From contig CP060262.1 in assembly GCA_022646745.1 (NCBI GenBank), positions 720,001-752,000 on the forward strand: a stretch of DNA of 32,000 nt, written 5' to 3'. Numbering within the stretch: position 1 is the first letter of the stretch; each line of letters begins with the position of its first letter. Below the pieces are notes generated by a model. It had not been told where the DNA came from. It worked only from the letters and a program-made list of their open reading frames with translations, and did not search any database. This document shows positions 1 through 32,000 of this stretch, piece after piece. A program made the position numbers and the translations under genes. Source of the DNA: Planctomycetales bacterium. GTDB taxonomy: Bacteria > 4484-113 > JAFGCY01.

Positions 1-2592
1 CTCGCTGAATGCCAGTGCCCCGTCGGAGATGTCAATCGCCACAACACCATCCGCCGTACCATAGAACAGCAGGCTGCCACTGAGCACCAGTCCACTCGTT
101 GGCAGGGGATGGCTCTCCTGCCACACGTCCTGGCCCTGTTCATTGAGCCGATGCACCGTCCCGCTTTCCGTCACCACATAGGCCTGTGCATCATCATCTG
201 AAACTGGCACGGCAGCCGCCGCACTGTCAATTTCCTTGCTCCACAGCTCGGCCCCGGTGGCCTCAGTCAGGCAGAACACGCGGTGCGTGCCGCTCACCAG
301 GTTGCTGCCGTTGAGCAGCAGGCGGCGGAAGCTGAATGACGGTGCGCTGATTTCCTCATCGTCGTAGAATTCGTCCCAGGCAATGGACCCGTCGTCCTCG
401 AACATGGCAACGCCGCAGACGCCGGTGCCGCTGGAGGCGCTGCGCAGGCTCTCGGTCTTGCGCGTCGGCTCAAATACCGGAACATCGGTACGGAAGGTGA
501 TGCCGACGCGGCGGCGCTTCTGGGTCGGGCTGAGCGGAATCTCAGTCAGCACTGAGCTTGTCGCGCGGATGTCCGGGTCGTTGTCCAGCGGCCCGCCAAG
601 CGTCAGCTGCGGTTCGCCCGTCAGCTGCAGCTGGCCCTCCAGCCCGCTGAGCAGGCGGTCAAGCACGCTGGCATTGCCGGCCTGCATCGCGATGTTGAGC
701 CGGGACTCATTGAGCATCTGCCCGCGATCCACGAGGATCGTGCCGTCTGCGTTGTCAATCCCACCCAGCCGCGGCATGCTGATGAGGCTCAGCCGGCCAT
801 CGCTGCCGATCGCCGGGTTGAAATCGATGCGCACATCCTGCAGGCGCTCCATGTCAACGAGCGGGCTGGCCTTGAAGCGCTGTGTAAGGATGTTGTCAAA
901 GGAACGCACGCTGCCATCACCGAACAGTCCGGCGATGGTCGCCCCGCTGTCCAGCAGCTGGATCACCGGCTGGTCCACCGGCTGGCTGTCCGTTTCGCTG
1001 TTCGTTGCCGTGTCCCAGTCCACGATGCTCCATGAGCCGGAGTCATCATTGGCAACCAGCAGGCGGTCCTCCGTAGTGTCGGTGGTGAATGCGCCCCACA
1101 GTCCGCTGGCGGGCACGGCTGCCGCATCCATGCTGCCATCCGGCAGCCAGGACTGCAGGCTGGCACCATTCAGGTTGGCCCAGACACGGTCATCAGCACC
1201 CACGGCAAGCCGCGGATCGATGCCGCTGGAGCTCTGGATGCTCTGCGGGTTGAGCCCGGCGAAGTCCAGCGTGACGATAGAGTCGTCGGCCCCGTCCGTG
1301 CCCTTCAGCACCACGAACAGTCGCAGCCCGCTGGAGACGATGTTGCCCGGTGCCGGGGCGGCGAAATCATGCTCAAATGACTGCTGCACGCCGCTGCCGT
1401 TGATCAGGTGCAGGCCGAACACCAGGCCGCTGGCCGTCACGCCGGCGATGTTCTCCGTCGATGCATCCTTGAAGAAGGTGGCGGGGCGGGACAGCACGCG
1501 GCCGACGGCCTGCTGCTCCAGCACACTGCCTGTTGCATCAAGGAAGGTGTATCCGTTGTCATGCAGGGCCATCACGCCGAACTCGCCGCCGAAGTACTGC
1601 AGGTCGTTCACGCGCCAGCCGAGGTCCACGCTCCACAGCTCGCCACCGTTCTCATTGAGTTTCAATACGCGACCGTCGGTGGTGCCGAGGTAGTAGTTGT
1701 CATTTTCGTCGAAGGCCGGCGTGGTACTGTAGCCGAGGTTCAGTCCGCCGGTGTTGTACAGCACCTGTCCGTGGGTGCTGAAGTAGGTGTCACTCAGGCC
1801 GCTGTGCTGCGCGTCGCCACCGGCCATCGGCCAGCCGACGCTCTCTCCCGGCGGCTTGGTCTCATAACTGGCAATGCCCAGCTCGCGCACGCCGTTGGAT
1901 TCGAAATAGGGGCGGATGCCATAGGCATCGCCGGGGGCCAGGCTGTCCAGCTTGACCTCGAAGTAGACCTGCTTCGTCTCCGTCGGCAGGCTGATCGCGC
2001 TCGGCACCTTGGCCGTGATCGGCGTGCCCTCGCTGAAAAGCACTTCCGCCACCGGCTGGTAGCTGCCGAGGAACTGCGGTGTGGTGGTGTGCTCGACGAT
2101 GTAGCCGGTCACAGCGTTGCCGAAGTGCACGCCGATCGGGGTGATGTCAGCCAGGTTGACCTCGCCATTGCGGTCGCCGTCAGCCACTCCCTTGGTGAAC
2201 CAGCCGCTGCTGCCTTCAGTGGACTGGAATCCCACGCCGACGGGTGTCAGGTCGGAGATCGTCACCTGCCCGTTCAGGTCGTAGTCCCCGGTGTTCTGGT
2301 AATACCAGCCGACGAAGCTGCCGCCATCGCCGCTGTCCTCCGTGCCGATCTGGCTGACACGGTTGCCCAGCTCGCGCGGTGCCATGCTGACCTCACGGTC
2401 GCGTCCGGCTTCCACGCGCACCTGCTGCAGCTCATCCTGCATCTGTTGCCAGAGCGCACCATCCACGCCCTGCGGGACAGGCAGCGACTGCTGCTGCGGG
2501 TCAGGGCTGCTGGAGCCGCCGCCGCAGGAGGCGAACAGCAGGATGATGGCGGTGAGGCAGCCGCAGGCGGCCAGTCGACGCATCTGGATCAT
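1..2592 (-). CDS. Lipoprotein with two dockerin-like Ca-binding repeats followed by PQQ-like/BamB-like beta-propeller repeats. Only the N-terminal 864 codons are in the window; the ORF runs off the left edge.
   Basis: My own minus-strand translation (codons at 1-3, 4-6, ...) is open from 2592 to 1. It starts MIQMRRLAACGCLTAIILLFASCGGG (signal peptide plus lipobox FASC). Two repeats, GDYDLNGQVTISDLTPVG and DGDRNGEVNLADITPIG, look like dockerin/EF-hand repeats. Later come repeated propeller-type segments (GTTDGRVLKLNENGGELWSVDLG, ESGTVHRLNEQGQDVWQE, YGTADGVVAIDISDG). GGAG lies 7 nt upstream of ATG 2592. The ORF is absent from the track because it has no stop in the window. The + strand ORFs 383-1693 and 1408-2631 are its antisense shadows. 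Confidence 0.8.
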   Translation of the reverse strand, partial: MIQMRRLAACGCLTAIILLFASCGGGSSSPDPQQQSLPVPQGVDGALWQQMQDELQQVRVEAGRDREVSMAPRELGNRVSQIGTEDSGDGGSFVGWYYQNTGDYDLNGQVTISDLTPVGVGFQSTEGSSGWFTKGVADGDRNGEVNLADITPIGVHFGNAVTGYIVEHTTTPQFLGSYQPVAEVLFSEGTPITAKVPSAISLPTETKQVYFEVKLDSLAPGDAYGIRPYFESNGVRELGIASYETKPPGESVGWPMAGGDAQHSGLSDTYFSTHGQVLYNTGGLNLGYSTTPAFDENDNYYLGTTDGRVLKLNENGGELWSVDLGWRVNDLQYFGGEFGVMALHDNGYTFLDATGSVLEQQAVGRVLSRPATFFKDASTENIAGVTASGLVFGLHLINGSGVQQSFEHDFAAPAPGNIVSSGLRLFVVLKGTDGADDSIVTLDFAGLNPQSIQSSSGIDPRLAVGADDRVWANLNGASLQSWLPDGSMDAAAVPASGLWGAFTTDTTEDRLLVANDDSGSWSIVDWDTATNSETDSQPVDQPVIQLLDSGATIAGLFGDGSVRSFDNILTQRFKASPLVDMERLQDVRIDFNPAIGSDGRLSLISMPRLGGIDNADGTILVDRGQMLNESRLNIAMQAGNASVLDRLLSGLEGQLQLTGEPQLTLGGPLDNDPDIRATSSVLTEIPLSPTQKRRRVGITFRTDVPVFEPTRKTESLRSASSGTGVCGVAMFEDDGSIAWDEFYDDEEISAPSFSFRRLLLNGSNLVSGTHRVFCLTEATGAELWSKEIDSAAAAVPVSDDDAQAYVVTESGTVHRLNEQGQDVWQESHPLPTSGLVLSGSLLFYGTADGVVAIDISDGALAFSE

Positions 2593-2671
2593 GTCAAGCT
2601 CCGGCAGGAAAAGTACATAAGCTCGCAGTAATTCTAACAGCGACCCCCTTGCAGGGTCGCGAGGCAGGCAT

Positions 2672-2700
2672 AAAAAATGGGACGGCACAAGGCCATCCCA
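2672..2700 (-). terminator. Rho-independent terminator of sodA
   Basis: Minus-strand RNA reads UGGGAUGGC-CUUGU-GCCGUCCCA followed by UUUUUU: a 9-bp stem including one G-U pair. It lies 33 nt downstream of the sodA stop codon. Confidence 0.75.
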
Positions 2701-2732
2701 TCAATCGATCAGCTTTGCTGGCAGAGCCTGGA

Positions 2733-3347
2733 TCAGCCCTTGTGCTTGGCAAACTTCTCGGCGACCTTGTCCCAGTTGATGACGTTCCACCACGCGGCGA
2801 TGTAGTCCGGCCGGCGGTTCTGGTAATTCAGGTAGTAGGCATGCTCCCAGACATCGAGGCCGAGGATCGGCTTGTGTCCGATCATGTGCGGGCTGTCCTG
2901 GTTGGCGGTGCTGCCCACGTGCAGCTTGCCGCTGCCGTCCAGCCCGAGCCAGGCCCAGCCGCTGCCGAAGCGGGTGGCCGCCTGGTTGGAGAAGGCTTCC
3001 TTGAAGCCGTCAAACGAGCCGAACACTGAGTTAATGCCGTCCAGCAGGTCGCCTGACGGGGCACCGCCGCCGCCGGGCTTCATGGTCTTCCAGAACAGGC
3101 TGTGGTTGGCATGCCCGCCGCCGTTGTTGATCACGGCCTGGCGGATGTCCTCAGGGACGTCCTTGATGTTCTTCAGCAGCTCCCACACGCTCTTCTCCTG
3201 CAGCTCGGGATGGCCCTCAAGCGCGGAGTTCAGCTTGGCAACGTATCCCGCATGGTGCTTGCCATGGTGGATCTCCATCGTGCGGGCGTCAATGTAGGGC
3301 TCCAGCGCATCGAATGCGTAGGGCAGATCGGGCAGTACATGTGTCAT
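2733..3347 (-). CDS. sodA: Superoxide dismutase, Mn type (Fe/Mn SOD family)
   Basis: [32 protein letters not shown]..., [11 protein letters not shown] and [18 protein letters not shown] are Fe/Mn SOD signatures with Mn-type residues. Start set at ATG 3347 because GGAGGA (3354-3359) lies 6 nt upstream. The track start at 3389 adds 14 implausible residues. Confidence 0.95.
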
Positions 3348-3465
3348 CTTCATTCCTCCGCCTGTCTGATTGCAGTGGCCATCCCACAACGCGTGCCACC
3401 GCGGGCAGGCTTAATACTATCACCGAGCCTGCTGCGTTGTTTCATTGGCGACGGCCTGGCGGGCT

Positions 3466-4320
3466 TCAGGCAGCGGGCTGCTGCGGCAGTGACAGCCGGA
3501 AGCGCTGGCGCGCTGTGTCCACCTCTGGCCAGTCCTGCTCGATGATCGCGAGTACTTCGGCAATCATTCCATGCAGGTCAGCCACTGCGAGTTCCGGCGC
3601 GGCACTGAACAGTGCATTGATGCGCCGTTCCACGTCACGCGGACCGCTGCTGAACTTCGCTTCATACAGGGACAGGCGCTTGAACTCGCCGAAGTGGTAT
3701 ACGGAGTTCAGCGCGCACAGCAGGTGCAGCAGGTGGTTGGATTCCTCGACGAGGATCTGCTGGTAGTGCAGGATGTCACCACGCCGCCAGGCCATCTCGA
3801 GCGGTACCCAGGCCGGGAAGAAAATCAGGTGCGCCTGCAGCATCTTCACCGCCAGCTCACGCGGATAACTGGCAACGTAGTCCTTCAGCCAGGCGGCGGT
3901 CTCCTCGCCATGCAGTACTGATGCATCCACGATGCCGCTGGCGGCCTTCTGCATTGGCGACTCGTGGTTGTGGTTGATGAAGATGTCATCCATCCAGGCC
4001 TTCCAGTGTTCCAGCGAGGCGATGCCGAAGTCGTGCTTGATGCCATCGATGTGGAACGAGATCGCACAGCCCCCCTCGGCCGGGTCCCCGAAGAAGAAGA
4101 TCCAGTCCCCCCCGCCGAAGTGCTGCTTGAATTCCTCAAGCTGTTCGCGGCTGGGGACTTCATCGAAGTAGACCGCCATGTCCACATCACTGGCGGCATC
4201 GGCCAGCCCCTCTGCAACCGAGCCCGTCAGCAGCACGCAGCGCAGGCCCGGAAGTTTCGACAGTTCAGCGACACAGCGTCCGGCGGAAGCCAGACGGATT
4301 TCATTGTGATTGGTATCCAT
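3466..4320 (-). CDS. Nucleotidyltransferase-domain protein (Pol-beta-like NTase fold with a helical C-terminal domain)
   Basis: MDTNHNEIRLA...LLTGSVAEGLADAASDVDMAVYF carries the GS-x(n)-DxD NTase motif. I trimmed the track ORF (3466-4854) to ATG 4320. The upstream 178 residues are low-complexity S/R/P and overlap the convincing + strand gene at 4433. Confidence 0.75.
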   Translation of the reverse strand: MDTNHNEIRLASAGRCVAELSKLPGLRCVLLTGSVAEGLADAASDVDMAVYFDEVPSREQLEEFKQHFGGGDWIFFFGDPAEGGCAISFHIDGIKHDFGIASLEHWKAWMDDIFINHNHESPMQKAASGIVDASVLHGEETAAWLKDYVASYPRELAVKMLQAHLIFFPAWVPLEMAWRRGDILHYQQILVEESNHLLHLLCALNSVYHFGEFKRLSLYEAKFSSGPRDVERRINALFSAAPELAVADLHGMIAEVLAIIEQDWPEVDTARQRFRLSLPQQPAA

Positions 4321-4432
4321 GGCTTGTTTACACCGCGGCAGGACGGCAGGTTTCGCAGATGAAGGACAGCACTGCGCAGGTATTGCTATAAGCTGGTAAT
4401 GGTGCTGGCAGCGGCCAGCGGGGAGAACCTGG

Positions 4433-5653
4433 ATGAAAACCAACCGCAGATTGAGCATCCTGCTCTTGGGCCTGCTGCTGGCGGGCCTCGGGGCCTGCCG
4501 TGAAAGTGAACCGGCGGGAGCTGCCGAGCAGTACACCGGCTTCGAGAACCAGAGCGCGCCGAAGAAGGCGCTGGTGGCCGGCCAGACCGACGACCCGCGC
4601 CTGCGGGACATCAAGTTGCCGCCTGGTTTCCATATTGAGCTGTATGCCGAGGATGTGACCAGTGCACGCTGCCTGAAGCTCAGCCCGGATGGCACGCTGT
4701 TCGTCGGCAGCCGCGGAACCGACCATGTGTTCGCATTGCGGGACACGGATGGAGACTTCGTCGCGGACGAGAAGTTCAGCATCGGCAGCGGGCTGCGCAT
4801 GCCCGTCGGTGTCGAGTTCCGCGACGGAGACCTGTACGTCGCCGAGGTCAGCAAGGTCTGGCGCTATGACGACATCGAGTCCCGCCTGGCCAGCCCGCCG
4901 GACCCGGTGCTGATCGAACGCTACCCCAGTGACGAGCACCATGGCTGGAAGTACATCCGCTTCGGCCCGGACGGCCGGCTCTATGTCCCGGTCGGCGCAC
5001 CCTGCAATGTCTGCACGCGGGACAACCCGATCTACGCCTCCATCACGAGCATCGCAGCCGGCGGCGGCAGCCGGCAGATCGTGGCACAGGGTGTGCGCAA
5101 CACGGTCGGCTTCGACTGGAACCCTGTCAACGGAGAGCTGTGGTTCACTGACAACGGGCGCGACATGCTCGGTGACAACATGCCGCCGGACGAGCTGAAC
5201 CGGATCCCGGCAGGCAGCGGCGTGGATGACGACGCACCGCACTTCGGCTTCCCGTTCTACCATGCCGGTGACATCAAGGACCCGGAGTTCAGTGAGGGCA
5301 AGGGCAAGGCTGACTACATCGCACCTATGCAGAAGCTCGGGCCGCATGTGGCGGGGCTTGGCGTGCGCTTCTACACCGGCAGGATGTTCCCGCAGGAGTA
5401 CCACAACCAGGTCTTCATCGCGGAGCATGGCAGCTGGAACCGCTCGAGCAAGATCGGATACCGGGTGATGCTTGTCAGGCTCGACAAGGACGGTAATGCC
5501 GCATCCTATGAGCCCTTCGCCGAGGGCTGGCTCGGCAATGACGACAAGGTCAGCGGGCGCCCGGTGGCGATCGAGTTACTGCCGGATGGCAGCATGCTGC
5601 TCAGCGACGATTATGCCAACTGCATCTACCGTATCAGCTACAAGGGATCATGA
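4433..5653 (+). CDS. PQQ-dependent sugar (glucose/sorbosone) dehydrogenase family beta-propeller lipoprotein
   Basis: Signal peptide with lipobox LGAC (MKTNRRLSILLLGLLLAGLGAC). NTVGFDWNPVNGELWFTDNGRDMLGDNMPPDELN and AEHGSWNRS are typical of the soluble YliI/sorbosone dehydrogenase family. Confidence 0.85.
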   Translation: MKTNRRLSILLLGLLLAGLGACRESEPAGAAEQYTGFENQSAPKKALVAGQTDDPRLRDIKLPPGFHIELYAEDVTSARCLKLSPDGTLFVGSRGTDHVFALRDTDGDFVADEKFSIGSGLRMPVGVEFRDGDLYVAEVSKVWRYDDIESRLASPPDPVLIERYPSDEHHGWKYIRFGPDGRLYVPVGAPCNVCTRDNPIYASITSIAAGGGSRQIVAQGVRNTVGFDWNPVNGELWFTDNGRDMLGDNMPPDELNRIPAGSGVDDDAPHFGFPFYHAGDIKDPEFSEGKGKADYIAPMQKLGPHVAGLGVRFYTGRMFPQEYHNQVFIAEHGSWNRSSKIGYRVMLVRLDKDGNAASYEPFAEGWLGNDDKVSGRPVAIELLPDGSMLLSDDYANCIYRISYKGS

Positions 5654-5805
5654 GATGTGCTTGTACCGCCAGTCAGTATCCCGGTTAAGGGCTGTTTGAA
5701 GCGCGGTTGAATCGCGGTTGAGATTGGCAATTCTTGACGAACCGATAGTCAATCAGGTGCACAAACGGGTTAGCATTTGCAGCGGAAAACCGCACGGAGA
5801 AGCAA

Positions 5806-6489
5806 ATGTCAATCAACACCCTGCCGGACATCACCTCACTGTGGAAGCACAGCGACCCCGCAGCCAGCCAGGCTGCCTTCATGGAACTGATGCCAGGTGC
5901 CGAAACGGGCGGCAACATTTCCTTCAATGTCACCCTGCTCACCCAGGTTGCCCGGGCCCAGGGCCTGCAGCGCAACCATGAAGCTGCCAACGCCAGCCTG
6001 GACCGCGCCAAGCGCATGCTGGACGAAGGCAACCCGCAGGAACTGCAGCATGCACTGGTGAGCTACCTGCTGGAACGCGGCCGGGTCTACCGTGCCAGCG
6101 GTTATGAGGACCGTGCGGAGGACTACTTCCTGGAGGCCTATGAAATGGCCCTGGATGCCGAGGAAATTGCCATGGCAGTCGATGCCGCCCACATGCTGGG
6201 CCTGACACTGCAGGGTAAGGAATCGGTGGACTGGTTCAGCCGAGCCCTGAAGCATGCTTCCTCCGGCATCAATGCGCAGGTCCGTCGGTGGGAAGCCCCG
6301 CTGTGCGAACTGCTGGGCCGGATCTACGCCGAGGAAGGCCGCTCGGACGAGGCAAAGCGCTTGTTTGAGAGTGCGGTAATCCTGCGCAGCCGCCAGCCCG
6401 CACAAGCTCCCGAGAAGGAACTGCAGTGCAGCGGCGTGGCCTGTGCCTGCCCGGAAAGCGTCGCCGACGGCAGCCTGCTCGTGCCCTGA
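5806..6489 (+). CDS. TPR-like helical repeat protein without a signal peptide; paralog of the N-terminal half of the next gene
   Basis: GGAGAA lies 5 nt upstream of the ATG. TSLWKHSDPAASQAAFMELMPGAETGGN..LLTQVARAQGLQ..YLLERGRVY..FLEAYEMAL..DAAHMLG aligns by eye with residues of 6620-8104. Confidence 0.7.
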   Translation: MSINTLPDITSLWKHSDPAASQAAFMELMPGAETGGNISFNVTLLTQVARAQGLQRNHEAANASLDRAKRMLDEGNPQELQHALVSYLLERGRVYRASGYEDRAEDYFLEAYEMALDAEEIAMAVDAAHMLGLTLQGKESVDWFSRALKHASSGINAQVRRWEAPLCELLGRIYAEEGRSDEAKRLFESAVILRSRQPAQAPEKELQCSGVACACPESVADGSLLVP

Positions 6490-6510
6490 GCCTCCCTCAG
6501 CCGCATCATC

Positions 6511-6516
6511 TATAAT
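6511..6516 (+). promoter_or_regulatory. Candidate -10 box (TATAAT) upstream of the TPR-peroxiredoxin gene
   Basis: Perfect TATAAT in a GC-rich spacer, 104 nt upstream of ATG 6620. No convincing -35 box. Confidence 0.3.
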
Positions 6517-6619
6517 CCGCGCAGCGGCCGTTCAATCACGGGGGCCGTCCGGGCCAGCGCCTCTGCGGGGAAGCGCGCCGGCTGATTCCGGGCCAGATGG
6601 CCTTGAAGCGGAGAAGCTG

Positions 6620-8104
6620 ATGCATTGCCAACACCGGCTGCGGACATCACGGTCCCTGTTCAAGATCTGCCTGCTCAGCCTGCTGCTGTTCGCAGCAGTT
6701 GCCAGCCACTCGGCAGCCAATGCCCAGGCCGACATGAAAGCGGAGGACAAGATGGACAGCCACACCCAGCCTGACTTCACGACCCTGTGGGACTTCAATG
6801 ACGCTGCCGGCACCCGGGCGAAATTCGAGGAAATCCTGCCACTGGCCGAGACCAGCGGCAATGCTGCTTACCTCGCTGAACTACTGACACAGATCGCGCG
6901 TACATACGGTCTGCAGGGCAGCTTCGATGAGGCGCATGCCACGCTTGACCGGGTGGAGGGCATGCTCAGTGGCGACGGGATGGACAAGGCCCGCCTGCGC
7001 TACCTGCTGGAGCGCGGCCGTGCCTTCAATTCATCGAAGAAGCCGGAGCTGGCGCAGCCACTGTTCCTCGAAGCATACGAACTGGGTCTGACAACGGAAT
7101 TTGACGGCCTGACGATTGACGCGGCACACATGCTGGGGATCGTCACCAGCGGCGATGAATCACTGGAATGGAACCACAAGGCGCTGGAACTTGCTGAGAA
7201 AACCACTGATGAAAAGGCTGCCAACTGGAAGGGTGCCTTATACAACAACATGGGCTGGACCTACCTGGACAGCCATCGTCCCCAGGAAGCGCTTCATCTG
7301 TTCAAGAAAGGTGTCGATTTCCGCGAGGCGATGGGGCATGGCGAGCAGACCCGGATGATTGCGCACAGGACCGTGGCTCGCGCGCTCAGGGCACTCGGAC
7401 GCAATGACGAAGCGCTGGAGAAGCTCACGTACATCGCTGACAATTTCCCGGCCAGTGCCGAGGACGGCTTCTGGCATGAGGAACTGGGCGAGAATCTGCT
7501 GGCAACCGGTGATGCGGAAGGAGCCAAGGCTGCATTCACAACCGCTGTACCGATGCTGGAAGCGATGGGCTGGATTGCCACTGAATATCCGGGACGGATT
7601 GAACGCCTGCAGGCCATAATTGACACCGGCCTGCCGCTGCTGGAGATTGGCAGCCAGGCACCGGACTTCACCCTGCCCAACCAGGATGGCAAGGATGTCA
7701 GCCTGGCGGAGGTGCTGGCAAGCGGGCCGGTTGTGCTGGCGTTCTACAAGAAGGATGACACCGGTGGTTGAACGGCTGAGCTGGTTGAGTTCAACCGACT
7801 GAATGACGACTTTGACAAGCTTGGCGCAACGGTGGCGGGTATCAGCCCGGACAGCGTGGAGAGCCACGATTCATTCTGCAGTGCGCAGGGCTTTGGCTTT
7901 GACCTGCTGTCTGACGACGGCGGTACTGTCGGCAAGCAATACGGCACGTGGTCTGCGGAGGGCAGCCCGGGACGCGTAAGCTACGTGATCGGACAGGACG
8001 GCTATGTCGCTGGCTTCTTTGCCGGGGCACGTGACTTCGAGCAGCACAGCGCGGCAGCGCTGGAGATCCTCGGGAGAATGGCTGGCAAGGGTGGATCGGA
8101 GTGA
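6620..8104 (+). CDS. Secreted TPR-repeat / peroxiredoxin (Bcp/PrxQ-like, AhpC-TSA family) fusion protein with in-frame TGA (7769-7771) read as selenocysteine
   Basis: ATG 6620 has GGAG 6 nt upstream. Signal peptide MHCQHRLRTSRSLFKICLLSLLLFAAVASHSAANA-QA. The TPR part is paralogous to 5806-6489. It is followed by QAPDFTLPNQDGKDVSLAEVLASGPVVLAFYKKDDTGG-[TGA]-TAELVEFNRLNDDFDKLGATVAGISPDSVESHDSFCSAQGFGFDLLSDDGGTVGKQYG...RVSYVIGQDG. Track ORFs 6443-7771 and 7832-8104 are in the same frame and separated only by this TGA. Confidence 0.75.
7783..7796 (+). promoter_or_regulatory. Candidate bacterial SECIS apical hairpin (GGUUG-AGUU-CAACC) starting 11 nt after UGA 7769-7771
   Basis: 5-bp stem plus a U-G extension (7782/7797) and tetraloop AGUU. 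Same geometry and loop as the hairpin after the second TGA, with one compensatory pair change. Confidence 0.55.
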
Positions 8105-8817
8105 TCCAGATCCTGCAGCATCATGACTGCGAAGGGCCGGCCTATCTGGCAACGATGATGGCGGCGCGCGAGCTGGACTGGAAGGTGCTGCGCGCGGACC
8201 GCGGCGAGATCCCAAAGGACCTCAATGGCCTGGATGCGCTGGTCATCCTCGGCGGTCCGCAGAGTGTGAATCGCACCGACCTGTTTCCCTGGATGCGCCG
8301 TGAGATCGAGATCGTGCGCCTGGCGATTGATGCCGGCCTGCCTGTGCTCGGGATCTGCCTCGGGGCGCAGGTCGTGGCGACTGCCTGCGGGATGCAGGTT
8401 GTCAACTGCGACCACAAGGAGATCGGCTGGTTCCCGGTCAGGCGGCTGGCCAGCGGCAGCGAGGGCTGGTTCGCCGATGTGCCGGAGGAGTTCACATGCT
8501 TCCACTGGCATGGCGAGCGGATGATCCCGCATGAGGACATGCCGTCACTTGCCGCAACGGATGTGACGCCCTGCCAGGCATGCTCCCCGCTGCCGGGAGT
8601 GCTGGCCCTGCAGTTTCACCTCGAGGTGACGGAGGAAGCGATCCGGGCCATGGCCGCCGCATTCCATAAGGAAATGGCGGATGAGCTGATCGGGCTGGAC
8701 AGCCTGCTCTGGGAACTGCCGGAGCAGCTCGCCAACAGCCAGCGACTGGCGGATAATGTGATCGGCCGCTGGTTCGAGCGGGTGATGGCAAGAGATGCGT
8801 TTGGAGAAGCTGAATGA
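8101..8817 (+). CDS. Class I glutamine amidotransferase (GMP-synthase-like GATase1 domain protein)
   Basis: LPVLGICLGAQ (nucleophile Cys) and LQFHLE (His/Glu) motifs. The GTG start overlaps the stop of the upstream gene (GTGA). Its own stop overlaps the next ATG (ATGA), indicating translational coupling. Confidence 0.85.
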   Translation: MIQILQHHDCEGPAYLATMMAARELDWKVLRADRGEIPKDLNGLDALVILGGPQSVNRTDLFPWMRREIEIVRLAIDAGLPVLGICLGAQVVATACGMQVVNCDHKEIGWFPVRRLASGSEGWFADVPEEFTCFHWHGERMIPHEDMPSLAATDVTPCQACSPLPGVLALQFHLEVTEEAIRAMAAAFHKEMADELIGLDSLLWELPEQLANSQRLADNVIGRWFERVMARDAFGEAE

Positions 8818-9275
8818 AACTGCTTGAAGCGGGGAGCGCGGCTCCCGGATTCACGCTGCCCAACCAGCATGGCAGCAATGTCAGCCTGGCGGAGTTCCAG
8901 GGCAGCCAGCCGGTGGTGCTGATCTTCTACCCGAAGGATGCCACGGGGGGTTGAACGGCAGAATTGGCTGAGTTCAGCCGCCGCAAGGCCGAGTTCGATG
9001 AGCATGACGCAGTGCTGCTGGGGATCAGCGGTGACAGTGTGGAAAGTCACAAGGCATTTGCCGAGGACCAGTGCTACCCCTTCAACCTGCTGGCGGATAC
9101 CGACAATGCAGTCCGCAAGGCATACAAGGCGACGGATATCACCGGTCTGCTGCCGGCTCGCGTGACTTATGTAATTGGTCGCGAGGGGAAGATAGCAGGC
9201 TACTGCAACAGCGCGATCGACATGAAGCTGCATGCAGCGCGCGCGCTGGAGATCATCGAGGGTCTAGAGGTCTAA
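8814..9275 (+). CDS. Stand-alone Bcp/PrxQ-like peroxiredoxin with in-frame TGA (8952-8954) read as selenocysteine, 153 codons
   Basis: MKLLEAGSAAPGFTLPNQHGSNVSLAEFQGSQPVVLIFYPKDATGG-[TGA]-TAELAEFSRRKAEFDEHDAVLLGISGDSVESHKAFAEDQCYPFNLLADTDNAVRKAYK...RVTYVIGREGKI. The track shows only the C-terminal part (8964-9275). The N-terminal 46 codons are in the same frame. Confidence 0.8.
8966..8979 (+). promoter_or_regulatory. Candidate bacterial SECIS apical hairpin (GGCUG-AGUU-CAGCC) starting 11 nt after UGA 8952-8954
   Basis: Same offset, stem length and AGUU loop as 7783-7796. The third stem pair is C-G here and U-A there. Confidence 0.55.
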
Positions 9276-9278
9276 GCC

Positions 9279-9959
9279 CTACTTCGGGTCCTCGCCGTCT
9301 TGCTTTGGCTGGTCCTCTGCGGATCCACCATCCTCAGCACCGCTGTTTGCAGCCTGCTCACCGGTTTCCACATGCGGCATTGGCTTTCCGGTCAGCGGGT
9401 CGATCACCATCCGGCCCTGCTTGATCTCACGGTCGCGGATCAGCATCGCCTCGTTAACACGGCCGAGGTCCGCATCCTGGTAGCTCAGCAGGAACTTCCC
9501 GCCCCGGCGGCGCATCGCCATCAGCTCAATCGTGCGGTCATCATGGGTCCAGCGGGCGAAGAACTGGCTTTCACCGGTATTGCCGGCGGCTTCAGCGGTT
9601 TCACCGTTCACATCAAAGATCTTGCTGATGGTCTTTTCCACGTCCCGGCCGTCGATTTCCGCCCGCTTCTCCACGTAGATGCAGGTCCCCTCGTAGAAGC
9701 GGACCACATACTGCACTTCCTCATGGTGCCGGCAGGCGATCTCCCAGGTGCTGGTGGTGGCCACGTCATAGGCGATTTCCCAGTCCTTGCCATGCTTGTC
9801 GTCGTAGATCATCTTCGCCGCATCCTCCTGGCTCATGCCATAGCTGAAGGCCTTGTCGTTGAGGAATTCGGTCTCAGCCCAGGCCCTGAGCGGCAGCAGG
9901 CAAAGCAGCAACAGGGGCAGCAGCAGTCGCAAAACAGGCTTTGTGGTGCCATTGGTCAT
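9279..9959 (-). CDS. Secreted hypothetical protein
   Basis: Signal peptide MTNGTTKPVLRLLLPLLLLCLLPLRAWA-ETE. GGAG lies about 9 nt upstream. Protein-like composition and an acidic C-terminal tail. Convergent with the peroxiredoxin, with only 3 nt between the stop codons. Confidence 0.7.
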   Translation of the reverse strand: MTNGTTKPVLRLLLPLLLLCLLPLRAWAETEFLNDKAFSYGMSQEDAAKMIYDDKHGKDWEIAYDVATTSTWEIACRHHEEVQYVVRFYEGTCIYVEKRAEIDGRDVEKTISKIFDVNGETAEAAGNTGESQFFARWTHDDRTIELMAMRRRGGKFLLSYQDADLGRVNEAMLIRDREIKQGRMVIDPLTGKPMPHVETGEQAANSGAEDGGSAEDQPKQDGEDPK

Positions 9960-10208
9960 ATGTATCGCTCCGGGCTAAGTTTAACCGAGCCGGTCGGAGG
10001 CAGCTGTCCAGCGGCAGGCCAGCTTCTGAATAATATGGACCGCATATAGGCAAAACCGCTGAAAAATGCTAAATTATGTGTTCGATTAGGCCCGTTTCGG
10101 GCCGGATATTGTTTCGGGGCGTTAACCTCTAGCGTTATCGCACTGTGGTTGAGAGCCGCCAGGCTGCAAAGTCGGTGGCGGTGTAACAACATTTGGAGGG
10201 TTTATACG

Positions 10209-11156
10209 ATGCGGATTCTTCTTGCAGCATTAAGCCTGATCGTGCTGATCTGCAGTGCGGCCGCTGCTCCCGCGGAGCTCGAGGGCACGATTGATGCCCA
10301 CTTCGCCTCCGTCAACGCCCTGGGTGTGAACCCGGTGGACGGCATCCTTTACAGCGCCGGCAAGGATGGCCGCGTGCGTATCTGGGACCCCGACAGCCTC
10401 GAGATGATCCTCGAGGTGCAGGCCTGCCTGACCGGTGTGAACGACATCGCCGTAAGCAATGACGGTTCGCTTGTCGCCACTGCCGGCAATGACGGCTTCA
10501 TCCAGGTATGGGATGCCCTGACAGCCGAGCTTGAGCTGGCCTTCCCGGCCCACGACGGCCCGGTCAACACCCTGGCCTTTGATGTGAACGATGAGTTCCT
10601 CTACAGTGGCGGCGACGACGGTTTCGTCCGCAGCTGGGAAGTCGAGGGCGAGGATGACATCTTCGTGCTCAACTGGGAGGCCTTCACCCACGTCAACGGT
10701 GTGAACGACCTGCTGGTCAACAGCGAGGCTGAGTACATGTTCAGCGGTGGTGCGGACGGCAAGATCGCCTTCTTCGACACCCTGGCCGGTCGCCTCGAGA
10801 ACACCGTGCAGGCCTTTGAGAATGCCGAAGTGCTCTGCCTGAGCTTCGCCAAGGGTGAGGCCTGCCTTGCAGCGGGCGCCACCAACGGTGAGTTCCGCGC
10901 CTGGGACGCCGCCACCGGCACCCAGATCTGCGAAGTGCGTGCCCATGCCGGCAACGTGAACACCATCTACAGCGCCAACGGCCTCGTGGTCACCGGCGGT
11001 GAGGATGGCCACATCCGCATGTGGAACGACCACGGCCAGATGGTCGGCGACCTCCAGGCACACGTGCTTGGCGTGAACGCCTTCACCGTCAGCGATGACA
11101 CCATCTTCACCGGCGGTTCCGACTACAAGGTCCGTGTCTGGGGCGCCAACTTCTAG
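10209..11156 (+). CDS. WD40/beta-propeller repeat protein with N-terminal signal peptide
   Basis: MRILLAALSLIVLICSAAAAPAE. Repeated GG.DG.IR.WD / VN.L.. units (GKDGRVRIWD, GNDGFIQVWD, GDDGFVRSWE, GEDGHIRMWN, GSDYKVRVWG). GGAGG lies 9 nt upstream of ATG 10209, so the track start at 10149 was trimmed. Confidence 0.85.
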   Translation: MRILLAALSLIVLICSAAAAPAELEGTIDAHFASVNALGVNPVDGILYSAGKDGRVRIWDPDSLEMILEVQACLTGVNDIAVSNDGSLVATAGNDGFIQVWDALTAELELAFPAHDGPVNTLAFDVNDEFLYSGGDDGFVRSWEVEGEDDIFVLNWEAFTHVNGVNDLLVNSEAEYMFSGGADGKIAFFDTLAGRLENTVQAFENAEVLCLSFAKGEACLAAGATNGEFRAWDAATGTQICEVRAHAGNVNTIYSANGLVVTGGEDGHIRMWNDHGQMVGDLQAHVLGVNAFTVSDDTIFTGGSDYKVRVWGANF

Positions 11157-11184
11157 AAGTCGTCCTGACTGAATCTGATTTACT

Positions 11185-11216
11185 AAGGCCAGCCTGCGGG
11201 CTGGCCTTTTTGTTTT
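11185..11216 (+). terminator. Rho-independent terminator of the WD40 gene
   Basis: AAGGCCAGCC-tgcg-GGCTGGCCTT followed by TTTTGTTTT. Confidence 0.8.
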
Positions 11217-11288
11217 GCCATCTCACGCAAGCGTTCGATGGACTCTGGTTGCGCACTGGACCGGAAAGCAAGTTCCCGGATCCAGTGC
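11216..11288 (+). other. Structured repeat motif, copy B (hairpin H1 11218-11241, hairpin H2 11253-11288)
   Basis: H1 is CCATC-tc-ACGC-aa-GCGT-tc-GATGG. H2 is GCACTGG...CCAGTGC. It is homologous to 30762-30834 with compensatory substitutions in both helices. It starts directly after a terminator T-tract. Confidence 0.5.
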
Positions 11289-11808
11289 AGACATTGTAGG
11301 TAAATCGGGTTAAGCCGTAGGCGAAATTCCGCTGTAAGCGGAACTGAGCCAAGGGCGAAGTCCCGCCACAGGCGGGATCGCGCTGAAGTTATGGGAGATT
11401 GGAAGATGCACCGAGCAATCAGCCAGGAGCTCGCTTCGGGCAGTATTGCATACCCGCGATTGCTTGCATGAGCGGGAAGGAGAATCAGACTGGCTCTGCG
11501 CTGGCGCATCCGGGGCGCGCTAAAGTTGCAGTTTCACCCTGTTTCATTTGCATTGCGGCGCAATAGCCCTGCGACATCGCAGGTACAATATGTATCGATG
11601 AATCCGCGCAAGGAGACAGTCGTGGGACGTGACATGATCACACGTTTCGCCCGCACCTACCGTTGCTGCAGCGCCAAGGTGCTGCAAAACAAGCTGCTCG
11701 CCTCCACACCTACTTAATCCCCCGCGGCCCTGCCCGCATCTGCACACGTTTCCACATGCAAGCACGGCAAGTCCGTGACATTTCGTTTGATGTTCCCAGG
11801 AGACAACA

Positions 11809-13743
11809 ATGGGTGATTCAGTAGCAACAAAGATCCTCAAGCAGCATCTCGTCGACGGCGAGATCGCCCCCGGCAATGAGATCGGGATCCGCATCGACCA
11901 GACCCTGCACCAGGACGCCACCGGCACGATGGTGATGCTGGAGCTGGAGGCTATGGGCCTCGATCGCGTGAAGACGGAACTGTCCGTCACCTACGTGGAC
12001 CACAACATGCTGCAAAGCGACTTCCGCAATGCGGATGACCACCGCTACCTGCAAAGCGTGGCCCAGAAGCTCGGCATCCACTACAGCCGTCCCGGCAACG
12101 GGATCTGCCACCAGGTGCACCTTGAGCGCTTCGGCGCACCGGGCCGCACCCTGCTCGGTTCCGACTCGCACACCCCGACCGGCGGCGGACTCGGCATGAT
12201 CTCGATCGGCGCCGGCGGACTGGACGTGGCGGTGGCGGCTGGCGGCGGGGCCTACTACCTGCCCTGCCCGAAGATCATAGGCGTGCGCCTGACAGGCAAG
12301 CTGCAGCCCTGGGTGGCCAGCAAGGACATCATCCTCGAAATGCTGCGCCGCCTGACCGTGAAGGGCGGCTTCGGAAAGATCTTCGAATACCACGGCCCGG
12401 GCATCGAATGCCTGGACGTTCCGGCTCGCAGCACCGTCTGCAACATGGGTGCGGAGCTCGGCGCCACCACCAGCCTGTTCCCGAGTGACTGGCAAACGAA
12501 GAAGTACCTCGAGGCGATGGGCCGCGGTGAGGTCTGGCAGGAACTGATGCCGGACGCCGACGCCGAGTATGACGAACTGATCGAGATCAACCTCGACGAA
12601 CTGGAGCCGCTGATCGCCAAGCCGAGCAACCCGGACCTCGTGGTCCCGGTGCGTGAGGTGGCCGGCACCAAGCTGCACCAGGTCTGCGTCGGCAGCTGCA
12701 CCAACTCGAGCTACCACGACCTGGCAATTTGCGCCAATGTGCTGAAGGACAACATCGTCGCTGACAACGTCAGCATGACGCTCACCCCCGGCAGCCGCAA
12801 CGTATTCAACGAAATCGCCGCCAACGGCATGCTGGCGGACATCATCGCGGCCGGCGCGCGCATCCTCGAAAGCGCATGCGGGCCCTGCATCGGCATGGGC
12901 CAGGCCCCGCCGAGCCAGGGCGTGAGCCTGCGCACCTTCAACCGCAACTTCCTCGGCCGCAGCGGCACGAAGGACGCCTACGTCTACCTCTGCAGCCCGG
13001 AGGTGGCGGCCGTCAGCGCGCTGCGCGGCGAGATCACCGACCCGCGCGACTGGGGCGAGTACCCGGCGGTCGAGATGCCGGAGCAGTACCTCGTTGACGA
13101 CCGGATGATCATCGACCCGCCGGCGGATGCCAGCGCGGTCGTGGTTGAGCGTGGTCCGAACATCGTGCCGCTGGAGGACTTCACGGCCACCCCGGACGGG
13201 ATCGAGGCTGAGGTGATCCTCAAGACCGCTGACAACATCTCCACTGACCACATCATGCCGGCCGGTGCCAAGGTGCTGCCCTACCGCTCGAACATCCCCG
13301 AGATCAGCAAGTTCACCTTCGGCGTGGTTGACAGCGAGTTCCACGACCGCGCGATGGCCATGAAGGAAAACGGCGGCAGCATCATCATCGGTGGCAGCAA
13401 CTACGGCCAGGGCTCGTCGCGCGAGCATGCGGCGATCGCCCCGCGCTACCTCGGCGTGAAGGCCGTGATCGTGAAGGACTTCGCCCGCATCCACTGGAAC
13501 AACCTGATCAACTTCGGCATCGTGCCGCTGCAGTTCGCCGATCCGGCGGACTATGACAGCGTGGCCCAGGGCGACCGGCTCGCGATCCGCGACCTGCACA
13601 GCCAGATCCGCAATGGCAGCGAGGTCAGGGTTGACAACCTGACGAAGGGCACGAGCTTCACCGCCACACATTCGCTCAGCGGACGCCAGGTGCATGTGCT
13701 GCTGGCCGGCGGGCTGATCAACACCGTGAAGGAAGCGAGCTAG
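11809..13743 (+). CDS. Aconitase-family hydratase, ~645-aa 'Aquifex-type' architecture, with a full set of Fe-S ligand cysteines
   Basis: Carries GICHQVHLE, GSDSHT, NMGAELGAT, VGSCTNSSYHD, ACGPCIGMGQ, RTFNRNFLGRSG and GQGSSREHAA. AGGAGA lies 6 nt upstream of the ATG. Confidence 0.9.
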   Translation: MGDSVATKILKQHLVDGEIAPGNEIGIRIDQTLHQDATGTMVMLELEAMGLDRVKTELSVTYVDHNMLQSDFRNADDHRYLQSVAQKLGIHYSRPGNGICHQVHLERFGAPGRTLLGSDSHTPTGGGLGMISIGAGGLDVAVAAGGGAYYLPCPKIIGVRLTGKLQPWVASKDIILEMLRRLTVKGGFGKIFEYHGPGIECLDVPARSTVCNMGAELGATTSLFPSDWQTKKYLEAMGRGEVWQELMPDADAEYDELIEINLDELEPLIAKPSNPDLVVPVREVAGTKLHQVCVGSCTNSSYHDLAICANVLKDNIVADNVSMTLTPGSRNVFNEIAANGMLADIIAAGARILESACGPCIGMGQAPPSQGVSLRTFNRNFLGRSGTKDAYVYLCSPEVAAVSALRGEITDPRDWGEYPAVEMPEQYLVDDRMIIDPPADASAVVVERGPNIVPLEDFTATPDGIEAEVILKTADNISTDHIMPAGAKVLPYRSNIPEISKFTFGVVDSEFHDRAMAMKENGGSIIIGGSNYGQGSSREHAAIAPRYLGVKAVIVKDFARIHWNNLINFGIVPLQFADPADYDSVAQGDRLAIRDLHSQIRNGSEVRVDNLTKGTSFTATHSLSGRQVHVLLAGGLINTVKEAS

Positions 13744-13796
13744 GAGGCCAGGCAGATTGCCTGGCATTTGCCAAGCTTTCAGCTTGGCCTCCACAA

Positions 13797-13891
13797 GCAA
13801 TGAAGAATGAGTGATGAGCAATGAGCCTAAGTCAGGCAGAGGTCACCTCGCTGCTGGCGATGCTCATTGCTCACTCTTCATTGCTCATTGC
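13797..13891. repeat. Imperfect 30-nt inverted repeat built from GAGCAATGA-like units (arms 13797-13826 and 13862-13891)
   Basis: The arms are GCAATGAAGAATGAGTGATGAGCAATGAGC and GCTCATTGCTCACTCTTCATTGCTCATTGC, with 24/30 complementary positions. The inner 12 bp are perfect and the loop is 35 nt. Same architecture as 18677-18755. Confidence 0.7.
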
Positions 13892-13895
13892 TGTC

Positions 13896-13918
13896 CGGCG
13901 GCTGGGAGCCGCCGCTAC
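13896..13918 (+). repeat. REP-like hairpin CGGCGGC-tggga-GCCGCCG-CTAC
   Basis: 7-bp GC stem and 5-nt loop. Member of a family seen 6-7 times between 13.9 and 18.8 kb. Confidence 0.7.
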
Positions 13919-13962
13919 GGCTTCTATAATGACCACTCACAACGACCAGGGAGAAGAGTGAT

Positions 13963-15909
13963 ATGGGACTGACAGTTGCCCAGAAGATACTGAAGGAGCA
14001 TCTCGTCGAGGGCGAGATGGTGATCGGCCAGGAAATCGGCATCCGGATTGACCAGTGCCTGCAGCAGGACGCCACTGGCACCATGGTGATGCTGGAGCTG
14101 GAGGCGATGGGCCTGCCGCAGGTGAAGACCGATGTCAGCGTGCAGTATGTCGACCACAACCTCGTGCAGAACGACTACAAGAACGCCGACGACCACCTGT
14201 TCCTGCTGAGCGCCGCGCAGCGCTTCGGCCACTGGTATAGCCGCCCCGGCAACGGCATCAGCCACCCGGTGCACTACGAGCGCTTCGGCAAGCCCGGTGC
14301 CACGATGCTCGGCTCGGACAGCCATACCCCGGCTGCCGGCGGCATGGGCATGATCGCAATCGGTGCCGGCGGCATTGACGTGGCGATGGCCAACGCGGGC
14401 GAGCCCTTCTTCTTCAAGATGCCGAAGATCTGGGGCGTGAAGCTAACCGGCGAGCTGCCTGACTGGGTGTCCAGCAAGGACATCATCCTCGAGATGCTGC
14501 GCCGCCACGACGTGAAGGGCGGGCTGGGCTGCATCATCGAATACTACGGCCCCGGCGTTGACCAGCTCAGTGCAATGGACCGCCACGTGATCTGCAACAT
14601 GGGAGCGGAGCTCGGTGCCACCACCAGCCTGTTCGCCAGTGACGGCGTCACGAAGGAATTCCTGCGCCAGATGGGCCGCGAGGGCGACTGGAAGGAACTG
14701 CTGCCGGATGCCGATGCGAAGTATGACCGCGAGGAGCATATCGAGCTCAGTGAGCTGGAGCCGCTGATCGCCATGCCGACATCCCCGGGCAACGTTAAGA
14801 AGGTCAGCGAGGTCGCCGGCGAGAAGATCTACCAGAGCTACATCGGCAGCAGTGCCAACCCGGAGTACCGCGCGCTCGCAATGGCCAGTGAGGTTGTCAA
14901 GGAGCGCAGCGTGGCTCCCCACGTTTCCTTCGATGTCAACCCGGCCAGCCGCCAGATCCTTGAGAACATCGTCTACGACGGCTACATGACCGCCCTGATC
15001 CACAGCGGCGCGCGCATCCACCAGGCCGGCTGCAACGGCTGCATCGGCATGGGCCAGGCCCCGGCCACGCATGAGATCAGCGTGCGCACCGTGCCGCGCA
15101 ACTTCCCCGGCCGCAGTGGCACGAAGGAGGACAAGGTCTGCCTCGTCAGCCCGGAGACCGCCGTTGCCAGCGCCGTGACCGGTGTGATCACCGACCCGCG
15201 CACGCTCGGCATGCCCTACCCGAAGATCAAGGACCCCGAGAACCCGCGCCTGAACACCGAGCAGCTGCTGGCGCCGCTGCCGCTGGAGGAAGCGCTGAAG
15301 GTCGAGCTGCGCAAGGGCCCGAACGTCAAGAGCCTGCCGCTGTTTGATGAGGTGCCTGACACAATCGAGGTCAAGGTGCTGCTGAAGGTCGGTGACAACA
15401 TCACCACTGACCACATCTCACCGGCCGGCAGCCGCGTGCTGCCCTTCCGCTCGAACATCCCCGCGATCGCCGAGTTCAGCTATGAGCTGATCGACCCGGA
15501 CTACCCGAAGAACGCACTGGCAATCAAGGAGCAGGGCGGGCATGCGATCGTCGGCGGCTTCAACTACGGCCAGGGTTCATCGCGCGAGCATGCCGCCTTG
15601 GCCCCGCGCTACCTCGGCCTGCGCCTCGTGCTGGTGAAGGACTTCGCCCGCATCCACTGGCAGAACCTGATCAACTTCGGCATCCTGCCGCTGCAGTTTG
15701 ACAACGAGGCGGACTATGACGCGCTGGACAACGGCGACGTGCTTCGCATCGAGAACCTGCACCAGCAGGTGACCGACGGGCCGGAGGTGACGGTACGCAA
15801 CATGACCAGGGGCACGGACATCCCGGCGCACCATACGCTCTCGCAGCGCCAGATGGAAGTGCTGCTTAAGGGTGGCCTGATCAACTGGGTCAAGGCGAAG
15901 CATCAGTAG
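13963..15909 (+). CDS. Aconitase-family paralog lacking the first Fe-S ligand cysteine (GSSAN instead of GSCTN)
   Basis: Collinear with 11809-13743 (GSDSHT, NMGAELGAT, GCNGCIGMGQ, RTVPRNFPGRSG, GQGSSREHAA). The differences are IGSSANPEY at the position of VGSCTNSSY and GISHPVHYE at GICHQVHLE. GGGAGAAG lies upstream of the ATG. Confidence 0.9.
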   Translation: MGLTVAQKILKEHLVEGEMVIGQEIGIRIDQCLQQDATGTMVMLELEAMGLPQVKTDVSVQYVDHNLVQNDYKNADDHLFLLSAAQRFGHWYSRPGNGISHPVHYERFGKPGATMLGSDSHTPAAGGMGMIAIGAGGIDVAMANAGEPFFFKMPKIWGVKLTGELPDWVSSKDIILEMLRRHDVKGGLGCIIEYYGPGVDQLSAMDRHVICNMGAELGATTSLFASDGVTKEFLRQMGREGDWKELLPDADAKYDREEHIELSELEPLIAMPTSPGNVKKVSEVAGEKIYQSYIGSSANPEYRALAMASEVVKERSVAPHVSFDVNPASRQILENIVYDGYMTALIHSGARIHQAGCNGCIGMGQAPATHEISVRTVPRNFPGRSGTKEDKVCLVSPETAVASAVTGVITDPRTLGMPYPKIKDPENPRLNTEQLLAPLPLEEALKVELRKGPNVKSLPLFDEVPDTIEVKVLLKVGDNITTDHISPAGSRVLPFRSNIPAIAEFSYELIDPDYPKNALAIKEQGGHAIVGGFNYGQGSSREHAALAPRYLGLRLVLVKDFARIHWQNLINFGILPLQFDNEADYDALDNGDVLRIENLHQQVTDGPEVTVRNMTRGTDIPAHHTLSQRQMEVLLKGGLINWVKAKHQ

Positions 15910-15928
15910 CGGCGGCTTCCAGCCGCCG
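15906..15928 (-). repeat. REP-like hairpin in reverse orientation (GTAG-CGGCGGC-ttcca-GCCGCCG), overlapping the TAG stop of the aconitase paralog
   Basis: Exact reverse complement of the 17031-17053 copy. The stop codon 15907-15909 lies inside the GTAG tail. Confidence 0.7.
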
Positions 15929-15983
15929 ACAAGTTTGGCGGTTGGAGTGTGGAGGTTGGAGGTGCGGCGCAAGTCGCACAACC

Positions 15984-16007
15984 GTAGCGGCGACACTCAT
16001 GTCGCCG
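15984..16007 (-). repeat. REP-like hairpin variant (GTAG-CGGCGACA-ctca-TGTCGCCG)
   Basis: Same GTAGCGGCG head as the family, with a different but self-complementary stem. A further degenerate copy, GTAGCGGCGCGG..., lies at 16124-16146. Confidence 0.5.
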
Positions 16008-16051
16008 GATTGCGGAGGTCAGCTGTAAAGCTGACAACAACATTGAATCAC

Positions 16052-16080
16052 AAGGGACGGTGGCAACACCGTCCCTTTTT
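16052..16080 (+). terminator. Rho-independent terminator closing the aconitase pair
   Basis: AAGGGACGGTG-gcaa-CACCGTCCCTT plus TTTTT. It lies about 145 nt after the stop codon, downstream of four other hairpins. Confidence 0.8.
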
Positions 16081-16087
16081 AGTAATT

Positions 16088-16123
16088 AGGATCTGGGTTG
16101 TCGGGTGTAGCAGAGGGATCAGG
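16088..16123 (+). repeat. Left direct repeat flanking the low-GC gene
   Basis: AGGATCTGGGTTGTCGGGTGTAGCAGAGGGATCAGG compared with AGGATTTGGGAGCTTGGGTGTAGGGTGTAGCGGAAGGGATCAGG at 16986-17029. Confidence 0.65.
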
Positions 16124-16190
16124 GTAGCGGCGCGGCCTTGCGACACTTGGGCGTGGTTACCGACGGGGGATACGGTCAGCGCTTCACTCC

Positions 16191-16847
16191 TCATTCGGAA
16201 TGTCTCTCGACATATTGTGCCGTTGCCAGTTCGTTCCAGTGTGCCAGCATTTCAGCTGTTTCCTCATCCCAGTTAACCTGTAGCTGATCCTTTCCTGAGG
16301 GCCAGAGTATTGCCCGATAAGCAACTTCCATCAGACAACCCCCATCTCTGGTGAAGTACAGGTAATACGAGCCGTCTGCAAACTTCCGCACTTCTCGGAC
16401 ACAGATCAGGTCGGGCAGCTTGCCCTTGGATTGGTCCTGTGAAATATCCCTTGTCCTGCGGTATTCCTCCAGCTGGCTCACGGGTTGAACATCCAGATGC
16501 CCTTGCCTGAGTGCTGCAATCAGCGTGTCATCAGGATCCTCCACGGGATGCTCTGCGTCCGCCTTGTACATTCCGACCCTGGTGGTATAGGAGATGAAGG
16601 TCGGGTAGTTCTTGTCATCACTGACAACCTCCGTCAATGCAGCCATCAGAATGGTTTGGATTTCCTCTGCGGGGAGATTGTCCGTTCGCTTCTCGAAGGA
16701 CTGCAATTCATAGACACTGCCTTCCTGCTGGCCACGCTTCCGCTGGGCAATCGAATACTCGCTGCGCACGAATGGCAGTGCGATTGCCACAATCAGCAGC
16801 ATCAGCAACAGATGGCGCCACTTGAAACCATGGAAGAACCAGCCCAT
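16191..16847 (-). CDS. Hypothetical protein with one N-terminal transmembrane anchor; gene has visibly lower G+C than its neighbours
   Basis: MGWFFHGFKWRHLLLMLLIVAIALPF... with no recognisable domain. Start set at ATG 16847; the track start at 16871 is a GTG. There is no SD. TACAAT (16854-16859, minus strand) ends 6 nt before the ATG. Confidence 0.65.
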   Translation of the reverse strand: MGWFFHGFKWRHLLLMLLIVAIALPFVRSEYSIAQRKRGQQEGSVYELQSFEKRTDNLPAEEIQTILMAALTEVVSDDKNYPTFISYTTRVGMYKADAEHPVEDPDDTLIAALRQGHLDVQPVSQLEEYRRTRDISQDQSKGKLPDLICVREVRKFADGSYYLYFTRDGGCLMEVAYRAILWPSGKDQLQVNWDEETAEMLAHWNELATAQYVERHSE

Positions 16848-16935
16848 GATCTGATTGTAACTGAATGGCACGAAGCCGGTGCAGTATCCGGAGTTCCCCA
16901 GCCGCCGGCCAGTTTGACATGCCCCGCCCTGTGGC

Positions 16936-16956
16936 GATCACACCTGCGGTGTGATC
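16936..16956. repeat. Perfect 9-bp palindrome GATCACACC-tgc-GGTGTGATC
   Basis: Seen directly in the sequence. It lies about 90-110 nt upstream (minus-strand sense) of the 16847 start, so it could be an operator or a hairpin. Confidence 0.5.
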
Positions 16957-16985
16957 ACCCCACCCGGGATGTCCGGCTGCTGGTG

Positions 16986-17029
16986 AGGATTTGGGAGCTT
17001 GGGTGTAGGGTGTAGCGGAAGGGATCAGG
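16986..17029 (+). repeat. Right direct repeat flanking the low-GC gene
   Basis: See 16088-16123. It contains an internal GGGTGTAG duplication. Confidence 0.65.
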
Positions 17030-17030
17030 T

Positions 17031-17053
17031 CGGCGGCTGGAAGCCGCCGCTAC
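17031..17053 (+). repeat. REP-like hairpin CGGCGGC-tggaa-GCCGCCG-CTAC
   Basis: Consensus copy of the family. Confidence 0.7.
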
Positions 17054-17175
17054 GGGTCATTGTTCACAAAGATTGTGCGATAGCAAGTGTCACAGATCCG
17101 TTGCCAGACTATCGTCTGGCCGCCGACGACTTGCTTGTGCCAGGCCTCCGCCCCTCCTGCACCTTCCACGCGACC

Positions 17176-17197
17176 CAATCCCGCCAGGGCGGGATTG
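17176..17197 (-). terminator. Terminator-like hairpin after lpdA (no U-tract)
   Basis: CAATCCCGC-cagg-GCGGGATTG, a 9-bp stem 5 nt beyond the lpdA stop codon. No T-run follows on the minus strand. Confidence 0.4.
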
Positions 17198-17202
17198 CAG
17201 CG

Positions 17203-18651
17203 TCAGACCGCCGAGTCCTTGGACGAGGCGGCAGATCGCTTCGGTACATACATATCCGTCACCGTGCCGAGGAAGACCTCTGCAGCGAAGCCGACTGATT
17301 CAGCGAGCGTCGGATGCGCGTGGATCGTCTCCGCGATGTCCTCCGCATGCGCCCCCATCTCGATTGCCAGCGCCGCCTCCGCGATCAGGTCGCCCGCGCC
17401 GACGCCGACGATGCTGCAGCCGAGGATGCGGCCTGTGGCGTTGTCAAACACCATCTTTGTCAGGCCCTCCATGCGGTCCAGCGCGATCGCCTTGCCGCTG
17501 GCCGCCCAGGGGAACTTGCCGACGCCGTAGTCGATACCCTGTTCCTTCGCCTCCTCCTCCGTCAGGCCGGCCCAGGCCAGCTCCGGGTCGGTGAACACCA
17601 CGGCCGGGATGCAGCGCTTGTCCCAGACGGAGTGGTGCCCGGCGATCACCTCGGCGGCGACGCGGCCCTCGTGGCTGGCCTTGTGCGCCAGCATCGGCTG
17701 CCCGGCGATGTCACCGATGGCGAAGATATGCGGCACGTTGGTGCGCATCTGATTGTCAATTCTGATGAACCCGCCCTCGCCGACTTCCACGCCGGCCATC
17801 TCGATGGCGAGCATGTCACTGTTGCTGCGGCGGCCGATGCTGACGAGCACCCGGCCATACTCACCGCTGAACGCACCCTCGCTGCCCTCGAAGTCCACCT
17901 TGACCGACTTGCCGGTGTCCTTGATGCCGGTGACCTTCGTTGACAGCATGATCCTGCCGAACTGGCCCTTCAGGCGCTTCTCCAGCGGGCGCACCGCGTC
18001 GCGGTCGGCCCCGCTGAGGATGTGGTCCTGCAGCTCCACCACGTCAACCTTGCTGCCCAGTGCGGCATACACGCTGCCGAGCTCCAGGCCGATGTAGCCA
18101 CCGCCGATCACCAGCAGGCTGTCCGGGATCTCCTCGATCTCGAGCGCCGTCGTGCTGTCCAGCACCTTGTCGCTGCCAATCTCGAGGAAGGGTAGGCGCA
18201 GGATGCGGCTGCCGGCGGCGATGATGCAGTGCCTGAATTCAATCGTATCGCCACTCTTCTTCAGCGTGACGGAATTCGGCGATGCGAACTCGGCGTAGTC
18301 GGAGATGAACTCGCAGCCACGCTGCTTCGCCATGCCCTTCAGGCCGCCGGTCAGGCGGTTTACCACGCTGTCCTTGAACTGGCGCAGCTTGAGCTTGTCA
18401 ATCTGCGGACTGCCGTAGCTAACACCATGCTTTTCCAGCTCAGCGGCTTCAGTGATGTGCGCCGCGATGTGCAGGTAGGCCTTGCTCGGGATGCAGCCCA
18501 CGCGCAGGCAGACGCCGCCGGGGACCTCGTTTTCGTCCACGAGGATGGTATTCACACCGAGGTCGGCGGCGCGGAAGGCAGCGGTATAGCCGCCGGGCCC
18601 GGCTCCGATCACGAGTAACTCACAGGTCTTTGTTGCCATGTCTGTTTCCAT
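17203..18651 (-). CDS. lpdA: Dihydrolipoyl dehydrogenase (E3 of the pyruvate dehydrogenase complex)
   Basis: ELLVIGAGPGGYTAAFRAADLG, the redox-active GGVCLRVGCIPSK, and the C-terminal HAHPTLAE interface motif. The start is ATG 18651 (METDMATK) or ATG 18639 (MATK). The track start at 18687 is a TTG inside a repeat. Confidence 0.93.
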   Translation of the reverse strand: METDMATKTCELLVIGAGPGGYTAAFRAADLGVNTILVDENEVPGGVCLRVGCIPSKAYLHIAAHITEAAELEKHGVSYGSPQIDKLKLRQFKDSVVNRLTGGLKGMAKQRGCEFISDYAEFASPNSVTLKKSGDTIEFRHCIIAAGSRILRLPFLEIGSDKVLDSTTALEIEEIPDSLLVIGGGYIGLELGSVYAALGSKVDVVELQDHILSGADRDAVRPLEKRLKGQFGRIMLSTKVTGIKDTGKSVKVDFEGSEGAFSGEYGRVLVSIGRRSNSDMLAIEMAGVEVGEGGFIRIDNQMRTNVPHIFAIGDIAGQPMLAHKASHEGRVAAEVIAGHHSVWDKRCIPAVVFTDPELAWAGLTEEEAKEQGIDYGVGKFPWAASGKAIALDRMEGLTKMVFDNATGRILGCSIVGVGAGDLIAEAALAIEMGAHAEDIAETIHAHPTLAESVGFAAEVFLGTVTDMYVPKRSAASSKDSAV

Positions 18652-18784
18652 AGCGGCGGCATCCTGCCGCCGGTTGGTGATGAGCAATGAAGAATGAGCA
18701 ATGAGTCAGACATATGCTTCGATAGTCTCATTGCTCATTGCTCATAACTCATTGCTTCAGTCAGCGGCTGGAAGCCGCCGCTAC
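18651..18784. repeat. ~134-bp composite palindromic element in the aceF-lpdA spacer: REP (reverse) 18651-18672, GAGCAATGA-type inverted repeat 18677-18705/18727-18755, REP (forward) 18762-18784
   Basis: Left end TAGCGGCGGC-atcct-GCCGCCG; right end CAGCGGC-tggaa-GCCGCCGCTAC. The inner stem AATGAGCAATGAG/CTCATTGCTCATT is 13 bp and perfect, with a 21-nt loop. The element fills almost the whole spacer between the aceF stop (18787) and the lpdA start. Confidence 0.7.
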
Positions 18785-18786
18785 CG

Positions 18787-20097
18787 TCAGCCACCCAGAA
18801 GCAGCGCTTCCGGGTCTTCGAGTGATTTCTTCAGGCTGTCCACGAAGCGTGCGGCGCTGGCGCCGTCTATCACGCGGTGGTCATAGCTCAGGCCGATCGG
18901 CATCAGCAGGCGCGGTACGATCTGGCCGTTGACAACAGCCGGTTCGAGGCGGCTCTGGCCGATGCCGAGGATGCTGACCTGCGGCCAGTTTATGATCGGG
19001 GTGAACTCGAGTCCGCCGATGCCGCCCTGGTTGGAGATCGTGAAGGTGGATCCGCTCAGCAGGTCCGGGTCGATCTTGCCACTGCGGGCATCGTCCGCGG
19101 TCTCCTTTAAGTGCCTGCCAAGTTCATAGATGTCCATCCGGTCCGCATCACGCAGGGAGGGCACCAGCAGTCCGCGCTCGGTGTCGACGGCCATGCCGAT
19201 GTGGTAGTAGTCCTTCCAGACGATCTCCTCATTGGCGACGTCGATCGAGGCATTGAACTGCGGGTAGCGCTTGAGCGCGGTCAGCACAGCCTTGATCACG
19301 AACACGGTCATGGTCAGCGCGCTGCCCATTTCCTTCGCCTTTTCCTTGTGGCGGCCGCGGAATTCCTCCATCTCCGTGATGTCAATCCGCTCGAACTGCG
19401 TGATGCGCGGCACCTGCGACCAGGAGACGGCCATCGCGTCCGCGGTCAGGCGGCGCACCTTGCTCATCTTCTCGCGGCGCACCGGGCCCCACTTGCCGAA
19501 GTCCGGCAGGGCAGGGACGGCAACACCGCTTGCCACGCCGCCTGTTGCCACTGCAGCGGCGGGAGCACCCTTGGCAAAGGACTGGACATCCTCAACCGTG
19601 ATGCGGCCATGCCTGCCGCTGCCGGGTACATTGCCCAGCGCCACGCCCAGCTCGCGGGCAGTGCGGCGTGCAGCCGGGCCGGCTGGCAACAGGGAGTTGT
19701 CAGCACTGGAAGCCGGGGCAGGTGCAGCCGCAGCAGGGGCCGGAGCCGCTGCTGAACTGCCGTTGCCACTGGCTGCCGGGGCAGCCACAGTCTCCTGCGG
19801 GACCGGGTCTTCCTGCAACTCGGCGGTATCCGCCTTGCTGTTGTCAGCTGCGGATGCAGCACCGCCGGCGACCGTGAACAGCACGGCACCGACCGGCACG
19901 TTCTCACCCTCGGAGATGTGCACCTTCTCGACAGTGCCGCTTTCGGTGCTGGGCACCTCGACCACAGCCTTGTCAGTCTCCAGCTCGACGAGGATCTGGT
20001 TCTCCTCGATCGTGTCACCGACGGCGACGAGGATCTTCAGCACATCACCGGCGGCGATGCCATCTCCCATCTCGGGCAGTTTGATCTCTACGGACAT
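18787..20097 (-). CDS. aceF: Dihydrolipoamide acetyltransferase (E2) with a single lipoyl domain and a long Ala/Pro linker
   Basis: Lipoyl motif LVELETDKAVVEVPS, an AAPAPAAAAPAPAS linker, a subunit-binding region (PAARRTARELGV), and the catalytic C-terminus SYDHRVIDGA. GGGGAGAAGAAAGGAA lies upstream of the ATG. Confidence 0.93.
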   Translation of the reverse strand: MSVEIKLPEMGDGIAAGDVLKILVAVGDTIEENQILVELETDKAVVEVPSTESGTVEKVHISEGENVPVGAVLFTVAGGAASAADNSKADTAELQEDPVPQETVAAPAASGNGSSAAAPAPAAAAPAPASSADNSLLPAGPAARRTARELGVALGNVPGSGRHGRITVEDVQSFAKGAPAAAVATGGVASGVAVPALPDFGKWGPVRREKMSKVRRLTADAMAVSWSQVPRITQFERIDITEMEEFRGRHKEKAKEMGSALTMTVFVIKAVLTALKRYPQFNASIDVANEEIVWKDYYHIGMAVDTERGLLVPSLRDADRMDIYELGRHLKETADDARSGKIDPDLLSGSTFTISNQGGIGGLEFTPIINWPQVSILGIGQSRLEPAVVNGQIVPRLLMPIGLSYDHRVIDGASAARFVDSLKKSLEDPEALLLGG

Positions 20098-20118
20098 TTC
20101 CTTTCTTCTCCCCTCGGC

Positions 20119-22806
20119 CTAGAGCTTCCAGGCCGGGTCACGCTCGACGTCGATCCCGTACTTCTTCAGCGCATCCCTGACGGCCTTCACGTCCAGCTCT
20201 CCCTCTTCGCGCAGGGCATTGAGCGCCGTGACGACGACGCTGGCAGCGTCCACCTCGAAGAAGCCGCGCAGGGCCTCGCGGGATTCACTGCGGCCGAAGC
20301 CATCGGTGCCGAGCGAGTGCAGGCGGCCGGGGATCCAGCGGTCGACGAGGTCCGGCAGGGCGCGCATGTAGTCACTGGCAGCGACCACCGGGCCCGTGTA
20401 CTTCTCAAGCTGCTTCGTGATGTAGGGCACCTTCGGAGCCTTGTCCGGGTGCAGCCTGTTCCAGCGCTCGGTCTCCATGCCGTCGCGCCTCAGCTCGTTG
20501 TAGCTCGTGATGCTCCAGACATCGCTCGTAATGTCGAACTCCGTTGCCAGCATCTCCTGGGCCTTCAGCACCTCGCGCAGGATGGTGCCGCTGCCGAACA
20601 GGGTCAGGTGCGGGCGACCCTTCTTGGGCTTCATCGGGCTGAACCTGTACATGCCGCGGCGGATGCCTTCCTCGACGCCCTTAGGCATCTCTGGCTGCTG
20701 GTAGTTCTCGTTCATCACGGTGACGTAGTAGAACACGTCCTCTCGGTCCTGGTACATGCGGCGGATGCCGTCCTGCATGATCACGGCCAGCTCGAAGGCG
20801 AAGGCCGGATCGTAGGACACGCAGCTCGGCACGGTACTGGCAACGAGGTGGCTGTGGCCATCCTCATGCTGCAGGCCCTCACCGTTGAGAGTGGTGCGCC
20901 CGCTGGTGCCGCCGAACAGGAAACCCTTGCAGCGCATGTCTGCCGCAGCCCAGATCAGGTCGCCGATGCGCTGGAAGCCGAACATCGAGTAGTAGATGTA
21001 CATCGGGATCGTGTTCACGCCGAGGCTCGTATAGGCCGTGCCGGCGGCGATGAAGCTTGACATCGCGCCCGCCTCGTTGATGCCCTCTTCAAGGATCTGG
21101 CCGTTCTTGGCCTCCTTGTAGTAGAGCAGGGTGTCGCTGTCCACCGGGGTGTACAGCTGGCCCGTCGAGGCGTAGATGCCGGCCTGGCGGAACAGGCCCT
21201 CCATGCCGAAGGTGCGTGCCTCATCGGGCACGATCGGCACGATCAGCTTGCCGATCTCCTTGTTGCGCAGCAGCACGGCGAGCATGCGCACCCAGGCCAT
21301 CGTGGTGGATGCTTCCTTGTCGCCGGTGCCCTTCAGGAACTCGTCAAACACGTCGAGGCCGGGGGCCTGGACCGGCTCGCAGCGGTCATGGCGCTGGGGC
21401 AGGTAGCCACCCAGCTCCTCGCGACGCGCCTTGAGGTACTTGATCTCCGGGCTGTCCTCGGCGGGACGGTAGAACTCGAGGTTGACGATCTGCTCCTTCT
21501 CGAGCGGGATGTTGAAGAACTTCTGGAAGCTCTCAACCTCTTCGTTCTTCATCTTCTTCAGGTTGTGGGCCACGTTCTTGGCCTGGCCGGCGGGGCCGAG
21601 GCCGTAACCCTTGATCGTCTTGGCGAGGATCACGGTGGGCTGGCCCTTGTGGTGGGTGGCGGCATGGAAGGCGGCATGGACCTTCTCCGGGTCATGGCCA
21701 CCGCGGCGCATGCGCACCAGCTTCTCGTCCGAGATGTCCTTCACGAGCTCAAGCAGCTCGGGATACTTGCCAAAGAAGTCCTTGCGGATGTACTCGCCGG
21801 TCTCGGCGGCGTACTTCTGGTACTGGCCGTCCACCACCTCGCCCATGCGGCGCACGAGCAGGCCGGTCTTGTCACGGCGCACCAGGTCGTCCCATTCGTC
21901 GCCCCAGATCACCTTGATAACATTCCAGCCCGCGCCGTGGAACAGGCCTTCCAGCTCCTGGATGATCTTGCCGTTGCCGCGCACAGGACCGTCGAGGCGC
22001 TGCAGGTTGCAGTTCACGATCCAGGTCAGGTTGTCCAGCTTCTCGCGGCCGGCCAGGGTGATCGCGCCGAGCGTCTCGGGCTCGTCGGTTTCGCCGTCGC
22101 CGACAGTGGCCCACACGCGGCAGTCCTCTGTGTTGCGCAGCCCGCGGTGCTGGATGTAGCGATTGAAGCGGGCCTGGTAGATGGACATGATCGGGGACAG
22201 ACCCATCGACACCGTCGGGAACTGCCAGAAGTCCGGCATCAGCCAGGGGTGCGGATAGGAGGACAGTCCGCCGCCGGCCGCCAGCTCACGGCGGAAGTTG
22301 CCGAGCTGGTCAGCGGAAAGGCGGCCCTCCAGGAAGGCGCGGGCGTAGATGCCCGGGCTGGCATGGCCCTGCATGTAGACGAGGTCGCCGGTCTGCCTGT
22401 CGTTGGGAGCGCGGAAGAAGTGGTTGAAGCCCACCTCGAAGATGGTCGCGCTGCTCTGGTAGGTGGCCAGGTGGCCGCCGATGCCGTCGCTTTCACGGTT
22501 GGCCTTCAGCACCATCGCCAGTGCGTTCCAGCGGATGATGCTCTTGATGCGCCGCTCCATCTCCCGGTCACCCGGATAGGCAGCTTCCTGCTCCTTCGGG
22601 ATCGAGTTGATGTACGGCGTGTGCAGGGCATTGGTACGTCCCACTCCCTTCAGTGCCGCCTGCTCCTCGAGCCGGCTGATCAGGTAATCGACACGCTCAG
22701 GACCATAGGTGCTGAGGGTCCACTGCAGGGAGTCCAGCCATTCCTGGGTCTCCTGGGGGTCGTGATCCTGGATCGGGTTCACGCCCTGGTCATGATCCAT
22801 AGCCAT
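20119..22806 (-). CDS. aceE: Pyruvate dehydrogenase E1 component, homodimeric AceE type
   Basis: 895 aa, beginning DPQETQEWLDSLQ. Collinear by eye with AceE-type E1. Lies 21 nt upstream of aceF on the same strand. Confidence 0.93.
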   Translation of the reverse strand: MAMDHDQGVNPIQDHDPQETQEWLDSLQWTLSTYGPERVDYLISRLEEQAALKGVGRTNALHTPYINSIPKEQEAAYPGDREMERRIKSIIRWNALAMVLKANRESDGIGGHLATYQSSATIFEVGFNHFFRAPNDRQTGDLVYMQGHASPGIYARAFLEGRLSADQLGNFRRELAAGGGLSSYPHPWLMPDFWQFPTVSMGLSPIMSIYQARFNRYIQHRGLRNTEDCRVWATVGDGETDEPETLGAITLAGREKLDNLTWIVNCNLQRLDGPVRGNGKIIQELEGLFHGAGWNVIKVIWGDEWDDLVRRDKTGLLVRRMGEVVDGQYQKYAAETGEYIRKDFFGKYPELLELVKDISDEKLVRMRRGGHDPEKVHAAFHAATHHKGQPTVILAKTIKGYGLGPAGQAKNVAHNLKKMKNEEVESFQKFFNIPLEKEQIVNLEFYRPAEDSPEIKYLKARREELGGYLPQRHDRCEPVQAPGLDVFDEFLKGTGDKEASTTMAWVRMLAVLLRNKEIGKLIVPIVPDEARTFGMEGLFRQAGIYASTGQLYTPVDSDTLLYYKEAKNGQILEEGINEAGAMSSFIAAGTAYTSLGVNTIPMYIYYSMFGFQRIGDLIWAAADMRCKGFLFGGTSGRTTLNGEGLQHEDGHSHLVASTVPSCVSYDPAFAFELAVIMQDGIRRMYQDREDVFYYVTVMNENYQQPEMPKGVEEGIRRGMYRFSPMKPKKGRPHLTLFGSGTILREVLKAQEMLATEFDITSDVWSITSYNELRRDGMETERWNRLHPDKAPKVPYITKQLEKYTGPVVAASDYMRALPDLVDRWIPGRLHSLGTDGFGRSESREALRGFFEVDAASVVVTALNALREEGELDVKAVRDALKKYGIDVERDPAWKL

Positions 22807-23125
22807 TTCTGTTCACCATGCCCCGCCGGTCGGTGCCGGCACATTACTGGTTCCGTAGAATTTCGTACGATCAACCCCGCCGGACTCCGCTGTTCCCCTT
22901 TCCCCTCGGATTCCGGCTCGCTATTTATACCATTGCAGGTATGTTGCAGGCCTGTGAAATCAGGCTTGCCAGTGTGCCATGGGAGCTGCATTGCAGATCG
23001 GGGCAGGTAACGGCGGTGCATGTCTCGAAGCTTCATCCAGTCTGGATGCGGCCTGCCAGCGGGCAGGCGTGACATTCGCATTGGGCTTGGTATCAATCGG
23101 AGGCCGGAGCAAGTCGCTTCAAAAA

Positions 23126-23154
23126 ATTATAACGCTGTTATGTATTTGTGTTTA
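23126..23154 (-). promoter_or_regulatory. Candidate sigma70-type promoter of the PDH operon
   Basis: Minus strand reads TAAACA-17 nt-TATAAT within the only AT-rich patch of the thiL-aceE spacer. This predicts a leader of about 310 nt. Confidence 0.35.
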
Positions 23155-23184
23155 CAGCGTGAAAACCGCTTGGGAAATCGATGT

Positions 23185-24285
23185 TCAGTGCTCGAAACCG
23201 CTGGCCTGCAGCACTCGGTTGCGGCCCAGTTCATCGGTGTACATCAAGCCCTCATCGGCGGGCAGCACCGTGCCGATCCTCGTAAGCGGGACGGGTGATT
23301 CGCGCAGCAGGCGGGCTGTGGATGAGACCGGTGCCGTGAACAGCAGCTGGTAGTCCTCCGCGCTGCCCAGCAGGAACTCACTGAGGCTTGCGAACTCGCG
23401 GGCCTTGCGGTCCGTGCTCATGCGCCCGGGAATCCCGAATGCCGCGGGACCGTTGCCGTTGCTGCCATGTTTCGCCACGCTGCGGCGCTGCCGGGCGAAC
23501 TCCTGCAATTCACCGCTGAAATCGTAGTTCTGCAGGTCAATCTGCATGCCGACGCCGGATGCATCGGCAAGCTGCAGCAGGCACTGCGACAGGCTGTCGG
23601 AAAGGTCCATGCAGGCACTGGCCAGTTCCTCACTGGACAGCCATTGCCCAAGTGCAAGCTGGGGCTTGGGCCTGACATGCGCCTCGCGGGCCAGCACACT
23701 GCCGTCCTCGACACCAGCCTGCAGCTGGTGGAAACCAAGCTGGCTGAGGCCAAGCTCGCCACTGTGCCAGATCGCGTCACCGGGCTTTGCTCCACTGCGG
23801 GTGAGCGGCTGGCTGGCGATGCTGCCGATCATGCTGAAGCTGAGCAGCCACTGCGGGGCACGCACCGTGTCACCACCGATCAGGTCAGCGCCGAATTCCT
23901 TAAGCGCTTCGCCGACGCCGTCCAGCAGCTGGCTGACTTCGGTGTTTTCCGCATCGCGCGGTACCCCGAGGTTTCCCAGCGCATAGACGCATTCCGCGCC
24001 CATCGCCGCCATGTCACTCACGTTGACGGAGACCGCCTTGTAGCCGATCTCGGCCAGGTCCATGTAACGGCGGGAGAAGTGCACGCCTTCCACGAGGATG
24101 TCGGTGGCCAGCACCTGGCTGCAGACGTTGAGCCTGCGGCCCCCGTTCTGCCCCTCCGGCGGCCCGATCACGGCGGCGTCATCACCGAGGCCGACCAGCA
24201 GCCGGTTGTTCGTGCAGCTGAAGCGGCGCCTGATCTGGCTGATGATGCCTTCCTCGTTTACCTGTGCCTCACTCACGCTGCTCAA
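23185..24285 (-). CDS. thiL: Thiamine-monophosphate kinase (PurM/AIR-synthase-related superfamily)
   Basis: GLGDDAAVI, ATDILVEGVHF, NVSDMAAMGA and GSAEDYQLLFTA match the ThiL pattern. TTG start with GAAGG upstream. It is about 40 aa longer than typical ThiL proteins. Confidence 0.8.
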   Translation of the reverse strand: MSSVSEAQVNEEGIISQIRRRFSCTNNRLLVGLGDDAAVIGPPEGQNGGRRLNVCSQVLATDILVEGVHFSRRYMDLAEIGYKAVSVNVSDMAAMGAECVYALGNLGVPRDAENTEVSQLLDGVGEALKEFGADLIGGDTVRAPQWLLSFSMIGSIASQPLTRSGAKPGDAIWHSGELGLSQLGFHQLQAGVEDGSVLAREAHVRPKPQLALGQWLSSEELASACMDLSDSLSQCLLQLADASGVGMQIDLQNYDFSGELQEFARQRRSVAKHGSNGNGPAAFGIPGRMSTDRKAREFASLSEFLLGSAEDYQLLFTAPVSSTARLLRESPVPLTRIGTVLPADEGLMYTDELGRNRVLQASGFEH

Positions 24286-24387
24286 TTGCGCCTTCCCCGG
24301 GAATCCGTAATTACTTGCATTGCATCTTACCCCGAAACCTACTATCGGTCAGAAATCGCCGGAAATTACTCTGTTTCCTATAATTGG

Positions 24388-25224
24388 ATGGTGCAGCATC
24401 GAAATGAATACCTGGCCTGGGCCACTGAAGCGGCGGCTTACATCGCCCGCAGCGCAGGCTGCGAGGGCTTTGACACGGTCGTGCAATGCGGCAGCGGGCT
24501 CAATGGCCTGATAGACGCGGTGCTGCCGGAGGGCGGCCGGATCCCGATGGAGGACATCCCGCATTTCCCTGCATCACGGGTGAAGGGGCATGGACGTGAG
24601 GTGATCCACGGGCAGGTAAGGGGCCGCAATGTGATGGTGCTGGCCGGCCGGATCCACCTCTACGAAGGGCATGATCCGCTCACCGCCGGCTTCCCCGCCG
24701 CCCTGGCACATGCCAGCGGGGCACGCCGATTCATCCTGACCAATGCCGCCGGCGGCCTGAACCAGCACTTCGTGCAGGGCAGCGTGATGATGATCACCGA
24801 CTTCATCAACTTCCAGGGGGATAACGCGCTGGCCCACATGCTGACCGACGAGGCCGCCCAGCGTTTCGTCGACCCGAAACCCGCCACCGACCTGCGCCAG
24901 GGCCAGCTGCTAGCCCGCCAGCTGCAGAAGGCCGGGCTGAAGGTCAACCAGGGCACATACATCGGCGTGCGCGGCCCGATCTATGAGACCCGCGCCGAAC
25001 TGGCAATGATGCGCTCCTGGGGCGCAGATGCGATCGGCATGAGCACGATCCCGGAACTGACGGTCTGCCATGCCTTCGGCCTGCCCGCGCTGGGCGTGAG
25101 CGTGATCACCAACGAATGCTTCAAGGATGCCCCGGTGACGCATGGCGAGGTGGTTGACGTTGGCAGCCAGGTCTCGCCGGCACTGGGCACCGCATTTCGT
25201 GCATTCATCGAGGACCTGCCATGA
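24388..25224 (+). CDS. Purine nucleoside phosphorylase, trimeric (inosine/guanosine/xanthosine) family
   Basis: VVQCGSGLNGL, HFPASRVKGHGREVIHG, LAGRIHLYEGH, ILTNAAGGLN, GPIYETRAELAMMRSWGADAIGMSTIPE and ITNE. The track ORF 23467-25224 was trimmed because its first 307 codons are the antisense of thiL. Confidence 0.88.
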   Translation: MVQHRNEYLAWATEAAAYIARSAGCEGFDTVVQCGSGLNGLIDAVLPEGGRIPMEDIPHFPASRVKGHGREVIHGQVRGRNVMVLAGRIHLYEGHDPLTAGFPAALAHASGARRFILTNAAGGLNQHFVQGSVMMITDFINFQGDNALAHMLTDEAAQRFVDPKPATDLRQGQLLARQLQKAGLKVNQGTYIGVRGPIYETRAELAMMRSWGADAIGMSTIPELTVCHAFGLPALGVSVITNECFKDAPVTHGEVVDVGSQVSPALGTAFRAFIEDLP

Positions 25225-26546
25225 AGCGCCACATCGTCCTGAGCCTGGCAATCCTGCTGGTGGCAATATTGCCAATCCAGTCCGCCAGGGCCGCCGACCG
25301 CGACCTGGAGTCGCTTGGCAACTGGTTCGGGGACCGCGTGGACTGGCGTGTCAGCCTCGGCCTGCCGGTTGACACTGAGTTCATCGCGCCGATCACCGCC
25401 GATTACAACTGGGCCTATGGCACGCCGCTGCTGGGCGTGAACGTGCGCGAGTACAACACCCGCAACTACTACGTTGCCATCGCCGGCTTCAGTGACGGCC
25501 GGCTGGACATCTACGACTCCGAGGGGCCGATGAACGCCACTGCCGAGCTGCGCAGCGGACGCTACCACGTAACGGCAGGGCTGCCCAACGGCCGCCTGCT
25601 GTGCTGGCTGACCGTGCCGGGCCAGTTCCCGATCCGGCTCGAGCTGTCCCGCAGCTACCTGCCCGGCAGCGGCTTTGACGTGGTGGTCGACCCTCCCGAG
25701 CCGGTCTCCGCCAACCTGGCTGACTGGACGATCCTCGCCAGCTACCAGACGAATGTGGCCGGCAACAACATCGCCACGGACGTGATGGATGGCAACGGCC
25801 GGCTGCTGTATGAGCTGCCCGGCCTCGAGATGGACGGCGTCGTCAGGCAGCTGGAGTACACCCGTGAACCGGTGGCCGGCGTGGACATGGCCTGGATGCT
25901 GATGAGCGTTGAATACGGCGAGCCACGCGCCGGCGACGTGCTGCGTTCAGCCGTCGGCACGGCCTGGTTCGTGCCCGGCCAGCAGTGGTACACCCAGGCT
26001 GTGCGCCCGACCGGCCGCAACAACTCGAGCATCTACCTTGACAACACCGCCGGCGGTGCGCTGGCGCTGATGGCCTGGGACTCCTCTGACAACTACCAGA
26101 CCCTGAGTTACATTGACCGGCTGCACATGCGGATGGGAAACACGCGGCAGGTGATCACCGACAAGGGGATTGCCAACCTGCTCAGCTACTACACCACGAC
26201 CCGCAACTGGTGCTTCCGGCGCACCGCCGCCAACCGATTCCCCTATGTGCTGTTCAGCGACGGCAGGGACCTGCTGTTCGGCTACAACGCCACCCGGCGC
26301 GGAGAGGAGGGTGACGAAGCAGGCTATCGCAGCTTCGCGCTGATGCAGGGCGAACGCGTCAGTGATGACTATGGCAATGAAGGTGCGCTCTACCCGGTGG
26401 ATGGCGTGACGATGAGCACGCACTGGAGCACAGGAGCCCCGCTGGTGTTCTACATCCGCAACGGCAGCGCGGACTACCCCGGCGGCCAGCTCTACCACCT
26501 GCAGTACACACGGCCCGCATCGGCGAGGACCGGAGCGGGCAAGTGA
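25221..26546 (+). CDS. Secreted hypothetical protein
   Basis: ATGA overlap with the PNP stop codon and GAGGA upstream. Signal peptide MKRHIVLSLAILLVAILPIQSARA-AD. Aromatic/Asn-rich, protein-like composition with no recognisable domain. Confidence 0.7.
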   Translation: MKRHIVLSLAILLVAILPIQSARAADRDLESLGNWFGDRVDWRVSLGLPVDTEFIAPITADYNWAYGTPLLGVNVREYNTRNYYVAIAGFSDGRLDIYDSEGPMNATAELRSGRYHVTAGLPNGRLLCWLTVPGQFPIRLELSRSYLPGSGFDVVVDPPEPVSANLADWTILASYQTNVAGNNIATDVMDGNGRLLYELPGLEMDGVVRQLEYTREPVAGVDMAWMLMSVEYGEPRAGDVLRSAVGTAWFVPGQQWYTQAVRPTGRNNSSIYLDNTAGGALALMAWDSSDNYQTLSYIDRLHMRMGNTRQVITDKGIANLLSYYTTTRNWCFRRTAANRFPYVLFSDGRDLLFGYNATRRGEEGDEAGYRSFALMQGERVSDDYGNEGALYPVDGVTMSTHWSTGAPLVFYIRNGSADYPGGQLYHLQYTRPASARTGAGK

Positions 26547-26613
26547 ACAATTCCGGCGCTAGAATGTCCTTCCGTATCGCGGCAATCACGCCGCGCCCGC
26601 CCCGGAGGAACAC

Positions 26614-27600
26614 TTGATCCGCGCTGCATTCCTGCTGCTGTTCGCCTCAGCCGGCATCCTGCTGGCCGGTCAAGCGCAGGCAGTGCCGAATGCGGCGCAG
26701 CTTGAGATCAATGTGCGCCTGCTCAACCTCAAGGTCAATGATTACGCAACCCGCCGCCAGATCCGTGTCAACGTGCTGGTGGCCCGTGAGAACGAACGTG
26801 AACTGCTTGGCGTGAAGGACAGCCGGATGTACGTCACCGCCCCCGACGGCCGGCGGGTGGAGATTGAGCCGGAGGACTGGAAGTTCACCCCCAAGCGCTT
26901 CAAGGTGGCGCATGCTACGCTCAGCTTCATCGCCGTGCAGGACACCTCCTCGCCGAGCTCCTGCAACGTGCCGAAGGATTTCCTCAGTGACAACGGGCCC
27001 TACCGCCTTGAGCTGGACGTACTCGGTGAGCAGGCACATGGCGATGTTGAGTTCGCCGACAGGCTGGGCGTGGTGATGATGCAGGATGAGAAGCAGGTGG
27101 ACAACTATGTGCTGCACAGCGGTACGGAGCTTGTGATCTTCACCGAGCCGCGCACCATCGGGCCGGTCTACTACAAGCGCCAGGACCTTACGAACTTCGC
27201 CTTCAGCATGGCCAGCATGGACCAGGCTATGCAGGGCGGGGATTTCCACTACATCCCGGAAACCCCCAGCTACCTGTTGCAGGTGCGCATCGGTCGCGCC
27301 GAGGGCGGCCGAACCATCCTGCTGGACCCTTCACGCTACATTAACGGCTACCAGCCGCACATGATCCGCAGTGATGAGACCACCACCCCGATCAGCTTCC
27401 AGTCGGACGAGTTCCGCACTGGTGACGTGGTGGTGCTGGACTTCGAGCGCAAGGACGTGCTGGACCCCGATACGGTGTTCTCAGGCAATGCGCGCGGGCT
27501 GACCTCCGGGGTGGTGCATGACGAGCGCCTGATCTATGCGCTGCACACAGATCTGGAGTCGGATGCGCCGATCAGCCTGGACAGCCTGGAGATCGATTAA
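26614..27600 (+). CDS. Secreted hypothetical protein
   Basis: TTG start 4 nt after GGAGGA. Signal peptide MIRAAFLLLFASAGILLAGQAQA-VP. No recognisable domain. Confidence 0.7.
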   Translation: MIRAAFLLLFASAGILLAGQAQAVPNAAQLEINVRLLNLKVNDYATRRQIRVNVLVARENERELLGVKDSRMYVTAPDGRRVEIEPEDWKFTPKRFKVAHATLSFIAVQDTSSPSSCNVPKDFLSDNGPYRLELDVLGEQAHGDVEFADRLGVVMMQDEKQVDNYVLHSGTELVIFTEPRTIGPVYYKRQDLTNFAFSMASMDQAMQGGDFHYIPETPSYLLQVRIGRAEGGRTILLDPSRYINGYQPHMIRSDETTTPISFQSDEFRTGDVVVLDFERKDVLDPDTVFSGNARGLTSGVVHDERLIYALHTDLESDAPISLDSLEID

Positions 27601-27657
27601 TTCCGGGTTGGACACAGTATATTTACATTGACTTTGGACTATGCAGGTGATAGCTTA

Positions 27658-28098
27658 ATGGTTCCCGGATTCGTGCTTGCGGTAGACCCCGGAACGTCCA
27701 AGATGGGCTGGGCCCTTGTGGACAGTTTGGGGAAAGCGCATGCCCAGGGGATCATCCGGATGGACGGATGGACCGGGGAACTGGGGCGTACCCTGGCCGG
27801 CCGCGAGATAGCGGTGGTGGTCATCGGGAACGGCACGAACCGATCGAACATGGAGGAGGAGCTTTCCCGTCTACTACCTGAGACGACACTTGCGGTGGTC
27901 GACGAAAAGGAAAGCACCGTTGAGGCGTGGCAGCTGAAACGGCGTGAGGAAGCCGGCGGAAACCCGTTCCGCCAGTTCACCTTCATGCTGGGCCAGATGT
28001 TCTCGCCTGTCCCGGTAGATGACTATGCCGCCCGGGTTCTGGCAGAGCGTTTTTTGAAAAAGAGGGACGCCGGCCGAATAGAAGACAGGCGGCAGTAG
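27658..28098 (+). CDS. YqgF/RuvX-like RNase H-fold nuclease (putative pre-16S rRNA nuclease / resolvase-like)
   Basis: VLAVDPGTSKMGWALVD (compare LGxDxGxxRxGxA), VVVIGNGTN and VVDEKESTVEA (compare DERLTT). AGGTGA lies 8 nt upstream of ATG 27658. Confidence 0.55.
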   Translation: MVPGFVLAVDPGTSKMGWALVDSLGKAHAQGIIRMDGWTGELGRTLAGREIAVVVIGNGTNRSNMEEELSRLLPETTLAVVDEKESTVEAWQLKRREEAGGNPFRQFTFMLGQMFSPVPVDDYAARVLAERFLKKRDAGRIEDRRQ

Positions 28099-28271
28099 GG
28101 GCTCCGGGGCGATGGGGCTGCGCAGGGCATGCAGATGCAATGCGTGATCGGAAGGCGGAATACGGAGAAGACAGGGGCTTAGGTTCCCAGACAAGGCAGC
28201 AGCCGCACTCTCCGCATCCCTCCCGGTCTGTCCCGCTCAATGAGGAGCAACGGAATAGGGAGATATTTGTA

Positions 28272-29978
28272 ATGAACCGATTGCTGTCGGGAGTTTTGGG
28301 AGTGCTGGCCATGCTGGTCATGGCACTGCCTGCGCAGGCTTCCACATTCACGGACGTACCCACGGACCACTGGGCATACGCGGCCATCGACTACCTGCAG
28401 CAGGCCGGCCTGGTGGAGGGCTTCCCCGACGGCACCTTCGGCGGCGACAGGCAGTTCACCCGTTACGAGATGGCAATGGTGATCGCACGCGTGTTCACCA
28501 AGATGCAGGACTTCCAGGCGATGATCGAGGCCAACGGCGGCTCCATGCAGCAGCAGGTCGGCAGTGACATCGACATGAGCGAGGTCTATGCCCGGCTGGA
28601 CAAGCTGGCAGACGAATTCCGTGATGAGCTGTCAGACCTCGGCGCGCGCATGGATGCGGTCGAGGATGAGCAGGCCCGCATGCGCGGCGACATTGACGAC
28701 CTGTCCGCCCTGATCAAGGACAGCGGCCTGTCCGGAGAGGCCCGCGTGCGTACCGGCGCTTACCTCAACACCGGCAGCCAGGACCTGACGAACGAACTCG
28801 GCTGGGAAAGCCTGATCAAGATCAACTACCTGTTCCAGCCTGAGCCGAACATCGACTTCAAGCTGACCCTGACCAGCGCTGAGGTGGATGGTGCAGTCGG
28901 CACCGGTTTCATCCCCGGCCAGAACAATGAGACACCCTTCACCTATGCCGGCAACCCGCCGCATGGTAATTCTAGCGAGGCTTCCAGCTTCGTGCTGGAC
29001 GAGGCCTACATCCGCTACTGCTTCACCGGCAGCGGCGGTGCGATCGGCTGGTGCCCGAGCATCACGCTGGGCCGCCAGTACTTCAGCCAGGGTGAATTCG
29101 GCCTGGCCGGTGACAACGGCTACCGCAGCAACATGGGCCTGCGCTTCGACTCCACCTGGGGCGAGAACTGGGATGCCTACGCCGGCCTGTACCGGATGGA
29201 GGCAATCAACGACATCGCTCCCTGGGACAACCAGGACAGCCTCAGCTTCCAGAGCAGTGCGCTGACCTATGAGGGTGACGACATGCTGCTGCTGGGCCTT
29301 GAGTACCACGGCGGCGAGGCCAAGATCCCCGGCCACGACTACCAGCTGGTGCTGCGCCTCGATGGCGCTGTCAACGGCTATGGCAATGAGAACTACATCA
29401 GCGTCAGTGGTAATGCCGAGATCCCCTTCTTCGGTGACACCTGGCTCAACGGCATCCGTGGTGAATGGCTGTATGTTCCCAACAATGTTTCGGACTTCAA
29501 TCCCTCGTCCGACCTCGGCCTGACGAACAACAGTTTCATAGTCGAGGTTGACGCCTTCAACGACGGCCAGACCAAGGTTGCCATCGCCGGCGCGCAGATC
29601 GCCCAGATCGAGGCCCTGCCTGTGCTGGCCAATGTTGACAACGACCCGTTCAGCGAATGGGACTTCACCGTCAACGGTGCGGCGGACGCCTTCAACCTGA
29701 GCCGCGAGGGCAAGAACTACCTGCCCAGCGACTTCAAGGGCCTCGGCATCCATGCCGAGCACACCTTTGGCAACAGCCTGCACACCGGCCTGTTCTACTA
29801 CAGTGGCAGCCGTGTGGACGCCGGCAACTCCGACCGTCCGGGCATGCTGGCCCTGCGCTTCCGCTACCCGTTCAGCAACAACTCCACGATGGGGCTGGAC
29901 ATCATCACGGCTGGCGAACGCAACGGCCTCGAGGACCCGATCAGCCTGGTGCGCGGCGAGTACAAGATCAACTTCTAG
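28272..29978 (+). CDS. SLH-domain outer-membrane protein: N-terminal S-layer-homology domain, coiled coil, C-terminal porin-like beta-barrel
   Basis: Signal peptide MNRLLSGVLGVLAMLVMALPAQA. SLH motif FTDVPTDHWAYAAIDYLQQAGLVEGFPDGTFGGDRQFTRYEMAMVIARV. A charged helical segment follows, then alternating aromatic/Gly strands ending in ...LVRGEYKINF (C-terminal Phe). GGGAGA lies upstream of ATG 28272. Confidence 0.8.
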   Translation: MNRLLSGVLGVLAMLVMALPAQASTFTDVPTDHWAYAAIDYLQQAGLVEGFPDGTFGGDRQFTRYEMAMVIARVFTKMQDFQAMIEANGGSMQQQVGSDIDMSEVYARLDKLADEFRDELSDLGARMDAVEDEQARMRGDIDDLSALIKDSGLSGEARVRTGAYLNTGSQDLTNELGWESLIKINYLFQPEPNIDFKLTLTSAEVDGAVGTGFIPGQNNETPFTYAGNPPHGNSSEASSFVLDEAYIRYCFTGSGGAIGWCPSITLGRQYFSQGEFGLAGDNGYRSNMGLRFDSTWGENWDAYAGLYRMEAINDIAPWDNQDSLSFQSSALTYEGDDMLLLGLEYHGGEAKIPGHDYQLVLRLDGAVNGYGNENYISVSGNAEIPFFGDTWLNGIRGEWLYVPNNVSDFNPSSDLGLTNNSFIVEVDAFNDGQTKVAIAGAQIAQIEALPVLANVDNDPFSEWDFTVNGAADAFNLSREGKNYLPSDFKGLGIHAEHTFGNSLHTGLFYYSGSRVDAGNSDRPGMLALRFRYPFSNNSTMGLDIITAGERNGLEDPISLVRGEYKINF

Positions 29979-30100
29979 GTCTACCCCGGTTCTCAGTCGA
30001 CAACGAAGCTGCGATGCAGATCCATTGTGCGCGCGGTTTAAGACAATTCGAGCCTGCTGCGAATATCAATATGAATCCTGGTTATCAATAAGGCGGCAAC

Positions 30101-30532
30101 ATGAAGGCGCTTAAGCAGTTCATATTCGGCGGATCAGTGGCGGTTCCCTTCGGTGGCGAGTTCGGCCTGTTCCTGGCGCGTCTGTTCATCGGACTCTCGA
30201 TGGCATTCGCACATGGCCTTGGCAAGATCCAGGACCCTTCAGGTGTGATCGGCGGAGCTGCCAAGATGGGCTTCCCGATGCCGGAATTCTTCGGCTGGGC
30301 GGCGGCAATCTCGGAATTCATCGGTGCCATCCTGCTTGCGCTGGGCCTTGCGACCCGACCAGCTGCCCTGATGCTGATTGCCACAATGTCCGTCGCGGCC
30401 TTTGTGCGGCATGCACCGGATGACTTCGCCACGAAGGAGAAAGCGCTGCTGTACCTCGCGGCCTTCGTGATCTACCTGTTCTTTGGTGGCGGGCGCTGGA
30501 GCCTGGACAGCCTGATAGTGAAACGCAAATGA
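30101..30532 (+). CDS. DoxX-family membrane protein
   Basis: About 143 aa with four hydrophobic segments. LFLARLFIGLSMAFAHGLGK and ISEFIGAILLALGLATRPAA are typical of DoxX. Confidence 0.75.
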   Translation: MKALKQFIFGGSVAVPFGGEFGLFLARLFIGLSMAFAHGLGKIQDPSGVIGGAAKMGFPMPEFFGWAAAISEFIGAILLALGLATRPAALMLIATMSVAAFVRHAPDDFATKEKALLYLAAFVIYLFFGGGRWSLDSLIVKRK

Positions 30533-30635
30533 GCCTGGTCTCAATCGTGCCTGAGACTGCGCCGCATGCGCTGCGCCCTGATGATCACTGGCCCAGCAGG
30601 CACCGGTAAAAATTTCGTCTCATTTCGTGAAACTG

Positions 30636-30664
30636 TTGCGACGAAACGCAAAACGAGTTATCAT
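30636..30664 (+). promoter_or_regulatory. Sigma70-type promoter TTGCGA-17 nt-TATCAT
   Basis: Good -35 and -10 hexamers with a 17-nt spacer in a non-coding spacer. Predicted start near 30671. Confidence 0.5.
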
Positions 30665-30670
30665 CCTAAT

Positions 30671-30759
30671 GTGATGGAGCGACCATCACACGAGCTTTTC
30701 CTCCCTGCGAGGGAGGGTAAAAGAAAGACCCCGATGAATCACGGGGTCTTTATTTTTTT
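30671..30759 (+). ncRNA. Candidate small RNA (~89 nt), unclassified
   Basis: The promoter above is followed by three hairpins. The first is GUGAUGG-agcga-CCAUCAC (30671-30689). The second is CCUCCC-ugcga-GGGAGG (30700-30716). The third is the terminator GACCCCG-augaauca-CGGGGUC plus UUUAUUUUUUU (30727-30759). No plausible ORF. Confidence 0.5.
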
Positions 30760-30761
30760 CT

Positions 30762-30834
30762 TGCCGTCTCGTGCGAGCACTCGACGGTCTTAGGATGCGC
30801 AGTGGCTCAGGACAGTTCGTCCTTCGTCCACTGC
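30762..30834 (+). other. Structured repeat motif, copy A1 (H1 30764-30787, H2 30799-30834)
   Basis: H1 is CCGTC-tc-GTGC-ga-GCAC-tc-GACGG. H2 is GCAGTGG...CCACTGC. Homologous to 11216-11288. It starts directly after a terminator T-tract. Confidence 0.5.
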
Positions 30835-30862
30835 AGACGTTTAGCAAGCCCGATGCCATTGC

Positions 30863-30899
30863 TGCCGTCTCACGCAAGCGCTCGGCGGTCTTGGGATGT
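30863..30899 (+). other. Structured repeat motif, partial copy A2 (H1 only, 30865-30888)
   Basis: CCGTC-tc-ACGC-aa-GCGC-tc-GGCGG followed by TCTTGGGATG, the same flank as A1 (TCTTAGGATG) and B (ACTCTGGTTG). Confidence 0.45.
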
Positions 30900-30995
30900 G
30901 GAGCCGCGTTGCGGAGGCATAGCCGTAGCTGCGCAGGCTCAATTGGCAAAGCCTGCGAAGCTGTGCTTCGCGGCTCCCCTGATCCCTTCTTCCCG

Positions 30996-31001
30996 TATAA
31001 T
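30996..31001 (+). promoter_or_regulatory. -10 box (TATAAT) placed for a leaderless transcript of the oxidoreductase gene
   Basis: TATAAT-caccgc-ATG. The A of the start codon is the 7th nt after the hexamer. No SD sequence. Confidence 0.4.
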
Positions 31002-31007
31002 CACCGC

Positions 31008-31958
31008 ATGCTTAAGACCGCAGTGATCGGTGCCGGCAGCATGGGCCGCCACCACGTCCGCAACTATGCCGAAATCCCCACCAGCCAGCTGATCGGGCTG
31101 GCCGACCCGGATGAGGCGCGCAGTGAACTGGCCGAGAAGCACGGCTGCGGCTTCTTCACGGACTACCGCGCGCTGCTGGACCAGAAGCCGGACCTGATCA
31201 CGATCGCGGCCCCGACCACGCTGCACTACCAGATTGCCAATGATGCACTCGACGCCGGTTGCCACCTGCTGATCGAGAAGCCCGTCAGTGACGACCTGGA
31301 AAAGGCGCGTGCGCTGATGGCCAAGGCAAGCGAGAAGAAGCTCAAGCTGGCCGTCGGCCACATCGAGCGTTTCAACCCGGCGGTGATGGAACTCAAGCGC
31401 ATCATCGAAAGCGGTGAGCTGGGTGAGGTGCTGAGCATCAACAACCTGCGTGTCGGCCCCTACCACGGCCGCATCCTCGACACCGGCATCATCCTCGACC
31501 TCGGCACGCATGACGTGGACCTGATCAGCTACCTGTTCAACGAGCGTTGCCATTCCGTGTTCGCCACTGCCACCAAGCGCAAGCACAACCATGAGGACCA
31601 CGCCGTGCTGCAGCTCGGTTTCGGGCAGGGGCATACCGGCATCATCCAGACCAGCTGGCTGGCACCCTACCGCGCGCGCAACGTGTTCGTCGTCGGCACT
31701 GAGCACTTCGCGCTGTGCGACCTGATGAACCAGCTGATCCTCGTCTACGATGACAACCCGGAGGGCAACAACCTGCTCGCCGGCCTGCGCCCGGTGCCCG
31801 ATGGCGAGCCGCTCAAGAATGAGCTGACGAGCGTGATTGCCAACGTGATGGAGGACACCGAACCGCTGTGCACCGCTGAGGACAGCATCTACGCGCTCAG
31901 TGTCTGCAAGGCGGCGCTGCAGAGCGTGGAAAGCGGCCGCAGCCAGGACGTGGTATAA
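31008..31958 (+). CDS. Gfo/Idh/MocA-family NAD(P)-dependent oxidoreductase
   Basis: MLKTAVIGAGSMGRHHVRNY (Rossmann GxGxxG), LLIEKP, and the C-terminal alpha/beta domain. The track ORF 30771-31958 was trimmed because its upstream 79 codons cover the structured repeats and are not protein-like. Confidence 0.85.
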   Translation: MLKTAVIGAGSMGRHHVRNYAEIPTSQLIGLADPDEARSELAEKHGCGFFTDYRALLDQKPDLITIAAPTTLHYQIANDALDAGCHLLIEKPVSDDLEKARALMAKASEKKLKLAVGHIERFNPAVMELKRIIESGELGEVLSINNLRVGPYHGRILDTGIILDLGTHDVDLISYLFNERCHSVFATATKRKHNHEDHAVLQLGFGQGHTGIIQTSWLAPYRARNVFVVGTEHFALCDLMNQLILVYDDNPEGNNLLAGLRPVPDGEPLKNELTSVIANVMEDTEPLCTAEDSIYALSVCKAALQSVESGRSQDVV

Positions 31959-31961
31959 GGC

Positions 31962-32000
31962 TCAGCCCTTTGGCCCGAACTTCTTCTCGTGGTAGCGCTG
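31962..32000 (-). CDS. 3' end (last 12 codons) of an unidentified convergent gene
   Basis: Minus strand reads ...QRYHEKKFGPKG-stop (TGA = 31962-31964), with the GC-rich third positions typical of coding sequence here. Too short to identify. Confidence 0.3.
   Translation of the reverse strand, partial: QRYHEKKFGPKG

Follow-up and report, generated by a model that had tools for sequence, protein, structure and literature searches.

In-frame UGA codons, probably read as selenocysteine, in two PrxQ-type peroxiredoxin genes of a UBP7 bacterium

Two interrupted peroxiredoxin genes in one operon

The window, the whole 32-kb stretch of DNA that was analysed, belongs to a bacterium of the lineage UBP7, which is also labelled 'Planctomycetales bacterium' and is present in other metagenome assemblies. 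It carries an operon made up of a tpr-prxQ gene, a glutamine amidotransferase (GATase) gene and a second prxQ gene, so that two paralogous genes of PrxQ/BCP type, each broken by an in-frame TGA, stand on either side of the GATase gene. The genes and protein features are as follows.

6620..8104, + strand: copy-1 gene (signal peptide, TPR domain and PrxQ/BCP domain), predicted to encode a 494-residue precursor with selenocysteine (Sec) at residue 384
6620..6730, + strand: probable Sec-type signal peptide, MHCQHRLRTSRSLFKICLLSLLLFAAVASHSAANA followed by QA, read from the sequence
7646..8101, + strand: peroxiredoxin domain of copy 1 (AhpC/TSA, PrxQ/BCP-type), Pfam match at residues 343-463
7769..7771, + strand: UGA, putatively read as Sec384, at the peroxidatic position of a TxxU motif, placed by alignment with Cys homologues
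7877..7879, + strand: Cys420 (Sec+36), probable resolving cysteine, aligned with Xanthomonas campestris BCP (XcBCP)
8101..8817, + strand: class I glutamine amidotransferase gene (NCBIfam PRK07053), flanked by the peroxiredoxin (Prx) genes
8814..9275, + strand: copy 2, a predicted stand-alone PrxQ-type selenoprotein gene of 153 aa, with Sec47 at TGA 8952-8954

The ORFs at 6443-7771 and 7832-8104 lie in one frame with the TGA at 7769-7771 in between. The first-pass annotation had described them as divided by that codon only, and the read-through translation confirms it, running through VVLAFYKKDDTGG, the TGA and TAELVEFNRL and then on for 110 more codons to the TGA at 8102-8104. Translation likely starts at ATG 6620, which has GGAG ahead of it; the public NCBI call (P0121) begins at the same Met and matches copy 1 up to the TGA, where it ends (383 aa, 100% identity), and two Cys homologues of copy 1 (P0122, P0123) are full-length, also at 494 aa. 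The residues encoded by 6620..6730 read as a probable Sec-type signal peptide, whose n-region is basic and is followed by a hydrophobic core and an AxA-like site, and a comparable hydrophobic N-terminus is present in every homologue whose N-terminus is intact (P0122, P0123, P0125, P0126, P0127). The TPR domain spans about 300 residues (TPR_12, E 3.3e-16). The Pfam AhpC-TSA profile (PF00578), which the first-pass annotation had named as a check on the read-through protein, runs unbroken over the TGA from position 1 to 121 of 124, with an E value of 2.7e-34 and a score of 118.2 bits against a gathering cut-off of 26, and each copy-1 fragment among the public gene calls separately matches PF00578. 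The best matches to solved structures are XcBCP entries (5iox, 3gkk; E 2.5e-19). Cys420 aligns with the Cys of SHDNFCAKQGF in that protein, which we take to be its resolving cysteine (CR, Cys84); it is kept in copy-1 orthologues and is probably the resolving cysteine of copy 1.

A second copy, implied by the label 'first copy' in the first-pass annotation, was indeed found at 8814-9275 and is 54% identical to copy 1. The GATase gene matches PRK07053 at E 1.1e-41, below cut-off, and overlaps its neighbours stop to start at both ends (GTGA, ATGA); the gene order Prx-GATase-Prx recurs in L003, L006, L007 and L171-L174.

Both copies have T-G-G-U at the active site, with U at the TGA. They differ at the Pro of the motif PxxxT/SxxC(U): copy 2 keeps it (FYPKDATGGU), whereas copy 1 has Lys376 there (FYKKDDTGGU), a change shared by the copy-1 orthologues in L008 and L177. 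The active-site Arg (PGRVxYVI region; R116 of A1) does not vary across an alignment of the two copies with their orthologues and the Cys homologue. In this subfamily a resolving Cys sits at CP+5 (CxxxxC) or in helix alpha-3, at about CP+36, as in XcBCP. Copy 1 has Val at Sec+5 and Cys at +36; the Sec forms of copy 2 have no Cys at either position and are therefore of the 1-Cys(Sec) type. Bcp (PRK09437) and PrxQ head the NCBIfam matches and BCP structures head the PDB matches, but the two window proteins score 84 and 79 on Bcp (NF006960, cut-off 140), 80 and 67.5 on Deinococcus PrxQ (NF053650, cut-off 260), and 48.9 and 50.5 bits on PrxU (NF040737, cut-off 270), and are therefore relatives, not members, of those equivalogs.

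The TGA falls where other family members have their catalytic cysteine. That placement, claimed in the first-pass annotation, is borne out by alignment with the Cys of both close and distant homologues (P0001, P0005-7, P0016, P0122, P0123) and with the peroxidatic cysteine (CP) of XcBCP. The codon is retained as TGA in at least eight diverged relatives, with TGC in close ones: copy-1 orthologues in L008, L177, L178 and L179 keep it, and so do copy-2 orthologues in L001-L008, L166 and L167, all from independent samples, the Cys orthologue of copy 2 being P0001/L009, which is 72% identical and has Cys where the TGA falls (FYPKDATSGCTLEL). At the copy-1 position a close relative, L006 (UBP7 HKST-UBA01), has TGC; its Cys allele is only 55% identical to the window over the 110 residues past the codon and is therefore no point variant. 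In MAG AC1.30 (JAWLAZ01) both copies carry Cys. Sec and Cys alleles occur in genomic backgrounds that are otherwise 95-100% identical. Farther afield, about 25 further TGA forms of PrxQ were found in Rhodospirillales MAGs and JGI metagenomes; the JGI metagenome scan gave many distant TGA-type PrxQ genes and no close relatives, the highest identity being 47%.

Candidate SECIS hairpins

Within the coding sequence just after each TGA lies a small hairpin that we consider a candidate SECIS, and around the first TGA a longer fold competes with it.

7782..7797, + strand: candidate SECIS of copy 1, U-GGUUG-[AGUU]-CAACC-G, with conserved pairing and spacing
8965..8980, + strand: candidate SECIS of copy 2, U-GGCUG-[AGUU]-CAGCC-G, with its start 11 nt downstream of the UGA
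7766..7796, + strand: alternative longer hairpin, GGUUGAAC...GUUCAACC, with the UGA in its 5' arm (RNAalifold consensus)

The two small hairpins share the consensus GGYUG-AGUU-CARCC, with the core stem 11 nt past each UGA and the apical loop after 16 nt, and the structure is broken in Cys alleles. Pairing is complete (100%) in 10 Sec sequences and includes one compensatory double change from U-A to C-G, although this covariation concerns one base pair, so one or two evolutionary events, and also changes Val/Asn versus Ala/Ser. Folding energies range from -6.0 to -8.7 kcal/mol in Sec forms; the same register gives -2.2 to +2.2 in four Cys alleles. The E. coli fdhF SECIS reportedly has a minimal 17-nt upper hairpin, lies 11 nt from the UGA and carries GU in its apical loop (Liu et al. 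1998; Huttenhofer et al. 1996). The window hairpins resemble it in the 11-nt spacer and in an apical loop that is small and has G-U as its second and third bases, and also in that the UGA itself can pair in a longer structure in the unperturbed mRNA; by contrast, they have a shorter stem of 5-6 bp without an evident bulged U, and the longer UGA-containing hairpin of the window competes with the mini-hairpin and does not extend it.

A published bacterial SECIS model describes a loop of 3-9 nt with G in one of its first two positions, an upper stem of 4-16 bp, a distance of 16-37 nt from UGA to loop, and a minimum free energy (MFE) of -7.5 kcal/mol or lower (PMC13188914). Both copies satisfy it in loop (AGUU), G position, stem (5 bp plus a U.G pair) and 16-nt spacing. 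As to energy, copy 2 reaches the threshold (-7.7 kcal/mol isolated, -8.4 in context) and copy 1 misses it (-5.3 isolated, -6.3 in context). The copy-2 hairpin is one of only 15 of this sort with an xGUx tetraloop in 63,968 positions, or 2.3e-4 of window positions. When 36 Sec and 116 Cys PrxQ loci were compared, model-compliant hairpins were stronger in the Sec loci (Mann-Whitney p 1.8e-5), and hairpins at or below -7.5 kcal/mol occurred at 28% of Sec versus 4% of Cys loci. This test on the published model replaced a comparison of plain MFE over the 57 nt after the codon, which separates the two groups weakly (Sec -14.9 versus Cys -12.9 kcal/mol, p 0.026). The Cys alleles in L007 and L009 form another hairpin nearby, GGCGG...CCGCC, which indicates that hairpins arise easily in such GC-rich coding sequence.

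RNAalifold favours the UGA-containing hairpin at 7766-7796 over the mini-hairpin, and the two are mutually exclusive; the longer one is 97.5% paired at -10.9 kcal/mol, with no compensatory change. Two other folds were set aside. A hairpin starting 3 nt past the UGA (hairpin B, GCNGARY/GUUCARC) was rejected as a SECIS because its third pair rests on a freely varying Ala wobble base, which takes U, A, G or C without keeping the pair, and because the UGA is too near for the structure to survive under ribosome occupancy. A long fold specific to the window was dropped, being conserved in neither L008 nor L177.

How the UGA is read

What does the ribosome do at these codons? The first-pass annotation had put forward selenocysteine as the best reading, and the conserved UGA, the selection acting downstream of it and the SECIS-like hairpin that is absent in Cys alleles lend it support. 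From the sequence evidence, the UGA at 7769-7771 and that of copy 2 very probably encode Sec at the peroxidatic position of PrxQ/BCP-type peroxiredoxins.

It is very unlikely that UGA is instead read without Sec machinery, for instance with Cys, Trp or Gly brought in by a near-cognate or suppressor tRNA, or that the lineage has reassigned the codon. Two points speak for such a reading: the host is from UBP7, a candidate phylum that is uncultured and in which translation has never been studied, and no Sec machinery was seen, with selA, selB, selC and selD absent from the 32-kb window and from the related loci L006-L009 and L171. Rfam at gathering thresholds and ARAGORN gave no match on the window, and no tRNAs turned up in L006-L009, but these empty scans are uninformative because sel genes need not be nearby. 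Against reassignment, TGA is the terminator in 9 of 20 listed ORFs. Two of the 20, on the + strand at 383-2631, are spurious, which makes it 9 of 18 real genes; TGA closes these at the expected protein ends, with some of the stops overlapping the next start codon. The genes concerned include the GATase gene, lpdA, aceF and the PNP gene, and the three genuine stops cited in the first-pass annotation (5651-5653, 8102-8104 and 8815-8817) do all end genes; the genetic code is therefore standard. Non-specific suppression sits poorly with the window scan, in which in-frame TGAs inside genes were confined to the two catalytic positions. Nor would it predict a hairpin at SECIS distance that is lost in Cys alleles, as Sec decoding does. 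Among the other TGA-interrupted ORFs, in non-genic parts of the window, no further selenoprotein was convincing.

Could the TGA simply be a true stop? Copy 1 would then yield a 383-aa exported TPR protein ending in a dead Prx stub, with the 110 downstream codons left as a pseudogene remnant or a separately initiated fragment. Public annotation agrees with this reading, giving a 'tetratricopeptide repeat protein' (P0121) and 90-107-aa 'AhpC-TSA' fragments, and TPR homologues without a Prx domain are common, at about 290-350 aa (P0127-P0240). Yet purifying selection acts on the 106-110 codons that follow the TGA in the two copies, so that the 110 codons of homology noted in the first-pass annotation are confirmed by selection as well as by the Pfam match that spans the TGA. 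Between window and L008, orthologues with saturated synonymous sites, dN/dS after the copy-1 TGA is 0.125 with no frameshift and no further stop; comparing the window with copy-2 orthologues gives 0.08-0.24. In all, seven orthologue pairs were covered over 98-110 codons, with dS near saturation except in the closest pair. The break, moreover, falls exactly at the catalytic residue in two paralogues and at least eight lineages, and a Prx fold cut at its active-site helix would fail as two chains. A true stop is thus hardly credible.

That a TGC or TGT was misread in sequencing or assembly, as the TGC of the close relative L006 might suggest, is effectively refuted on sequence grounds: 14 contigs, drawn from NCBI, ENA and Logan assemblies that differ in sample and assembler, carry the identical truncated copy-1 product, the three of these checked as sequence (L171-L173) have DNA around the TGA identical to the window, the L006 allele is too diverged downstream, and the paralogue and many orthologues bear the same TGA.

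A predicted exported selenoperoxidase and its relatives

Under Sec decoding, SelB and Sec-tRNA(Sec) would bind GGUUG-AGUU-CAACC 11 nt downstream of the UGA at 7769-7771 and Sec384 would be inserted, after which translation would run on for 110 codons and finish the peroxidase domain, which has a thioredoxin fold. Given its N-terminal signal peptide and TPR domain, the copy-1 product is probably exported. Its selenolate would reduce peroxides and become a selenenic acid, which Cys420 may resolve as a selenenylsulfide for re-reduction by a thioredoxin-like partner. Copy 2, with neither signal peptide nor that resolving Cys, would work either with another thiol or as a 1-Sec enzyme.

A more elaborate scheme, in which one gene gives two products, we consider doubtful. 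Where Sec-tRNA is present, copy 1 would yield a secreted, TPR-tethered selenoperoxidase, and where selenium is scarce a TPR-only protein; the hairpins at 7766-7796 and 7782-7797 would be conformers that set the ratio, and strains would recombine the catalytic codon together with the SECIS segment. A TPR-only product would resemble many stand-alone homologues. Sec/Cys toggling of this kind is seen between the window and HKST-UBA01.

The plainer reading, selenocysteine at both UGA codons, places the window proteins beside an established family, as the first-pass annotation recognized in calling the residue class known. Sec-containing COG1225/PF00578 peroxiredoxins with a TxxU motif were described from the Sargasso Sea and in later selenoproteome surveys (PMC1088965, PMC5029168, PMC13188914), the PrxQ/BCP-type Sec family having been known since 2005. 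The window proteins share with them the PrxQ/BCP-type AhpC/TSA domain, the UGA at the peroxidatic T-x-x-U, the widespread Cys homologues and a hairpin just downstream, here a candidate SECIS. They differ in that copy 1 has a signal peptide and TPR domain joined to it and Lys for the motif Pro, in the presence of two Sec paralogues around a GATase gene, and in the host, which is UBP7/Planctomycetales-labelled and not a marine proteobacterium. Unlike the hairpins of the other subfamilies, the candidate SECIS here has a stem of 5-6 bp and an AGUU tetraloop. X. campestris BCP/PrxQ (3gkk, 5iox, 5iiz) has its CP at the position of the UGA and the SHDNFCAKQGF Cys at that of Cys420, whereas it uses Cys, is cytoplasmic and single-domain, and keeps the motif Pro. 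PrxU of Peptoclostridium (Eubacterium) acidaminophilum is a peroxiredoxin that likewise has Sec as its peroxidatic residue, but it falls in another Prx subfamily.

Three features are mildly new: a TPR fusion with predicted export, a motif that has lost its Pro, and a swap of Sec and Cys alleles between near-identical strains. A literature search on UBP7 with selenocysteine and on exported bacterial Sec-peroxiredoxins returned nothing specific. Current understanding stands, since Sec-PrxQ is among the commonest bacterial selenoprotein families.

Ordinary ORF calling misses such genes, as the first-pass annotation had stated: GenBank splits both copies into fragments, a systematic mis-annotation (UNM09005.1/MCB1221700.1, 'TPR repeat protein'; UNM09008.1/MCB1221704.1, 'redoxin domain-containing protein'), and two antioxidant enzymes are therefore absent from the genome inventory. 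If confirmed, the reading would give an uncultured UBP7/Planctomycetales-labelled lineage a selenocysteine-decoding trait, and would offer a clean natural comparison of Sec/Cys interconversion, with the SECIS hairpin present or absent to match the allele. The Sec-Prx family would gain a TPR-fused architecture with predicted export, and, if true, the combination of export, TPR fusion and a missing motif Pro in one Sec-peroxiredoxin would be a new architecture and possibly represent a new substrate class.

Gene structure and the peroxiredoxin operon

The first-pass annotation had joined the ORFs at 6443-7771 and 7832-8104 across a TGA, and both parts of that reading hold: the two share one frame whose sole interruption is TGA 7769-7771, and a further 110 codons follow it, ending at TGA 8102-8104. 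The read-through translation is ...GPVVLAFYKKDDTGG*TAELVEFNRL.... We place the start at ATG 6620, which has GGAG 6 bases upstream and whose Met also opens the NCBI gene call P0121, a 383-aa protein 100% identical to the product ending at the TGA. With the stop changed to Cys the product has 494 residues and gives several TPR matches (TPR_12, E 3.3e-16) together with one Pfam AhpC-TSA match that crosses the TGA (profile positions 1-121 of 124, E 2.7e-34). A second TGA-interrupted copy, 54% identical to the first, lies downstream and reads FYPKDATGG*TAELAEF.

Features of the peroxiredoxin locus
6620-8104, plus strand: copy 1, TPR and AhpC-TSA profile matches, TGA 7769-7771
8101-8817: class I glutamine amidotransferase (GATase) gene, between copy 1 and copy 2
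8814-9275, plus strand: copy 2, TGA 8952-8954

The three genes form one operon, since the GATase coding region overlaps at its start with the copy-1 stop (GTGA) and at its end with the copy-2 start (ATGA). As had been anticipated for the first copy, ordinary gene calling misses both putative selenoprotein genes, which are fragmented in the public annotation (UNM09005.1, MCB1221700.1, UNM09008.1, MCB1221704.1) over window positions 6620-7771 and 8814-9275 into a 383-aa 'tetratricopeptide repeat protein', 46-aa AhpC-TSA pieces and pieces of 90-107 aa. The Planctomycetales locus L008 (Ww346) lacks the GATase gene, and there copy 2 directly follows copy 1. Two TGA-type PrxQ genes spaced by about 450 nt also occur on the unrelated metagenome contigs L104 (504, 957), L112 (3124, 3577), L132 (3130, 3583) and L139 (486, 936), so tandem pairs of Sec-type peroxiredoxins recur in other lineages. 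A Fe/Mn superoxide dismutase gene 3 kb upstream, on the opposite strand, fits an oxidative-stress neighbourhood.

At the N-terminus of copy 1 a basic n-region and a hydrophobic core precede an ANA|QA site, and since a similar N-terminus is present in all retrieved homologues in which this end is intact, the product is likely exported. Proteins homologous to the TPR part but standing alone occur commonly in Planctomycetota and Chloroflexota; among the homologues retrieved, the TPR-peroxiredoxin fusion was found solely in this small clade.

Elsewhere in the window, two aconitate hydratase paralogues of PRK07229 type (11809-13743 and 13963-15909; 644 and 648 aa) stand in tandem, with about 70-79% nucleotide identity along long stretches. 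Intergenic palindromes are repeated at 13795-13925, 15906-15930, 17029-17055 and 18648-18786, a GC-rich hairpin, CGGCGGCTGGRAGCCGCCGCTACGG, lies downstream of several genes, and an inverted repeat, about 100 nt long and of ATGAGCAATGA type, occurs in two intergenic regions, one separating the aconitase genes and the other separating lpdA from aceF; these palindromes and inverted repeats could be terminator-like or REP/MITE-like. A 36-nt repeat, TGCCRTCTCRYGCRAGC..., found in two intergenic regions (11216-11251, 30762-30797, 30863-30898), forms a tandem array of several units in MAG AC1.30, a relative (L009 14178-14704). The plus-strand ORFs 383-1693 and 1408-2631 are spurious: they have no family matches, and the public contig has a minus-strand gene there, the region 1-2592 (minus strand) belonging to a 979-aa PQQ beta-propeller protein in the matching contig (L171 3034-5973). 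In the 585-aa ORF 23467-25224 a purine-nucleoside phosphorylase domain is confined to residues 319-583, and because the N-terminal ~320 residues have no NCBIfam match, the ORF is either a fusion or has its start codon placed too early.

Conservation of the TGA and a candidate SECIS

The P0121 product is recorded on 14 contigs, one of them 4.11 Mb long, that come from different samples assembled in NCBI, ENA and Logan, and the DNA around the copy-1 TGA is identical in all three contigs checked (L171-L173). The window itself is matched by JAGRNS010000031.1 of GCA_020440665.1 (L171) and by a 4.11-Mb contig labelled 'Planctomycetales bacterium'; its nearest species representatives are the MAGs 'bacterium isolate UBP7 HKST-UBA01' and 'HKST-UBA03'. 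The same split and TGA recur in diverged relatives, for copy 2 in loci L001-L005, L166, L167, L006 (UBP7 HKST-UBA01), L007 (UBP7 HKST-UBA03) and L008, and for copy 1 in L008, L177, L178 and L179. A sequencing or assembly error is thus ruled out by the separate assemblies and by retention of the TGA in diverged relatives. Other close relatives carry TGC at the catalytic codon, namely both copies of MAG AC1.30 (L009 = P0001; P0123) and copy 1 of L006 and L007.

Could the codons beyond the TGA be a pseudogene remnant? Beyond the TGA, dN/dS comes to 0.125 in copy 1 (window versus L008) and to 0.08-0.24 in copy 2 (window versus orthologues), in pairs whose synonymous sites are near saturation except in the closest; this purifying selection makes a pseudogene very unlikely and argues that the codons are translated. 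TGA had also been described as a genuine stop elsewhere, and it ends 9 of the 18 real genes (9 of 20 ORFs listed, counting the two dropped as spurious, 383-1693 and 1408-2631). A search of the other genes, with an ORF scan, found no further gene of the window with an in-frame TGA, and the genetic code is, to judge from these genes, standard.

We aligned 10 non-identical Sec-type sequences over a segment running from 6 nt upstream of the TGA to 44 nt downstream of it. Their 3' arm GUUCARCC is contested by three hairpins, of which B, beginning 3 nt after the UGA, was rejected as a SECIS since its third pair is not kept.

Competing hairpins
7782-7797 (copy 1) and 8965-8980 (copy 2): hairpin C, SECIS candidate, U-GGYUG-[AGUU]-CARCC-G
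UGA inside the 5' arm: hairpin A, GGUUGAAC/GUUCARCC, the fold preferred by RNAalifold

The core of hairpin C begins 11 nt and its loop 16 nt past the UGA, and 100% of its cells are paired in the 10 sequences. Covariation support amounts to one base pair, a compensatory double change between U-A (window copy 1, L008, L177) and C-G (all others, including the TPR-fused L178); hairpin A has no compensatory change in the same sequences. Hairpin C has energies of -6.0 to -8.7 kcal/mol in Sec forms, versus -2.2 to +2.2 in four Cys alleles in the same register, and 6-bp, xGUx-tetraloop hairpins at or below -6 kcal/mol occur at 15 of 63,968 positions of the window. In the published model of the bacterial SECIS (PMC13188914), the loop measures 3-9 nt and has G within its first two positions, the stem has 4-16 bp, a distance of 16-37 nt separates the UGA from the loop, and the MFE is at most -7.5. 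Hairpin C of copy 2 agrees with all four features and that of copy 1 with the first three, its energy falling slightly short (-5.3 isolated, -6.3 in context). Hairpin C also shares the 11-nt spacer and the G-U in a small loop with the minimal SECIS of E. coli fdhF. Hairpin A would melt once the UGA occupies the A site, releasing the 3' arm for hairpin C. Among the PrxQ loci collected for this analysis, 36 of TGA type and 116 of Cys type, model-compliant hairpins are significantly stronger after TGA (Mann-Whitney p 1.8e-5), with 28% versus 4% at or below -7.5 kcal/mol; in other PrxQ subfamilies different hairpins are conserved, 13-15 nt downstream, for example GCUCGCUC-CGGGAY-GAGnCGAGC and GGGUUC-CGUGAUC-GAAUCC.

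Active site and Sec/Cys mosaic

The UGA aligns with the peroxidatic Cys (CP) of the closest solved structures, Xanthomonas campestris BCP/PrxQ 5iox and 3gkk (E 2.5e-19), bearing out its proposed position on the catalytic Cys, and the active-site Arg is invariant. Taken with the conserved TGA, the downstream selection and the SECIS-like hairpin, this supports the selenocysteine reading of the first-pass annotation, and the in-frame UGA very probably encodes selenocysteine. Because Cys420 of copy 1 (SHDSFCSAQGF) aligns with the Cys of XcBCP SHDNFCAKQGF, which we take to be resolving Cys84, copy 1 would be an atypical 2-Cys-type PrxQ forming a Sec384-Cys420 selenenylsulfide. The Sec forms of copy 2 (window, L001, L005, L007, L008) lack the +5 and +36 Cys, and the Cys orthologue P0001 keeps the latter, a pattern suggesting that Sec use went together with a different way of resolving. 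Both copies score under the curated NCBIfam cut-offs for Bcp, PrxQ and PrxU and are therefore PrxQ-subfamily relatives, not equivalog members. Copy-1 Sec alleles (window 7745-7771; L008 ~1806-1832; L177) read FYKKDDTGGU, with Lys for the conserved Pro of PxxxTxxC/U; Cys alleles retain it (FYPKDHTGGC).

Within window 6500-8100, the HKST-UBA01 locus (L006, JAGRNR010000069.1) is 95-100% identical to the window in DNA flanking copy 1, 67-88% across the greater part of the gene, interrupted by short stretches at 95-97%, and about 60% from just before the catalytic codon, here TGC, to the gene end; for the gene as a whole the identity is mostly 57-88%. Its N-terminal part matches the window at 86% identity and the more distant L007 and L009 at 62%, whereas its post-CP protein is 55% identical to the window and 82-84% to their Cys alleles. 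From these opposite affinities, the HKST-UBA01 allele is a mosaic: a recombination with a breakpoint near the catalytic codon replaced a Sec+SECIS stretch by a Cys stretch, or vice versa.

Relation to known Sec peroxiredoxins

The Sec-containing COG1225 peroxiredoxin family, described from the Sargasso Sea (PMC1088965), was by 2016 on record for 78 sequenced bacteria (PMC5029168). A 2026 review counts Sec-Prx, with its PxxxTxxU motif, among the established families and points out that Prx selenoprotein genes cluster in operons (PMC13188914). From this published family it follows that the residue class, as had been noted at the outset, and likewise the enzyme family and decoding mechanism are already known. 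Specific to the present genes are the fusion to a probable signal peptide and a TPR domain, the replacement of the motif Pro by Lys in copy-1 Sec alleles, the GATase gene flanked by two Sec paralogues, the compact AGUU-tetraloop candidate SECIS and the strain-level Sec/Cys mosaic. We regard the gene pair as belonging to a known selenoprotein family, in a form whose domain architecture is a variant one.

Follow-up and report, generated by a model that had tools for sequence, protein, structure and literature searches.

Two peroxiredoxin (Prx) genes in a 32-kb window (the whole stretch of DNA that was analysed) carry an in-frame TGA, and a short hairpin lies directly downstream of each. The locus thus raises the question of whether these TGAs encode selenocysteine (Sec) and whether the hairpins act as SECIS elements. 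Our answer, held with a probability of about 0.78, is that both genes encode Sec-peroxiredoxins and that the 16-nt hairpin is a bacterial SECIS or at least its SelB-binding apical core. Comparison of orthologues with TGA (Sec forms) and with a Cys codon (Cys forms) shows that the TGA occupies the catalytic Cys position, and that every Sec form keeps the hairpin strictly, whereas it has decayed in all Cys forms. The mechanism is a known one. The two genes are a well-supported but ordinary further example of it, and they leave the current understanding of Sec decoding unchanged. The features of the locus are listed in Table 1.

Table 1. Features of the peroxiredoxin locus, in window coordinates. 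Hairpin positions are numbered from the U of UGA as 1.
Feature	Coordinates	Strand	Details
Copy 1: N-terminal hydrophobic segment, TPR domain and C-terminal BCP/PrxQ-type peroxiredoxin	6620..8104	+	494 codons including the predicted Sec
Copy 1, predicted Sec-UGA	7769..7771	+	Peroxidatic Cys position, ..KKDDTGG-U-TAELVEF..
Copy 1, candidate SECIS hairpin UGGUUG-AGUU-CAACCG	7782..7797	+	U-A at 17-26; -5.9 to -6.3 kcal/mol
Class-I glutamine amidotransferase-like gene, between both Prx genes	8101..8817	+	Pfam GATase, E 2.5e-18
Copy 2: stand-alone BCP/PrxQ-type peroxiredoxin, predicted selenoprotein gene	8814..9275	+	153 codons including the predicted Sec; Pfam AhpC-TSA, E 6e-36
Copy 2, predicted Sec-UGA	8952..8954	+	..YPKDATGG-U-TAELAEF.., PxxxTxxU motif
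Copy 2, candidate SECIS hairpin UGGCUG-AGUU-CAGCCG	8965..8980	+	C-G at 17-26; -8.3 to -8.4 kcal/mol

Two peroxiredoxin genes interrupted by TGA

Copy 1 matches the Pfam families AhpC-TSA (E 2.7e-34) and TPR_12, and the PF00578 scores of both copies are well above the gathering score. The best NCBIfam matches of copy 2 are thiol peroxidase and PrxQ models, with scores under their cut-offs. The N-terminal hydrophobic segment of copy 1 may direct export of the protein. The two copies are paralogues with 53% amino acid identity and are therefore not independent observations, so that the real weight comes from their orthologues. The amidotransferase-like gene between them overlaps both: its GTG start overlaps the stop of copy 1 (GTGA) and its TGA stop overlaps the ATG of copy 2 (ATGA). 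The same gene order recurs in L161, L164 and L172-174.

Both copies contain the T-G-G-U (TxxU) motif, and Cys stands at the Sec site in 105 further Cys-type Prx sites. The conserved Pro of PxxxTxxU/C is present in copy 2 (P-K-D-A-T-G-G-U). In copy 1 it is replaced by Lys (K-K-D-D-T-G-G-U), as in L002, L169 and L177, and by Ala in L170; the Cys-form orthologues of copy 1 retain the Pro of PxxxTxxC. The TGA of copy 1 is aligned opposite TGC in the orthologues L001:1956 and L161:864 and is retained in L002, L169/L176, L170 and L177. That of copy 2 is aligned opposite TGC in L161:4139 (P0001, 72% identity) and is retained in L001, L002, L162-168 and L172-174. In total, the TGA is conserved in 12 distinct Sec-form sequences from several independent assemblies. 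The dN/dS ratio 3' of the TGA is 0.14–0.25 for copy 1, 0.12–0.18 for copy 2 and 0.12–0.26 overall, with dS of at least 1, showing that the reading frame past the TGA is under purifying selection.

Public records mis-annotate both genes as split or truncated at the TGA. The public gene call for copy 1 (P0121, 383 aa, 100% identical) ends at the TGA; its Cys orthologues P0122 and P0123 are full-length, 494-aa proteins, and the relatives of copy 2 are annotated as split genes of 46 and 97 aa. On the reading preferred here, the proper annotation would be Sec-peroxiredoxins. A search for further ORFs in the window that are interrupted by TGA yielded 56 candidates; judged solely by the 20-residue peptides around each TGA, none besides the two Prx genes has a Cys-type active-site context. 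Such a number of candidates is typical for sequence of 62% GC. A tRNA search of the 32-kb window found no tRNA, hence no tRNA-Sec, and no sel genes are present among the window ORFs examined.

The hairpin downstream of each TGA

The hairpin consists of the pairs U14-G29, G15-C28, G16-C27, Y17-R26, U18-A25 and G19-C24, closed by the loop A20-G21-U22-U23. The first-pass annotation had proposed matching hairpins beginning 11 nt downstream of both TGAs, and its coordinates and bases are correct for the TGAs as well as for the G15-C28 stems (7783-7796 and 8966-8979). The additional U14-G29 pair that it suggested can form in both copies. The sole stem difference is indeed U17-A26 versus C17-G26, a double change that also converts Val (GTT) to Ala (GCT) and Asn (AAC) to Ser (AGC). 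Of all window positions, a fraction of 1.6e-4 can form a 6-bp stem closed by an nGUn tetraloop. With up to two mismatches allowed, the 16-mer TGGYTGAGTTCARCCG is found in the 32 kb only at the two hairpin sites, with 0.05 matches expected. The shuffle z-scores of the two bare 16-nt hairpins are -3.7 and -4.1. The hairpin pair is beyond chance. An Rfam search at gathering and permissive thresholds returned nothing relevant and no matching bacterial SECIS model.

Conservation among Sec-form orthologues

All six pairs are kept in each of the 12 distinct Sec-form orthologues, with C-G at 17-26 in eight and U-A in four, and the loop AGUU is invariant. In the first 11 Sec sequences all 66 pair cells are paired (C-G in eight, U-A in three at 17-26), a result matched by 2 of 500 shuffles; the twelfth sequence (L177) also has 6/6 pairs. 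The RNAalifold consensus is exactly the hairpin described above, and no further conserved structure was seen in the 45 nt past the UGA in the alignment of Sec forms. The third codon positions 15, 18, 21, 24 and 27 are invariant in 11/11 Sec sequences, and positions 6, 9, 12, 30 and 33 vary. This run of five invariant third positions is the sole such run in 94 codons (P = 2.3e-5 for invariance at the prespecified codons, 0.002 for any such run), despite saturation of synonymous sites (dS of at least 1) among the Sec forms.

In the larger alignment, pair 17-26 covaries between C-G (eight sequences) and U-A (three to four), and 100% of cells are paired. The tree places this change on one branch, as one evolutionary event, and no variation occurs in the remaining five pairs; formal support from covariation is accordingly thin. 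The encoded peptide AEL[AV]EF[SN]R is likewise invariant in the Sec forms, and constraint on first and second codon positions is therefore not cleanly divisible between protein and RNA.

Loss of the hairpin in Cys-form orthologues

The hairpin is not kept in the Cys forms, a point on which the SECIS proposal could have failed. The three Cys-form orthologues have mismatches at 17-26 and altered loops: C.A with AAUA (L001/L172 copy 1), C.A with AGUA (L161 copy 1) and A.A with AAUU (L161 copy 2). Hairpin energies are -2.2 to +2.2 kcal/mol in the Cys forms versus -6.0 to -8.7 kcal/mol in the Sec forms, and the shuffle z-scores are about 0 versus about -4. Two independent Sec/Cys transitions were placed in the tree, and the hairpin is gone in both. 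Six of six pairs in this register were found at none of the 105 other Cys-type Prx sites. A crude bSECIS-like scan for perfect stems alone gave hits in 19/105 Cys and 7/14 Sec genes and was dropped for poor discrimination.

Among genomes whose flanking sequences are 98–100% identical, some have a Sec allele and an intact hairpin, others a Cys allele of 66–84% identity in which the hairpin has decayed. The presence of one gene as a Sec and as a Cys version in genomes that are syntenic, and in one case nearly identical, amounts to a clean natural experiment, in which compensatory amino acid changes preserve the RNA element during Sec use and the element decays after Cys replacement. A broader reading, which we put forward tentatively and at clearly less than even odds, is that the bare 16-nt bulge-free hairpin by itself makes up the whole SECIS in this uncultured lineage (UBP7 / 'Planctomycetales' MAGs) and, jointly, that Sec versus Cys in copy 1 is a recombining polymorphism. 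If so, the hairpin would be a natural SECIS of minimal size, at the lower margin of the present consensus model, and selenoprotein status at one locus would be swapped by allele replacement, not by point mutation.

Alternative explanations

That the TGAs are true stops, reflecting pseudogenes, split genes or assembly errors, or that they are reassigned to a standard amino acid with no SECIS involved, is extremely improbable. Although public gene callers break both genes at the TGA, neither half on its own would make a functional Prx fold, purifying selection is strong on both sides, the identical TGA recurs at the catalytic Cys position in independent assemblies, and TxxU Sec-Prx is a well-known selenoprotein family. 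TGA also ends the neighbouring genes, copy 1 (8102-8104) and the amidotransferase-like gene (8815-8817), and is therefore an ordinary stop here, not generally reassigned. It is also very unlikely that another, unrecognised Sec signal is at work and that the hairpin is a by-product, either of the peptide ELxEF with codon bias or of gene conversion between the paralogues. The invariant peptide, the preference of this genome for CTG, GAG, TTC and AGC/AAC, and the poor separation of Sec from Cys genes by the crude scan would fit such a by-product. However, when LAEFSR or LVEFNR is back-translated by local codon usage, the probability of obtaining the full hairpin is 0.04–0.05 per lineage, because the rare codons GCT (10% of Ala) or GTT (8% of Val) are needed. 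Within the hairpin-coding residues, the substitutions A->H, F->Y and S->N are tolerated in Cys orthologues, and the protein therefore does not demand this peptide. The hairpin has been kept in 12 distinct sequences while other synonymous sites became saturated, and it is the only conserved structure in the 45 nt past the UGA. Gene conversion as the source of the shared hairpin was rejected: the copies differ at 17/26, and the hairpin is conserved across genomes with saturated synonymous divergence.

We also regard as improbable that the functional element is a longer competing hairpin, H-B (nt 5-14 paired with 20-29, loop G15-G-Y-U-G19), or a two-hairpin switch in which the shorter hairpin is secondary. 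When the first 30–45 nt are folded, the MFE structure is H-B for window copy 1, L002 copy 1 and L162-165 (P = 0.87–0.99). Its energy is -11.1 kcal/mol in window copy 1 (also when 30 nt are folded) and L002 copy 1, -15.2 kcal/mol in L162-165 and -10.4 kcal/mol in window copy 2 folded over 30 nt. Its 5-bp core (10-14/20-24) is intact in 11/11 Sec forms, but its outer pairs 5-29, 6-28, 8-26 and 9-25 are broken in 2, 6, 3 and 6 of the 11 sequences, respectively, and overall it is 84.5% paired, without covariation and identical to shuffles. The changes at nt 12 and 13 preserve pairing in H-B, but Glu and Leu CTG/TTG allow no other synonymous change there, so that these changes carry no information for it. 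H-B accounts neither for the invariance of third positions 15 and 18, both within its loop, nor for the double change at 17-26. While the UGA is in the A site, nt 5-13 lie inside the mRNA channel of the ribosome, and H-B should therefore be impossible at the moment of decoding. Its loop would begin 11 nt past the UGA, under the 16–37 nt range of the bSECIS model (PMC13188914). For window copy 1, L002 copy 1 and L162, single-sequence MFE folding favours H-B or another fold, and with 30 nt of upstream context added, the shorter hairpin is usually out-competed. MFE and partition-function folding of single sequences was set aside as an arbiter between the two hairpins; it was undecided, its outcome varying with context length. 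The alternative pairing wins some single-sequence folds, but the alignment and RNAalifold return the shorter hairpin. None of the three outcomes that it had named as speaking against a SECIS (a hairpin kept in Cys orthologues, folding in favour of the alternative pairing, no covariation) was found, which supports the candidate-SECIS interpretation, with the function as a prediction.

Proposed mechanism

If the 16-nt hairpin is a SECIS, then with the UGA in the A site nt 1 to about 13 would lie inside the mRNA channel and the hairpin would stand at the channel entrance. Folding without nt 1-13 gives the hairpin as the MFE structure in 10/11 Sec forms. The C-terminal winged-helix domains of SelB would bind the hairpin via loop bases G21/U22. 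The SelB-GTP-Sec-tRNASec complex, tethered in this way beside the A site, would outcompete release factor 2, leading to the predicted insertion of Sec.

Comparison with bacterial SECIS models and fdhF

The bSECIS model (bSECISearch; Zhang and Gladyshev, summarised in PMC13188914) describes a loop of 3–9 nt on a stem of 4–16 bp, with a G at loop position 1 or 2 (or both), after which G or U is usual, a spacing of 16–37 nt between UGA and apical loop, and an MFE of at most -7.5 kcal/mol. The hairpins here lie in the coding region directly past the in-frame, putatively Sec-encoding UGA (nt 14-29). Their loop is of 4 nt, with G21 at loop position 2 followed by U22, and their stem of 5 bp plus the U-G wobble is near the lower length limit. 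The spacing of 16 nt (nt 4-19) is exactly the lower limit. Hairpins of the C-G type, as in copy 2, reach the energy threshold (-8.3 to -8.7 kcal/mol), whereas those of the U-A type, as in copy 1, miss it at -5.9 to -6.3 kcal/mol alone and reach -6.0 to -8.0 kcal/mol with weak, non-conserved extensions. The conserved SECIS loop G is reported 'about 20' nt past the UGA (PMC4605307); here it is 18 nt past. Bacterial SECIS models, and gene finders that rely on SECIS, have in this hairpin a small test case for their lower limits.

The parallel with fdhF drawn in the first-pass annotation is correct: the apical hairpin of the E. coli/Salmonella fdhF SECIS also lies in the coding region directly past the Sec-UGA and starts from G15, 11 nt past the UGA, with the loop G22-G23-U24-C25 (PMC4489274). 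The 5' arm of fdhF and that of window copy 1 both begin with GGUUG (fdhF sequence from PMC4489274), and both tetraloops present G-U at loop positions 2-3 (G23-U24 in fdhF, G21-U22 here). In contrast, the fdhF stem has 6 bp and a bulged U within a 40-nt two-part helix, whereas the stem here has 5–6 bp, without a bulge in the 12 Sec sequences and without a conserved lower stem. The loop is AGUU instead of GGUC, and its G is 2 nt nearer to the UGA (nt 21 versus 23). Since the bulged U is absent, the hairpin is not classed as fdhF-type, only as probably working like fdhF.

Relationship to known Sec-peroxiredoxins

The predicted proteins resemble the Prx selenoprotein family (for instance, PrxU of Eubacterium acidaminophilum and abundant marine Sec-Prx) in belonging to PF00578 and in the apparent replacement of the peroxidatic Cys by Sec within T-x-x-U. 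This family also has many Cys homologues, and adjoining selenoprotein genes or fusions to other domains are known. Unlike PrxU, the proteins here are nearest to the BCP/PrxQ subfamily, and the PrxU model is weakly matched (49–51 bits against a cut-off of 270 bits). Copy 1 further differs in its N-terminal TPR fusion and in having lost the Pro that is conserved in PxxxTxxU. Among the Prx fusions named in the consulted passages of the GOS survey, none involves a TPR domain.

A metagenome scan yielded only distant relatives, with at most 47% identity, including a second Sec-Prx lineage (L136, L147, L152a/b and L156a/b). In this lineage the ..GG-U-TAEL.. context is the same, and the UGA is again directly followed by a hairpin whose second loop base is G. 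Its hairpin has no sequence in common with the window hairpins, and it is built differently, with 7–8 bp and a 1-nt bulge, starting from around nt 17 and carrying the loop CGGGAY at nt 25-30.

Peroxiredoxin genes with in-frame TGA codons

Two peroxiredoxin (Prx) genes, copy 1 and copy 2, each contain an in-frame TGA as a candidate Sec codon and flank a glutamine-amidotransferase-like (GATase-like) gene. The TGAs are enclosed by PF00578 (AhpC/TSA) domains (E = 2.7e-34 in copy 1 and 6e-36 in copy 2), for which the nearest models are BCP/PrxQ-type thiol peroxidases. Both align exactly with the peroxidatic Cys of homologues, in the context ..FYxKDxTGG-U-TAEL.. with a TxxU motif. The TPR-Prx fusion of copy 1 is genuine, because full-length 494-aa orthologues with Cys (TGC) at this site exist (P0122 and P0123 in the protein index). 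Because 4-nt overlaps occur at both gene junctions (GTGA, 8101-8104; ATGA, 8814-8817), the three genes (6620-9275) are suggested to form a translationally coupled operon. TGA is also the normal stop of copy 1 and of the GATase-like gene and is therefore not reassigned in this genome. The dN/dS ratio 3' of the TGA is 0.12-0.26, with dS at least 1, which means that translation continues in frame past the TGA. It is highly probable that both copies are selenoproteins into which Sec would be inserted. Public gene calls end at the TGA in both genes: P0121 (383 aa) is 100% identical to copy 1, and relatives of copy 2 are annotated as split pairs of 46 and 97 aa. TxxU Sec-peroxiredoxins are a long-known, abundant family of bacterial selenoproteins (PMC13188914), for which the GOS survey gives 253 Sec sequences (PMC2398784). 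No tRNA was found in a search within the 32-kb window.

Coordinates of the genes, TGA codons and hairpins in the window
Feature	Position	Strand	Description
Copy 1	6620-8104		494 codons; fusion of hydrophobic N-terminus, TPR domain and Prx domain
TGA of copy 1	7769-7771		followed by ACGGCUGAGCU
Hairpin of copy 1	7783-7796		G15-G-U-U-G19 / A-G-U-U / C24-A-A-C-C28
GATase-like gene	8101-8817		between copies 1 and 2; stop codon TGA
Copy 2	8814-9275		stand-alone, 153 codons
TGA of copy 2	8952-8954		followed by ACGGCAGAAUU
Hairpin of copy 2	8966-8979		G-G-C-U-G / A-G-U-U / C-A-G-C-C
Tandem aconitase-family paralogues	11809-13743 and 13963-15909		644 and 648 aa
Pyruvate dehydrogenase E1/E2/E3 genes	17203-22806	minus	adjoin the aconitase pair

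The order TPR-Prx, GATase-like, Prx was also found in L161, L164 and L172-174; L002 lacks the GATase-like gene, and its two Sec-Prx genes lie side by side. The product of copy 1 may be exported or membrane-anchored, because its N-terminus is a hydrophobic, signal-peptide-like segment (6620-6740; ..LFKICLLSLLLFAAVASHSAANAQA..). The near-universal Pro of PxxxTxxC/U is replaced by Lys in the Sec-form copy 1 (7748-7750; YKKDDTGGU), as in L002, L169 and L177, and by Ala in L170; it is retained in copy 2 and in Cys-form copy-1 orthologues. The codon 5' of the Sec-UGA (7766-7768 and 8949-8951) is GGT in 11/11 Sec forms, while GGT makes up 14% of Gly codons in the window ORFs; of the three Cys forms, one has GGT and two have GGC. 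UGA decoding may be influenced by this codon context.

A hairpin conserved in Sec forms and decayed in Cys forms

Twin hairpins downstream of the TGAs had been described in the first-pass annotation, and its bases and coordinates match the sequence. Counted from the U of UGA as 1, this hairpin, H-A, pairs nt 14-19 with 24-29, with U14-G29 as a possible extra pair in both copies. The sole stem difference between them is the previously noted double change from U17-A26 to C17-G26, which replaces Val/Asn by Ala/Ser. An nGUn tetraloop on a 6-bp stem occurs at a frequency of 1.6e-4 of window positions, and the hairpin 16-mer with up to 2 mismatches is found only at these two window sites (0.05 expected). 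Against shuffled sequences, the hairpins taken alone score z = -3.7 and -4.1. An Rfam search returned no applicable model for the hairpin.

Orthologues were gathered from genomes, metagenomes and a protein index, yielding 12 distinct Sec-form sequences for this clade (copy 2: window, L001/L172, L002, L162, L166, L167, L168; copy 1: window, L002, L169, L170, L177) and three Cys-form orthologues with conserved synteny (L001/L172 copy 1, L161 copy 1 and L161 copy 2). The neighbour-joining tree of Prx domains separates a copy-2 clade, in which the L161 Cys form is basal, from a copy-1 clade, in which the Sec form L170 branches first, ahead of a Cys subclade and a Sec subclade holding window copy 1.

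All 66 pair cells of H-A are standard in 11 distinct Sec sequences, and the twelfth (L177) has 6/6 pairs. Pair 17-26 is C-G in eight and U-A in three of the 11; the other five pairs are invariant. The TPR-fused copy-1 orthologue L170 has the C-G (Ala-Ser) version, so both pair states are present among copy-1 orthologues. Column shuffling reaches the observed values for paired fraction or covariation in only 2 of 500 trials, and pairing falls to 11-73% when the partner strand is shifted by 1-3 nt. Covariation, whose absence from a larger alignment the first-pass annotation would have counted as refutation, is present, but tree mapping assigns it to one event, from which the formal covariation support derives. 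The Sec/Cys contrast represents two independent replicates. The Cys orthologues do not retain the hairpin: position 17-26 is C.A (Ala and Asn) in two and A.A in one, their loops read AAUA, AGUA and AAUU, and Thr is followed by L instead of A. In Sec forms, the folding energies of the H-A positions range from -8.4 to -8.7 (C-G type) and from -6.0 to -6.3 kcal/mol (U-A type); Cys forms give -2.2, -2.0 and +2.2 kcal/mol and z-scores near 0. The collected loci contain a further 105 distinct Cys-type Prx sites; none reaches 6/6 pairs when read in this register, and the most frequent number, 2-3 pairs, is that expected at random.

Peptide constraint and a competing hairpin

Codon usage and the Cys orthologues argue against the hairpin being a mere consequence of the encoded peptide. 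In the 11 Sec sequences, 13 of the 94 Prx-domain codons have an invariant third position. Five consecutive ones (15, 18, 21, 24 and 27) coincide with the exact span of H-A, while positions 6, 9, 12, 30 and 33 are free to vary and synonymous sites outside the hairpin are saturated. For these five prespecified codons, the chance of invariance throughout is 2.3e-5; for any run of at least five it is 0.002. Back-translation of the peptide with local codon usage gives the full hairpin in only 4-5% of cases, because it depends on GCT or GTT, which account for 10% of Ala and 8% of Val codons in the window. The protein tolerates A to H, F to Y and S to N at hairpin-encoded residues in Cys orthologues, and thus the hairpin is more than a peptide by-product.

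A longer hairpin, H-B (nt 5-14 with 20-29), competes with H-A. When the first 30-45 nt are folded, it has the minimum free energy (MFE) in window copy 1, L002 copy 1 and L162, whereas H-A wins in window copy 2, L001, L002 copy 2 and L167/168. With 30 nt of upstream context, neither hairpin remains in most sequences. Thermodynamics alone does not decide between the two; comparative data do. Each outer pair of H-B is lost in 2-6 of the 11 sequences. The 5-bp core is intact and varies by transitions only, which are all that synonymous change allows there, and H-B scores the same as its shuffles. It gives no account of the invariant nt 15 and 18 or of the 17-26 double change, and its loop would lie 11 nt from UGA, outside the 16-37 nt range (PMC13188914). 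The earlier concern that folding might favour an alternative pairing holds for some single sequences, but H-B is not conserved in its outer pairs, and RNAalifold predicts exactly H-A from the alignment alone. Given the path of mRNA through the ribosomal channel, nt 5-13 would lie within the ribosome while UGA is in the A site. The location of SECIS at the mRNA entrance (PMC4605307) agrees with this placement. Folded without nt 1-13, H-A is the MFE structure in 10/11 Sec forms; in window copy 1 alone, a non-conserved fold is more stable by 1.4 kcal/mol.

Comparison with known SECIS elements

The bacterial SECIS model has a loop of 3-9 nt, a stem of 4-16 bp, a G at loop position 1 or 2 (as a rule with G or U after it), 16-37 nt from UGA to loop, and MFE ≤ -7.5 kcal/mol (PMC13188914). 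The loop (4 nt) and stem (5-6 bp) of H-A are in range, A-G-U-U follows the G/U rule, and the 16-nt spacing is at the limit; the C-G type passes the MFE threshold, but the U-A type alone does not. Another description gives SECIS hairpins 6-8 bp and places their conserved G about 20 nt past UGA (PMC4605307); that of H-A lies 18 nt after UGA. The first-pass annotation had cited a hairpin 11 nt after UGA with G/U in the loop in fdhF, and folding the fdhF sequence (PMC4489274) confirmed this: its apical hairpin opens at G15 with 5'-GGUUG and has a GGUC loop, G-U at loop positions 2-3 and one bulged U. H-A shares the start nucleotide and loop G-U positions. By analogy it would work like the fdhF apical hairpin, although it is not of the fdhF type because the bulge and lower helix are lacking.

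H-A is thus probably (about 0.78) the SelB-binding SECIS element of both genes, through which Sec would be inserted. Its conservation in Sec forms and loss in Cys forms support the candidate originally proposed. Both the TxxU Prx selenoprotein family and bacterial SECIS are already known, and the genes here are further members.

A separate, more distant Sec-Prx lineage (..GG-U-TAELxSLRD..) occurs on metagenome contigs L136, L147, L152 and L156. Its own SECIS-like hairpin has 7-8 bp, starts at about nt 17 and carries the loop CGGGAY (nt 25-30). The site downstream of the UGA is thus shared between Sec-Prx lineages, but the SECIS-like hairpin that occupies it is not. Sites are L152:504 and 957, L156:2624 and 3077, L136:2636, L147:2630 and L154:436; L152 and L156 hold tandem pairs, and the fold of L154 differs from the CGGGAY-loop hairpin.

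A possible allele replacement and the gene neighbourhood

Two side results are of more interest: Cys forms have lost the hairpin by decay, and copy 1 shows an apparent localised allele replacement. The window shares 95-100% identity with the syntenic locus L172 over 2900-6500 and 8300-11000. Between window 6500-8000 and L172:3900-5485, identity is 76-84% in the TPR part and 66% in the Prx part of copy 1. The copy 1 allele is Sec in the window and Cys in L172, and the tree places the latter with L161 copy 1. The pattern resembles a local replacement in which near-identical genomes exchange Sec and Cys versions. A second spot that diverges from L172 (window 11000-11600, 33-78% identity) is intergenic, 5' of the first aconitase gene.

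The upstream gene (5806-6489), conserved in L172-175, encodes a 227-aa TPR protein resembling the TPR part of copy 1 (shared LLERGR...FLEAYE...DAAHMLG) and is probably its tandem paralogue. The aconitase and pyruvate dehydrogenase genes are ordinary housekeeping context.

Follow-up and report, generated by a model that had tools for sequence, protein, structure and literature searches.

The segment at 8814-9275 of the window (the whole 32-kb stretch of DNA analysed) very probably forms one functional gene, encoding a cytoplasmic thiol peroxidase of the BCP/PrxQ type, here called Prx2, whose peroxidatic residue would be selenocysteine (Sec) encoded by the UGA at 8952-8954. Prx2 is the last gene of an overlapping TPR-Prx(U)/glutamine amidotransferase/Prx(U) cluster located near an Fe/Mn superoxide dismutase gene. 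The elements of this cluster are the following:

6620-8104, forward strand: Prx1, a fusion of signal peptide, TPR and peroxiredoxin, with an in-frame TGA at 7769-7771
8101-8817, forward strand: class-I glutamine amidotransferase, overlapping both Prx genes in the same orientation (Pfam GATase, E 2.5e-18)
8803-8806, forward strand: Shine-Dalgarno-like GGAG, 7 nt 5' of ATG 8814, read directly from the sequence
8814-9275, forward strand: Prx2 coding sequence, a stand-alone BCP/PrxQ-like peroxiredoxin of 153 codons, with codon 47 (TGA) probably read through as Sec
8952-8954, forward strand: putative Sec-UGA codon (U47), where the PxxxTxxC motif has its peroxidatic Cys

As proposed in the initial annotation, the frame that opens at ATG 8814 continues through the TGA at 8952-8954 into the ORF 8964-9275, which appears in the mechanical ORF list with a TTG start and 103 aa and constitutes the downstream part of Prx2. 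This TGA is the sole interruption before the TAA at 9273-9275, and around codon 47 the frame reads ...QPVVLIFYPKDATGG-TGA(8952-8954)-TAELAEFSRRKAEF.... The start codon (8814-8816) overlaps the stop of the upstream amidotransferase (TGA 8815-8817) in the ATGA that had also been noticed, and this overlap implies translational coupling of Prx2. The Pfam AhpC-TSA (PF00578) match spans the TGA (residues 7-128, E 6e-36, 123.6 bits against a cutoff of 26) and covers profile positions 2-122 of 124, that is, the whole fold. The best PDB matches are BCP peroxiredoxins (3drn, E 4e-24, residues 4-149), and the best-scoring NCBIfam subfamilies are Bcp (NF006960; PRK09437) and PrxQ (NF053650), albeit below their equivalog cutoffs (84 bits against 140 and 79.9 bits against 260, respectively); therefore, Prx2 is described as BCP-like and not as a curated equivalog. 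The score for PrxU (NF040737) was 48.9 bits against a cutoff of 270, with a partial match over the 233-position model.

The active-site motif of Prx2, P40-K-D-A-T44-G-G-U47 (P40-x3-T44-x2-U47), aligns to the ..PKDDTPG[C/S]T.. of BCP structures, with T44 conserved and U47 on the column of the peroxidatic Cys (CP), in agreement with the earlier proposal of a Bcp-like peroxiredoxin bearing TGA at its catalytic site. Codon 47 is aligned with Cys in more than 100 homologues, comprising all the full-length ones inspected. These Cys homologues read DDTPGCT, and the Gly-Gly of Prx2 is indeed a substitute for the usual Pro-Gly. Using the beta-strand ..(G/A)R(V/I)T(Y/F)(V/I)I.. as the criterion for the active-site Arg of peroxiredoxins, R116 was found in LPARVTYVI, which aligns with LPARITFVI of 3drn, and this residue is kept in all orthologues. 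A resolving Cys at +5 (CxxxxC) is absent from Prx2, which reads U-T-A-E-L-A-E and is therefore not a CxxxxC-type BCP; no conserved Cys near +35 (alpha-3 type) occurs in Prx2 orthologues either, and Cys131 is the only clade-conserved one. This distribution of residues suggests that Prx2 behaves as a 1-Cys (1-Sec) type enzyme or uses C131.

A TGA within a catalytic motif might also be the mark of a pseudogene, in which a nonsense mutation hit a Cys-peroxiredoxin and left its 3' part to decay, or of an assembly or sequencing error. Automatic gene callers split Prx2 into pieces of 46 aa and 103 aa (or 97 aa) in every assembly, and no Sec-machinery gene was found in the window or the related DNA examined, both of which would suit such an explanation, but the comparative data point in the opposite direction. 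Codon 47 is TGA in all eight Sec-type Prx2 lineages, namely the window and seven others from the candidate phylum UBP7, whose amino-acid identities to the window are 96% (L015, UBP7 HKST-UBA01), 84% (L007-10), 81% (L011), 79% (L016, HKST-UBA03), 75% (L017, Ww346), 70% (L012) and 65% (L013); the syntenic orthologue of AC1.30 (72% identity) has TGC (Cys) at this codon. Orthologue pairs are separated by dS of about 0.5-2.5, and the identities of 65-96% exclude a single contaminant shared between assemblies. The comparison of constraint on the two sides of the TGA, which had been recommended in the initial annotation, gave dN/dS values of 0.11-0.39 upstream and 0.09-0.27 downstream among orthologue pairs (Nei-Gojobori on the codon alignment), with no further stops or frameshifts downstream; as judged from these alignments, purifying selection acts on both sides. 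In addition, at least 14 contigs, assembled independently from many samples, carry the locus in identical form, which together with the TGA of the seven other lineages argues against chance or sequencing error, and in both paralogues the TGA falls precisely on the codon of the catalytic Cys. The adjacency of the amidotransferase and Prx2 genes is conserved among related loci, and a metagenome scan found no extra UBP7 orthologues, only distant Sec-Prx-like loci of 31-38% identity. On these comparative data the pseudogene or error reading appears effectively refuted, with a negligible probability, and the earlier claim of a functional gene gains support from the eight TGA lineages, the TGC of the syntenic orthologue and a SECIS-like hairpin.

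Two mutually exclusive RNA structures were found at or just downstream of the UGA:

8965-8980, forward strand: candidate bacterial SECIS apical hairpin UGGCUG-AGUU-CAGCCG, 6 bp, loop at 8971-8974
8949-8979, forward strand: alternative helix that excludes the hairpin, in which GGUUGAAC (8949-8956, with the UGA) pairs with GUUCAGCC (8972-8979)

The candidate hairpin begins 10-11 nt 3' of the UGA and has its loop 16 nt from that codon; its free energy is -8.4 kcal/mol, and in the 4-nt loop, AGUU, G at position 2 is followed by U. Bacterial SECIS (bSECIS) elements are constrained to an apical loop of 3-9 nt with G within the first two positions, a stem of 4-16 bp, a UGA-to-loop distance of 16-37 nt and an MFE of -7.5 kcal/mol or lower (PMC13188914, Fig. 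2A), and the loop, stem, spacing and free energy of the hairpin all lie within these four limits. The structure is paired in all 12 Sec-type sequences of Prx2 and Prx1 (stem 6-8 bp, -8.4 to -15.5 kcal/mol), including one compensatory C-G/U-A pair that results from a double change, C-G to U-A, in three Sec-type Prx1 sequences. The stem is nearly invariant, and its covariation is limited to that one pair, probably from a single evolutionary event. The Cys orthologue of Prx2 has no hairpin and reads GCACGAAUUCAACC at this site. The Prx2 hairpin is unchanged at synonymous sites in all eight Sec-type genes, with variation in the adjoining codons; invariant-codon runs are also found outside the hairpin, e.g., codons 13-21, so synonymous conservation alone is weak evidence and was dropped as a stand-alone argument. 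The alternative helix is the RNAalifold consensus (97.9% of cells paired), with no compensatory change among the aligned sequences, and this competing, UGA-containing helix is as conserved as the candidate SECIS hairpin.

Genetic-code reassignment of UGA was ruled out, since TGA is the commonest stop in the window and ends 12 of its 22 predicted genes, as expected if UGA is not reassigned genome-wide. No other in-frame TGA in the window passed a coding-composition filter, in a scan so insensitive that the known Prx1 TGA at 7769 failed too. It may also be proposed that the UGA is read through without selenium, by a near-cognate or suppressor tRNA (Trp, Cys, Arg) or by Cys-tRNA(Sec), which would leave a non-Sec residue at position 47. 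Cys is fully functional at this position in homologues, including the AC1.30 orthologue, and selA, selB, selC and selD were not found in the 32-kb window or in about 60 kb of related DNA (Pfam and NCBIfam sweeps, more than 20 ORFs; ARAGORN), the window gave no tRNAs (ARAGORN) or Rfam matches at gathering thresholds, and ARAGORN did not find tRNA-Sec in 12 related loci. The only AIRS-family gene of the window (23185-24285, minus strand), which the Pfam tags of a neighbour had made a possible SelD, was rejected as such and identified as ThiL, for it scored 240.7 bits with TIGR01379 (ThiL; cutoff 184) and 61 bits, below the cutoff of 125, with the SelD model. Nevertheless, selenium-free read-through is improbable, considering that a conserved, bSECIS-fitting hairpin stands at canonical spacing and is gone in the Cys orthologue, that TGC is one mutation away and TGA has yet been long retained in two paralogues, and that TGA is the normal stop of more than half of the neighbouring genes.

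A third explanation takes the gene calls at face value and supposes a split protein, with a 46-residue N-terminal peptide and a C-terminal fragment separately initiated at TTG 8964 that assemble non-covalently. A TTG start does lie 9 nt 3' of the TGA, and gene callers report two ORFs; however, the assembled product would be missing residues 47-50 and with them the catalytic residue, the internal start differs among orthologues (called as 103, 97 and 95 aa) and has no conserved SD-like motif, and the stretch from TGA to TTG is conserved as coding sequence (T-A-E). This arrangement is thus extremely unlikely.

Therefore Sec insertion remains our preferred reading, and we hypothesize that, when the ribosome is at the UGA, the hairpin with its AGUU loop would stand at the mRNA entrance and recruit SelB-GTP-Sec-tRNA(Sec), with Sec being inserted in place of termination. 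In the resulting enzyme, U47 would reduce peroxide with the assistance of P40, T44 and R116, and the selenenic acid would be resolved by an external thiol or possibly by the clade-conserved Cys131. The proximity of the cluster to a superoxide dismutase gene fits a role in oxidative stress, for a host that comes from an aerated saline activated-sludge tank.

The amidotransferase and both Prx genes belong to the same operon; the NCBIfam match of the former to PRK07053 is sub-cutoff (142.7 bits). Prx1 is annotated as two genes (383 aa and 107 aa) and possesses its own version of the structure described for Prx2:

7782-7797, forward strand: Prx1 hairpin UGGUUG-AGUU-CAACCG, counterpart of the Prx2 hairpin

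The TGA of Prx1 is found in the context ..FYKKDDTGG-TGA-TAELVEF, with K where Prx2 has the motif Pro, and the existence of a second gene bearing TGA at the same catalytic site, in the same GG-U-TAE context, was thus confirmed. Unlike Prx2, Prx1 has a conserved Cys at +35 (FCxAQG). Its orthologues are of Sec type in L017, L029 and L030/31 and of Cys type in L015, L016 and L018; AC1.30 carries Cys in Prx1 as well as in Prx2. The two TGAs had been regarded as independent, which is probably wrong in evolutionary terms: Prx1 and Prx2 have in common GGU-UGA-ACN-GCN-GAR-YUG-GYU-GAG-UUC-ARC-CG, that is, both the codon context of the UGA and the hairpin, and this points to shared ancestry, or to an exchange of sequence, more than to two separate origins. 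Recent gene conversion between Prx1 and Prx2 as the source of the UGA and SECIS was considered and found unsupported, because the central blocks of Sec-Prx1, Cys-Prx1 and Sec-Prx2 are only 61-73% identical in each pair; any exchange between the paralogues must be old.

To our knowledge, Sec-containing peroxiredoxins have been known since 2001 and are present in every bacterial selenoproteome survey; Prx2 is a new member of this known family and does not overturn current understanding. Among bacterial selenoproteins, Sec-containing Prx (PF00578, TxxU/PxxxTxxU) is an established family in which Cys has repeatedly been converted to Sec (PMC13188914, PMC1794560). Prx2 shares with this family, known for its repeated Cys/Sec switches, the Pfam domain, a probable Sec in place of the peroxidatic Cys in PxxxTxxU, a candidate SECIS hairpin just downstream within the coding sequence, and close Cys homologues (Zhang et al., 2006, PMC1794560; PMC13188914). 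It differs from the catalogued members in its host (a member of candidate phylum UBP7 sampled from an aerated activated-sludge tank), in its BCP/PrxQ-like branch with Gly-Gly (or Ser-Gly) and not Pro-Gly before Sec, in the paralogous Sec-containing TPR fusion within the same operon, and in Sec and Cys forms that differ by a replaced sequence block and not by a point mutation. PrxU of Eubacterium acidaminophilum (Sohling et al., 2001), a thioredoxin-dependent Sec-Prx, is the only one biochemically characterised according to the account given in PMC13188914; it is likewise a Sec-containing peroxiredoxin (NF040737), and Prx2 belongs to a different Prx subfamily and is not its equivalog. The BCP/PrxQ proteins (E. 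coli Bcp, PRK09437; Sulfolobus Bcp1, 3drn; Xanthomonas BCP, 3gkk/5iiz) are the best sequence matches of Prx2 and resemble it in length (about 150-160 aa), fold family and conserved Thr and Arg, whereas Prx2 would have Sec for Cys and has no resolving Cys at +5 or about +35. The superfamily fold and Sec are also found in Prx-like thiol:disulfide oxidoreductases (UxxC/UxxU) and marine 'Prx-like' selenoproteins, examples of which appeared in our scans (L027/28, W-U-PPC; L020/21/24-26, FGNN-U-TRE); these are 31-38% identical to Prx2 and have a thioredoxin-like UxxC or no PxxxT motif, whereas Prx2 has the true peroxidatic PxxxTxxU.

Both Prx2 and Prx1 are called as two truncated fragments in every public assembly, and under such calls neither the antioxidant enzymes nor the selenium need of UBP7 can be seen in databases. 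The present data add this candidate phylum, uncultured and from saline activated sludge, to the likely Sec users, with a probable pair of Sec-peroxiredoxins in a bacterium that comes from an aerated reactor.

The Sec and Cys forms of Prx2 differ by a replaced block of about 180 nt that includes codon 47 and the hairpin. As observed for HKST-UBA03 (Sec) and AC1.30 (Cys), identity is 57-73% inside nt ~110-290 of the gene and 93-100% outside. Similarly, the Prx1 of the window species (Sec) and of the near-identical HKST-UBA01 (Cys) have flanks 97-100% identical and 52-85% identity within the gene. It is conceivable, though we propose it tentatively, that in the UBP7 clade the Sec/Cys state of both paralogues has been switched by recombination of a short block carrying codon and SECIS and not by point mutation. 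If block exchange were general, UGA and SECIS would form a portable module for one-step gain or loss of the selenium dependence of an antioxidant enzyme. The donor of the Cys block of AC1.30 is absent from the sampled sequences. These genes form a natural allelic series, Sec and Cys, on near-identical genomic backgrounds, useful for studying the benefit of Sec and the route of the switch in peroxiredoxins. In all Sec-type Prx1 alleles the active-site Pro is lost, with K or A instead, which suggests that Sec relaxes the need for this 'universal' residue in Prx1.

This analysis indicates that Prx2, a stand-alone gene for a BCP/PrxQ-like peroxiredoxin (8814-9275, +), is very likely a selenocysteine-encoding gene that gene callers have split wrongly. 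When the sequence was re-read and translated, the coordinates and reading of the initial annotation proved exact: the frame runs from MKLLEAGSAAPGFTLPNQHGSNVSLAEFQGSQPVVLIFYPKDATGG through TGA 8952-8954 (codon 47) into TAELAEFSRRKAEF and closes at TAA 9273-9275. Its start region comprises:

8814-8816, plus strand: ATG start, sharing bases with the upstream gene's TGA stop (8815-8817)
7 nt 5' of this ATG: GGAG, read from the sequence

With Cys put in for the stop, the 153-residue product matched the whole AhpC-TSA domain of Pfam over residues 7-128 (E 6e-36, 123.6 bits, cutoff 26 bits), and PDB 3drn aligned to residues 4-149 (E 4e-24). The NCBIfam models PRK09437 (84 bits) and PrxQ (79.9 bits) each scored under the equivalog cutoff; BCP/PrxQ peroxiredoxins are nevertheless the best-matching curated and structural relatives. 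The TGA occupies the peroxidatic-Cys column of the alignment, and Prx2 keeps both the Pro-x3-Thr-x2 motif (P40, T44) and R116 as its active-site Arg.

Codon 47 is TGA in eight lineages, the window included, and a Cys codon at the syntenic locus of one MAG.

Codon 47 of Prx2 in related loci, with amino-acid identity to the window gene
L015 (HKST-UBA01): TGA, 96%
L016 (HKST-UBA03): TGA, 79%
L017 (Ww346): TGA, 75%
L007-10: TGA, 84%
L011: TGA, 81%
L012: TGA, 70%
L013: TGA, 65%
MAG AC1.30 (L014 = L018), syntenic locus: TGC, 72% identity

The initial annotation had expected purifying selection on both halves around the TGA, and this was borne out by the Prx2 orthologue pairs (dN/dS 0.09-0.39, Nei-Gojobori): codons 1-46 gave 0.11-0.39 and codons 48-150 gave 0.09-0.27, at dS of about 0.5-2.5, so that the 3' part is as constrained as the 5' part. 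Sec-type orthologues (TGA at the peroxidatic position) of Prx1, the neighbouring fusion of signal peptide, TPR and Prx domains, gave 0.10-0.18 downstream of their TGA, and a comparison of Prx1 with Prx2 within the window, where dS approaches saturation, gave about 0.5 both before and after the TGA. Genome-wide reassignment of UGA is excluded, since TGA is the normal stop in 12 of the 22 predicted genes of the window. A composition-filtered scan for in-frame TGAs flagged 8952 alone and missed the known Prx1 TGA at 7769, and is thus not sensitive.

Around the UGA, two mutually exclusive RNA structures can be drawn in Prx2, each with a counterpart in Prx1:

8965-8980, plus strand: candidate SECIS hairpin UGGCUG-AGUU-CAGCCG, ten nt past the UGA
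8949-8956 (GGUUGAAC, holding the UGA) with 8972-8979 (GUUCAGCC): alternative helix in Prx2, preferred by RNAalifold
7766-7773 with 7789-7796: alternative helix in Prx1

In E. coli fdhF, the UGA is followed 11 nt on by a minimal hairpin with a loop G-U that SelB contacts; the Prx2 hairpin resembles it in its distance from the UGA and in the G-U of its loop. The Sec-type consensus reads GGU UGA ANN GCN GAR YUG GCU GAG UUC AGC CG; hairpin free energy ranged from -8.4 to -15.5 kcal/mol, and the stem grows to 7-8 bp in three lineages. Among Sec-type sequences the hairpin carries no change at synonymous positions, and the codons immediately 5' vary freely. In the Cys orthologue its place is taken by GCACGAAUUCAACC, which is unable to fold that hairpin. 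Prx2 agrees with all four constraints of the bacterial SECIS model (loop of 3-9 nt whose two leading nucleotides include G, stem of 4-16 bp, UGA-loop distance of 16-37 nt, MFE <= -7.5 kcal/mol; PMC13188914, Fig. 2A), with the 4-nt loop AGUU, a 6-bp stem, a spacing of exactly 16 nt and -8.4 kcal/mol.

Sec-type Prx1 genes carry the same hairpin, three of them reading UGGUUG-AGUU-CAACCG, a double change from C-G to U-A that entailed replacing two residues of the protein (Ala to Val, Ser to Asn). The helix was paired in 100% of cells across 12 sequences, and its covariation score was reached by 2 of 500 shuffles; because the double change was probably a single evolutionary event, this covariation is real but thin. 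The alternative helix joins the UGA codon to the SECIS hairpin's 3' arm; its conservation equals that of the apical hairpin, and it shows no compensatory changes. A ribosome on the UGA would melt it, and it could sequester the UGA or serve as the equivalent of a lower stem.

From the Sec/Cys pair, the conserved UGA, the purifying selection and the SECIS hairpin, we infer that selenocysteine is inserted at the Prx2 UGA; on this comparative evidence the earlier finding is real and its interpretation correct. Neither selA, selB, selC nor selD was found in the window or in about 60 kb of related UBP7 DNA. The AIRS/AIRS_C ORF considered as SelD is ThiL (TIGR01379, 240.7 bits, above cutoff; SelD model, 61 bits against 125), and a plus-strand ORF at 23467-25224 (585 aa) is mostly spurious, the real genes being:

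23185-24285, minus strand: ThiL gene, 366 aa
start near 24388: PNP_UDP_1 phosphorylase gene, 278 aa

The first copy described in the initial annotation was confirmed as the Prx1 fusion (6620-8104, +), whose TGA lies at 7769-7771 and is flanked as FYKKDDTGG-TGA-TAELVEF. The claim that the TGAs of Prx1 and Prx2 arose independently is probably wrong, because they have a common codon context and hairpin sequence and are therefore most likely homologous, not separate inventions. Prx2 is Sec-type in every sampled lineage but AC1.30, and for Prx1 the window species, Ww346, L029 and L030/31 have the Sec type and HKST-UBA01, HKST-UBA03 and AC1.30 the Cys type (FYPKDHTGGCTLEL), a patchy distribution in which mosaic sequence accompanies the changes of state. 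Between the window and HKST-UBA01, identity is 97-100% flanking Prx1 and 52-85% within it (window 6500-8100), where a 100% identical island sits near 7600-7720, as if a divergent allele (Sec-type versus Cys-type) had recombined in. Prx2 of HKST-UBA03 (Sec) and AC1.30 (Cys) are 57-73% identical at nt ~110-290 and 93-100% elsewhere, flanks included; this divergent block of about 180 nt (10110-10290 in both L016 and L018) contains codon 47 and the SECIS, and so sharp a mosaic implies that the Sec/Cys switch came with replacement of a sequence block. Three old groups, with 61-73% identity between them, are seen among the central blocks, and the donor of the AC1.30 Cys block is absent among the sampled sequences. 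It thus seems that the Sec and Cys forms have been swapped as blocks that take in the SECIS, a pattern seen in few genomes and the most interesting by-product of this analysis. All Sec-type Prx1 alleles have Lys or Ala for the otherwise universal Pro of PxxxTxxC (FYKKDDTGGU / FYAKDMTGGU), which all Cys-type alleles keep (FYPKDHTGGC); this loss of the active-site Pro, like the block exchange, adds interest. Sec-type Prx1 has also replaced its conserved Cys at the C-terminal end (GFCASSS to GFFAGAR) and retained the Cys at +35 (FCSAQG).

Sec-containing peroxiredoxins are an established bacterial selenoprotein family (PF00578, TxxU or PxxxTxxU; PMC13188914), first demonstrated biochemically in Eubacterium acidaminophilum (Sohling 2001; via PMC13188914), and Zhang et al. 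(2006) reported 12 examples and five Cys-to-Sec conversions (PMC1794560). Prx2 therefore adds a member in a new phylum and is no surprise to a specialist. It is no equivalog of PrxU (48.9 bits versus 270) and belongs to the BCP/PrxQ-like branch. A Thermomicrobiales MAG (L019) has Sec in the same column (PKDATSG-U-T; PKDATSG-TGA-TDQL in the gene), marine Alphaproteobacteria (L020/L021/L024-L026) have Prx-like genes reading FPRAFGNN-TGA-TREAQGF without the PxxxT motif, and L027/L028 are Prx-like of UxxC type (FRSAVW-TGA-PPC); each of these genes has its own hairpin 3' of the TGA.

GCA_020440665.1 (contig JAGRNS010000031.1) has an identical locus, as do at least 14 contigs independently assembled from a metagenome time series. 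The labels borne by related genomes are candidate phylum UBP7 (HKST-UBA01, HKST-UBA03) or 'Planctomycetales bacterium', and the aeration tank at Shatin, a saline wastewater plant, is the reported source of three UBP7 MAGs (PMC8495973). The surrounding genes include:

2733-3389, minus strand: Fe/Mn superoxide dismutase gene
5806-6489, plus strand: second small TPR protein gene
8101-8817, between Prx1 and Prx2: class-I glutamine amidotransferase gene, overlapping both by 4 nt at each junction

The dismutase and small TPR genes adjoin the Prx operon upstream in all syntenic loci, which suggests a conserved oxidative-stress neighbourhood. In AC1.30, HNH-nuclease and AAA_15/AAA_21 ATPase genes (L014:7200-9130, -), which look like a defence-type pair, lie between the TPR-Prx and amidotransferase genes and disrupt the gene overlap present in all other genomes. 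Full-length tandem aconitase-family paralogues (11809-13743 and 13963-15909, +; 644 and 648 aa), also in tandem in related genomes, are followed on the opposite strand by pyruvate dehydrogenase E3/E2/E1 genes.

Follow-up and report, generated by a model that had tools for sequence, protein, structure and literature searches.

Among the closest described counterparts of the repeats analyzed in this study are the REPs and BIMEs of enterobacteria and the REPINs of Pseudomonas. According to the account of the early work (Stern 1984; Gilson 1984/1991) given in PMC3337134, REPs are short imperfect extragenic palindromes that occur in many copies per genome at gene 3′ ends and in the spaces separating operon genes, and BIMEs are mosaic clusters of such palindromes and short motifs in which inverted REPs alternate. 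REPINs, described together with the RAYT transposases of Pseudomonas (Bertels & Rainey; PMC3116915, PMC3337134), consist of two inverted palindromes with a short spacer.

In the stretch of 32,000 nucleotides analyzed here (the window), which represents an unselected sample of 32 kb, five copies of a hairpin motif, designated H1, were detected by means of a covariance model. Three of them, copy A (TGCCATCTCACGCAAGCGTTCGATGG, 11216-11241), copy B (TGCCGTCTCGTGCGAGCACTCGACGG, 30762-30787), and copy C (TGCCGTCTCACGCAAGCGCTCGGCGG, 30863-30888), correspond to the structured motif that the initial annotation had described at 11216 and at 30.76-30.90 kb, and the quoted sequences were found at these places. 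The basic repeat unit is composed, in this order, of a pyrimidine-rich leader, H1, the tetranucleotide TCTG, and one of several alternative second hairpins (H2a, H2b, or H2c). Units were found as singlets, as direct tandem arrays with a period of 70-83 nt, and as inverted doublets of approximately 175 nt.

Like REPs and BIMEs, the H1 units are imperfect palindromes at gene 3′ ends and between operon genes, are probably present in many copies per genome (five in the window), form mosaic and tandem clusters, and show compensatory pairing. They differ by their unrelated sequence, by the direct order of H1 and an exchangeable H2, whereas BIMEs alternate inverted REPs, by a strong sense bias, by an invariant 2x2 TC/TC internal loop, and by the lack of a GTAG head. 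The resemblance to REPINs comprises the two inverted palindromes with a short spacer as a recurrent element, the coexistence of singlets, doublets, and tandem arrays, the restriction to one clade, which, as in REPINs, suggests vertical inheritance, and an H1 core whose complement reads GCTTGC, similar to the SBW25 REP cores listed in PMC3337134. In contrast to REPINs, the two halves of the doublets are not mutual reverse complements, since H2c is located on one side and H2b on the other, and direct tandem arrays of single H1 units were as common as doublets. Moreover, no RAYT gene was found in 183 kb, and no excision events were observed in the loci compared.

The pneumococcal BOX elements (boxA-boxB(n)-boxC), the Correia/NEMIS elements of Neisseria, and the enterobacterial ERIC sequences are modular, MITE-like repeats with known effects on mRNA. 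The H1 family shares with them the modular build with repeated internal modules, stable hairpins, and sites at gene ends that sometimes extend over stop codons; however, it is a different family in a different host phylum, and neither a target-site duplication nor a DDE-type terminal inverted repeat was identified here. The MIRUs of Mycobacterium tuberculosis, said to have been described by Supply and colleagues in 1997, are reportedly also direct tandem intergenic units (40-100 nt) whose orientation follows the adjacent genes, whose ends overlap or abut upstream stop codons, and whose copy number varies between relatives. They are, however, said not to be defined by covarying hairpins and to carry short translationally coupled ORFs, none of which is conserved here.

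With a probability of roughly 75%, the motif belongs to a lineage-restricted, REP/BIME/REPIN-like repeat family that is located at gene ends and is MITE-like in its doublet form. The repeat family is new, and the clade carrying it is a small group of uncultured bacteria (UBP7-type MAGs).

Modules of the spacer upstream of the aconitase genes

Table 1. Repeat modules and other features of the window (related loci used for comparison are given as L numbers).
Feature	Positions	Strand	Evidence
Terminator-like hairpin GGCCAGCC-tgcg-GGCTGGCC with T-run	11185-11215	+	10-bp stem; 3′ of WD40/beta-propeller gene
H1 copy A, left end of composite	11212-11247	+	cmsearch 43.6 bits, E 3.8e-10
H2 type a (GCACTGGA-CCGG...CCGG-a-TCCAGTGC)	11253-11288	+	folds; compensatory changes in homologs
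Degenerate H2 type c (..TCCCGCC-aca-GGCGGGA-TC-GCGC-TGAAGTTA)	11344-11391	+	alignment with the H2c modules of six further doublets
Central linker (TGGGAGATTGGAAGATGCA, 11392-11410) and reverse-complemented H2 type b	11392-11452	-	matches to L021, L044, L043, L006
H1 minus-strand copy (CCCGC TC ATG CAAG CAa TC GCGGG)	11447-11482	-	cmsearch 45.1 bits, E 1.4e-10
Further H2c-like module (TCTGCGCTGGCGCATCCGGGGCGCGCTAAAGTTGC)	11495-11529	+	read from sequence; blastn match to L043 5082-5107
Conserved aconitase leader, outside the repeat family	11560-11808	+	~89-92% identity to L021, L044
-10-like TACAAT in leader	11584-11589	+	
SD AAGGAG in leader	11610-11615	+	
31-codon ORF in leader	11622-11717	+	
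Hairpin and T-rich tract in leader	11763-11777	+	
Full H1 and H2c unit	17162-17237	-	cmsearch 43.1 bits; H1 at 17202-17237(-)
H1 copy B (30758-30793) and H2 type a (30799-30834)	30758-30834	+	cmsearch 51.7 bits; folds
H1 copy C (30859-30894) and a different second hairpin (30901-30940)	30859-30940	+	cmsearch 47.1 bits; fold

The segment 11212-11490 was identified as an inverted doublet of the ~175-nt type carrying an extra insertion of ~100 nt (Table 1). Seven loci, the window segment included, could be aligned over the whole composite with its inverted H1 ends, the minus-strand H1 representing the right, inverted end. Relative to the other doublets, H2a is located within the insertion, which reaches to about 11343. 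In copy A, the H1 stems are formed by 11218-11222/11237-11241 and 11225-11227/11232-11234, enclosing the TC/TC internal loop and a CAAG loop. The terminator-like module preceding the doublet is kept in the orthologous loci L021 and L044 and recurs at the unrelated locus L055, as an identical 28-mer at 6392 and, together with H1, with 87% identity over 54 nt at 4367.

Elsewhere in the window, copy B was found directly 3′ of a terminator-like hairpin with T-run (30724-30760), in tandem with copy C at a distance of 101 nt. The H1 at 17202-17237(-) encodes the last 10 codons of a dihydrolipoamide-dehydrogenase-like gene (17203-18651(-), Pyr_redox domains), whose stop codon is the TGA within the TCTGAC following H1. 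Several further repeat families occupy the remaining long spacers of the window, and a repeat-flanked gene of 226 aa encodes a membrane protein without family match.

These results bear on several statements of the initial annotation. Two further copies that it did not list are present in the window, namely 11447-11482(-) and 17202-17237(-) (both with E about 1e-10). The copy at 30863, described there as partial, possesses a complete H1, and only its second hairpin is different. The description of the spacer as ORF-poor holds for 11216-11560 but not for 11560-11808, and the rest of the spacer is indeed hairpin-rich, both quoted small hairpins being present (TTCCGC-tgtaa-GCGGAA at 11327-11343 and TCCCGCC-aca-GGCGGGA at 11361-11377). 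As to whether the copies are ends of a known mobile element, H1 does form the inverted ends of a recurrent composite, but this composite is not a known element.

Judging from the alignment with L021 and L044, the conserved aconitase leader is limited to 11560-11808, which is the only part of the spacer concerned. Its 31-codon ORF differs from those of L021 and L044 by seven synonymous changes versus one non-synonymous change, with the stop retained, and is, from this substitution pattern, under purifying selection.

Pairing and fold of the hairpins

H1 comprises 24 nt with a 5-bp stem, a 2x2 internal loop (TC/TC), a 3-bp stem, and a 4-nt CRAG loop. It is preceded by the pyrimidine-rich leader, in which the T located two bases 5′ of the stem is invariant, and is followed by TCTG 3′ of the stem. 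The earlier view that the pairing of H1 and H2, kept through sequence change, marks a selected nucleic-acid structure and not a fresh duplication was borne out by changes on both sides of the stems. Among 73 distinct copies, 95.1% of the H1 stem cells were paired, as compared with 23-43% in slid controls, and both-side changes were detected in six of the eight H1 pairs, across 104 cells. This pairing signal was not produced by the pairing filter, because 56 of the 61 matches to the unpaired H1 core alone already pair. The positions T12, C13, C17, A19, G20, T29, and C30 are each kept in 70-73 of the 73 distinct copies.

H1 covariation is unable to separate RNA from single-stranded DNA. The mismatches read on the 'sense' strand (14 A.C vs 5 G.T) weakly hint at the opposite strand. 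A GNRA-tetraloop register at the H1 apex was rejected, since covariation supports the symmetric register with the CRAG loop. An interpretation of H1 as an intrinsic terminator was likewise rejected: TCTG and H2 come after H1 with no T-run, and the terminator scan selected just the upstream hairpins (11185-11208 and 30724-30751), not H1. The GTAG-type head typical of RAYT-associated REPs is absent beside H1 on either strand; another repeat family of the window (GTAGCGGCGGC..) does carry a GTAG-like head.

H2a folds as a hairpin under RNA and DNA parameters alike. Compensatory changes distinguish its two copies in the window (GCACTGGA..TCCAGTGC at 11253-11288 and GCAGTGG..CCACTGC at 30799-30834), and a third copy in L010 (4430-4470) reads GCGCTGAG..CTCAGCGC. 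The H2c consensus is TCTG-NNNN-TGC-hairpin-GGGTC-N'N'N'N'-TGAAG, in which the 4-bp helix is fully paired in all 22 of 22 copies and occurs in five covarying types. In mosaic clusters, H1 is combined with H2a, H2b, or H2c, linkers, and the terminator-like module in varying orders.

Distribution of the family among genomes

To determine the distribution of the family, a pattern scan with N at every covarying position was combined with a covariance model (R1), the latter as proposed by the initial annotation. In total, 80 H1 copies were detected in 190 kb, originating from four related MAGs (UBP7 HKST-UBA01, UBP7 HKST-UBA03, AC1.30, and 'Planctomycetales' Ww346) and a few metagenome contigs, and nowhere else. 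In the N-masked scan of genome contigs, multiple matches were confined to the four MAGs, with about 30 single chance matches in coding DNA elsewhere. Model R1 recovered 67 copies in 151 kb of MAG loci, a density applying to loci picked because they contain copies. The motif was present on only five short contigs in the metagenome scan and on none in the viral contig scan. On the 1.88-Mb contig of AC1.30, all nine exact-pattern copies are located on one DNA strand, whatever the direction of the genes. The GC skew of 8-kb pieces was too noisy to orient the loci against replication.

In agreement with the statement that the motif could not be assigned to any RNA family, the Rfam scan yielded a gathering-level match other than tRNAs neither in the window nor in any of 19 related loci; at E values up to 10, the matches in the window, both of its regions, and the 19 loci were far below the thresholds. 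A literature search for the motif sequence returned no paper, and for UBP7, as far as titles and abstracts tell, only general MAG surveys and taxonomy papers were found.

In 183 kb, none of the copies was found to adjoin a transposase gene (RAYT/Y1, DDE, or other). Pfam searches with ten neighboring ORFs gave no Y1_Tnp match, and neither Y1 nor DDE transposases were detected by Pfam and NCBIfam among candidate ORFs adjoining copies or located in long gene-poor stretches. Among the related loci, L023 carries AT-richer foreign genes (738-3712), and the segment 4170-6259 of L035 consists of non-coding repeats.

For a REP-like repeat family, the following mechanism is proposed. The H1 hairpin would form in single-stranded DNA or RNA, and a trans-acting protein would read its invariant unpaired bases, namely the TC/TC internal loop, the CRAG loop, the flanking T, and TCTG. 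The copies would multiply by transposition via a putative enzyme and, in addition, by tandem amplification or gene conversion.

Placement at gene ends and turnover at orthologous sites

Genes were placed by an ORF heuristic. All 70 placed copies are located outside genes or only over the last codons (the copy at 17202 in the window and copies in L038, L043, and L055). The gene 5′ of the copy lies on the same strand for 44 out of 59 copies and 23 out of 31 clusters (~74%), and none of the copies was found between divergent genes. Copies often begin 2-10 nt 3′ of a tRNA, of a stop codon, or of the T-run of a terminator; 12 clusters either overlap the gene end or start at most about 10 nt from a stop codon or the end of a tRNA. 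In the convergent spacer of L035, plus-strand copies adjoin the plus-strand gene and minus-strand copies the minus-strand gene. A quarter of the clusters, among them a seven-copy array and the copies found in the orthologous aconitase spacers, are antisense to both neighbors. The idea that the element supplies or targets TGA stops (seven of eight adjacent stops are TGA) was dropped, because L043 has TAG where L010 has TGA at the same residue, and TGA already accounts for 55% of the stops in these loci.

It is rather unlikely that the two-hairpin H1-H2 units constitute a new kind of structured repeat system independent of RAYTs, whose invariant unpaired bases are read by a putative protein of the UBP7-type clade; in this reading, the units would be positioned to almost the nucleotide behind stop codons and tRNA ends, with a strand bias on the scale of the chromosome. 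If true, it would imply a new mechanism of single-strand-DNA transposition or targeting, or a clade-wide RNA code at 3′ ends.

Alternatively, an RNA function selected by the host could underlie the 3:1 sense bias and the short distances to stop codons. REPs of E. coli act on mRNA 3′ ends, and, by analogy, sense-transcribed H1 hairpins following a stop codon probably act on the mRNA 3′ end through stability, attenuation, or termination efficiency. A further step, which we consider unlikely, is to regard the units as a structured RNA module that was spread by duplication and kept for function at mRNA 3′ ends, being neither selfish nor mobile, and either bound by an RNase or an RNA-binding protein or acting as a stabilizer or as a modulator of termination or translation termination. 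Besides the orientation and spacing described above, including the strand match in L035, the invariant unpaired bases and covarying stems are in line with such a module. The same is true for the orthologous gene pairs L010/L043 and L035/L046, in which a unit has been retained at an identical position 3′ of the stop despite sequence differences. The antisense quarter of the clusters, the excess of A.C over G.U mismatches on the 'sense' strand, and the strand uniformity in AC1.30 argue against it, and a per-gene RNA role would hardly account for the inverted doublets and the long tandem arrays. Moreover, an RNA function is compatible with the REP-like reading, since REPs are also co-opted.

Comparison of orthologous sites indicated turnover. 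The orthologous genes of L010 and L043 terminate at the same residue and then carry different H1 and H2 variants, and the number of units 3′ of the orthologous genes differs between L035 and L046. Between conserved flanks, the motif-bearing part of the aconitase spacer is 344 nt long in the window as compared with 1263 and 3183 nt in the two orthologous loci (L021 and L044), where it is replaced, inverted, or expanded. The H1 copies of these relatives are inverted, L044 holding the seven-copy array, and a two-gene cassette is present or absent. Because no clean pair of filled and empty sites with target duplication, and no precise empty site, was found among the compared orthologous loci, we can only infer mobility of the H1 units from this variable content.

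The element does not serve specifically to regulate the aconitase genes. A cis-regulatory leader, riboswitch-like RNA, or read-through 3′ UTR element specific for the aconitase operon would agree with the location upstream of two aconitase genes and with the stable predicted folds. It is nevertheless very improbable, as the orthologs keep only 11560-11808, the H1 motif was also found 3′ of unrelated genes, a tRNA, and a candidate sRNA, and no Rfam match was obtained. The discrete functional RNA tied to this spacer or to a read-through 3′ UTR, as implied by the initial annotation, accordingly has to be replaced by a dispersed multi-copy repeat occurring in both orientations, which varies in content and orientation from one ortholog of the spacer to another.

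Similarly improbable are integron-attC-like or other site-specific recombination sites marking cassette boundaries. The H1 units resemble attC sites in being folded single-strand hairpins that keep their shape and extrahelical bases while the sequence varies, in their location directly after stops, mostly in gene orientation, and in the cassette of variable presence in the aconitase spacer. However, the copies are scattered beside housekeeping genes and do not make up a cassette array, ORFs are missing between many of the tandem units, and R'/R'' core sites are lacking: no GTTRRRY/RYYYAAC core was found at the unit ends, which read ..TCTG and ..TGAAGTTAC/GC. In addition, H1 does not flank the cassette of L021 and L044 on both sides, and the sampled loci yielded no integrase.

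Explanations by chance similarity, by recent duplication at the locus, or by a coding fragment of the minus strand can practically be dismissed: although minus-strand ORFs of 108 aa (within 11216-11560) and 87 aa overlap copies, their translations are not conserved between copies (IERLREMAK vs VECSHETAR) and the 108-aa ORF shows no codon-position GC contrast, and the degenerate H1 pattern has four matches in the window versus 0.01 expected from shuffles, pairwise identity of the copies is just 71-80% with the pairing kept, and 80 copies occur in other genomes.

Read as a REP-like family, the H1 repeats mean that the long, ORF-poor, and hairpin-rich spacers of this lineage consist of a few repeat modules and should not be taken for riboswitches or sRNAs; the place to look for regulation of the aconitases is the leader at 11560-11808 with its small ORF. 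The results add a REP/REPIN-like family, with 80 aligned copies and a covariance model, from a candidate phylum without a cultured member. Features such as the TC/TC loop and the swappable second hairpins provide a handle for finding the recognizing enzyme, and the family represents a marker by which strains of the UBP7-type clade can be typed and its MAGs binned.

A hairpin family with conserved pairing

The repeated hairpin H1 consists of a 5-bp stem, a TC/TC internal loop, a 3-bp stem and a CRAG loop, followed by TCTG, and is accompanied on its 3′ side by a second hairpin, H2, of type a, b or c. On re-reading the window, the sequences quoted in the initial annotation were present where it had placed them, and the folding it had described for H1 and H2 was reproduced under RNA or DNA parameters. 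The three quoted H1 copies were grouped at 71–80% identity in a repeat search of the window, and a degenerate H1 pattern gave four matches versus 0.01 expected from shuffles. The covariance model R1, built on 49 distinct copies (alignment A2), recognized five copies in the window, two of them new. The copy at 30863, previously regarded as partial, has a complete H1, and only its second hairpin differs. No RNA family could be assigned: Rfam gave no gathering-score match in the window and, at E-values of up to 10, nothing near any family. Minus-strand ORFs over the H1 copies were rejected as coding sequence by their unconserved translation (IERLREMAK vs. VECSHETAR) and the lack of coding composition.

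Repeat units and neighbouring features (window positions unless a locus is named)
Feature	Position	Strand	Remark
H1	11216–11241	+	quoted copy
H1	30762–30787	+	quoted copy
H1	30863–30888	+	quoted copy
H1	11447–11482	−	new (R1); same spacer as the 11216 copy
H1	17202–17237	−	new (R1)
H2 type a	11253–11288, 30799–30834	+	RNA and DNA folding
Terminator-like hairpin, GGCCAGCC-nnnn-GGCTGGCC-TTTT	11185–11215; L055 4367–4395, 6392–6419		after WD40 gene in window
−10-like TACAAT	11584–11589		leader 11560–11808
Shine-Dalgarno AAGGAG	11610–11615		leader; rated good
31-codon ORF, VGRDMITRFARTYRCCSAKVLQNKLLASTPT	11622–11717	+	leader
Hairpin with T-rich tail	11763–11777		just before aconitase ribosome-binding site
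Tandem paralogous aconitase genes	11809–13743 (644 aa), 13963–15909 (648 aa)		71–79% nucleotide identity
GTAGCGGCGGCTTCCAGCCGCCGAC family	15906–15930 (+), 17029–17053 (−), 18760–18784 (−), 13896–13920 (−)		
AGCAATGA/GCTCATTGCT-type units	13795–13892, 18648–18757		
Candidate ~90-nt sRNA gene	30636–30760	+	
Two-gene cassette	L021 2700–3500; L044 3270–3900, 5090–5800		own TTGACA/TACAAT promoter

Among 73 distinct model-aligned copies, 95.1% of the H1 cells were paired, versus 23–43% when partners were slid by 1–3 columns. Changes on both sides occurred in six of the eight pairs (104 cells), and none of 500 shuffles matched the observed pairing or covariation score, which bears out the earlier claim that pairing is kept through sequence change. 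The pairing filter is not the source of this signal, because 56 of the 61 matches to a pattern of the unpaired core only (TC..GC.AGC..TC) also pair; four of the five exceptions belong to the family but are truncated or degenerate. The sequences found for the outer stem are CCGTC/GACGG, CCGCC/GGCGG, CCCTC/GAGGG, CCAGC/GCTGG, CCATC/GATGG, CCCGC/GCGGG and CCGCT/AGCGG; those of the inner stem are GCG/CGC, GTG/CAC, ATG/CAT, ACG/CGT and GTC/GAC. The TC/TC internal loop is nearly invariant (71–73 of 73 copies), as are the C-R-A-G loop, the T that precedes the stem by two bases and the 3′ TCTG. H2a, with three independent copies, has four compensatory positions; the commoner H2c follows the architecture TCTG-NNNN-TGC-hairpin-GGGTC-N′N′N′N′-TGAAG, and its 4-bp helix is paired in all 22 copies, with five covarying types. 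The combination of covarying helices and nearly invariant unpaired positions points to a hairpin that is read by a protein. The covariation fits RNA and single-stranded DNA hairpins alike; the excess of A·C over G·T mismatches in H1 on the strand as written (14 vs. 5) speaks weakly for folding of the complementary strand.

Distribution and placement relative to genes

In a scan across 185,579 species, each represented by a single genome, a pattern in which all positions described as covarying were set to N gave several matches per genome in four MAGs only, namely ‘bacterium AC1.30’, ‘UBP7 HKST-UBA03’, ‘UBP7 HKST-UBA01’ and ‘Planctomycetales Ww346’. The other ~30 were single matches in coding DNA of unrelated bacteria, without the downstream motif, and the pattern search found no H1 copy in viral contigs. 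A search for further copies in other genomes had been proposed; R1 detected 67 in 22 MAG loci chosen for carrying a copy, and 80 in 190 kb with five metagenome contigs included. The window DNA matched metagenome contigs only and relatives of its aconitase were found at 87–92%, which makes the host an uncultured representative of a UBP7-type clade.

As counted with our own ORF heuristic and tRNA matches, the gene on the 5′ side lies on the same strand as H1 for 44 of 59 copies (23 of 31 clusters), and no copy was found between divergent genes. Twelve clusters either overlap a gene end or start ~10 nt or less from a stop codon or the end of a tRNA, and some others start after a terminator T-run. 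In a convergent spacer (L035), plus-strand copies adjoin the plus-strand gene and minus-strand copies the minus-strand gene. The H1 at 17202 forms the last ten codons (..SAASSKDSAV) of a dihydrolipoamide-dehydrogenase-like gene, with the stop codon within the following TCTGAC, and apparently replaced or extended its C-terminus.

The main rival explanation, H1 as a host-selected RNA module of 3′ ends, is supported by the sense bias to the upstream gene and the close distance to stop codons, but antisense arrays, doublets with inverted H1 ends and the one-strand bias on an AC1.30 contig make it unlikely. On this 1.88-Mb contig (JAWLAZ010000001.1), all nine exact-pattern matches lie on the plus strand, even beside minus-strand genes, and R1 counted 27 plus-strand vs. 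5 minus-strand copies in its loci (L005, L015, L024, L035, L043, L044 and L055; 56 kb to 1.62 Mb). The strand bias of H1 may extend to the whole chromosome and could be connected with replication; in 8-kb pieces, GC skew proved too noisy for orienting the loci by replication.

Orthologous spacers, aconitase leader and other repeats

Orthologs of window 9000–14700 were found in L021 (UBA03) and L044 (AC1.30), with genes at 82–92% nucleotide identity. On the left, conservation ends with the WD40 terminator at 11216 and, on the right, it resumes at 11560; the intervening length is 344 nt (window), 1263 nt (L021) or 3183 nt (L044). In both relatives, this stretch contains the same kinds of module, with H1 in the opposite orientation relative to the aconitase gene, and L044 has a seven-copy tandem H1 array (period ~70 nt). 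Such differences in content, length and H1 orientation contradict an aconitase-specific riboregulator. The ‘functional RNA or DNA structure’ put forward in the initial annotation is partly supported: the selected structure stands, but the implied tie to the aconitase locus does not.

The doublet, a ~175-nt composite, was aligned end to end in seven loci, window 11212–11490 among them, in the order T-rich flank, H1, H2c, linker, reverse H2b and reverse H1; in the window doublet, the left H1 is followed by a further ~100 nt, comprising H2a and the sequence after it. In L021 and L044, the orthologous doublet has a left hairpin (CTGCT TC AGC TAAA GCT TC AGCAG) that shares the architecture of the window hairpin with almost all stem bases different, which looks like replacement or conversion, not point drift. 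A two-gene cassette is present once in the UBA03 spacer, twice in that of AC1.30 and not in the window; its codon-position GC contrast is weaker than in flanking genes, and its products are a ~81-aa protein and a ~144–182-aa protein with weak Asp_protease_2/RVP matches. Orthologous genes of L010 and L043 terminate at the same residue, directly followed by different H1/H2 variants, and unit numbers differ after those of L035 and L046 (70% amino-acid identity). The H1 motif is a dispersed, modular repeat and is not locus-specific.

The only conserved part of the spacer is 11560–11808 (89–92% identity among the window, L021 and L044). The description of the spacer as ORF-poor holds for 11216–11560, where the minus-strand ORF lacks coding composition, but not for this part, which carries a conserved 31-codon ORF with seven synonymous vs. 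one non-synonymous change and the stop kept in three genomes. No NCBIfam model matched its peptide. The candidate regulatory leader is this segment and not the repeat; its ORF could encode either a small protein or a leader peptide coupled to an attenuator. The aconitase pair arrangement is kept in L021, L044 and L001–L003.

The window’s other long spacers are occupied by several additional repeat families. A second palindromic family, GTAGCGGCGGCTTCCAGCCGCCGAC, with a GTAG head, also occurs in L021; the second aconitase gene takes its stop codon from the TAG of the repeat at 15906, and the repeat at 18784 begins 2 nt past the stop of the E2 gene. Units of a third family, of AGCAATGA/GCTCATTGCT type, form inverted repeats in the spacer of the aconitase pair and downstream of the lpdA-like gene, and its 30-mers recur in L023, L035 (five copies), L055, L021 and L044. 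The GGCCAGCC/GGCTGGCC hairpin is nearly identical at two unrelated AC1.30 loci, with H1 after one and not the other; some terminator-like hairpins of the UBP7-type clade seem to be repeat modules themselves. The candidate sRNA gene has a promoter-like TTGCGA-17-TATCAT (30636–30664) and a terminator of a strong hairpin (30724–30751) and T-run, directly followed by H1; neither an Rfam match nor a copy among the related loci was found. Downstream of an H1 copy in L023 (UBA01), a gene island (1146–3636) with little codon-position GC contrast encodes what we take, on reading the sequences, to be ankyrin-like, PIN-like, small STAS-like and ATPase-like proteins, and may represent foreign DNA or a defence island.

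Relation to extragenic palindromic repeats

The H1 family fits REP/BIME/REPIN-type extragenic palindromic repeats, here in a candidate phylum, because of its gene-end palindromes, mosaic clusters, inverted doublets and tandem arrays, its restriction to one clade and the turnover at orthologous sites (definitions from PMC3337134). It lacks a GTAG head of the kind typical for REPs associated with RAYT transposases. Multiple copies, their placement, covariation and variable content at orthologous sites are observed features of the family. A protein would recognise the hairpin via its invariant loops, and copies would multiply through a putative transposase in combination with gene conversion and tandem amplification. 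Neither a RAYT, the transposase of REPIN systems, nor any other transposase was seen in 183 kb of the window and related loci, and no precise empty site was found among the loci compared. REPs of E. coli affect mRNA 3′ ends, and sense copies of H1 may, by analogy, have such a secondary effect. Neither the H1 motif nor any account of repeats in UBP7 was found in searches of the literature.
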